Source: Tubulanus polymorphus
Taxonomy: Eukaryota; Animalia; Nemertea
DNA length: 64,000 bases
Direction of reading: 5' to 3'
Assembly: GCF_964204645.1 (NCBI RefSeq)
Contig: NC_134033.1
Span: forward strand, 14,950,655 to 15,014,654
Part shown: positions 1 through 64,000 of the stretch, in pieces
Layout: every line of letters starts with the position of its first letter
How positions within the stretch are numbered: position 1 is the stretch's first letter
Notes under the pieces: generated by a model
Databases searched by the model: none
What the model saw: the letters and a program-made list of their open reading frames with translations, nothing else
Told to the model about the DNA's origin: nothing
Position numbers and translations under genes: made by a program

Positions 1-210
1 TCTCAGTAAGTCCCCCTTAATTACCTCAGTAAGTCCCCTTAATTATCTCAGTAAGTCCTCTTAATTATCTCAGTAAGTCCCCCTTAATTACCTCAGAGAG
101 TCCCCTTAATTATCTCAGTAAGTCCCCTTAATTACCTCAGAGAGTCCGCTTAATTATCCCAGTAAGTCCCCTTAATTATCCCAGTAAGTCCCTTTAATTA
201 CCTCAGTACA
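1..210. repeat. Approx. 22-bp minisatellite
   Basis: Unit CTCAGTAAGTCCCCTTAATTA(T/C), next to the tetraspanin donor at 237. Confidence 0.9.
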
Positions 211-237
211 TCCCTACATTTCTTCAGTGTGACGTAC

Positions 238-997
238 CTGTCCTTTGAAAACAAATCCCGTTATTCCGGCAGCTAATTCAGCGATGAACATTAAAACCAG
301 GAATACTGAAAACTAGAAAATCAAAATAACTAAAGTTAGAATCAATGAAACAATGCACTCCTCATTAGTCTGTACTGGCATCAGACCACAATTAGGTTAG
401 TGGCTCAAAGATGCGTAGGGCCGGAGCCCAAAAATAGTACCTAGAGTGAAGTAGAGGTCCTCTATAAATGTTGCCATTATTTCTGCAAATGGGATAGGTA
501 ACGAATTTCGGTTATATGTATGAAATCCATTAGTCCTGAGATACCCCTCCTTTCTAAAGCTTTGATTATTTCAAAAGTTAGGTTGGTTATGTGGCGCGAG
601 AACCACTTCAATGCGTAGCTAAGATGCTGGCCTATGAGCCATAAGCAGGAATTCCCCTGAATTTACGCGCTTATATATGAACTAAACTCTCGAATTTCTT
701 GTTTTTACTATAGGATATAGAAGATTTTGTAGTGGTCTGAGCTCTACTGGTAAAACTGCTCACAGTTGGGTGAATTTACTAAAATCTAGTTGGAAATACA
801 TTATTTCCCTCGTTCTGAACTTGGACAGCCCCAATGCAGCAGTTTTAATGTACAGTTTACAGTGTTCTTCTGAATCAAAGTATCCTATCGAACAAAATTC
901 AACCAGAAATGTGTATCAAAACCCTTTTAATGCATCAGTTTTTGATTTAGCAGTGTATTGTTTGTTGCAGTGTATTCTTATTACTAATAAAATAATG

Positions 998-1035
<38 letters not shown>

Positions 1036-1352
1036 AATATTAGTAGTAGTTTTTATCTCAATTAAAAGATGGCAGCACCTGTCAAACATAATAAAATACT
1101 AGTAAGTAACGATACACCACACTGCTGTGTAGACGCACTTAAGTGGTAAACCTGTTATTTAACACAATAGAGTGGATTTTTTTTAAATTTTTAATTACCT
1201 CCACAGCACTTTCGGGTATTAATCAGTCAAATTTGACACGATAGTTCAATTAGTTCACCAGGGGGGTATTATTCACTCTAGATGAGTGCGAAATTAGCAT
1301 CAGGAGATTTCGTGTAAATTGATGCAGTCAGTGACGCAGTGATATTGAGAGG

Positions 1353-1386
<34 letters not shown>

Positions 1387-4245
1387 TGATTCTCTGGAGA
1401 AATGTGAATTCCAGTCACGTAGACGCAGAACAGTGAGTCACATACTAACTGCCACATAGCTGCTACTCCCACTCAATCGGTCAGAATCGTCGGATTCTAG
1501 AATTTTTTTCATGGTGGTTTCGCAACCGGACATAAATCGCGAGTCGCCCTCATTTATAAGCGCCGAGTTAACAAAACCGCGAACACACGTCGCGCGATAA
1601 ACAATAAAACATATAAATACTTAGCGCGTCACTATGGCAACAGTAAGAGACGCCGAGACTCGGGCGGTAGTTGAAATGAAATCGTGGAAATAAAACGACA
1701 CTCGAGATTGCATTTCAACAGCGCAGCTCTCGGGATAATCGCTGCTCGTTTCGAAATCACAATAAGACATTTGAAAAAAGAAAAACAGCTCCAAAAACAT
1801 TAGTAACATAAAACTAACAGCATTTTTAGAAGTCGATGAAAAGTGCTGTCAGTAACGAGCTGAAGTTTTTTCAGGAAGATTTCGTTGAAATATGAAAGAA
1901 AATTTATCTCAAATTAATCAGTAATCATTGTTGAGACCCTCGGTAACGTCATTAGTTAGGATTTGATTCAGAGTTGACACGTTGAAAACGAACTGATTTT
2001 TAACTCGAACTACTTCACAACTGTGGAACTGAATCCAGTATTTCTCACCGCGAAATCAGTGTTATTGACGAGCTGTATAACCACTAGGCAAGTGAACTAG
2101 TTCTATTGGTCTACTGGTTAGCTGTATAACCACTGACCAAGTGAACTAGTTCTATTGGTCTACTGGCAAGCTGTATAACAACTAGGCAAGTGGACTATAG
2201 TTCTATTGGTCTACTGGGTCCAGTTCCACAGTTCAGAGTTAAGATTTGACCCGAGTTAACTCATTGAAAATGAACTAATTTCAACTCAGAGTTAACTCTA
2301 ACTCACAACTGTGGAACTGGATCCTGGTTAGCTGTATAACCACTGACCAAGTGAACTAGTTCTATTAGTCTACTGGTTAGCACCCTTGCTTTCTACGTAA
2401 GACACCCGGGTTCAATTCCCAGTGAGTGCACATTATTTCACAGTCACTTCTCTTAATCATTACATCAGGAACGACAGTTGAGTTGACAGCAGTTCGGATC
2501 AAGCGATCAAAAACTCCGCAAATTACTTCCGCTGAAAAAGATGGGTTTTCAGATAAGAAGTCGCACTTACCACGTAGAGCAGAATGGAATAACCTTTAAC
2601 CGTGCAGCAACAGCCCAGTGTGCCGATGATAATAATGGCCGCCCCGATTCCGATCAGGATGTACGGGGCCTGCGGGTAGTAGGTCGTCGTCAGTTCCATG
2701 TACCGATACAAATCTAACTTCATCCATATTCCCAGAGCTAATAACGCTATACCAGTCACCTAGAAATAATACATAGTCTCAAATATTACTCTGTACCCTA
2801 TCAGGGTTCTTATAGATCAGTCATACTTGGATATAGGGAGTTTGAATCAAAGGAACAAGCCTTGAGGAAGTGTCTGCGTTGCGTTCATATCCCAATTACT
2901 ATAGACTCCTCCTAAATCAGTATTGTTTATCTCGATAAACCATTAATTCAGTGGTTTTGTAGCCTGACCAGATTTCTATCCTTAACACAACTGAATTTGG
3001 TTTATAATTCATAACTGCCTAATTGGGTAAAAACAATCCAGGTCCCAACTATAGCGATTTAGGGGTTTAGTAGTCTACTGTACAACTAAAAACTAGACAA
3101 AAATTGTTAATTACCTTTTTCTCAAAATTGAAGACGTTTCAGGCATTATAAAAGCAGTTTCAAGTACATTTGAAAGTATTTTCGATTTAGCGAGGGTTTC
3201 AACAATGTTAACAGGTACTGATTACAATTCCTCGTTTCATGTTTCAATTACAGTTTCATGAAAAACGGTTCAGTTTGAAATTGTTGCGCAAGAATCACAA
3301 TGTACATACAATCCGAATATCCCGAGGGACCGTATCGAAGTACCGCGTGTATTATCTGTTTAATCAGTCGTTGATCGCAATATCTTTGATAAAATGATAT
3401 GAGAAAAATCCCACTTGAATAGATAGCTAAAAGTTTATTCAAAAGTACTAGGTAGCAAACACCCAAAATATTTCTAATATCTTTAGTCAACTTTTAGCTA
3501 CCAATTCATTTATTGTGGGGGATTTTACTCTTATTATCCGTTGAACTCGAGGGACCATATTATCGAAGAACCATATCTGGTTAACCCGAGGGACCATATC
3601 AAAGTCAATGTATGCATCGAGTATGAAATGATATTCGACTTGAAGTCAAACAATGGGCAACACTTTCATCAAATATTTCACGCGATCAAAGTCCACATAG
3701 ATATATGAAAACTGCTGTAAGTCACGACAAATGACAAATATATCGTAGATATTAATACTTCACACGATATCATCATCGCCGCGTGGAGTATCAGCCGGTT
3801 ACCATGGTAACGTGATTCCGAAATTGCGCACACAACGCGAAACAGACACAAGTTCACTACGATAATTCACCGATAGCCTGTGAAATATAACCGCTCTCAG
3901 GGTGGAACTATAGCTGTTATTCCCATTTCGCCTTTTCCTAATTCGCCTTCAAATTAAGACAGCGTTTTGTGGATCAGATCGGACCCCAAATTTTCAAAGT
4001 GACAATCAAATAAAGCGTCATCCATTTCAAATAATCAAAATAAAAAATGCCTTACTTCGTTGGTTTGGGGTTTAAAACATGAATTACTGCCCTCTCTATT
4101 CGTGGACAGTTCAGTAATCGTAATTAGCCCATTTACGATTAATTAGGTCGTGTTTTAATTAGGTAATTCTAAAACTTACCCAGAATATGAAGTTGAAAAC
4201 CATCATTAACGTTTTCAAACATCCTATTGCTGCTTTCCCGGCCAT
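238..4245 (-). CDS. Tetraspanin, TSPAN6/7-like (first three coding exons; gene continues off the left edge)
   Basis: Exons 4245-4180 (MAGKAAIGCLKTLMMVFNFIFW), 2759-2571 (VTGIALLALGIW...IIGTLGCCCTVKG) and 312-238 (FSVFLVLMFIAELAAGITGFVFKGQ), all GT-AG, phase 0. TM1-TM3 pattern with GCC and ELAAGI motifs. Exon sizes 189/75 nt match my recollection of TSPAN6/7. Probable 5' UTR exon with donors near 4797 and 4817. Confidence 0.88.
2217..2323. mobile_element. MITE with CTG target-site duplication (PIF/Harbinger-like)
   Basis: 17-bp TIRs G(G/A)TCCAGTTCCACAGTT flanked by CTG. The empty site CTACTGGTTA is present in the neighbouring repeat unit at 2111. Related copies at 23460-23579 and about 31335-31395. 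Confidence 0.8.
2361..2430 (+). pseudogene. tRNA-derived relic or SINE head
   Basis: A-box-like TAGTCTACTGGTTAG, anticodon-arm-like CTTGC-7nt-GTAAG, B box GGTTCAATTCC. The acceptor stem does not pair. Confidence 0.5.
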
Positions 4246-5373
4246 CTCGTCTTCGTAGAAGTATCGGTTGCTCGGCTATATTCAGAAATGAATGAGAGAG
4301 ACTTAATTTTCTGCGATATTTTGCTTTTAGGACGTGTGACCTGTGAACACAAAAACCGTGCACGTGGGCTGAACCAATGAATTTATCTATAGCCCTAGCC
4401 CAGTCCCAGTATTTCGATTCGGGCAAGGAATTTCACCAACAACAAAAAGGAAATGGACGCTTTTTTCTGATTAGAAGACTAAAATCGGCAATTGTTCACA
4501 GAACTGGCAGTAAGCTCACGGCATGAAATCGATAGTTCCACAATTGATTAATGAATGACAATTAGTAGAATCCAATATCAGACCCCAGCCCATCATCAGG
4601 AGATTTTTTTCAAGAAGGGGGACCTCAAATTTTGATTCTAAAGTACTTAAAACTCCAAAAAGGCCGGAATTAGCGAAAAAGAAAACAATCTAACGTTAAA
4701 AACGCGAAGGCAAATTCCATTTCTGAATCAACTATGAAACTGATAAGTCGGTAAATTATCAATTTACGCAATTAAAAATGCGAAAAACAATTCTTACCTT
4801 CTCACTGTCGTACTCACTTCCTGGTAATCAGAGCCACCTGTCGACAATTGATGACACTAACCGGGGACAAAAAATAACACTAACATTTCCGATCCGATCA
4901 AATATTGTGAATTTGGTTTTAAATTACCAATTTTCTTAATGTGATTTTCATAAAAATATTTAATATTTGATAACAAACTTTCATTGAATTTGTAGTTGAT
5001 CTGTCAATAATTGACCGTCTCCTGGCGCCCTCTACACTGATAAATCTTCCGAAAAAGGTCCTTCTTAGTTTACCGGTCCTGTAAACTAACTACAGATACA
5101 GGCCAAATAGTCAAGGTAGAAAAGCCAAGATTTTTAGTCAACCCCTGATCTTATCTGGTTTAGTTTAATAATAAGATATCTGTCATTAATGTGTTTTGAT
5201 TCTATAATTAGATAAATAAGATTAGAGAAATTTGTGAAGATAAGATGTCTCCTTCCTGGCCCAGGCCCAGGGTCTTCTCTCCTCCCCTTCTTCTCTTTCT
5301 TCCCTTCTCCAAAATCCTCTCATTGATTGGTTCGATTTCAATCTTTTCTCGTAAATTTCAGATCGGCGACAAA

Positions 5374-7608
5374 ATGGACAAGAATAAAAAACCGGAGTCG
5401 GACGACGATGACTTCTACGAGGACGACGAACTGTTACCGACGGCGACGACGACAACAATCGACGCCGATATCAACTTCCAATGGTCAGAGATAACGTCTG
5501 AATTCGAACGCGCGAGTCGCGATCTAGAACTCGGCGAGTTGCTGCACGATGCGAACTTCGGATTATTCGAGGCGATGTCGGCCATCGAAATGATGGACCC
5601 GAAAATGGACGCGGGAATGTTGTGCAACCAGACGAAACGTAAAGTACGCAGTTTAGAACAGGCTATAGACGATAAAACGATCGCCGTGGACAACCTGACG
5701 CCCGAACAACTGATCGGAATAATGGACGCGACCTTGTGTTGTTTGGTAACGTGGTTAGAAGGTCATTCGTTGGCGCAGACGGTTTTCACTAATCTCTACC
5801 TGCACAACCCGAGTCTAATCGAGGACCGCAGTTTGAAAGCGTTCAGCGTCTGCGCGTTGAAACTCGTCGACATAATCCGCGAACGGATAAACCGCGCGCT
5901 CGTTTACGAGGAGGAAGATTTCCAGCCGATGAGCTACGGGTTCAAGATGTCGAGCGACGTTTCGGACGCGCGCGCGTGCGGCATGATCAAAGAGGTCGAG
6001 GACGAGTGGAGCCGCGCGATGAAGAACACGCGTTGTAAAGCGGGTGGCTCCGATACGCGGGACGAGCGCACGCAGACGCAGCACGAACTCTCGACGGCCG
6101 TCTACGCGAGGCTTCGATTCGTGCGTCTGTTCTTCTCGGCGATGGTCGCGTTCTCGCGCGATAAATGCGTCGGTTTAGACGACGCGGTGAAGTGTCTGAA
6201 TCAGATCGAGGATCTGTTACCGGCGATGGTGAACACGCTCGCGCTCGGTATCGTGCCGACCGAACGCTCGGCCGACGGCGACGACGACTACTCGACGCTG
6301 ATGGGATTCGAACCGTTGATCAATCAGCGTCTGCTACCGCCGACGTTCCCGCGTTACACGAAGATAAAATCGCGTGCAGAAACGATGGAGTATTTATTAG
6401 ACGTCACCGGTCGCCTTAAACTCGTCTGGCAGGTCAAAGACATCCCGAATTTACACGCGGCCCTCGAGTTCTTCATCGACTACAGTAAAACGGCGCCGTG
6501 CGTTCTGTCGCGTTCGATTTTACAACTCGTCTATCTGAGTCCGTCGCGTCGGATCCTCGGCCAGCACCTGGTCGCCGACGTGCTTCGCGACACGATACGC
6601 GCGTTCATCGCGCCGCCCGCGCTGTCGCCGAAGAACAACGCGTTGAACGGCACTCAAGCGAAGGAGTACATCGACGCGTTCCTACAACACGCCAGCCGAC
6701 CGATCTGCAGCATGCTGCAACTATGCGGTCACAACCGCGCGCGTCAACGCGATAAATGGGTCATCATTCTCGAGGAGTTATCCGGTTTACAGGACGAGGC
6801 GGATAAAGTCGACGCGTACTTACACGGCGTTTTAGTGAAATCCGAACCGAATCGGCAGCATTTAGTTTGTTTCGGAACGTGGGTTCTGTATCACACGCTA
6901 CAGACGATGATAAACTACACGTTATCGGGATTCGAGTTGGAGCTGTATTCACCTCATGAGTATCAGTACATCTACTGGTATCTGCACGAGTGTTTGTACA
7001 ACTGGTTGATATCGACGATCTCGCGCGCCGAGACGTTCGTCGTCGAGCAGCTCGAGGCGACCGCCGGCGACGCCGCGTCGCAGAAAGGCGGCCGCCAAAG
7101 CAAGAAGGCAAGCAAGAAAAAGAAGAAGACGCGTCCGATGGGGCAGGAGATCGCGATCAACCAGGCGTATCAGAGTTTGTGCACCGGTTTTTACAAGGCG
7201 GTCGTCGCGTTGAACATGGATCGCAAGATGCAGGAGGCGAAGTTCGAGTTCGACGGCGCCAAATTCGAAGAGGTGCGCTTCAACCATCGTTTCGCGCCGT
7301 TCCGCCACGTGTTGACGCCGCCCGTCATCCAGTATGGCGTCTACAAAGAGATGGCCGTACGCGAGGAAGCGGCGCCCTCTACGGCCAGCGATGTGTACAT
7401 CTCGGCGAGTAAATCGTTCCTTCACGCGCGCATGCTGCTCGAGTGTTTGACGATTCAGAGCGAGGAAGTCGAATTGTTGGTGAAGGTCGCCAAGACGAAT
7501 TTCGTCGTGATGAAACTTTGCGCCGGCGGTCACAAGAAAGACTCGACCGCAGCCGCGGAATTCGATTTCACGACTCATAGAATGTTCCCGATCATTAAAG
7601 TTAATTAA
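5374..7608 (+). CDS. NAA35: N-alpha-acetyltransferase 35, NatC auxiliary subunit (Mak10)
   Basis: Long ORF with Mak10 motifs FGLFEAMSAIEMMDPKMDAGM, WLEGHSLAQTVFTNLYLH, LLPPTFPRY, HNRARQRDK, GFELELYS. Acceptor TTTCAG at 5356-5361 precedes AAAATGG, so the ATG at 5374 is the likely start and the ORF-track extension to 5245 is probably intronic. Confidence 0.95.
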   Translation: MDKNKKPESDDDDFYEDDELLPTATTTTIDADINFQWSEITSEFERASRDLELGELLHDANFGLFEAMSAIEMMDPKMDAGMLCNQTKRKVRSLEQAIDDKTIAVDNLTPEQLIGIMDATLCCLVTWLEGHSLAQTVFTNLYLHNPSLIEDRSLKAFSVCALKLVDIIRERINRALVYEEEDFQPMSYGFKMSSDVSDARACGMIKEVEDEWSRAMKNTRCKAGGSDTRDERTQTQHELSTAVYARLRFVRLFFSAMVAFSRDKCVGLDDAVKCLNQIEDLLPAMVNTLALGIVPTERSADGDDDYSTLMGFEPLINQRLLPPTFPRYTKIKSRAETMEYLLDVTGRLKLVWQVKDIPNLHAALEFFIDYSKTAPCVLSRSILQLVYLSPSRRILGQHLVADVLRDTIRAFIAPPALSPKNNALNGTQAKEYIDAFLQHASRPICSMLQLCGHNRARQRDKWVIILEELSGLQDEADKVDAYLHGVLVKSEPNRQHLVCFGTWVLYHTLQTMINYTLSGFELELYSPHEYQYIYWYLHECLYNWLISTISRAETFVVEQLEATAGDAASQKGGRQSKKASKKKKKTRPMGQEIAINQAYQSLCTGFYKAVVALNMDRKMQEAKFEFDGAKFEEVRFNHRFAPFRHVLTPPVIQYGVYKEMAVREEAAPSTASDVYISASKSFLHARMLLECLTIQSEEVELLVKVAKTNFVVMKLCAGGHKKDSTAAAEFDFTTHRMFPIIKVN

Positions 7609-8009
7609 CGTATTATTTATTTAGTTGGATTTAATCAAATTTAACCCGCGATTCAGTTCCACATTTCTGAGTTAACATTTGACTCATATATTAAAAATGT
7701 CAGAAAATGGTCTCAAAGTAAAGTTTTCCTTCTATTTTGAATTTTTGCTGTATGCTCTTATGTCTGACTACATATTTGATAACAAACTTCATGAAGACAC
7801 TTTGTCAAAGAAGGTATTGATTACATTGCCTGTTCTAGGGTGGCTTTGTGAAACTTAGGCCCTGAAACCCGTAAAATGGAACCTTGAAAACCCGAAAAGA
7901 ACAAACATTGTAACATTGTTTTCCTCTGCGTGATGATTCAGTCCAGATTTCTGTCGAACCCGATAAAAATTTCGTCCGGTTCCAAGAAATGATGCGGAAA
8001 TAACCTCTG

Positions 8010-8147
8010 GGGCCAGTTGCATAGTCATGGCTTAGACTTAAGACCAGTCTAAGACCAACTTAGTTCTATAGCTTATCAAACAACTTAAGACCAGTCTTAA
8101 GATTTAAGACCACTTTTGGACTTAAGTCACGACTGTGCAACTGGCCC
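8010..8147. mobile_element. MITE, CTG TSD
   Basis: TIR GGGCCAGTTGCA(T/C)AGTC(A/G)TG(G/A)CTTA. Related copies near 50715-50836, 53284-53410 and 59663-59988. Confidence 0.8.
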
Positions 8148-8600
8148 CTGGTTCTAATGCAGATCCATCGATTAAACGATGAAAGAAGTCGACGAATCCC
8201 GAAATGAGAAAAGTAACAATCGATCCTTAAGTTTGTGAAGGAGATTAATAATAATATATTTAGCTACCTTTTGATAGAAACAATCCATTATAAAAACAGG
8301 TCATTAATTTGTGGTGAATTATATATTTATCCATCGTCTTTAGTCTAAAAATCAATATTATTGATCGATTAGTTTCCGGTAGAGTCGAAGCGGTGATGAA
8401 TACACGTTTCGATCTACAGAAGCCGAAAACGGTTTCGCTCAAGAAATTTTCTCCAATAATTATCCCGAGTTAAAGCGTGAAATTAAACCTTATTTCATTT
8501 CGAGCTATTTCGAATTATCGCTCGCCGTTTTTAAACCGGTAGTATTGTTGTAACGACTGTTGCCCGGTACGGAACCGCTGTGAGTGGTCATTATTTCTCG

Positions 8601-8637
<37 letters not shown>

Positions 8638-8916
8638 AAATTCGCGACGCTTTTAAATAAACTGACCCAGAATAATTCACACGTAACGCTAGTTGTTGAT
8701 TGATTATTATGCAGTTTTACTGGCTCGAGACGATGATGATATGTAATAATAGGATATTCCGTGTCTAATGCCGGGTACACGTTACTCTCATGATGGAGCA
8801 CTGATGATAATCGGTACTCTCCTCGAAGATTGATGCGGTTCAAAGATATTTGGTGCCCCTCTTGCCTCGCACCAGATCAGAGGAAATTTGTGTACCTCTA
8901 CTCGGCAAAGATATTA

Positions 8917-9258
8917 CAGTGGAACCACGTTATAACGAACTCTGATACGACGATTCATCAGATTAAACAAATAGGGATCATTCATTAATTACGTACGCAT
9001 AAAATTTGAATTTTTCAACCCCCCCTCCCTCTCTGTACGCAAAATCGGCCATTTTTTTGTATACATTAAGCATTACAGTACGCAATTGCACTGACCCCTC
9101 CCCCTCCCCTAATGCGTACGTAATAAATGAATGACCCCATATGAAATCGTGTCCCGAATTAGAGAATTTAATTATTTTCATACTGGATATAACAAACTCT
9201 CGATTATAATGAACAGATTTTCTGGTCTCCTGAAGTACGTTGTAACGAGTTTCCGCTG
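8917..9258. mobile_element. Tc1/mariner-pogo-like MITE (TA TSD) with nested MITE at 8974-9138
   Basis: Outer TA-CAGTGGAACCACGTTATAACG ... CGTTGTAACGAGTTTCCGCTG-TA. Inner element has GGG(A/G)TCATTCATT TIRs and an ATA TSD. Confidence 0.72.
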
Positions 9259-11144
9259 TAGGTGCACCTCTTAACAACAATCGCGAGATATTTGGTGTGC
9301 CCATGTAAAATGGTGTACCTCGCGGAATTGATTCGATGTGCCCCTCGTGGTGTACCCTGGGTCAGTTATAAGCTTACAGTGTTTCTATCTCAGGTAAATA
9401 ATAACCCGTTCGATTATACAGTTAGTTTACATCTGGTAGCTTACAGGCTGCGCGAGAGGGGTGGCTTTAGACGTGCTGGAGACACTTCAGCTACACTCGC
9501 GCATTTCCAACTGGCAAGCAAACAACATTAATACTCTCAGAATTGCATGAAATGCCTTTAAAATTCTGAATTTTCTGGAGGAAATCACCAACTCTCTCCA
9601 TTTTCGTGCCTAGCACTTGATGGAAGTAACATTTACAGGCTGCCAACCTCTGAAAAGGACCATCAGTAACAAACTGAATTTAATTATCAGTAACTAAATG
9701 ATCCTATCAATTAGTAATCAACAGTAAGACCCTCAGTAACATCTTTCATATTTCTGTTCAAATTAATCAGTAATCAACAGTAAGACCCTCAGTAACATCT
9801 TTCATATTTCTGTACGCTTGCAACATATTTCTTGTTATAAAATACTAACAAATACTGAAAATACTAATAGATACTGAAAATCAGGAACAGATGGCAGCTC
9901 TGCACTCCGGATTGACCTTTGGTATGGCCCCCCGTACAGTGCACCCCTCTCAACCGACTAGACACCAACCACACTGTTCTAACTGTATAATCTATAAGGC
10001 TTTTAACAAGTTGTCCCATTTAGTAGTAGTTCTATAATCAGTAGTTGTTTTTAAACATTTTCAAAGCAAACTCATAGCAGTTTCCGACCACGGTTCTACG
10101 CGCGACAGAATCCGAATTCGGTTTTTATCGAACTCGCCGCGTGTTGAATCGGGTCGTCTGCTCTCAAGACGCAATAAATATGTACGAAAACCGTAATAAT
10201 ACATTGTATTTAATGAAGAAAAAAATTAATACACATAAAATTGGTTTTTTTTTCACAATTAACAGCACTTAATATCTATCGGTAGTACAGTATGCATTTC
10301 TTGTCAACAGAATTCTTACAGATCAGTGAAAATCCGGATTTTATCTTTTTCCCTGCCGGGAGTTCGTGATAATCAGTAAAAAGATGGGGGAATATGATTG
10401 TATTTGAGTTTTCAGTGTCTTATTGTTCTTACTGGTGACGAGTGGCATGAGGAACCTCTCGACAAGAAACAGCCCTCAATGAGGATGTCTTATAATCTTA
10501 ACAGGGTATATTTGAATTTTAGGTCCCTTGATGTTCTAGCTGGTGACGAGTGGCACAAGGAACATCTCGATAAGAAACAGCCCTCACTGAGGATATCTTA
10601 TAATTTAATCAGAAAATTTTTGGTCAGGGGTCAGGGAATTATCAGGGTATCTAGGATTCCCCGATCTGTAAGAACCTGATCTTAATTCAATGATCATGAT
10701 CATGAGTCAGAGTCATTCAACTTTGATTTCTGGATATTTTGCATAAAACTCATAAAACTTTAGTCTTTACTGACAAGAAAAGCTAGTCTCACAAGAAACG
10801 AAAATTACTCCTCTCCCTCTCTCCCTCTCCCCTATCATGTAGAGTCTTTCTAGAATTGAGGTTCTTATTTTACAGGGAGAATTACTCTTTGACCGAGAAA
10901 GAGAACGTACTTTTTAACGTTTTTACTCGTACAAAAGCAAAGAGTTCATTTAGTGCGTAACAATTATTTACAAATGATGGACAGAAAATTTATGCGATAC
11001 TCTCAACAGAAAACCGTCTGAATGAGGCTGGAACAGTTCCGGATGAGGCTGGAGCAGTTGCCGTTTAACTGATCAGCCCTCCGACTAAAGCCATGGTTTG
11101 CAACAGAACGTACATTAGTCTTTAGCTGAAGTGAGCGATATCAG

Positions 11145-11290
11145 GGGCCGCAGTTGCTCAAAGGTTGGTTAAAGATAACATTGGTTTAAGATAACCGGTG
11201 GATAAATACCATAGCAACAACGGACTTTTAAATGTCACTATTTTAACTATACACTGGTTAGTTCTGACCACACTTTAGAGCAACTGGCCC
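11145..11290. mobile_element. MITE, CAG TSD
   Basis: GGGCC..AGTTGCTC / GAGCAACTGGCCC termini flanked by CAG. Related copies at 23453-23664 and about 29350-29469. Confidence 0.72.
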
Positions 11291-12779
11291 CAGCAATTTT
11301 GGTGGAGAAAGGTAGCACTTTTTAGCGAATTGCGCCCATGACAGACATTGTGACGGCCAATAATGATCTGTCAAACCGTAACAATAATCTACCGTTAAAT
11401 CACAATGTCATTCATGCACAAGGACATTGTCCAGAAGTGATGTGTGTTTGGCTTTTATTACAAATGCTGTAACAAAATGGCTAACAAGTCAAAAAGCAGC
11501 ACATTTTTGTGAAAAGCAAGCAGTTAGTTGTCCAAAAAGTCGCGCCGAGTGGACTCACTACAAACCATGGAAGCGGTGATATCGACCTGATCAGTCACTC
11601 CAACTGGAGCACCTCAGCCTCTCCGACTTTCCCCCCTCTCTATCCAGAGTCTAACACTACACGTGTATTTGCGTGAATTTAAAAATCTACGAAACGAAAA
11701 GCTTTAAAAAAAAGAACGAAAAAAAAAAAAAATTGATACTTTCTTCACATCAAAAAAACACATAAAATTCTTTACATGTTACATTATGTCGAGTTAAGAT
11801 ACCGTAACCATAGCGATGAAAAAATTATCATTGTCATATATCGTAGCAAGCGGTGAAGATAATAATGAGAATCGAATTTTTTTTTCGTTTTCGAAACGTT
11901 TGAAATGATAATTCGCCCACGTTTTCGGTTACATTGTTGCCACATTATCGTTGCCATATCAATAAATATATAACGTTAAAGCCGTTTATATCAATGAATC
12001 GAGGATAGTTTGAGGCGTTCGCGAGCCGTCAAACTAAAAACCACACAACACCATCGTAGAGACCAGGCACTCCGGATCATCTCCTCTTCGTCCGGAGCTC
12101 TCCAGAAATCCTATCGGGATTAGGCATCCACGAGCTGGAGAACTGGCTCCCAATCCGTCTCCGACACCTGGAAACACTAGATGGCGTTGCGTATCAGTTT
12201 TAAAAATATCGTTAATCGGTTAATCGTAGTCCGAGGTCAAGGTCATCATGTGTCGTCGCCATTGGTCGGGTCGCCGTCGGTTGTTTTGGAGTCGAAGAAA
12301 GACCGCACGTAAATTTCGTCGCGTCGATGATCGATTCAATCGGTGACAGAATCAGACAGGGTTCAAAATACTACTCAAAAACTAAACCACACGCTTAAAA
12401 ATTCATCATAAATTCACCTTAAATTCATCATAAATTCACCTTAAAGCCGTTGAACTTTTCTTTAACCTACAATTTTCTAACCTACAGTTTTTTTAAATGC
12501 CATTGCGGCTAATTATTACGTTTTTTTTTTTCACGAGAGACACAATTTTTTTTCTAAAAAATCAGCGATATTACACGAAGAACTGGTTTTCTTAGTAAGA
12601 GAGAAAAGAATTCTTATCTATTTACAATTTTCGGTATCACAAAAATGCGTTTTAGATTTTTATGTATGTATAAAAATATTCACAATGAGATTTTGTTTGT
12701 ACAGTTTTTACCGACTGCTTTTCTCAGCTTACAACCACGTTTATTTACTCACATGTTCTCTGCGTTCAATAAGGTAGTT

Positions 12780-12977
12780 TTCTGCGTTCATTTACTCAGT
12801 TCACTGCGTTCATTTATTCACATGTTCTCTGTGTTCAATTACTCAGTTCACTGCGTTCATTTACTCAGTTCACTGTGTTCATTTACTCAGTTCACCGAGT
12901 TCATTTACTCAGTTCACCGCGTTCATTTACTCAGTTCACCGCGTTCATTTACTCAGTTCACCGCGTTCATTTACTCA
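12780..12977. repeat. 22-bp minisatellite
   Basis: Unit CGTTCATTTACTCAGTTCAC(T/C)G. Confidence 0.85.
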
Positions 12978-13268
12978 AGTTTTTATAAAGCATTTATAAA
13001 TATTCGAACGCCGAAATTTACACAGAATCTACGTAACACTCAAAAACTCTAAATATCAAACAACGCGAAATCCAGTTCACACAAAAAACAAGCAGTAGAC
13101 ATTTTGAAAAAGAACTAAAAATCTTCGCATTTCGCTATTAGTAAGTAGTATGAATATTTTCAGTAGTTAGCGTTGAAGGGTCTAACAAACTAATTCTGAC
13201 TCGGGGGAGGGGTATAAACCCTGCCTGATATCTCTCACCCTCCTCTCTCTCTTTCTTTCTCTCTATCT

Positions 13269-16200
13269 TTATTTCTCTCCGTTGACCATCTGTGATTCTT
13301 TTTTCTCCGACGTGCCGTTCTCTTTACGTCCGTTCCTTGGCGCCGTCTGCTGTTGTTGTTTGCGGACAGGTGGCGCTCTTTGTTCTTTCGGGGTATGGTC
13401 GTCGCCGCCGCCGGCCGCAGCAGACGGTTCTTTACTATTCTTACCGCTAGGTGGCACCGACGATTTACCGTTAATCTGCGTTTTGTCGGAGCGCGGCGGA
13501 GGTGCGGAATTTCCGCGCACGCCGCGATAGTTCGATACGCTATTATCCGTTTCCGTTCCCGACGTCGGGCCGTTGTTGCCGCGGTTACTGCTGCCGCCCC
13601 GGTTTTTGTTTCTACGGCGACGTCTACGACGACTCTCATTGTTGCCATCCATCGATGAAACACTTTCTGTAAACGCAATAATTTCTCGTTAATAAATAAT
13701 CTCATTCAGGACCTCGCGAGGTTGGTCTGTTCATACTAATACAAATACAAATATATGCGTTTTTGAAGATAAAATAACGAGGCTTGTTTCAACTTTATAT
13801 CCGGAGATAAAGTTAACAACAACAGACCTTGATCCTGACTGGTAACACTAGAGATTTCTTGTTGATTATCTAATACAGTATCATCATCATCAGTTACACG
13901 CCTACGAGTTCCGTCATTATGTGATACTACAAATACAAACAATCAATCAATAATCAATAGTCAGTTCGGGGGGGGGGAGGGGGTAAATGAGTAAGTACCC
14001 ATGCATCAAACAGCACTACATACATACTACTTAGTTAGTGTTAGACTGAACAGTTAAATTGAATACCACCAGGGGGAGTTACACTGTTACACATCACGCA
14101 TATACTAGAACCCAGTTATCAGAATTGCTACAGTCCGGGTAGGAGGAGAAACAACAACACATACGCATTTCCTGTCTGGGGAAGAGAGCTCAGAGGTCCA
14201 GTTCAGGGAAGAGAGCTCAGAGGTCCTGTTTGGGAAAGAGAGCTCAGAGTTCCTGTCTGGGGAAGGGAGCTCAGAGGTCCAGTTCAGGGGAGAGAGAGCT
14301 CAGAGGTGCTGTCTGGGGAAGGGAGCTCAGAGATGCGGTTTGGGGAAGGGAGCTCAGAGGTGCTGTTTGGGGAAGGGAGCTCAGAGGTCGTGTCTGGGGA
14401 AGGGAGCTCAGAGGTCGTGTCTGGGGAAGGGAGCTCAGAGGTGCTGTTTGGGGAAGGGAGCTCAGAGGTGCTGTTTGGGGAAGGGAGCTCAGAGGTGCTG
14501 TCTGGGGAAGGGAGCTCAGAGGTCGTGTCTGGGGAAGGGAGCTCAGAGGTCCTGTCTGGGGGAGGGAGTTCAGAGGTCGTGTCTGGGGAAGGGAGCTCAG
14601 AGGTCCTGTTAGGGGAAGGGAGCTCAGAGGTCGTGTCTGGGGAAGGGAGCTCAGAGGTCGTGTCTGGGGAAGGGAGCTCAGAGGTCGTGTCTGGGGAAGG
14701 GAGCTCAGAGGTCGTGTCTGGGGGAGGGAGCTCAGAGGTCGTGTCTGGGGGAGGGAGTTCAGAGGTCGTGTCTGGGGAAGGGAGCTCAGAGGTCGTGTCT
14801 GGGGGAGGGAGCTCAGAGGTCGTGTCTGGGGGAGGGAGCTCAGAGGTCGTGTCTGGGGGAGGGAGCTCAGAGGTCGTGTCTGGGGAAGGGAGCTCAGAGG
14901 TCGTGTCTGGGGGAGGGAGCTCAGAGGTCGTGTCTGGGGGAGGGAGCTCAGAGGTCGTGTCTGGGGAAGGGAGCTCAGAGGTCGTGTCTGGGGGAGGGAG
15001 TTCAGAGGTCGTGTCTGGGGAAGGGAGCTCAGAGGTCGTGTCTGGGGGAGGGAGCTCAGAGGTCGTGTCTGGGGGAGGGAGCTCAGAGGTCGTGTCTGGG
15101 GGAGGGAGCTCAGAGGTCGTGTCTGGGGAAGGGAGCTCAGAGGTCGTGTCTGGGGGAGGGAGCTCAGAGGTCGTGTCTGGGAGAGGGAGTTCAGAGGTCC
15201 TGTTAGGGGAAGGGAGCTCAGAGGTCGTGTCTGGGGAAGGGAGTTCAGAGGTCGTGTCTGGGGAAGGGAGCTCAGAGGTCGTGTCTGGGGAAGGGAGCTC
15301 AGAGGTCGTGTCTGGGGAAGGGAGCTCAGAGGTCGTGTCTGGGGGAGGGAGTTCAGAGGTCGTGTCTGGGGAAGGGAGCTCAGAGGTCGTGTCTGGGGGA
15401 GGGAGTTCAGAGGTCGTGTCTGGGGAAGGGAGCTCAGAGGTCGTGTCTGGGGGAGGGAGCTCAGAGGTCGTGTCTGGGGGAGGGAGTTCAGAGGTCCTGT
15501 TAGGGGAAGGGAGCTCAGAGGTGCTGTTAGGGAAGGGAGCTTAGAGGTGCTGTTTGGGGAAGGGAGCTCAGAGGTGCTGTTTGGGGGAGGGAGCTCAGAG
15601 GTCGTGTCTGGGGGAGGGAGTTCAGAGGTCCTCACAGTAATTCACCACAAAAGGAAGCGTATACACAAGCAGGTCATGTCTGGGGAGATTCAGTTATTCA
15701 CCACCAGGGGGAGTAACTACACCACTACACAGATAGCTGACAGTTACCGATATTGGTTCTGTCTCTGTCGCTGACTGCTGCTGCTGCGGCGGCTGCTGGT
15801 GCTGGTGTAATACCCATCATACGATTCAGTAAGTACCCACCTCCTCCTCGATCGGTATAGTCTCCTCTGTGGTTGTCGTGGTAACCGCCTCGATGGCTGT
15901 CATGGTAACCGCCGCGGTGATCGTGGTAACCGCCGCGATGGTTGTTGTCGTAGTAACCACCACTCCTCCGGTCGCCGTAGTGATGATCTGTTAGTAGAAT
16001 AGATATAATCGATTCATGCACGGGTTAAACTTCTCAAATCCAAACGGTGCGAGTTAGGTCTATTTCACTAGTTATCGTGCAGAAAATCAAGAAATACACG
16101 GCCATCCCCAAACGCACACACTCTCGGCAAGGATCAGAATCTGATGGCATCGCTACACTTAGCTACCGCACAAAACCCTGCCACAGAGACCATGCGCTCA

Positions 16201-19200
16201 GCTACATGCACAGGTTTACCGCAAGATAACCACGGCACCAATAAGATTGTCCGTTGTATAATAATAGCTGTTTTCACATGTAATCTATAATCGGAAAACC
16301 CCGCGATAAAATTAAACCGGATTTCCGATTGCCCGATAATGACAGCAGTTATCATGTCGCGCAGGGTTTCGTACGAAAGTGAATCCCAACGCTATCAGAT
16401 TCGAATACATGCCGAGGGTGATTGGCGCGCGAATGTTCCCTCTTTTGAGCCAAAGTGTCCTATTTGAAATAACTTTTTTTCACTTCATCAATTACGTGGT
16501 TCATACGCTAAGATCTAGCCTCGGAATTTCAGCGGTTTTTTTTTTCATTTTAGAAGCCCTCACTACAGCGCGTGAAAGTATAAAATCTGTAATCTAATGC
16601 ATGCGGCCGTTTTCAAGTGAAATGCAGAAAATGTTCTAAGAATTCAGATGCAGGACGAGGGAGAGAGTTTTGTTAAGATAGTTCCGGTAACCGGACAATT
16701 TTGAAATTATTTTCATCTGACCAAATAATTAAGAAAATAACATGCAATATCAATCATTCTACACGCGGTCTACAAGAAAATACTCAGGGTCCCTACAGAT
16801 CGGTCATTCCGGGATATAAGCAGTTTTAACAGGATCCCTACAGACAGATCAGTCATTCCTGGATATAATCAGTTTTCAAAGAGTTTTAAAGGAGAAAATT
16901 TCGATTTCGGGGAAGTGTCGACATCACCTTCATATCCCAATTACAGTAGACTTCTCCTAAATCCTTACTGTTCATCTCAGTAAACGATTAATTCAGTGGT
17001 TTTGTAAACAAATTTCCATCTTTTATACAATTAGTTTGAAAGTTTCTCATTTTGTAACTGCCTAATTTGGTAAAAAAATTCCTGGCTCCAACTGTACCGA
17101 TTAAAACAGCTGTTTAGGGGCAGTTTACAGTACAACTACTAGAGAAAAATTTCTAATTTACTATTTCTAAAAATTGAAGAATTTTTGAAAGAGTTTCAGG
17201 CATTTGCTGAAGTAATTTTCAAGCAGCCTTTAAGTATTTCCCGTTTAGAAGGAGTTTTTATAGAATCAAGGATTCATAGGGACCCTGTAGATAAACAACT
17301 GTTCGGTAGTCATGGAAACTCGTGTTTATTAGCAGACGGACACAGACCTGGATCTCTGCCCGGAAATCTTCCGTAACGGCGGGCACCACCGCGACCTCGA
17401 CCTCGTCTGCTGAGAATACTATCGGTCAGGTAACCGGAGTGATGTCGTTCTTCCTGCGCGGTCACCTCCGCCGACCAATCGGATATTCGCTGCTGTTGTT
17501 GCTGGTTACCAGCAGGGGGCGTTGCGTTACTATCAGCTAAGCCATATATAAATACAAAGTTCTATAGTCAAGGTTAACGAGGAGCGACGACTAACGTTTC
17601 AGGGACACCGACTAATTTTCAATACCCTGAAGTGTCCTATAACAGGGTGATCACTTTCTGTCCATTTACAATGTCCCTGATTTTTCCAAATTCCCTGAGT
17701 GAATCTAAGGAAATTCAAGGTTTAAAATGTTACGATTCATTCATTTTTTATGAATCATGTATTGGAAACACATCGGAAGTGATATCCAAATTCAACGTGT
17801 TTTCCGAGGTTTTCATCAAATTTCCTGAGTTTTTTTCCCTGATTAGATTTTTCCGATTCCCTGAGTTTAGGTCAATGGCCACCCTGCATCACCAGGGACA
17901 ACAATTGTTCAGTTGACAATTCGGTTTTAGGTAGAGAGTTAAAGAGGACCAATAGAGTGGGAGAGAGAGAGAGACCGTTTTCCCTAGCTAATGATTACTG
18001 GGGTTGTAGCAGTCGAGACTAAGGCAAAATTCAGCTCTGAGGATTTTACCAGAAAATGCAAGCACTATTCTAAATAAACCCTATCCTTAATTTCTCGAAA
18101 AGCAAGCACTTTTCAGAATTCGTCAGACTTGCTATAAACCCCCTAATTCGCCGCGACACACTTCACCAGGTTCTGGAGTAGAGATAACACTTACCGCTGG
18201 CTCTCTCGTGCCTCTCCTGATTCCATCGACCACGCCCGCGACCTCGACCCCGTCCTCCGCGACCTCGACCTCTCTCGTCTAAATACGGATCGTTGCTTCC
18301 CGCCCTGACAAAAACAACAACAACACGATAATTCAAACGATCAACTTCGATTAGTCAGTTAGTCCGTAGTCCGAATCAGTAAACCGGCCACTGTTATTCA
18401 CACCTAATTCCAAGATGGCCGACACTATTGAAATTACATGTATGTGATATTGTATTTGGCTAACAATAATAACTGCAGTTCACCCTGCCTGACTGTTTAT
18501 CATTTCTCCGCACAAACATTAATTTTCTTCCCAAATCCTTTGCACTAATGACACATCCCTGCTCCTGACTGCCCGAGAATTTGCTTGCTACAGAAAAGAT
18601 TTATTACCCGCATGGGCAGTTGCAGGATTTTTAAAGGTGGGGGTAAGGGTGTGCTCTGCTGCTCATCCCCAGGGCTCTTGCATCCAAATCACCTGCCCTG
18701 GATCCGCGCCTGAACCGAGGCGCGGCAAAGTCTACTGCATCTATAGTTTTTAGTTACCTTCGTTCTCTAGGAGGAGGGAAGTACGGACCCGGTTGAGGTT
18801 GACCCCCGATACTCTTCAACTGTTGATCGATTTCTATTTTTTCTTGCCTCAAAGCTTCGACTTCCTGCGAACAACGATTCCAAAACAGGTTTTCAAAAAC
18901 AACTCTCGAAACATTGTTATACGATAAGACTGACAAGAGACCAAGACTTACCTTTAAATGAGCTAAATGATATTCTAACAAAACTCGAGCGTTGCTGATA
19001 CTTTCAACTGTTCCGACGAATATAAACGGTACTTGCCCCTGTATACGATAAGAATACAGTTATCATTGATTTACATGGCGGCTGTATGCGATGAAAATAC
19101 ACTGATCATTAATTAACAAGGTCTCTGTATGCGATAAACATACAGTGATCATTAAGACATGATCTCTCTATATGTGATAAGAATACGTTGATCATTGACA

Positions 19201-22200
19201 GACATGATCTCTATATGTGATAAGAATACAGTGATCATCAATAGTGATGATCTCTGTATGCGATAAGAATACAATGATCATTGATAGACATGATCCCTGT
19301 ATGTCATTAGAATACAGAGATCATTGTTAGACATTGTCCTTGTATGCAATAGTAAAATCAGTGTTTATGAAATAACGCTGAAGCAAAACCAGAATATCGT
19401 ATCATGCTTTTATATAATAAACTATAAGCATTGAATTTATGAAATAATAGAAGAAGGGTTCAACTGAAGGGTCTGGTCTGATAAACTGAGGTTTCATGAC
19501 AAAATCAGTAAAACAAATGTTTATAAATCATTCATCCCAGTCTATAAACCAAGCATTTACAATAAATGTATATGTATGATACAGAAATACAGGAATAATA
19601 TGAATTAAGCTTAAATGAATTGAAAGAATATCAATTGAAAAACGAAATCTCAATGAAATAAATCTTCGAGAACCGATTGAAATCATTGAAAATCACTCGA
19701 ATGAAAAGAACCTTACCAATCTAGGACCAACACCCTAAAATATATTCGAATACCCGTCAGTAATGAAAGCGATGATTTGAAAATGCACCGAACCGCTCCG
19801 AAGATTTTACGGATGAAAGCAACAGTAGCTACGAAAAGGCGGACTCCGGATCAGACTAAATATGAAATGTTTTTCTTCTTTTTTCCTTCGAAACTCGATC
19901 TTCCCTTTTTGTTGACATAAAATCTTGGCTCAAAAAATCTAACAATCGAAATAAACTAATAATTGTAAATTTCCGAAAATACCAAATTTGAACCCGATGA
20001 TTAGTCTAAAAGCTGAAAATGGTTTTGTGGGGGAACTCAACACTACAGAATCCGAAAAGACTTTTAATCACACAACAATTTGCAACAACTACCACAAGCC
20101 TTACGAAAGATTGAACGTATGGTCGAGAAAATACAAGAGAAAACCAGGGATGAAAAGATGAAGGGATGAAAACAGCCCATATTGAAAAAGTCGGAAAATA
20201 TTTTCAAAAAAAAAGAATTTTCTCGGGGAACAAAAATCAGTAACTTTTAGCCAAAAAACTTCCTTTTGGTCAAAATGTTAATAGTTTGGGCCTGAATTAG
20301 AGCCGCTTTTTGAATGAGACGCCGTATTGGTTTCTCCGACTCCACAGTTGTGCTAACAACTGCCGAAAACCATCTTAACGAGCACTCCTAACTACGGAGC
20401 GCTCCGATGTGACGCCCGCGATTTAGGTGATTAAAGCAATTGAGGTGATTTACACTGTTCTCAGGAATAAAGAAAATGTTAGAAAAGGTCGGAAATCCGT
20501 CCATGGTCGGAAGATTTTCATCCCTGACATATCCAAACTTACCGTTCCATAAGGATCGGCATAATTCTAAAAAGAGACAAAAAACAATTTTTTCAATATT
20601 GCATTCGAAAATCTCGAAACTGATCGGAAAAATGAAGAATTCAAGTAAACACTGACCTCCACTTTCAGATCATCTCCGTCCTGGTCGTTATCGCCCTCTA
20701 TTTTCACACGAACGACGCCCGATTTATCGACGATGTCCTGAATATTGCGACCGTTTTTTCCGATGACTTTAGCTGCAGAAAATACAAAACGTACTCGTAC
20801 GGAATCTTGGCATCAAAACTGTTTGCTAATTGCTTAAAAGGTGGAAAGTCTAACTCGGGTCTGATCAGCGATTTTTTAATCGGGAACATTTTCAACACGA
20901 GTTTACTTATGGTCGCAACAGATTGATCGCAGACCGATCGTAAGCCGAATCACGAGGATAGAACAAGTTCTATTTCCTCTAACTGATCTTAAGGTTGTAG
21001 CCAATCAGCGACGAGTTATGCATCAGATGACTTTTAGCGCCGAAAATGGCGAGTCAACAAACCATGAGACTCAGCGATGATCAAGTTGTAGTAAACCTGT
21101 TAAGATCGTTAGACAAACAAATCAGCAATCAGCGGTCACATGTGCACTACCGCTGTACTTACGACAATCTAGTTGGGTCAAAAGTCGACCTGAGCTAGAC
21201 TAATGGATAACCGACTATCTCAGCCTCGTTGTAATCGTGGTATTCATCGCCAACTTGAAAACCAAATAAGCAACGTTGAAACGGTGAAATACTAACCGAT
21301 TAATTCACGCGGAACGTGTATCGTTTCTTCAGCAAATTCTAACATATTTCTAGCAGTTTTTACAGCGTGTTCAGTCTATGAAATAAACAATAACATTTCA
21401 CATTACACTCTCCATTTGAGATCATCTATCATAAAGGAGGACGAGGGTCTCGATCAGCTATTTACCCCTAAAATTTAGATCATCTAAATTTTAGGGCGTT
21501 TAAAAGGAATTCAAGCTCAGGACGATTCAATTCAATATTTATTCATCGTGAAATCTTGCGCGCGCTTGTGGATAAAAGGAAAAAAATTTTTTTTTTTACA
21601 AAAAGAAAAGATGGTTTATGAAATGTGTACGTATGATGACGGCGAGAAAATAAACACTAATGCAAATTACCAAATTTAAGACTTGTGTAGTTTAAGTTTG
21701 TTTGTAGGTAAAGGAATAATATAAAGACTAAGCACCATAGGCCTATGCAGATAGCTGGACCGTAATTGGATAGCTGCAGACGTACCTCACCGCATACTTT
21801 GAACGTACACGTATTCTCGTCCAGCTCGATAGAAGTGACGCCCTCCACTTTACGAGCCTGCTGTATATTAGCGCCGTGAGTACCGATAGCTAAACCCATC
21901 AGATCTTCGCGTACGCTGAACTCTTCCATGAAATTCGCTCGACTGTGTAACTTAGTACTCTACAAGAACACGATTAATTCAGCATATCCGTCAATTTCAC
22001 AAACGATCCACAAAGAAGTTCAGGATTAACTTTTACTATTATTTGGACACTTAACTTCTTAACATCTTTTATTCTTAACTTATTTCGATATTATCGATTA
22101 TTTCATTTTCTCGGAAGATTATGTTTTAAAGGCATTTTTGTAAAACGAATGAACAGAAAAGAGATTGCAATCGACATCGGAGCACTCTTCATGTCATTTC

Positions 22201-25200
22201 AGAATTTACTTTCTCGAGAAATTACATAGTACCCGGCAGGTAATACACTTATGAAATACATCTAAAACAAGGAACACTTAAAGAAAAGACGAAAGAGAGA
22301 AATAAAAATAAACTACACGATACCTCAATAGTTACCTCCAGTTTCTTCATCGCCTCGTCAGTTCTCTGTTTTAATAACATTTTCTGACGTAGATTTCTAA
22401 AATGCATATCACCTAGTAAGGAAGCCAATTTAGTAACTTGTTCATTTGAAGACTGAAACGAAAACCAGAAACATGAGTTTATTCATCTAACACGCGAACG
22501 GGTTCTTATGGTTTCCCGAACTCATTTTCCAGACCCAGGTTATCAATTTTCCATACCTCTAAGTAACTCAACTAAAACAGGCTATGTAGGCCCATTCGAA
22601 GTAAATAAGTGCCAATTATCGATACCATCGACAAATTGTTTTCAGAAAGTTTATTATCAAATGCGTGGTAAAACATTTAGGCATATAGCCTAAAATTCAA
22701 AATAGAAGGAAAACTTTATTTTGAGATCTTTTTCTGATTTTCCACAACTTTTCCATAGCCATAGCTTTTCTAGGCGTGGAAAAAAGCCAATAATTCTCCA
22801 AAACTTGCAAGAGAACCCGCAGCTGAGTGAGATCGAAGAGAGAGGGAAACCAGCCGCATCGAGGGCGCGTTAAGCGTTAACTCACCAATACTGTAAGTGT
22901 AGAATTATTATCATCGTAAATAACGACAGCAGCTCCGCAAGCTTTACGAAAATCACGATGATTCACGTCGTCTTTACAGCTGAAATATCACATTAAACAG
23001 ACGGGATTTATAACGGCGATGATACGAGAGTTAGAAGACGAACCGACGACACGGAGCCGTACTTACACATCTCTCATATCTTGTGGAACATCGATCGTGC
23101 ATTTATAAAATGAACTAATAGATATAGGTGGACTGAAAAAAATAAACACAGCTTATTTATTAAGGATCAGCATGAGATGGAAGAGACTCGATGTCATCTA
23201 GCACGGCGGCCACTTATATTTGACTTGCTTTTTCCCTAACTATTCCCTGTCATGCACAATGTTTTCCCTGACTTGATCCGATCCATTAACACAGTCAAAT
23301 ATGTAAGATATAGACGAAAACTGTTTGATGATTTTAATCTCAATCTCAACAAATTTCCATGACTTCTAGCTTTTTCTTACAAAATTCCCCGACTTTTCTT
23401 AAAAGAAGCCACCCTGTCTAATAGGCCTTTAGACGGTGGAGTTAACTAGCAGGGGCCAGGGTCCAGTTCCACAGTTCTGAGTTAAGATCTGAGTTAAGAT
23501 TTAACTCAGAGTTAACTCATTCAAAATGAACTTATTTTAACTCAGAGTTAACTCTAACTCACAACTGTGGAACTGGGTTCAGTTGCTCGAGATTTGGTTA
23601 AAGATAACCAGCGCATCACTACGTCAACTAATCGTTTTTTGACAATTTTTTGAGCAACTGGCCCCAGGTTTATGAAACACTTACTTTTTATTAGCAGGTC
23701 TTAATTTATCAATACTAATAATATCACCCTGTCGCGGTTCGGTCGTCATAAAATCTACGACGATGAATTCTCCTTTGATCATTCGAACTTGAGCTAACCA
23801 CCAACCTTCCGGTTCACTTTCTTTTAACGTTCGATAAACCTATAAAACAATAACACGATATATCATATCTCAATGAACGTGAAATATCTAGATTTAGGTC
23901 TCAATGTATCCAAGATTAGTAACCAAATTATTCAATTTTTATACATCTATAATTTGAGTATATCTGAGATTTGTATCGCGACATAACTGGGATTGGTTTC
24001 CTGATATATCTGAGACTTTTTTTATATACCTCGCATTTGTATCTCGATATGTCTAAGATTTTTTTCTTGATAAGTCTGAGATTTGTATCTCGATATGTCT
24101 GGGATTTGCATCTTGATATGTCTAAGATTTGTATCTCGATATGTCTAAGATTTGTATCTCGATATGTCTGGGATTTGTATCTCAATATGTCTGAGATTTG
24201 TATCTCGATATGTCTGAGATTTGTATCTCGACATGTCTGAGATTTGTATCTCGATATGTCTGAGATTTGTATCTCGATATGTCTGGGATTTGTATCTCGA
24301 TATGTCTGAGATTTGTATCTCAATATGTCTGAGATTTGTATCTCGATACGTCTGAAATTTATATCTCGATATTGTAGGTTTTATCTCGATATGTCTGAGA
24401 TTTGTATCTCGATATGTCTGAGATTTGTATCTCGATATATTTAGGATTTCAGCCAGCGTGAGATACTAACCTCTACGTTATCACCGATATTGTAGGTTTT
24501 TTGAGAGCCGATATCCTCCGATGGAAGGGGAGGAAGACGCACATTGGCAAAAGGAACTTGCTGTTCCGGTTTCCAACTACAAAAATAAAAAACAATTCAT
24601 ACGTAAAAACTAAATTCTATGGGACGAAAAATTTAATAATTTCTTCAGATATTCAATTTGAAACCTACTCATTTTCATAGGTGACGGTGACTTCGTTAGC
24701 GTGAATATTTTTCAGAGATGCCTGTAAATATTAAGAGTAAAAGTGAAATAAAACGGTTGTCCTGCTGTTGGGTCTTGAACCAACTTAAAAACTAGTGAAA
24801 AGCAAACATTGAATTTTACACGACTTTATTATGAAGATTATCTCAAGATTAATTATGTATCGAGCAAACAATTGTCGAATAAACAGAACCCGTGATTTTT
24901 TACAGCGTTTAAGGGAAATGCTTCTAGTCGAGACCGGACTCTAAGTCTCCTCTACGTAGTTTTTGAGACAAGCTACGTAGAGGAGAAGGCATATTATCAT
25001 TCATTATTTAAAGAAAGTAGGTAAGGAAATTTTTCAGCGATAAGGACGGGGGCAACCCCAAAGGGAAGGCCGGGTCCGGACCCCGGAGAACCCCCCCCCC
25101 CCCTAGATCCGCCCCTGCGACACTCGAAGTGGAATTTCCACAATATCAATAGCAGTTTAATTTACTTGCCAATAATTCAATTCAAGAATTAGTAAGTGTA

Positions 25201-25618
25201 AAAGTAGGGCAAGAAGAATTAAACAGACTGAGAAAGGGTTAAGTCTATTATTACGAAAAGAGTAAAAAATCGATGAATATTCAAGAAAATTCGATTTGTT
25301 GCTGATGCTGGAAATAAATATTACTCATTCGAGTTGAGAACATTCTAAGAATCAGAAGAATGCGGCCGTGTGGGTTGTGTAATGAGTGTGCGATCGCCAC
25401 GCACTTTCATTATCACGTACGTTCGAACTGGTCATTTTAAACCCCGATTTTAACCACTTTTAAAAGGTTTTCGTACAAAATTCATACATTTCCCGAAAGA
25501 ACGGAATTTAGATTTTAATTCGTGAAAATTTATCGGAAATCGAACCGTCGCAAGTGCCTGGAATTACCTTGTAATAAACCCCATTTAGATCGCAAACTTC
25601 GACGATCAAGTCCTCCAT
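13269..25618 (-). CDS. FMR1: Fragile X messenger ribonucleoprotein family protein (Agenet x2, KH x2, RGG)
   Basis: Exons: 25618-25568, 24721-24669, 24576-24471, 23839-23685, 23132-23067, 22979-22886, 22452-22336, 21959-21786, 21375-21297, 20772-20657, [microexons 20566-20543, 19734-19717], 19038-18952, 18864-18758, 18304-18195, 17536-17348, 15987-15841, 13926-13828, 13666-13269. Motifs [51 protein letters not shown]-terminal MVNGEK. 3' exon boundaries are less certain. Confidence 0.93.
14170..15632. repeat. 27-bp G-rich minisatellite, about 54 copies
   Basis: Unit GGGGAAGGGAGCTCAGAGGTCGTGTCT inside an FMR1 intron. Confidence 0.97.
19039..19350. repeat. Degenerate approx. 43-bp tandem repeat overlapping an FMR1 acceptor
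   Basis: Unit about CTGTATGCGATAAGAATACAGTGATCATTGATAGACATGATCT, roughly 7 copies. Confidence 0.75.
23453..23664. mobile_element. Nested MITEs (inner element 23460-23579 inserted into the outer TIR)
   Basis: Both elements are flanked by CAG duplications. Removing the inner element restores GGGCCAGTTGCTC. Confidence 0.75.
23960..24445. repeat. 23-bp minisatellite
   Basis: Unit GATTTGTATCTCGATATGTCTGA. Confidence 0.92.
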
Positions 25619-26386
25619 CTTGACGAACGCAGAATCGATTCGGCCGTCACCGAAAACCTCACTTTCCAGTGTCAGTCTTTCTAACAACCTTGGCATTCGC
25701 ACTCATCGGGTATTTGCAGAATGGTAAAATCGGCGTAAGTGAATAAATTTTTTCATCAAATATTCATTATCTTAAAACTTTCTAGGAGGGATAGGTTAAG
25801 GAAAATTTTATTTTCTTGATAATTTATTAATTGAGCAAAATTATATTTATTAACTTAATTATTTCTTGTTTCCGCCGTTTTTTAGCAGCCGAATGTGCGG
25901 TCAACCGTTCCGTCACGAGATTCATCCGCTCCATCACTTCACTTATCACGAAAACAAGCGAGATATCTATTCAAAATAACCTGAATTCATACTAAATATT
26001 TCAGAAATTAAGTTAAAACCGAATTTTGTCGAGGAAACTTCGTTTTCGTCGTGATTCATAGCATTTTCGGGTTTATATCTCCACGCGTATGTACACATTG
26101 CCAGCTCTTCGGGGATGTAATGTGGCAAAAATAAATGAAGTTTTCGGAAATGAAAAAAAACCTTCAAAATACATCGAGAAAACACCTGAAAACATCTAAA
26201 AACAAACATGGAATGGTTGAATATTTAATCACACGCTATATGAGATTTATTTAGACTTTAGAATACACAATTCAACAGTTTCCGTGTCGCTGAAAGTTGA
26301 CATTTCTGATCTCCGATCGACTGGACTGGACTCCCGACATCCGAGTTTTTAATTGATCGACGGGCGAAAATTATCAGCTGGTAAAG

Positions 26387-29300
26387 ATGAGTGGTCTCAA
26401 TAAAGCGGGGAAAAAGGAGACGAAAATGCGCATTCGTGCGTTCCCCGTAAGTATTATACAGCAAAGTTAAATTTGAAAGATTACAGCAGAGATAAGTAGG
26501 TCGGTCGCGCGCCTTTCCGAGACTGGATGGAATCTGCTGGATGAATGACTCAAATGACTTGAGCTATATGGTGTATGGTGATATCGCGAACAAGGTGTGA
26601 GGACAAGAGAAGTGAGGACTGATTGAAGAGAGGAAAAACCCAAACCGCGGTGGTAATAATACGTCCCCGCCATATGCCATATTCCCCTTGCACTGTTTGA
26701 TCTGATGGACTGCTGTTGTAGAAGGGCCCTCCTGTTTGTGTGAGAATGGTTGCTACTTTTTTCTGCTGTGCATTGGAGATGGTTCCCTCTTTAGGTCCGA
26801 TGGACTGCTCCATGTTGGAGGACCTTAAATCTTATTTCAGTAACAGTAACCGTAAAATTAAGTGATGGACCACTTCGACGATCTTAACGCTGTTTAACGA
26901 TACACAGTTGTTAGATTTAATTTGAAATTTGGAACGATGCTCATAATTTCAGATGACGATGGACGAGAGATACGTGAATAACATATGGAACTCGTTAAAG
27001 AACGCGATTCAGGAGATACAGAAGAAGAATAACAGCGGTCTGAGTTTCGAGGAGTTATACAGAAACGCTTACACGATGGTTCTTCATAAACACGGTGAAA
27101 AACTGTACACCGGACTCAGGGAGGTCGTTACTGATCATTTAATCAGTAAGGTAAATATCTACTACAACCGGCCTCCCCCCCCCTCACCGGACTCAGGGAG
27201 GTCGTTACTGATCATTTAATCAGTAAGGTAAATATCTACTACAACCAGCCTCCCCCCTCACCGGACTCAGGGAGGTCGTTACTGATCATTTAATCAGTAA
27301 GGTAAATATCTACTGCAACCAGCCTCCCCCCCCCTTACCGGACTCAGGGAGGTCGTTACTGATCATTTAATCAGTAAGGTAAATATCTACTACAACCAGC
27401 CTCCCCCCCCTCACCGGACTCAGGGAGGTCGTTACTGATCATTTAATCAGTAAGGTAAATATCTACTGCAACCAGCTCCCCCCCCCTTACCGGACTCAGG
27501 GAGGTCGTTACTGATCATTTAATCAGTAAGGTAAATATCTACTGCAACCAGCCTCCCCCCCCCCCCGCACCGGACTCAGGGAGGTCGTTACTGATCATTT
27601 AATCAGTAAGGTAAATATCTACTATAACCAGCCTCCCCCCTCACCGGACTCAGGGAGGTCGTTACTGATCATTTAATCAGTAAGGTAAATATCTACTACA
27701 ACCAGCCTCCCCCCCCCTCACCGGACTCAGGGAGGTCGTTACTGATCATTTAATCAGTAAGGTAAATATCTACTACAACCAGCCTCCCCCCTTACCGGAC
27801 TCAGGGAGGTCGTTACTGATCATTTAATCAGTAAGGTAAATATCTACTACAACCAGCCCCTCCCCCCCTCACCGGACTCAGGGAGGTCGTTACTGATCAT
27901 TTAATCAGTAAGGTAAATATCTACTGCAACCAGCCCCCCCCCCTTACCGGACTCATGGAGGTCGTTACTGATCATTTAATCAGTAAGGTAAATATCTACT
28001 ACAACCAGCCTCCCCCCCTTACCGGACTCAGGGAGGTCGTTACTGATCATTTAATCAGTAAGGTAAATATCTACTACAACCAGCCTCCCCCCTCAACGGA
28101 CTCAGGGAGGTCGTTACTGATCATTTAATCAGTAAGGTAAATATCTACTACAACCAGCCTCCCCCCTCACCGGACTCAGGGAGGTCGTTACTGATCATTT
28201 AATCAGTAAGGTAAATATCTACTACAACCAGCCTCCCCCCTCACCGGACTCAGGGAGGTCGTTACTGATCATTTAATCAGTAAGGTAAATATCTACTACA
28301 ACCAGCCTCCCCCCCTCACCGGACTCAGGGAGGTCGTTACTGATCATTTAATCAGTAAGGTAAATATCTACTACAACCAGCCTCCCCCCTCACCGGACTC
28401 AGGGAGGTCGTTACTGATCATTTAATCAGTAAGGTAAATATCTACTGCAACCAGCCTCCCCCCCTCACTGGACTCAGGGAGGTCGTTACTGATCATTTAA
28501 TCAGTAAGGTAAATATCTACTGCAACCAGCCTCCCCCCCCTCACTGGACTCAGGGAGGTCGTTACTGATCATTTAATCAATAAGGTAAATATCTACTACA
28601 ACTAGCCTCCCCCCGCACCGGACTCAGGGAGGTCGTTACTGATCATTTAATCAGTAAGGTAAATATCTACTACAACCAGCCCCCTCCCCCTCACTGGACT
28701 AAGGGAGGTCGTTACTGATCATTTAATCAGTAAGGTAAATATCTACTACAACCAGCCCCCTCCCCCTCACCGGACTCAGGGAGGTTTTTACTGATCATTT
28801 AATCAGTAAGGTAAATATCTACTACAACCAGCCTCCCCTCACTGGACTAAGGGCAACCACCCCACCCTCCTCACTGAGTCAGGAGTTACTGATCACTAAA
28901 TCAGTGATGTGGATATTTCCATGATAAACCCAAGGGCCCAGTTTCACAAAAAGGTTTAACTCTTAAATCGATTTAATTTCTTCATTAATTCAGTTTATCT
29001 TAAATCGATTTAGGCCTTAATCCTTTTTGTGAAACTGGGCCCAGAGCTCTCCTCTATTTAGTCAGAACTGTGTGTGAAATTTAAAGGTATTTTTCAGGTT
29101 CGTGAAGATGTTCTAACTGCGTTACACAATAATTTCCTACAAACGTTGAACTCGTCGTGGAACGATCATCAAACATCGATGGTGATGATTAGAGATATTC
29201 TCATGTATATGGTAAGATATACGAGTAGCACAAGTAGTGATGTTTGTAATAGGCCTATAGCGAGTCTGATAAATTCTGTTAAGCGCTTACTTTGGAAACA

Positions 29301-32300
29301 TTAAGGTTAGACCCTGATTAGTACTTACTTTTTAGGTAAAATCCAGTTGCTGCAGTTGTTCAAAAGTTTGTTAAAGATAACCAGTGGATAGTTGGCATAG
29401 TGACTATTGAAAGTGAATTGTGGTATTTATCCACTGGTTATCTTTAACAAACTTTTGAGCACCTGACCCTTGAAAGTGACTTGTAAGCCTACTTTTTGGA
29501 ACCGAGGAATTATATTGCTATCTATTGTGTTTTTCCAAGTTAAATTATATTTCCGGATTTTAGATTTGATTGCAAATGCATTTTCTTATTAATGATATAA
29601 CAAGAAAGATGAAGTCCAGAAAGTTTCCTTAAAGCTAATGATTTATTTATTTGATGTTCGACTAGGCCTATAACCTAATTGTAGTCATCCAGTGATTCTC
29701 TACGTATCGTCACAACTCGGAAGTAGTGTTTAATCAATGGTTATGTTTGGAACTCTTCTTAGGATTCCGGAAATAGGAGTATAAAATTTTGCCCCTCGAG
29801 TCTGATCGCTACGATTAACCCCGTTATCGCCATTTCAGGATCGAGTTTACGTTTTACAAAACAACGTAGACAACGTGTATAATCTCGGACTGATCATATT
29901 CCGCGATCAAGTCGTGCGTTATCCCGTCATCCGTGACCATCTGCAGACGACGTTGTTAGAAATGGTCGCCAAGGAACGAAGAGGCGAAGTCGTCGACAGG
30001 TAGGCAAAACTTTGAAGAAATTTACCTGTTAAATTATGGAAAAAAATTCTTATTTCAAATTTTTTTAGTCAATATTAGGGGAAAAATTTATTTTGTCAGA
30101 AAAAATTTTTCGTCCAAAAACTATTTGTAATATGTTTTGTTTGTAGAGGAGCGGTGAAAAATGCGTGTCAGATGTTGATGGTGCTTGGTATCGACTCACG
30201 TTCCGTTTACGAAGAAGATTTTGAACGACCATTCCTTAAACAATCGGCCGATTTCTATAGGGTATCAGATAAAATCAGACCAGATTCGTGTGACCACTAT
30301 TTTGAGAGTAGTTTCTACTCAGATTCTCCCAGAAATATCAAAATCTTTAATAATTTCCAGTTCATCGTCCATTAACCCTTTCAGTGCATCTACACCGCAG
30401 TGCGGTGTATAAATCGGTGATAGATTTTGCTAAAACACCGCACTGCGGTGTATTGATGTAATTAGTAATTAGTAATTACCTCTCTTAAAAAATGGCAGCA
30501 CGTGTCAAACATAGTGAAATACTAGTAAATAACGATACACCGCGCCGCGGTGTAGACGCACTATAGTAGTATTCCCGTTATTCAACACACAAGGGGAAAT
30601 TTTCAAAATTTTCTCCAGCACTATGGGGTATTGATTAGTCGGCACTGAAAGGGTTAAACTACTATTTTTGATTTCAAATAAATCTCATTCATAAAAGCTA
30701 CCGCAATTAGAGCTTTCAGGTAGTCCGTGGTCTCGACTGACAACGTTTGAATTTTTGAAATTTTCCCATTTCACAGCTCGAAAGTCAGAAGTTTCTCGCC
30801 GAAAACAGCGCGTCGGTTTATATAAACAAGGTGGAGTGTCGTATTAACGAAGAGGCCGAACGAGCGACTCATTATCTCGATAAAACAACGGAGGAACCGA
30901 TCGTTCAGGTGTTAGAGGAGGAACTTATCAGTAAACATATGAAAACTATAGTAGAAGTAAGTGATTCATCGATTCATACTTCACTGGATCCCGTTCTACG
31001 TCTGACTCTGAGTAAAAAAACATCGGACACTTTAAACTAATGATCCGGTTCTACGTCTGACTCTTTGATTAAAAAAACATCGGACACTTTACACTAATGA
31101 TCCGGTTCTACGTCTGACTCTTTGAGTAAAAAACATCGGACACTTTAAACTAATGATCCGGTTCTACGTCTGACTCTTTGAGTAGAAAAACATCGGACAC
31201 TTTAAACTAATGATCCGGTTCTACGTCTGACTCTTTGAGTAGAAAAACATCGGACACTTTAAACTAATGATCCGGTTCTACGTCTGACTCTTTGAGTTAA
31301 AAAACATCGGACTTTTCAAACTTTAATGATCCTGTGCCCGGTTCCACAGTTGCGAGTTGAGAACGAACTCTAATTCACAACTGCGGAACTGGATCCTGAT
31401 TCATACAAAGGGTAAAGGTTTTAAGGGTGGGTCATAAATTGACAAATTCTTCGTCTGTGCATAATGCACAATCGAATTAGGAACAAAAACTAGCTTACCG
31501 GTTGAAATGTTGTGTTAACCGGTATTTGGGCTTCATGAAGTTGAACAGGTCCCCTTTCTTAGGCGAAAATTTGTGTTTTTTAATGTTTACCAAACCCAAT
31601 AATGGTATTGAAGATCGACGCGATAAGATTGATCCCTCTTTACTCGAGTAATTCAAAATTGCTAGAAATCCTGAACTGATTTGAATTCGAAGTTTTTTCT
31701 TTCTTTTCAAGATGGAAAATTCAGGTGTTGTTCACATGCTCAAAAACAACAAAACTGACGGTAGGTCATTGATTTATGATAACATTCAATAGAGAAATTT
31801 GTTGCCACTGAAATTATCGTCGTCATGAATATTGTATCGGTTGTATTTTACAGATTTAGGATGTATGTATAAATTATTTATTCGTGTACCTGATGGATTG
31901 CGTACGATGTGTGCTTGTATCAGTGCGTATCTTAGAGAACAGGGTAAAGCACTAGTCGCTGAGGAGGAGGGCAAAAACGCTATTACTTATATACAGGTCA
32001 GTCTCGTTACAGTCTTACTACTGTCTCGGTCAGATATATAGTTAACCATCCCCTGTTGTCGGGAACAGTCTCTCAGAGACTGTTCCCGACAATCAGGGGA
32101 CAGTAACCCTTTATCAGAGTCTGATAAAGGGTTACTGTCCCCTGATTGACAGGAGCAGTCTTTGAAAATGGTTTACTGTCCCCTGATTGTCGATAACAGT
32201 CCCTGAAAATTGATGGTTTACTGTCCTCTGATATTTGGGAACAGTTTCTGAAAATGGTTTACTGTCCCCTGATTGTCAGGAACAGTCTTTGAAAATGGTT

Positions 32301-35300
32301 TACTGTCCCCTGATTGTCGGGAACAGTCTTTGAAAATGGTTTACTGTCCCCTGATTGTCGGTAACAGTCTCTGAAAATGGTTTACTGTCCCCTGATTGTC
32401 GGGAACAGTCTTTGAAAATGGTTTACTGTCCCCTGATTGTCGGGAACAGTCTCTGAAAATGGTTAACTGTCCCCTGATTGTCAGGAACAGTCTCTGAAAA
32501 TGGATGGTTTACTGTGATATTTTAGTGATATTTGGGAACAGTCTCTGAAAATGGTTTACTGTCCCCTGATTGTTGGGAAGTCTCTGAAAGTAGATCCTCA
32601 ATTCCAAAATCTTCAAATATTTTTACCTGAACTGTTGCTGGGTGTTTTTGTAATGATTTGTTTTCTCTGTTATTTCTCACTTTAGAGTCTTCTAGATTTG
32701 AAAGACAGATTCGATCATTTTCTACACCTGTCGTTCAACGACGATATGCAGTTTAAACAAATGATTTCCAGTGATTTCGAACATTTCGTGAATTTAAACA
32801 CAAAATCGCCGGAATATCTATCGCTATTCATCGACGACAAACTGAAAAAAGGCGTCAAAGGGGTGAGTACGGTTATTTTCCAACCGGGTTTATTGTCTCA
32901 ACCTGATATGAGGTCGAACAGGCAAAGCTCATTGCCCTATACCAATAACATGAAAATTGGGAAATTTCTAAAATCTTCTAAATTTTTCAAAAATCTCATG
33001 AAGTGCCACTCAAGTTTCTCATCCCTTCAACCAACTCGGGCCACTCAATACTCTGAGCCCCTAGACCCACCCTGTGCATTGTTGGCAGGTTTTAAGTTCT
33101 TTTTCCCAATATATTGGAGAGGAAAAAAACTTTGACCGAACAATTCTTCTCCCATCAGGATTCGAACCAAAGAGAACCTGGGAATGATAGGAAACCATTG
33201 ACCAAACGCTTTAACAGCTTTGACTTATGAGTTAAAGATAGTTTATTCTCAATGTTTCAACTCATGAGACCTAAGCCTATCCTTTAAAGAAGAACTGGGG
33301 CCTGGGCTGCCATACCTTCCTTTGTCCTTGATCCACAGGCTGTGGCCCTGGTGGTTAACCCCAATCCCTGATAGATCAGCTCCAGCATGGAAACTGAATG
33401 TATTTATTTCCTGATTGACAGATGACGGAACAGGAAATCGAGAGTGTACTGGATAAGAGTATGGTGCTGTTCAGATTCCTACAAGAGAAAGACGTATTCG
33501 AGAGATATTATAAACAACATTTAGCGAAACGGCTACTGCTGAATAAAAGTGTCTCTGACGATTCGGAAAAAAATATGATTTCCAAATTAAAGGTAGAATA
33601 TTTTAAAGTGCCTTGTGTCTATATAGGGGTTCAATGTTATCAATCCGCTGCCTGGAAGAAAATCTTTTCACTCTTTCACTATTGTAGTGTGAAATGTAGA
33701 CGATCAGTTTTTGAAAGTGAGCTGGTAAAATATCTAATATCTGGTGTTTGTAAATCATTTTCAATTAGAAATGTCTCAGATGAAGTTCTGAACACATGTG
33801 AAGTGTGGACAAACAGTTAATGAAAGTGTGCTGATAAAATGTCGTATGTCTGATATTGGTAGTTCATTTTCGATTAAAAGTTTTCAATCAACCACATGCG
33901 AAGTGTGGACGATCACAAATTGAAAGAATTTTGATAATGTATTGAATATCTGAGAGAGGGCACTGAGGTTACAGGCTGCAGATTGATATCCTTATTGTAC
34001 TAGAACATGAAATTGTTGTTTTTGTAGACGGAATGCGGCTGTCAGTTCACGTCGAAACTAGAAGGAATGTTTAAAGATATGACGGTTTCAAATTCAACGA
34101 TGGAAGAATTTAAAGAACACGTCAAAACTAACGCCGTAAGTTAACTACATCGCAGCCACCCTCTCCCGATCGCGCTGTATTGTTATAGGCTCAAATATGA
34201 AGAATGATTATCTATTGATTGCAGAAGAATTTGTGTGGCGTTGATCTCTTTGTCAGGGTATTAACGACTGGTTTTTGGCCGACTCAATCGGCCACGCCGA
34301 AATGTACGATACCTTTAGCTCCTAGGACGGCATTCGACGATTTCAGAAGGTAAAGTAGCAATTCTGAATGCTGAGGTCTTACAGATTATGAAAAACAGGG
34401 AATTCAGGATTAATTTTTTCCCTACCGGTATATTTTTCGTCAAATATGAGAGAGGGAATTCAGGGAATTAGAGTTTTTGGTGTCTTCATGTTCTTGCTGT
34501 TGACGAGTGGCACTAGGAACCTCTTGATCACAGCCTCACGGAGGATATTTTACGATCTAATCAGAATTTCGGTCAAGGATCAAAGAACTATCAGGGAATT
34601 TTGGATTCCCTGATCTGTAAGAATGACAAGTTTCAGATCTCCCGAGAATATCGAAATACTCTCCAAGTTAGAATGATTTTAGTTCATTTTCGATTAAACT
34701 CTTATATCTGATGTCAAATGATTCTCATTTTCGATGATTATTTCATCTATATATTAATTATAATTATAAATATAGTAATTATAATATAGATATGAATATT
34801 GTTTATAATTTGTAGGTTTTATTTAGTAAAACACAACGGTCGACAGCTAACGTTACAACCGCAGCTCGGTTCGGCCGATCTGAACGCAACGTTCTTCGGA
34901 CCTCGTAAAGACGATTCGTCGTCGTCGTCGACGACGGTGGTCGCGGATAACGGCGCAGGTGGCGCCGGTGCATCGACCGGCAAATCAGGACCGAGGAAAC
35001 ACATAATACAAGTATCGACGTATCAGATGTGTATACTGATGCTGTTTAATAGTCGAGATAAATACACATACGAGGTGAGTACCTCACTGTCACTCACGAC
35101 TTTCATTCCACTCGGGGCATTATTAGAAGCAGATTCAAGAAATTCTTTTCCCCTCAACTCGCTGCGCCACTCTCAGAGTGTTGTTAATACAGGGTGTGGC
35201 CACTGACCTGTATAACCTTTTGATAACCTGGAAAACTCAGGAAATCAGAAAAATCTAGAAAAAATCTGGGAAAACTCTTGACAAATTTTACAAATCACCT

Positions 35301-37855
35301 GGAAAACTAAGGGAATTCGTATAATGCTATTGACCTATTGAAGCATTTTAAAGCAAGAAATTTCTCTGATTTACTCAGGAAATTTCATGTAATAGCATGA
35401 AACAATCAGGGAAAACTCGGGGGATTTGTAAATGGGCAGAAATTGGCACCACCCTGTAACAATTCAGGTACGTTAAGGGGGAGAGGCCACCATCAATCAA
35501 GGAATACTTCCATCAGCAGGATTCGAACCCATGAACCCTGGAATTGATGAGAAAACTGACAAATCGTTTTGAACAAGGGGTCATTCATTTATTACGTACA
35601 CATTGGGGGAGGGGGAGGGGTCAGTGCAATTGCGTAAGGTAATGCTTAATGTATATGAAAAAATGGCCGATTTTGCGTACAGAGGGGGAGGGGGTAGAAA
35701 AATTCGAATTTTATGCGTAGGTAATAAATGAATGATCCCCAACTCAACCGCATCGTCTGCCTTCATGAAGTACCATGAAATTGATTAAGACGTAAATGAT
35801 AAGTGATGATGTTGATGATATTTGACGGACGACGCTTCGATTGCAGGAATTGAAGAATGAAACCGATATTCCCGAACGCGATCTAATGAGAGCGATTCAA
35901 TCGTTGGCGCTCGGTAAAATGACGCAGAGAATTCTCTGCAAAGAACCGAAGGGTAAAGAGATCGCGGCGACCGACGTGTTCGGCGTTAACGACCAGTTCA
36001 CTTCACGGTTATTCAGAGTTAAAATACAAACTGGTACGTACGAAACAAACCCCACCCTGTAGAACCCCCTCCACTCTTAACCATCCTCTTAAACCTTTCA
36101 GTACTGACTAATTAATTCCCTGGGCCCGGTTTTATAGACTGGAATCATCTTTAATCTGGGGGTTAACTCAATTGAAAATGAATTGAAGTTAGAGTTAATA
36201 CCTGTCTATTAAACCGGGCCCTGCTGGAGATAATTTGAAAATTTTAGAAAATTCCACCCCAGTCTGTTGTATACAAGCATACCTCTAGAATGTGTCTACA
36301 CTGCGGTGCGGTGTATCATTAGTTATTCATATTTCACTATGTTTGAGTGGTGTTGCGCTTTGTTTAAAAGCTGCCGCCATCTTTCAATAGAAGAGATCTG
36401 TATGGCACAATGCGGTGTATAAGCAAAGTCCATCACCGTTTAATACACCGCACTGCGGTGAATATGCACTGAAAGGGTTTCTTATTTCTCAATCTGTATT
36501 TTGAATATTTCTATAGTTGCTGCTAAAGGAGAATCAGAGCCGGAACGCAAGGAAACGCGAAATAAAGTCGACGAAGATCGAAAACATGAATATCCTTTTA
36601 CGTATTATCAATCGTGCCACCAGGTGGCGTGACTGATGAAAGTTTTACCACCAGGTGTCATGACTTAAAGTCAGTTCAATGTCGGAATATGTCAAATTTA
36701 TTTCTTTTACGAGAAAAGTTAATTCGTTTTTAACTTGGAAGAAATTAAACGCATACTAGCTACCAGTGACACCTGGTGGTTCCACACTTGCCAGAGTAAC
36801 ATATTTGTATTTGATAATTGAATTAATTTTTCGTATGATTTTGACCTTGACCTCGGTGTTCACAATAGAAGCTGCAATCGTCCGCATAATGAAAGCACGT
36901 AAAAAGATGCAACACAATGTTCTAGTCGCTGAGGTACGTACTGGCACGGCTACTCCCCCTGGTGGTGAGATCGGTGTACTACCGTAAACCCCCTCTGACC
37001 GAGCGGTTGTTCTATTTTTCAGGTTACAGAGCAGTTAAAAGCCCGATTCCTTCCTAGCCCTGTAGTTATCAAGAAACGTATAGAAGGTTTAATAGAACGT
37101 GATTATCTAGCGAGAACTCCCGAGGATAGGTCAGTATTCAATAATACCTAATGACGTAGCTCTCGTATAACTCTGTGCGAGAACGATATAACAGGTCCAT
37201 ACGAGCTTAGACTGGTCTTAAGTTGTTAGATTGGTTATAGAACTAAAATGAGCTTAGACTGGTCACAGGTTGTTAGATTGGTTATAGAACCAAAATGAAC
37301 TTAGACTGGTCTTAAGTTGTTAGCTTGGTTATAGAACCAAAATGAGCTTAGACAGGTCTTAAGTTGTTAAGATTGGTTATAGAACTAAAATGAGCTTAGA
37401 CTGGTCACAAGTTGTTAGATTGGTTATAGAACCAAAATGAGCTTAGACTGGTCTCAAGTTGTTAAGTTAGTTATAGAACCAAAATGAGCTTAGACTGGTC
37501 TCAAGTTGTTAGATTGGTTATAGAACCAAAATGAGCTTAGACTGGTCTCAAGTTGTTAAGTTAGTTATAGAACCAAAATGAGCTTAGACTGGTCTCAAGT
37601 TGTTAGATTGGTTATAGAACCAAAATGAGCTTAGACTGGTCTCAAGTTGTTAAGTTAGTTATAGAACCAAAATGATCTTAGACTTGTCTTACATCTGAGT
37701 CATGTCCGTGCAACTGATGATAAGCCGTGATTGTGCAACTGGGCCCCGAGTTATGATTTGAATTCACACTATTAGTATATGATTGAATTTTGGAACCGAG
37801 TTTCTAATCTCGGTATTTTGTATATTTCAGGAAAGTCTATACATACGTGGCATAG
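26387..37855 (+). CDS. CUL3: Cullin-3
   Basis: Exons: 26387-26446 (KMRIRAFP), 26953-27150, 29098-29211, 29839-29999, 30147-30261, 30777-30956, 31712-31760, 31854-31996, 32686-32862, 33422-33592, 34028-34135, 34225-34349, 34816-35074, 35847-36033, 36517-36589, 36864-36933, 37023-37129, 37831-37855 (KVYTYVA*). Motifs [41 protein letters not shown]. Confidence 0.97.
27108..28850. repeat. Approx. 75-bp tandem repeat spanning the CUL3 exon 2/intron 2 junction, about 23 units
   Basis: Unit CACCGGACTCAGGGAGGTCGTTACTGATCATTTAATCAGTAAG|GTAAATATCTACTACAACCAGCCT(C)n. Confidence 0.97.
28935..29041. mobile_element. Fold-back MITE
   Basis: 20-bp perfect TIR GGCCCAGTTTCACAAAAAGG, flanks AAG/CAG. Confidence 0.7.
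30376..30653. mobile_element. piggyBac-like MITE (TTAA TSD)
   Basis: TTAA-CCCTTTCAGTGC ... GCACTGAAAGGG-TTAA. Related copies near 1050-1230, 36093-36477 and 54520-54690. Confidence 0.8.
30987..31331. repeat. Approx. 56-bp tandem repeat, 6 copies
   Basis: Unit GATCCGGTTCTACGTCTGACTCTTTGAGTAAAAAACATCGGACACTTTAAACTAAT. Confidence 0.92.
32050..32590. repeat. Approx. 41-bp tandem repeat with an inverted unit at its start
   Basis: Unit TTTACTGTCCCCTGATTGTCGGGAACAGTCTCTGAAAATGG. Confidence 0.9.
35577..35739. mobile_element. MITE with 3-bp TSD (CAA)
   Basis: Same family as 8974-9138 (ATA TSD) and 39056-39200 (TAT TSD). TIR GGG(G/A)TCATTCATTTATT. Confidence 0.78.
36123..36220. mobile_element. MITE, CTG TSD, nested in a piggyBac-like MITE
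   Basis: TIR GGCCCGGTTT(T/A)ATAGAC flanked by CTG. Confidence 0.72.
36590..36863 (+). other. U12-type (minor spliceosome) AT-AC intron in CUL3
   Basis: 5' end ATATCCTTTT, branch-like GACCTTGAC at about 36843-36851, 3' end CAC. Splicing joins CAT GA|A ATA GAA and restores [14 protein letters not shown]. Confidence 0.93.
37203..37747. repeat. Approx. 47-bp tandem repeat derived from a MITE interior
   Basis: Unit GAGCTTAGACTGGTCT(T/C)AAGTTGTTAGATTGGTTATAGAACCAAAAT. The array ends in the TIR TGCAACTGGGCCCC. Confidence 0.88.
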
Positions 37856-38133
37856 ATACATCTTTAGAAAGTGTGCACGAGCGCGCGCGAGTGTCCGATC
37901 GAGTGTGCGTGACCAGGTGTGACAAGATACATGCTCAATCACGCCGTCTAGTGTGTATCCGTGTAACTATACAGAGAATCCTACTGCGTTCGTTATTTAA
38001 AAAAAAAAAAAACTGTAAAAACCGCGATCGGGTGGGAGGGGGTAGAGAGAAAACGAGGACGCGGTCTCGGATCTACGTACGTTCACGCGGGGGATTCTTT
38101 CATTCAGTGAGAACGTTTAAAATTATTATTATA

Positions 38134-38165
<32 letters not shown>

Positions 38166-38852
38166 TACGTGTAAATAAGAAACTGTACAGCTATCTATAT
38201 ACCCTTAGATATACGGTAGACTCCTCCGCTCGAATCGGATCTGTTTCGAGGAATGGCGGGAATTACTCCGGGTTCGCGCGAATTCCGGACTGAACATATT
38301 TTACGTACATTTATGTATAGATGGACTGTAAATAATATCTCCGCGACGAATCGGTCGGAATCGAGCGGGTTTTTTTTTTTTAGCCGCCGCGTCTGCGATA
38401 TCGACTGATCTGGCTAGTCATGCACACCCTGCCCTCTATTGTCTATTGCTCGAACTACACGAATCAACGGCTTCTCTTCGATATATATATATATATATAT
38501 ATATATTTACGGTAAATGTATTACTGTATTAAAAATATGTGGAGGGATGTACCCGCCCACGCGCCCGTTAACTGAGCGCGGCTAATTTTAATTCAGAGCA
38601 GTAATTTTTTTCGTTTTTGTAAATATTTATATTTAAAAACGCCGTTAATAAAATGATTTGTTTAGTTTTCGTCGTATCGGGGGGCCTCTCGTCACGCCTG
38701 CAGTAGCTGCCATCAGTTTTACAACTTGTAATGAGTTCTCAAGAATAACAGTTAAACGATGGAAATGTGTTCGTTGTAACGAGGTTCAGCCGTAGCTATG
38801 AACACAGGACTGTTTGGTCCTAGCTACGGCTTGCCTACGTACTCAATGAACC

Positions 38853-39255
38853 CGGGGGCGGATCCAAGGTAAGGGTGCAGGGGGTGTGTGCACCCACCCA
38901 AAAATTGAATTGAAAAGTTGCCCTGAAATTTCATGGGAAAAATATTAAACTGATGCCTAAAAGAGTTAACATTCATAAGCTTGTTCCGCTATCTCCAAAA
39001 ATTAGTCGATATTTTGTGATCCTTCTTTTGGGGTGCCCTTTCAAATATATGATATGGGGTCATTCCTTGCTATGTATGCATAAGGGGTGCAATTGCGTAT
39101 TGTAATGTTTAATGTATATGAAAAGATAGCCAAATGTGCGTACAGGGGGGAGGTTGAAAAAATCTAGTATTTCTGGTACATTTACAAAATGAATGATCCC
39201 TATTCCCTATTTTGGGGGTGCATCCTCCACCAATCGGGCCCTAGATCCGCCCCTG
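38853..39255. mobile_element. TIR element with 7-bp TSD, containing nested MITE 39056-39200
   Basis: C(G/A)GGGGCGGATC termini flanked by ATGAACC on both sides. Confidence 0.68.
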
Positions 39256-40310
39256 ATGAACCCTATGGGAGGTTTCCTTTGATCTTGATTTTCCACGTGT
39301 GGTAATTAAATGTCTACGGGAATGTGTTATAAAACCGTAATTCATGCATAGCGGATGCGGACCGCCTGCATTCATTGTTCCTCAGTTGGTGTAGTAACGA
39401 ATATTAGTTCCAATTGTGCTGGGTTCAATTTCACGAAAAAGTTTTTTTTCATTTAGTTGCTTCACGTTTTCTCAACGAGGTCGACAAATTCAAAAACGAC
39501 CGTTTTTAAGCGGAAACTTTTTCGCGAAACTGAACGCGGTTTTTCGATGTTGAGAATTAATTTTAAGTTGATAATTTCGATGTTTGTAGCAGCAGCAGCA
39601 GCAGCACGCACGCGGAGCCAGATTATTTCTGTATTATAATTATCGCGGCTAGGATTGATTGAAGAAATAAATTCGGTCCATTTTCTATGTTGTCAGATGT
39701 ATGTACGTATGCGTGTATGAATTCGGGGGGGTTAGTCAACGATGACTCCCGCACAATTATTCTGTTATGGAAAATATATAAATAAAATAAAGATGAATGC
39801 TTCTTTTTAAAACGGTGTTTTACTTCTGTTTATTGTTTATCTTGCTTTGCGTCATTGGAATCTTGGCAAGTTTTGCAACAAGTCTACTGTTTTACTATAT
39901 ATGCGGACACATCCTACATAGTGCACCAAACCATCTCGCTGTATTATGGAAGAAAATCTTGAATTCTTTAAAAAAATCTTTTATATTTATTAAGGGGTCA
40001 TAACCATAAGCTACGTCTACATTAGCTCATTGCATCCGTCTTACAGACAATGGATGTGGGTTCGACTTAAACCTGCATTCACAGCGTCAACACTTGCTGC
40101 GGCTTCGGTAGAATGAATACAAGCAAAAAAGCTGTTTCGCGCAAACACAGGGTACACTCTTCTTGTTCGAGGTTTTCTAAAGTTTTATACATGATAAGTG
40201 TTTCTAGTGTCGTGTAGAATTGCTAAACCCTGGGTCTAAAAACCAAGTGTAGACTTACGTGTTTATTTACGTGCACTTGTCAGGCTCAAGAAAATCCACA
40301 TTTGATATTA

Positions 40311-40628
40311 CAGGGTTCCTACAAATCAGTCGAGAATTCAAGGACTTTTCAAGAAGAAAATTTCGAGGAGTGTATGCATCACTTTCATATCTCGACTACT
40401 GTTGACACCTCCTAAATCGGTACTGTTTTACTCAGTAAACCATTTAATCAGGTGGAATCTGTGTATATAATAACTAGGCCTTGAGCCAAAAAATTGCCAA
40501 TTTCTCAAAATTCAAGGAGTTTCCAAGCACTTTTGGGCATTTTGCTCAAATTCAAGGATATTCAAGGACCTTGAAAAACATTTTTGGTTTAGAAGGAGTT
40601 TTCAAGGAATCAAGATGTAGGGACCCTG
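40311..40628. mobile_element. Non-autonomous TIR element CAGGGT(T/C)CCTAC, 5-bp TSD
   Basis: Flanked by TATTA on both sides. Related copies near 2802, 16785-17287, 43195-43578, 53480, 55030, 56475 and 61696-61868. Confidence 0.7.
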
Positions 40629-40962
40629 TATTACAACCAATTTAGTGTATATACTATGTCAACTCATTGGTCGTCATTTCTAATACCGCCTTCACTGATA
40701 CGGTCCTGTGGCTGGAGTTAAACAATGTTTGACTGTATAAAGAATTCAGTTGAAAATGAACCGCAAACCGGGGAGAAGGGAACAAATCCAGAACGATTCC
40801 TTTAAATGCGATCCGCCTCTAAGGACAGAAAGAGCCATTGAACGAAACTGACCTATGTCCTCTCAAGTCAAGTGGAATAAGGAGAGAAATTAATTCATCA
40901 ACTCGCTATTAATTCCTTCTGTACAATGACAATTTATTTATTTCCGCTTTGTTTGTCATAAA

Positions 40963-43900
40963 TTATTCTTTATCGGATTTCTTTTCAACTTCTTTCTTGC
41001 TTCCTCTTAATCTACCAGTACGTCTGGCAGCGATCAGACCGACCTGAAAATAAACCGAGTAACATTCAGTATACACTCTACAATATCAGACACAGAGGGT
41101 CGATGGGGAGTTGGTCAATGCCCAGTGCTTGACAACATGGTTAAAATTCAGTTCAAAGTGAAGAACTTTTATTTTTATCTCAACGCTCAGTGCCCAGTGC
41201 TTGACAACATGGTTAAAATTCAGTTCAAAGTGAAGAACTTTTATTTCCTCATCGCGTTGGAATTTTAAGGTTTACTTTAAGCTTCAGGAAAATTTTCTTT
41301 ATAAATGTTGATATTTCGAAACGCTCAGTGCCCAGTGCTTGACAACATGGTTGAGTTCAGTTCAAAGTGAAGAACTTTTATTTCCTCATCGCGTTTAGTA
41401 AGTAGTACGTAGGTCTGTGTTAGAGCAATTATAAATTTTTCTTGACGGTTTTTGATATTTCGAAACGCTCAGTGCCCAGTGCTTGACAACATGGTTAAAA
41501 TTCAGTTCAAAGTGAAGAACTTTTATTTCCTCATCGCGTTCTCAAATCTGGGATCCGAAATTCCCATAAGAATAAGATGTCTTTGCAAATAAAGCCAGCT
41601 GCTATCATTAACTGATTTCTCGAATTGAAAATTAATATTTGTTGCTCAGAAACAGCCTCTAAATGTTCCACACGGGAGTTTTTTTCAGAGATAATGATAA
41701 GAAATCATCACGGCAACAAGATATCAACGTTCGAAGAATTCAAAACAATACGCTTACCTTTCGTCCGTGTGATGTATCTCTTCGGACGGTCGAAGCGTGA
41801 CCAATATGTTGATGGTTACCACCACCGTGAGGATGCTCAACGGGCTGAAAAATAACAACAAACACAACGTGGATTACAACGAAATAAATTGCAGTTAGAA
41901 AACTAAACATGTTTCTGAAAATCCTGATTTAAGTTAATAGATATTTCAGCGCACAGTTGTTGACAACATGGTTGAAATTTAGTTCAAAGTGAAGAACTTT
42001 AATATCCTCATCGCGTTGAAATTCTAACATTTAAAATTTAAATTATCTATATATTTCTTAATCATAAACGCTCAGTGCCCAGTGCTTGACAACATGGTTG
42101 AGTTCAGTTCAAAGTGAAGAACTTTTATTTCCTCATCGCGTTTGTTAAATGTAAGTAGGTCTTAAGAAGTATAGTTCAAAATTCTTTTTAAAGGGTTTTG
42201 ATATTTTGAAACGCTCAGTGCCCAGTGCTTGACAACATGGTTAAAATTCAGTTCAAAGTGAAGAACTTTTATTTCCTCATCGCGTTGAAATTTTAAGGTT
42301 AACTTAAGCTTCATGATAATTTTCTTTATGAATTTTGATATTTCGAAACGCTCAGTGCCCAGTGCTTGACAACATGGTTGAGTTCAGTTCAAAGTGAAGA
42401 ACTTTTATTTCCTCATCGCGTTTGTTAAATGTAAGTAGGTCTTAAGAAGTATAGTTCAAAATTTTTTTTAAAGGGTTTTGATATTTTGAAACGCTCAGTG
42501 CCCAGTGCTTGACAACATGGTTAAAATTCAGTTCAAAGTGAAGAACTTGTATTTCCTCATCGCGTTCTCAAATCAGTTTTAAAATGAAAGAATAAAACTT
42601 CGCAGCTTTTAAAAAACATGAGAATAATAATTGAATGTTGCTCAGAAACAGCCTCTAAATGTTCTACACGAATATTTCAGAGAAAAGTGAATAGAAAACA
42701 TCAGCGCAACTTGAAAATCTAATCTTAAAATTATCTAGAAAATAAATTTGTCCTCAGGAAAAAATTAGAGTGAGAATTTACTAATCACGAGATATCAGTG
42801 ATTGATATTTCATCATAGGACACAAAAAAAAATGTTTATAACAAACTACAAAATATCGTCGAACTTCTAATAATTTATATCAAAATTAGTCCTCAGGAAA
42901 AAATTAGAGTGAATATTTTCATAATCATAAATGATCATACATTAAGTTTTTTCATCATAGGACTGTTGATAAAAGGAGCGTGACAAGACGGGTTGGTTTA
43001 GCGGCAGGGTTACTTACGTTCATAGCAACACCACGAACTTTAGGCCAACAGTTTCTCTTGGCCTTGTATTTGTGATAAGCACGACCGGCTTTCAACATAG
43101 GTTTATCGATACGTCCTCCTCCGGCAACAATTCCTGTCAAAACAAAAATACGATTAAAAACTTTTTCGAAACAGTCATCTCCACATTATTTGAACACGGT
43201 ACCTACAGATCCGTGATTCCTGGATACAAAAGTTCAAGAATTATCAAATTATCCCAATTACTGTAGACACCTCCAATATCGATACTGACAATCTCAGTAA
43301 AAGATGGTTTTATAAGCAAATATTTAAACTTGACTACCCCCTACCTAAAATCAGTTTCTATTTGAGTAACCTCCTATTAGGGCAAAAACTGTACCGATTT
43401 AGGCATAGTTTACTGTACAGCTTCAAACTAGACAAAAATTTCTGATTTCCAATTCCTCAAAATTGAAATTGAAGGCGTTTCCAAGGAGCATTATCCCCTA
43501 ATCGGAAGAGTTTTAACCACCTTCAAAGCACTTTCCAATTAGGAGTCATTACAGAATCAAGAAGTCGTAGGAACCCTGTAACAATGTTCATTACTAAGAA
43601 TACAGATCAGTTAAGCTGTGATGTAATACTAACCGACCATGGCTCTGTTAGCAGACGGAATTACACGTTTACTTCCCGACGGAAGTTTCACTCGCGATCG
43701 CTTCGTATCGGGATTGTGAGAGATGACGGTGGCGTAGTTTCCCGACGCTCTCGCCAGACGACCTCGGTCACCGGTCTTCTCTTCTAAACAGCAGACGATC
43801 GTACCCTCGGGCATCGCTCCGACGGGGAGGATATTACCGATCTGTAATACAGCTGAAATACAATCAATCTAAACGCGTTAATTTCCAGCGAGACAACAGT

Positions 43901-44673
43901 CATTTCAGTTTGGTCGGAGGCACTTCAATCATTTCTACCTTTTAATACCAGGGTTACTAAGGTTAGACGTACAACTGACCACCATATTTGTCGGATCCTC
44001 AATTATTCAATCAATTTGAAGGAATCCTATTGTCCCTGGTATCTCCCTAACCCCTGACCTAATTTATAAGATATCCTCAGTGGGTGCTATTTGTTAAATC
44101 AAGAAGTTCCGTGTGCCGCTCAACACACCAATGAACATCAGACAAAACATTAAAATTCCCTGATTTAAATGAAGCCGGAATTTGTGATTTTTCTTTCCAC
44201 CGGAAAAACTAAAACTGGAATTTCTGGATCCGAGACCCAAGAGTTTAGACTTCGTGTCAATGTCACGCTTGTGTTATTAAGGGTTGGGGGTTAGGCATTT
44301 TAAACAATCCCTAACCATCTAAAATCAATAAACATTTCAAAACATTGTCAATGACTCTGAAAAATAAATCAAGAATGGTGAACGTGAACTGACCTTTCTT
44401 TCCACAGTAAACAAACTGCCCGGTGTACATGCCCTCGGCCGCCAAAAAAGTCTCGGTTCTCATTCTATACTTGTACGGATCACGGAATCGAACCCTACAC
44501 AACGGAGCGCCACGTCCGGGATCGTGAAGGATCTCTTTCACGACGCCCTTGATGTAACCATTCCTCTCGGCGTAGTCGACCGGTCTCAGTTTAGCGGCGC
44601 CTTTGCGGTTTTTCGTATGCGAGCGGAAAACGCTGCCAGCACCTTTACGCTGACTTCTAATAACACGTCCCAT
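40963..44673 (-). CDS. RPL8: 60S ribosomal protein L8 (uL2)
   Basis: Coding exons 44673-44394, 43852-43634, 43133-43018, 41844-41758, 41043-40963 (783 nt, 260 aa). [51 protein letters not shown] near 40933-40938. Confidence 0.97.
41118..41175 (-). pseudogene. Truncated copy of the dual-guide snoRNA
   Basis: Both guides are retained, but the C box, D box and terminal stem are lost. Confidence 0.7.
41183..41539 (-). ncRNA. Three intact tandem box C/D snoRNAs (dual guide, SNORD88/snR76 + SNORD37 type) at 41183-41257, 41321-41394, 41465-41539
   Basis: Sense strand: ACGC stem, C box ATGAGGA, TTCTTCACTTTGA-A-CTGA (D'), AGCACTGGGCA-CTGA (D), GCGT stem. Guides are complementary to the conserved 28S stretch UGCCCAGUGCUCUGAAUGUCAAAGUGAAGAA. 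Confidence 0.9.
41641..41717 (-). ncRNA. SNORD95: Box C/D snoRNA, SNORD95 homologue
   Basis: GTTGC/GCAAC stem, C box GTGATGA, D' CTGA, 3' end AGAGGCTGTTT-CTGA-GC as recalled for human SNORD95. Complementary to 28S GAACAGCCUCU. Confidence 0.85.
41946..42016 (-). pseudogene. Diverged copy of the dual-guide snoRNA
   Basis: C box and SNORD37-type guide are retained. D' is mutated to CTAA, the SNORD88-type guide is mutated and the 3' stem is lost. Confidence 0.65.
42068..42565 (-). ncRNA. Four intact tandem dual-guide box C/D snoRNAs at 42068-42141, 42211-42285, 42348-42421, 42491-42565
   Basis: Near-identical to the 41183-41539 copies, with all boxes, guides and stems intact, separated by 60-70 nt AT-rich spacers. 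Confidence 0.9.
42637..42710 (-). ncRNA. SNORD95: Second SNORD95-type snoRNA
   Basis: GTTGC/GCAAC stem, degenerate C box CTGATGT, and the same D guide AGAGGCTGTTT-CTGA. Confidence 0.75.
42749..42822 (-). ncRNA. Box C/D snoRNA with 18S rRNA guide (copy 1)
   Basis: TGTCC/GGACA stem, C ATGATGA, D' CTGA, C' GTGATTA, guide CACTCTAATTTTTTC then D CTGA. 15-nt complement to 18S GAAAAAAUUAGAGUG. Confidence 0.85.
42888..42964 (-). ncRNA. Box C/D snoRNA with 18S rRNA guide (copy 2)
   Basis: AGTCC/GGACT stem, C ATGATGA, same guide and D box as copy 1, with a divergent interior. Confidence 0.85.
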
Positions 44674-44930
44674 TGTCTGGCTGTAAAATATAATTCATAA
44701 AAGCACATGTCATCCTTGTATCATACACGATGTGTAAACCCGGAACCTTTTTGACGGTCAACGTTCGAGGTCAATTTCTAACCGTAAAAAGTATAATTAG
44801 CCACGAAATATTCACATAAAACCATTAATAAATTTGTTAACTATAATAATAATCGGCGATTAATAAACGATGTTAGTTCTAATTACTCTAATTTAGCGGA
44901 TTTTATCGATGTATCGTTCTGAAGCCATAC

Positions 44931-44962
44931 CTGTGATAGTAGCCGACGTTTGGTAAAGGAAG
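44931..44962 (-). promoter_or_regulatory. RPL8 non-coding first exon with 5'TOP/TCT-type initiator
   Basis: Minus strand reads CTTCCTTT followed by a short exon ending CAG|GTATGG. This is typical of ribosomal protein genes. Confidence 0.7.
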
Positions 44963-45550
44963 TAACTGAGATGTCGTAAAACTGATCAGAATTATCAAAA
45001 CTCGCGAAGCGCATTTAATTTTCGAATGAACACAAACTGACGATATCTTATGAATATCTAAAGATTTATTTCGTTAATTTTTTTGCAAAATATACAAAAA
45101 TGTTTTTTAAAATTATTTTCTAGCCTCCTCAATCGCTAGGGACCGGTAAGTATTTTAAAACCCGTGGAACACGTGGGCACTACCAAAACCTCAAACCAAA
45201 AAACCGAACTACATTTAATGTGTACACCTATGATTTTTGAAATTGCTCGGTCCTGAAGAAATGTAAACCTTCGATTCAAAACCTTTGGTAAATGTTCTCG
45301 AATTTTGAGAGATCGGTGCGAGAGGGTTAGTATATGACAGACCGCTCCCTAGCTCTAGGTCGATACGGTTCAAGCGTCTTAATTCTCAATACATTTCACT
45401 CTTCTACTTCTCGCGTATTTTCTCGCCCGTTTTGGGCCCAATCTTGAACGTTATGTACCCCGATACTAAAATATTGTCATCAGAATAAACAATAAATAAA
45501 TTTGAATTTTGATAACGGTGAGCGAACGAACCGCTCCCCTCGGTGCGCCG

Positions 45551-45631
45551 GTCACGTGTTACGGGTTGATGAAACACGGAACGCTCCCGCGGCTGGTAGG
45601 CGGTCACGTGGTTAGTGCGAGGGTATATATA
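45551..45631 (+). promoter_or_regulatory. DDX3 proximal promoter: two GTCACGTG E-boxes and a TATA-like box
   Basis: CACGTG at 45553-45558 and 45605-45610, TATATATA at 45624-45631, about 80 nt upstream of the ATG. A third CACGTG lies at 45170-45175, nearer RPL8. Confidence 0.55.
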
Positions 45632-45712
45632 CCGGGCGGCGAGTCTTTGTAAATCGGTCGCATTTTTCCACGAACTACAGAATAAATAAGTCCTCTTCAA
45701 TATATTGTAATT

Positions 45713-60726
<15,014 letters not shown>

Positions 60727-62674
60727 TTCGCGCGCCGCGGTATAGATGGCGTGTGGTGTATGTATATAGTCGATACAACCACATAAGTCGAGACAGCAGA
60801 CTGGTTTCCTGAACAAAGGCAAGTTACAATATATTGGACTGGTTAGAAACATGAACAATGGCAGTAGAATTTTCAGTTCATGTTTTGATGACTAAGAGAA
60901 AAAGAAGTTCGGTTTTTTTTTTTCGTATCCTAACAGCGGGGGTCAGATCTGTGCCGAAAAATGGATGATGTCTTCTTGGTAAAAAATTGTGAAACAAATG
61001 TGAAATATATTTGAAAAATCTGTGAAAAAATGAGTGAAAATTCGAGAAAAGTGTTTTTTCGAAGTATTTTTACCCCTTTTTTTTTTTTTTTGAACGGCGT
61101 ATACCGTGGAGTTCTGAATGAATGCACAAGCTTGTGTTAAGTTTGAAATGGAATTTTTATTTTTTAATCCTACCTGGATGTGAAGAATCTGTGGAAAAAT
61201 TATGTGAAAACTCTCGGTATTTCGTAAGTGCTGATTTTGAACGTGTCATCGATCTGATCCCCGCGAGTTAAATTATTATTATCTCACGAACTGCCTTCGT
61301 TATCGAATTATCTTAAATTCATATCACAGTTAACACACGAGAATATAAACGTATTTGTGTTTAAACAAGCGACTTAACCAAAAAAAAGATTTACGAGAGA
61401 CAAAAAAAGGCTCTCGAAGAAAAACTAAAAAGTTCTGTGGAAAAATGCTAAGTTAACATCTGAGGCGACCGTGACCCGGGTTCGTTATATCCGAGTCAAT
61501 CTCGTGAAGTAGAATATAAGTTAAAACTATTGATAAATTAATTATCGAATCAATGACGTTTATTCGTTAATATGGAGAAGATTACGAATAGTTGGAATTG
61601 TGCGTGTAAAAAAGTATTACAAGTAAAAAGTTGTTTTTTTTTGTTGATTTTTTTTTTCCTTACGAGTTTGGCAACGATTCTCTGGACTAATGAACGGGGT
61701 TCCTACGGCTCCGCGATTTCTTAAAAACTCCTTCTACACTGAATATGCTTTTAAAGGAGCTTTTAAATCTACTTTAATATGGAACGAAATGCCTCGAAAT
61801 CTGGTTTAGAACTCCTTCAATCTTGAGAAGGCGACAATTCGTAATTTTGGAAATCTGTAGGGACCCTGATGGATGAAGTTTGCCCTGAGTTTATTAAATA
61901 GAGAGAGAGATACAGGTTTGTTGGGTATATATATATATGTTGACTTTAGTACTCTCTACAGAATTACCGCCTTGGGCTCCGCTGAGAGAAGAATTTTAAT
62001 TTTCAAATCATCCGGCGCGTACGTCGCGCGCGTTACTTTCTTAATTTCGGAAACAATCGATTTCTTTAAAGAAAATTCTTGATCTGTATAGATATATATA
62101 TCGAAAAATAAATGAGTAATTGCGTTTGTGTATGGATCGGGGTATCCCCGGGGGCCTCCGCCGCCTGCGTGCGTGCGAGGTCCTCGCACCAGTCTAAAGG
62201 TCACTCTATTTTTCAGTGAACCAGTCTAAATTTTTTCGATGTTGTACGTATTTAACTTTGTATCTCTATCTATTCATAAGCGAAAAACGAATATTCTATT
62301 GTAAACTACTTTTATCTTTTAGTTCGTGATGTAACAGGGGTAAACAGCCAATAGCGCGACACAGGTTTAAAACGAGAAAAAATGATCATTTCCCCAAAAT
62401 AAATTTCATTGTCAGTTCAGTTTTGTTTTTGTCGTTGTCGGCAGTGCGTGGCACTACGGCCGCGTGCTAGGAACAAACTGTGCCGGAAATAACAATTGTG
62501 CCAGAAATAACGATTGAAATATGAAATGTTTTAGATTTTATAATAATAAAACTTGCAGAATGTTTTAAAAACTATGGAACATTCCTCCACTAAGAAACTG
62601 ATCCTTTGATGATTTCAAGGGCTGAGTCGCTTATCTCGGGCCTCACATTGTGTCCGATGATCTCTTGCTAAGTT

Positions 62675-62945
62675 CAGAGGCTGAATCATGACCTCTGATG
62701 ACCATAGGGGCTGAACCCTAACCTCTGATGACCTCATGGGCTGAATTGTGACCTCTGATGACCTCAGGGGCTGAATTGTGACCTCTGATGACCTCAGGGG
62801 CTGAATTGTAACCTCTGATGACCTTAGAGGCTGAACTGTGACCTCTGATGACGGCAGGGGCTGAATTGTGACCTCTGATGACCTCAGGGGCTGAACTGTG
62901 ACCGCAGGGGCTGAACTGTGACCTCTGATGACCTCAGGGGCTGAC
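62675..62945. repeat. 30-bp minisatellite
   Basis: Unit ACCTCTGATGACCTCAGGGGCTGAATTGTG. Confidence 0.9.
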
Positions 62946-63723
62946 TGACGATGCCTCTGCCTCGTGAATAACTCATGAAGCTAAGCTGAACAAATTTTTC
63001 TATAACATTGAGCGAGAGAATGTAGTTGTTTTAGTCGGGGGCGAATGTGAGCGAAATAGTGATATTTGAAAATTCCTCCTTCGGAAGGGAAAACTTTTGT
63101 ACGAAAAAAAAAACATTTCATTTCATGTTTAACAATTGTAGCGAATATTTCTGTACAGTGTTTAAAAGAATTCAAGTCATTCTCGAAAACTTTCTCATCT
63201 TCATTTTTCAACTGCCAAATTAATTTATATATATATATATATTGGAACCTAGTGCGTCGTGTTGATTTCATTTCGGAATCAAAATTCAAATTCATCTTAC
63301 GAAAAACTTCCTATGTGGAGTTATATATATATATATATATTATGTACTACGTACATCTGAGGGGGTGGTATATGATTTGGTGGTAGCTCCCCCTATTGTC
63401 GTGTTTACGCGATACTACTACGAACGTACGTAGATTTTGGGGATTGATTTTCGGTGGGCCTCGGCTACTAGAGGAGACTATGGCTGTTTCCCCTGACATT
63501 TTGAAACCACACCGGTTGCTGTGGTGTGTCATCTCTTTCGAGCTGACGGAGAGCGAGTACGGCCTGTTGTATCGCGCGTGGTACCGGTGGCTCCCCCTAT
63601 CGGTGCCGTGTACGACCGGACGTTCGGACTCTCGTTCAGTTCGTCGAAGTAGTAATTATTATTAATTATCCGTAGTGTGTGTGTCAATTAATGTTTGGGA
63701 TTTAACGTGTCTGAACAATAAGT

Positions 63724-64000
63724 CGGCAGTCGAAACAATACTGTATTCTACGGCAGTCGAAACGATGCTGTATTCTACGACGGTCGAAACGATACTGTAT
63801 TCTACGGCGGTCGAAACGATACTGTATTGAACGGCGGTCGAAACGATACTGTATTCTACGGCAGTCGAAACGATACTGTATTCTACGGCGGTCGAAACGA
63901 TACTGTATTCTACGACGGTCGAAACGATACTGTATTCTACGGCGGTCGAAACGATACTGTATTGAACGGCGGTCGAAACGATACTGTATTCTACGGCGGT
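63724..64000. repeat. 27-bp minisatellite (runs off the right edge)
   Basis: Unit CGGCGGTCGAAACGATACTGTATTCTA. Confidence 0.92.

What the first reader, a model, noticed from the sequence alone, without database searches (positions are those of the whole stretch)
41118..42964. Polycistronic intronic snoRNA arrays in RPL8: 13 box C/D units in two adjacent introns
Seen: intron 41044-41757 holds 3 intact and 1 truncated dual-guide units plus a SNORD95-type unit. Intron 41845-43017 holds 4 intact and 1 diverged dual-guide units, a SNORD95-type unit and two 18S-guide units. All lie on the RPL8 sense strand with 40-100 nt spacers. Established: vertebrate intronic snoRNAs are normally one per intron and released by exonucleolytic trimming, while polycistronic clusters in yeast and plants need endonucleolytic (RNase III/Rnt1-type) cuts. 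Inference: this animal must either cleave between units or accumulate multimeric sno-lncRNA-like species. Either would be an unusual snoRNA expression system for an animal.
Basis: partly seen in the sequence, partly recalled or inferred. Interest (0 to 1): 0.88.

Follow-up and report, generated by a model that had tools for sequence, protein, structure and literature searches.

The report
Tandem snoRNA gene arrays in RPL8 introns
Two neighbouring introns of the ribosomal protein L8 gene of the ribbon worm Tubulanus polymorphus carry 11 intact and 2 decayed box C/D snoRNA genes; this is a real but extreme case of a known layout (several snoRNAs per intron) that also occurs in this gene in an annelid and a mussel.

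Summary
RPL8 (uL2) lies on the minus strand. Spliced RNA contigs confirm its introns 41845-43017 and 41044-41757.

These introns hold 13 sense-strand box C/D units, of which 11 are intact:
- 7 copies of a dual-guide unit aimed at 28S C2747 and A2764 (the human SNORD88 and SNORD37 sites)
- 2 SNORD95-type units aimed at 28S A2325
- 2 SNORD36-type units aimed at 18S A836
- 2 decayed copies of the dual-guide unit

A rule-based scan of all 64 kb found only these 11; shuffled sequence gave about 0.2. An independent DNA run supports the copy number. Units are 94-100% identical across the two introns, while most spacers are 48-87% identical.

One RNA run shows unit-to-unit spacers at the same per-copy depth as the units and about 8-fold above the unspliced flank. 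"Unusual for an animal" is overstated. Intronic snoRNA clusters are published for Drosophila, and I found two units per RPL8 intron in Ridgeia and Mytilus.

The scan noted similar arrays on other DNA of this genome. I verified those at IPO5 and PSMD3. Verdict: a new member of a known kind, of moderate interest.

The parts
40963..44673 (-). RPL8 (uL2) host gene. Coding exons are 44673-44394, 43852-43634, 43133-43018, 41844-41758 and 41043-40966, with the stop codon at 40965-40963.
   Evidence: The exon translations are 100% identical to P0275, uL2-like isoform X2 of Tubulanus polymorphus. RNA contigs of X2 cover the exons at depth 9,000-19,600 and splice exactly at both snoRNA-bearing introns.
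41845..43017 (-). Upstream host intron (1173 nt). In 5'-to-3' order on the RNA it holds C2, C1, B2, A9, A8, A7, A6 and A5d.
   Evidence: Joint 41844/43018 with CT..AC ends in the X2 RNA contigs; units.
41044..41757 (-). Downstream host intron (714 nt). It holds B1, A4, A3, A2 and A1t.
   Evidence: Joint 41041/41756 (cut +2) with CT..AC ends in the X2 RNA contigs; units.
42886..42966 (-). C2, a box C/D unit with C box ATGATGA, D box CTGA and a 6-bp terminal stem. Its D guide makes 15 perfect pairs to 18S and selects A836, the human 18S Am668 (SNORD36) site.
   Evidence: site table in PMC11550049.
42747..42823 (-). C1, a paralogue of C2 with the same 15-bp D guide to 18S A836. Overall identity to C2 is 77%, but the boxes and the D guide are identical.
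   Evidence: These two are the only copies in the genome.
42634..42713 (-). B2, a box C/D unit with a slightly degenerate C box (CTGATGT), D box CTGA and a 5-bp stem. Its D guide makes 13 bp (2 G-U), 11 of them perfect, to 28S and selects A2325, the SNORD95-type site (human Am2815).
41639..41719 (-). B1, a paralogue of B2 with C box GTGATGA, a 7-bp stem and the same D guide to 28S A2325. The last 36 nt or so are identical to B2, while the 5' half has diverged.
   Evidence: These two are the only copies in the genome.
42490..42566 (-). A9, an intact dual-guide unit with C box ATGAGGA, D' CTGA, D CTGA and a 5-bp stem AACGC/GCGTT. The D' guide makes 13 perfect pairs and selects 28S A2764. The D guide makes 11 perfect pairs and selects 28S C2747.
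42347..42422 (-). A8, an intact dual-guide unit of the 76-nt sub-type, which differs only in the loop after D'.
42210..42286 (-). A7, an intact dual-guide unit, 100% identical to A2 and A4.
   Evidence: The contig of exactly this unit has DNA depth 208 and RNA depth 235.
42067..42142 (-). A6, an intact dual-guide unit, identical to A8.
41941..42017 (-). A5d, a decayed copy. The C box is kept, D' is CTAA, the D guide has 3 changes and no longer matches 28S, and the terminal stem is lost. It is the 3'-most unit, 96 nt from the 3' splice site.
41464..41540 (-). A4, an intact dual-guide unit.
41320..41395 (-). A3, an intact dual-guide unit of the 76-nt sub-type.
41182..41258 (-). A2, an intact dual-guide unit. 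Its 3' end is 138 nt from the 3' splice site.
41110..41186 (-). A1t, a truncated and decayed copy that abuts A2. It has no C box, its D box reads TTGA and it has no stem. It lies 66 nt from the 3' splice site.

Best explanation
These are genuine intron-encoded box C/D snoRNA genes of the palaeonemertean Tubulanus polymorphus. They are carried in the sense orientation by two adjacent introns of the very highly expressed RPL8 (uL2) gene and multiplied there by local tandem duplication.

Shown:
- There are 11 intact units in three families, each with box C, box D and a 5-7 bp terminal stem that gives a kink-turn geometry.
- Their guides pair perfectly with the worm's own rRNA at four sites that are methylated in human rRNA.
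- They are the only genes of these three families in the genome.
- An independent DNA sample supports the copy number.
- Units are held identical while most spacers drift.
- RPL8 already hosts the SNORD37-type and SNORD95-type guides in molluscs and an annelid.

Inferred mechanism: the units have no promoter of their own and are transcribed as part of the RPL8 pre-mRNA. After splicing and debranching, snoRNP proteins assemble on each unit and exonucleases trim up to the protected units. Inner units cannot be reached from the intron ends, so they need cuts in the short, A/U-rich, unstructured spacers. The nuclease is unknown and is not directed by RNase III-type hairpins. Between the near-identical A units this step seems slow, so multi-unit RNAs (unit-spacer-unit) accumulate to detectable levels. 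The decayed copies at the 3' edge of each array are the usual fate of edge repeats.
For: - Anatomy and guides. The A D guide makes 11 of 11 pairs and selects 28S C2747. The A D' guide makes 13 of 13 pairs and selects A2764, 17 nt downstream, the same spacing as human Cm3701 (SNORD88) and Am3718 (SNORD37) in PMC11550049. The B guide selects 28S A2325 and the C guide makes 15 of 15 pairs to 18S A836.
- Specificity: 11 hits in 64 kb, all here and all on the sense strand, against 0.2 in shuffles.
- Folding: every intact unit closes with its terminal stem.
- Uniqueness: each family is found only at this locus.
- Host: introns and expression are confirmed by spliced RNA contigs at depth 14,600-19,600, and the protein is identical to P0275.
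- Copy number: DNA run X1 gives unit depth 208 against single-copy depth 34-37, where the assembly predicts a multiplicity of 5.0.
- Constraint: A units are 94-100% identical between the introns, against 48-87% for all but one spacer pair. In B and C only the boxes and the active guide are conserved.
- Spacer-bearing RNA: A-A spacers run at 34-42 per copy and units at 47, against 5.5 for the intron's unspliced 3' flank and 0 for the B/C segments.
- Spacers: 69-88% A+T, with minimum free energies of -0.4 to -1.9 kcal/mol, no better than shuffles.
- Orthology: SNORD37-type and SNORD95-type units lie in RPL8 introns of Liolophura, Littorina, Mytilus and Ridgeia, and their 5' halves align with unit A.
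- Same habit elsewhere in this genome: IPO5 intron and PSMD3 locus.
Against: - No read-level RNA data exist. The only RNA run is held as contigs, which show neither ends, strand nor small RNAs, so no mature 75-81-nt species has been seen and the spacer signal could in principle come from antisense or other transcripts.
- No Rfam family reaches its gathering score.
- The C box of family A is non-canonical (ATGAGGA, with G at position 5) and its C' box is degenerate, so assembly efficiency is unknown.
- The second guides of B and C have no rRNA target.
- Methylation at the four predicted sites has not been measured in this animal.
Confidence: 0.8

Rival explanations
1. The stable and possibly functional product of the A array is a multi-unit RNA, a sno-lncRNA-like concatemer capped by snoRNPs at both ends and studded with internal ones. 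It is an end product, not a processing intermediate. Monomers would then be a minor product.
For: In RNA run X2, units and A-A spacers have equal per-copy depth (47 against 34-42). That is about 8-fold above the unspliced flank of the same intron, while segments carrying B and C are undetectable. Introns with two snoRNAs are the prerequisite for human sno-lncRNAs (PMC5054931). The A-A spacers lack any structure that could direct RNase III.
Against: A standard RNA-seq library loses 77-nt RNAs, so equal depth of unit and spacer says nothing about how many monomers exist. The spacer depth is only about 0.3% of the exon depth. Both guides of unit A are under strict conservation for rRNA sites, which fits a working methylation guide. 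The B-A and C-B spacers vanish, so cleavage activity is present in these introns.
Confidence: 0.2
2. Only one or a few units per intron are productive, for example those best placed relative to the branch point. The other copies are silent passengers of recent duplications.
For: In vertebrates efficient intronic C/D expression depends on a position about 70 nt upstream of the 3' splice site (PMC5054931). Here the intact units lie 138 to about 1040 nt from it. Two copies have already decayed.
Against: The copies nearest the 3' splice site are the two decayed ones. Seven A units stay 94-100% identical across two introns, while the spacers between the introns are 64-87% identical. At even 13% neutral divergence the chance of zero changes in 77 nt is about 2e-5. 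B1/B2 and C1/C2 keep exactly the boxes and the active guide while the rest diverges. Gene conversion restricted to the units is an alternative that cannot be excluded.
Confidence: 0.15
3. The array is an assembly artefact (a collapsed or expanded repeat), or the matches arose by chance.
For: The units are near-identical repeats with a 140/280-nt period, a classic source of assembly error. No Rfam match reaches threshold.
Against: Contigs from DNA run X1 carry many SNPs relative to the window, so X1 represents another haplotype or individual. X1 shows the unit at 5.6-6.1 times single-copy depth against 5.0 expected. RNA contigs contain three different unit-spacer-unit junctions. The shuffle control gave 0.2 hits against 11 observed. 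Orthologous units exist in other phyla.
Confidence: 0.02

Closest known systems
Intronic snoRNA gene clusters of rice and Drosophila melanogaster (Liang et al. 2002; Huang et al. 2004, 2005; cited through PMC2780460 and PMC2246290)
   Same: Several snoRNA genes sit in one intron of a host gene, in the sense orientation and without their own promoters, often as paralogous isoforms. Intron size is set by the number of snoRNAs.
   Different: By the title of the 2004 paper, the Drosophila clusters are chiefly box H/ACA. Here the arrays are box C/D, up to 8 units per intron. They are dominated by near-identical tandem copies of one dual-guide unit and lie in a ribosomal protein gene of a nemertean. 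I could not read the primary papers, so finer comparison rests on citations and on my own recollection of the abstracts.
Human sno-lncRNAs (Yin et al. 2012; reviewed in PMC5054931 and PMC10557570)
   Same: An intron with more than one snoRNA. The sequence between the snoRNAs survives because snoRNPs block exonucleases from both sides. Spacer-containing RNA is detected here as well.
   Different: Human cases have two snoRNAs with a long unique insert of about 1 kb or more, and the product has non-snoRNA functions. Here there are many units with 33-98-nt spacers. The ends and lengths of the RNAs are unknown, and the B- and C-bearing parts do not persist.
Polycistronic snoRNA precursors of yeast (Rnt1/RNase III-dependent) and plants
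   Same: Several snoRNAs are made from one precursor that must be cut between the units (PMC10557570).
   Different: The yeast units are independently transcribed and are separated at Rnt1 stem-loops. Here the precursor is a spliced intron and the spacers are unstructured. Short A/U-rich spacers resemble the plant clusters more closely (from general knowledge).
Human SNORD88, SNORD37, SNORD95 and SNORD36 (28S Cm3701, Am3718, Am2815/Cm2824; 18S Am668; PMC11550049)
   Same: The predicted target nucleotides and the local rRNA sequence match, and the two A-unit sites are 17 nt apart as in human.
   Different: Here one RNA carries both the SNORD88 and SNORD37 specificities. The host genes differ. 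Sequence similarity is too low for Rfam membership. B lacks a guide for the second SNORD95 site.
RPL8-hosted SNORD37-type and SNORD95-type snoRNAs of other spiralians
   Same: Same host gene, sense strand, same guides. The 5' half (C box, D' guide, D' box) of the SNORD37-type units aligns with unit A. Ridgeia and Mytilus also have two units in one intron.
   Different: Those species have 1-2 units per intron, spaced 400-1300 nt apart, with a canonical C box and no SNORD88-type or SNORD36-type guide in RPL8. Tubulanus has up to 8 units per intron with 33-98-nt spacers.

Membership tests
Box C/D methylation-guide snoRNA | Box C (RUGAUGA) near the 5' end and box D (CUGA) near the 3' end, brought together by a short terminal stem (kink-turn) | tested here: met
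   All 11 intact units have a C box with at most 1-2 deviations, CTGA, and a 5-7 bp stem directly flanking the boxes. Family A has G instead of U at C-box position 5, which would give a G-U instead of a U-U pair.
Box C/D methylation-guide snoRNA | At least 10 nt of complementarity to rRNA ending next to box D or D', placing a known modified nucleotide opposite the fifth position | tested here: met
   11, 13, 11-13 and 15 bp to the worm's own 28S and 18S, selecting C2747, A2764, A2325 and A836. These are the human Cm3701, Am3718, Am2815 and 18S Am668 contexts. Shuffles gave 0.2 hits per window.
Box C/D methylation-guide snoRNA | Accumulates as a discrete 60-100-nt RNA bound by fibrillarin, Nop56, Nop58 and Snu13 | not testable with these tools
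   Only contig-level data from one RNA run were on hand. Such data cannot show small RNAs.
Rfam SNORD88 / SNORD37 / SNORD95 / SNORD36 families | Covariance-model score at or above the family's gathering threshold | tested here: not met
   No match at gathering score. The best scores were SNORD37 at 22.8 bits (threshold 45), SNORD88 at 23.5 (46) and SNORD36 at 22 (30), and SNORD95 was not listed. The units are functional analogues by target site. Sequence-family membership is not shown.
Intronic snoRNA gene cluster | Two or more snoRNA genes inside one spliceosomal intron, on the host's sense strand | tested here: met
   Seven intact units lie in intron 41845-43017 and four in intron 41044-41757. 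The intron borders are proven by spliced RNA contigs.
Intronic snoRNA gene cluster | Expression depends on host transcription, with no promoter for the individual units | not tested
   The 5' flanks of the units share no common motif, but no eukaryotic promoter scan or transcription-start data were available.
sno-lncRNA | The sequence between two intronic snoRNAs is retained in a stable RNA | tested here: inconclusive
   Three different A-A spacers are present in RNA contigs at 34-42 per copy, against 5.5 for the unspliced flank and 0 for the B/C part. The data come from one run and give no strand, ends or length.
sno-lncRNA | RNA ends coincide with snoRNA ends; no cap and no poly(A) tail | not testable with these tools
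   Contigs end at branch points of the assembly graph, not at RNA ends.
Rnt1/RNase III-processed polycistronic snoRNA precursor | Stable stem-loops in the spacers that serve as RNase III cleavage sites | tested here: not met
   A-A spacers fold at -0.4 to -1.9 kcal/mol with z-scores of -0.75 to +1.4. The other spacers are no better than shuffles.
Dicistronic tRNA-snoRNA (plant type) | A tRNA gene next to the snoRNA that provides an RNase Z site | tested here: not met
   ARAGORN finds no tRNA in 40000-45000.

The most novel reading that the evidence does not exclude
Tubulanus, and perhaps spiralians more widely, may use intronic polycistronic arrays as the main way of making box C/D snoRNAs. 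Units would be resolved by an animal endonuclease pathway acting on unstructured A/U-rich spacers, unlike RNase III/Rnt1. For homogeneous arrays such as RPL8-A, stable multi-snoRNP concatemers may have a role of their own.
Probability: 0.25. Interest if true: 0.65.

Novelty: new member of a known kind. Interest (0 to 1): 0.4.

Why it matters
The vertebrate 'one snoRNA per intron' rule and its splicing-coupled, position-dependent assembly do not hold here. Intact units lie 138 to about 1040 nt from the 3' splice site, and up to seven share one intron. Together with the other arrays in this genome and the two-per-intron cases in an annelid and a mussel, this suggests that a large branch of animals tolerates or prefers polycistronic introns. 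In such animals the nuclease that separates the units is unknown. The RPL8 array is a compact, highly expressed test case. It also documents an old host-guest link (RPL8 with SNORD37- and SNORD95-type guides across three phyla) and a guide fusion (SNORD88 plus SNORD37 sites on one RNA). None of this overturns current models, so the value is comparative rather than conceptual.

Tried and rejected
- Rfam at gathering score gave nothing on the window. The permissive scan gave only sub-threshold C/D matches and noise, such as a U7-like hit of 20 bits on the plus strand and some bacterial sRNAs.
- The representative-protein search with exon 1 returned mostly fragments and odd cluster representatives. 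It did not lead to relatives.
- The look-up of encoding contigs had no record for P0275 (the window's own gene) or P0308 (Gigantopelta).
- No Lineus RPL8 appeared in the top 120 of either protein search, so the nearest available nemertean was not compared.
- The primary papers on the Drosophila and rice intronic clusters (PMC1370813, PMC135747) are not held. Searches for snoRNA organisation in lophotrochozoans and for a Tubulanus genome paper found nothing relevant. Other literature look-ups were uninformative.
- Run X3 (the 2015 run with the same species label) matched only one exon, at 90-95% identity, and told nothing about the array.
- RNase III hairpins in the spacers were rejected, as was a tRNA-linked processing signal. 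No flank motif is shared between the RPL8, IPO5 and PSMD3 arrays.
- Dispersed retro-copies were rejected: all three families occur only at this locus.
- Genomic DNA contamination as the source of the RNA-run spacer signal was rejected, because single-copy B/C segments of the same intron have zero depth.
- Procedural points. I never built a joined spliced protein. The exons were searched as separate referenced rows aligned to a database protein, and then the database protein P0275 was used.
Full report
**What is there**

The gene is on the minus strand. Its five coding exons are 44673-44394, 43852-43634, 43133-43018, 41844-41758 and 41043-40966. They translate without a mismatch to database protein P0275, named by NCBI 'large ribosomal subunit protein uL2-like isoform X2 [Tubulanus polymorphus]'. 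P0275 sits on a contig of 16,481,795 bases, the length of the window's own contig. The animal is therefore the palaeonemertean ribbon worm Tubulanus polymorphus. This agrees with the best named hit of a neighbouring gene (NAA35, 60% to Lineus longissimus).

Spliced contigs of RNA run X2 join 41041/41756 (cut +2) and 41844/43018 with CT..AC ends. Their depth is 14,600-19,600.

**The units**

Read on the minus strand, the upstream intron carries C2, C1, B2, A9, A8, A7, A6 and A5d. The downstream intron carries B1, A4, A3, A2 and A1t.

Family A (76-77 nt) has this layout:
- a 5-bp terminal stem (AACGC/GCGTT)
- a three-base bulge and C box ATGAGGA
- a 22-nt stretch ending in the D' guide
- D' box CTGA
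- a degenerate C' box
- the D guide and D box CTGA

This is textbook kink-turn geometry, apart from a G at C-box position 5.

I took the worm's own rDNA from contig C12 and delimited 18S, 5.8S and 28S with Rfam. The guide matches are in the table below.

| Family | Guide | Pairing | Selected nucleotide | Human site |
|---|---|---|---|---|
| A | D | 11 perfect | 28S C2747 | Cm3701 (SNORD88) |
| A | D' | 13 perfect | 28S A2764 | Am3718 (SNORD37) |
| B | D | 13 bp, 2 G-U (11 perfect) | 28S A2325 | Am2815 (SNORD95) |
| C | D | 15 perfect | 18S A836 | 18S Am668 (SNORD36) |

The two family-A sites are 17 nt apart. Human 28S Cm3701 and Am3718 have the same spacing (table in PMC11550049). Sub-threshold Rfam matches of SNORD37 and SNORD88 fall on the corresponding halves of unit A.

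A5d and A1t are dead. A5d has a mutated D' box, three changes in the D guide and no stem. A1t lacks the C box and has TTGA in place of the D box.

**Is it more than chance, and is it real DNA?**

A rule-based scan (C box, D box, stem, at least 10 perfect pairs to own rRNA under the +5 rule) over all 64 kb and both strands returned 11 hits. These are exactly the 11 intact units, all on the RPL8 sense strand. Twenty shuffles gave 0-1 hits.

Each family occurs only at this locus in the 268-Mb genome. These are therefore the genome's only genes for these specificities, and they arose by tandem duplication and not by retroposition.

DNA run X1 differs from the window by many SNPs and small indels. 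It shows the unit at depth 208 against 34-37 for single-copy intron sequence. The assembly's mean 31-mer multiplicity for the unit is 5.0. The array is not an assembly expansion, and if anything that sample has one more unit.

**Signs of function**

Between the two introns the A units are 94-100% identical (A2 = A4 = A7; A6 = A8). The homologous spacers between the introns are 64-87% identical. With 13% neutral divergence, zero changes in 77 nt has a probability of about 2e-5. B1/B2 and C1/C2 are about 77% identical overall, yet their boxes, stems and active D guides are identical. Either purifying selection or unit-restricted conversion keeps many copies intact.

**How the RNAs might be released**

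The spacers are 33-98 nt long and 69-88% A+T. On their own they fold no better than shuffled sequence: -0.4 to -1.9 kcal/mol for the A-A spacers. There are no RNase III/Rnt1-type stem-loops and no tRNA.

Intact units lie 138 to about 1040 nt from the 3' splice site. The two units nearest to it are the dead ones. The vertebrate position rule of about 70 nt (PMC5054931) therefore cannot apply. Exonucleases working inward from the intron ends cannot free inner units, so cuts in the spacers are required (inference).

The one RNA data set adds a hint. After correction for repeat multiplicity, the depths in X2 are as follows:
- units: about 47 per copy
- three different A-A spacers: 34-42 per copy
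- contig across the unspliced 3' splice site of the same intron: 5.5
- segments bearing B1, B2, C1 and C2 and their spacers: no contig at all, although DNA run X1 covers them

Genomic DNA contamination cannot give this pattern. The simplest reading is that unit-spacer-unit RNAs from the A array outlast the rest of the intron, whether as slow intermediates or as sno-lncRNA-like products. The other spacers would be cut and degraded quickly.

The limits are serious. There is one run, held as contigs, with no strand, no ends and no small RNAs. The signal is about 0.3% of exon depth.

**Context in this genome**

Earlier first-stage notes of this scan list similar arrays on other DNA of the same genome: IPO5, PSMD3, PRRC2, RPN2/Pumilio and DDX6. 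I tested two of them.

In the IPO5 locus, four units of one C/D family (11-bp D' guide to 28S U1830) lie within 950 nt. They sit between two exons that I placed by homology, which means they share one intron. In the PSMD3 locus, six sense-strand copies of another family (guide to 18S U1098) lie within 6.5 kb. Whether all six share one intron was not checked. Multi-unit introns are therefore a habit of this genome.

**Context in other animals**

I fetched RPL8 loci of five other spiralians and scanned them with the same rules and with the four guide cores. All units found are on the sense strand.

| Species | Group | Units found in RPL8 introns |
|---|---|---|
| Liolophura | chiton | one SNORD37-type and two SNORD95-type units, in three separate introns |
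| Littorina | gastropod | SNORD37-type units in two introns |
| Mytilus | mussel | two SNORD37-type units in one intron |
| Ridgeia | annelid | a SNORD37-type plus a SNORD95-type unit in one intron, and two SNORD95-type units in another |
| Helobdella | leech | other guides, one per intron |

The 5' half of the SNORD37-type units (C box, D' guide, D' box) aligns with unit A. RPL8 is therefore an old spiralian host for these two guides. Two units per intron is not peculiar to Tubulanus.

What is peculiar to Tubulanus:
- the tandem amplification, up to 8 units per intron with short spacers
- the SNORD88-type second guide on the SNORD37-type RNA
- the SNORD36-type units in this gene
- the altered C box shared by all A copies

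**Comparison with published knowledge**

[quoted passage not shown] Two snoRNAs share an intron in Plasmodium (PMC2656528). Human introns with two snoRNAs yield sno-lncRNAs (PMC5054931; PMC10557570). Yeast polycistrons need Rnt1. I found nothing on snoRNA organisation in nemerteans or other lophotrochozoans.

**Verdict**

I file this as a new, extreme member of the known intronic snoRNA gene cluster kind, with a modest hint of multi-unit RNA accumulation. I rate the interest as moderate (0.4).

I built no joined spliced sequence. The exons were searched as separate referenced rows, and the database protein P0275 was used afterwards.

Noticed in passing
L021 (Ridgeia piscesae RPL8 locus) about 2549-2613, 3439-3498, 6282-6341, 7585-7641; L022 (Mytilus trossulus RPL8 locus) about 4850-4950 and 5270-5370: Other spiralian RPL8 genes also carry two box C/D units in a single intron. 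Ridgeia has a SNORD37-type plus a SNORD95-type unit in intron 1 and two SNORD95-type units in intron 3. Mytilus has two SNORD37-type units 424 nt apart in one intron.
   Followed up: partly
L016 4836-5785 (G000:C9:11626835-11627784), minus strand: Four copies of another box C/D family (11-bp D' guide to 28S U1830, terminal stem TTGCC/GGCAA) lie in one IPO5 intron, with a fifth copy at L016 645-702. This confirms in part the earlier first-stage note s1-503575.
   Followed up: partly
L018+L019 (G000:C6:10420000-10439999), joined positions 8432-14990, minus strand: Six near-identical box C/D units (10-bp D guide to 18S U1098) lie upstream of the PSMD3 C-terminal exon. Exon mapping was not done.
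   Followed up: partly
window 5245-7608 (+): NAA35 (NatC auxiliary subunit; Pfam Mak10 and TPR_NAA35) is encoded as one uninterrupted 787-codon ORF. It may be an intronless or retro-copied gene. The closest named relative is Lineus longissimus at 60%.
   Followed up: no
window 14230-15774, both strands: Three long overlapping ORFs (514, 454 and 412 codons) on both strands have no Pfam match. The cause may be unusual composition or an unrecognised element.
   Followed up: no
window 41120-41178 and 42288-42344 (runs X1 and X2): The sequenced individuals differ from the assembly inside the array. A DNA contig skips 57 nt at A1t. An A8-A7 spacer variant with four changes has about twice single-copy depth in DNA, which suggests copy-number or structural polymorphism of the array.
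   Followed up: no
window 41797-41835 (runs X2 and X3): Low-depth contigs match only this RPL8 exon at 90-95% identity and continue into different sequence. They represent RPL8 mRNA of another organism in X2. In X3, a 2015 run with the same species label, they suggest that the label covers a different lineage.
   Followed up: no
window 41397-41463 and 42143-42209 / 42423-42489, minus strand: The longer A-A spacer type keeps the block AGACCUAC-(U/G)-UAC just upstream of the next unit in both introns, and every A unit is followed by UC(G/A)AAAUAUCAA. These could be processing signals or simply part of the duplicated block. No such motif is shared with the IPO5 or PSMD3 arrays.
   Followed up: partly
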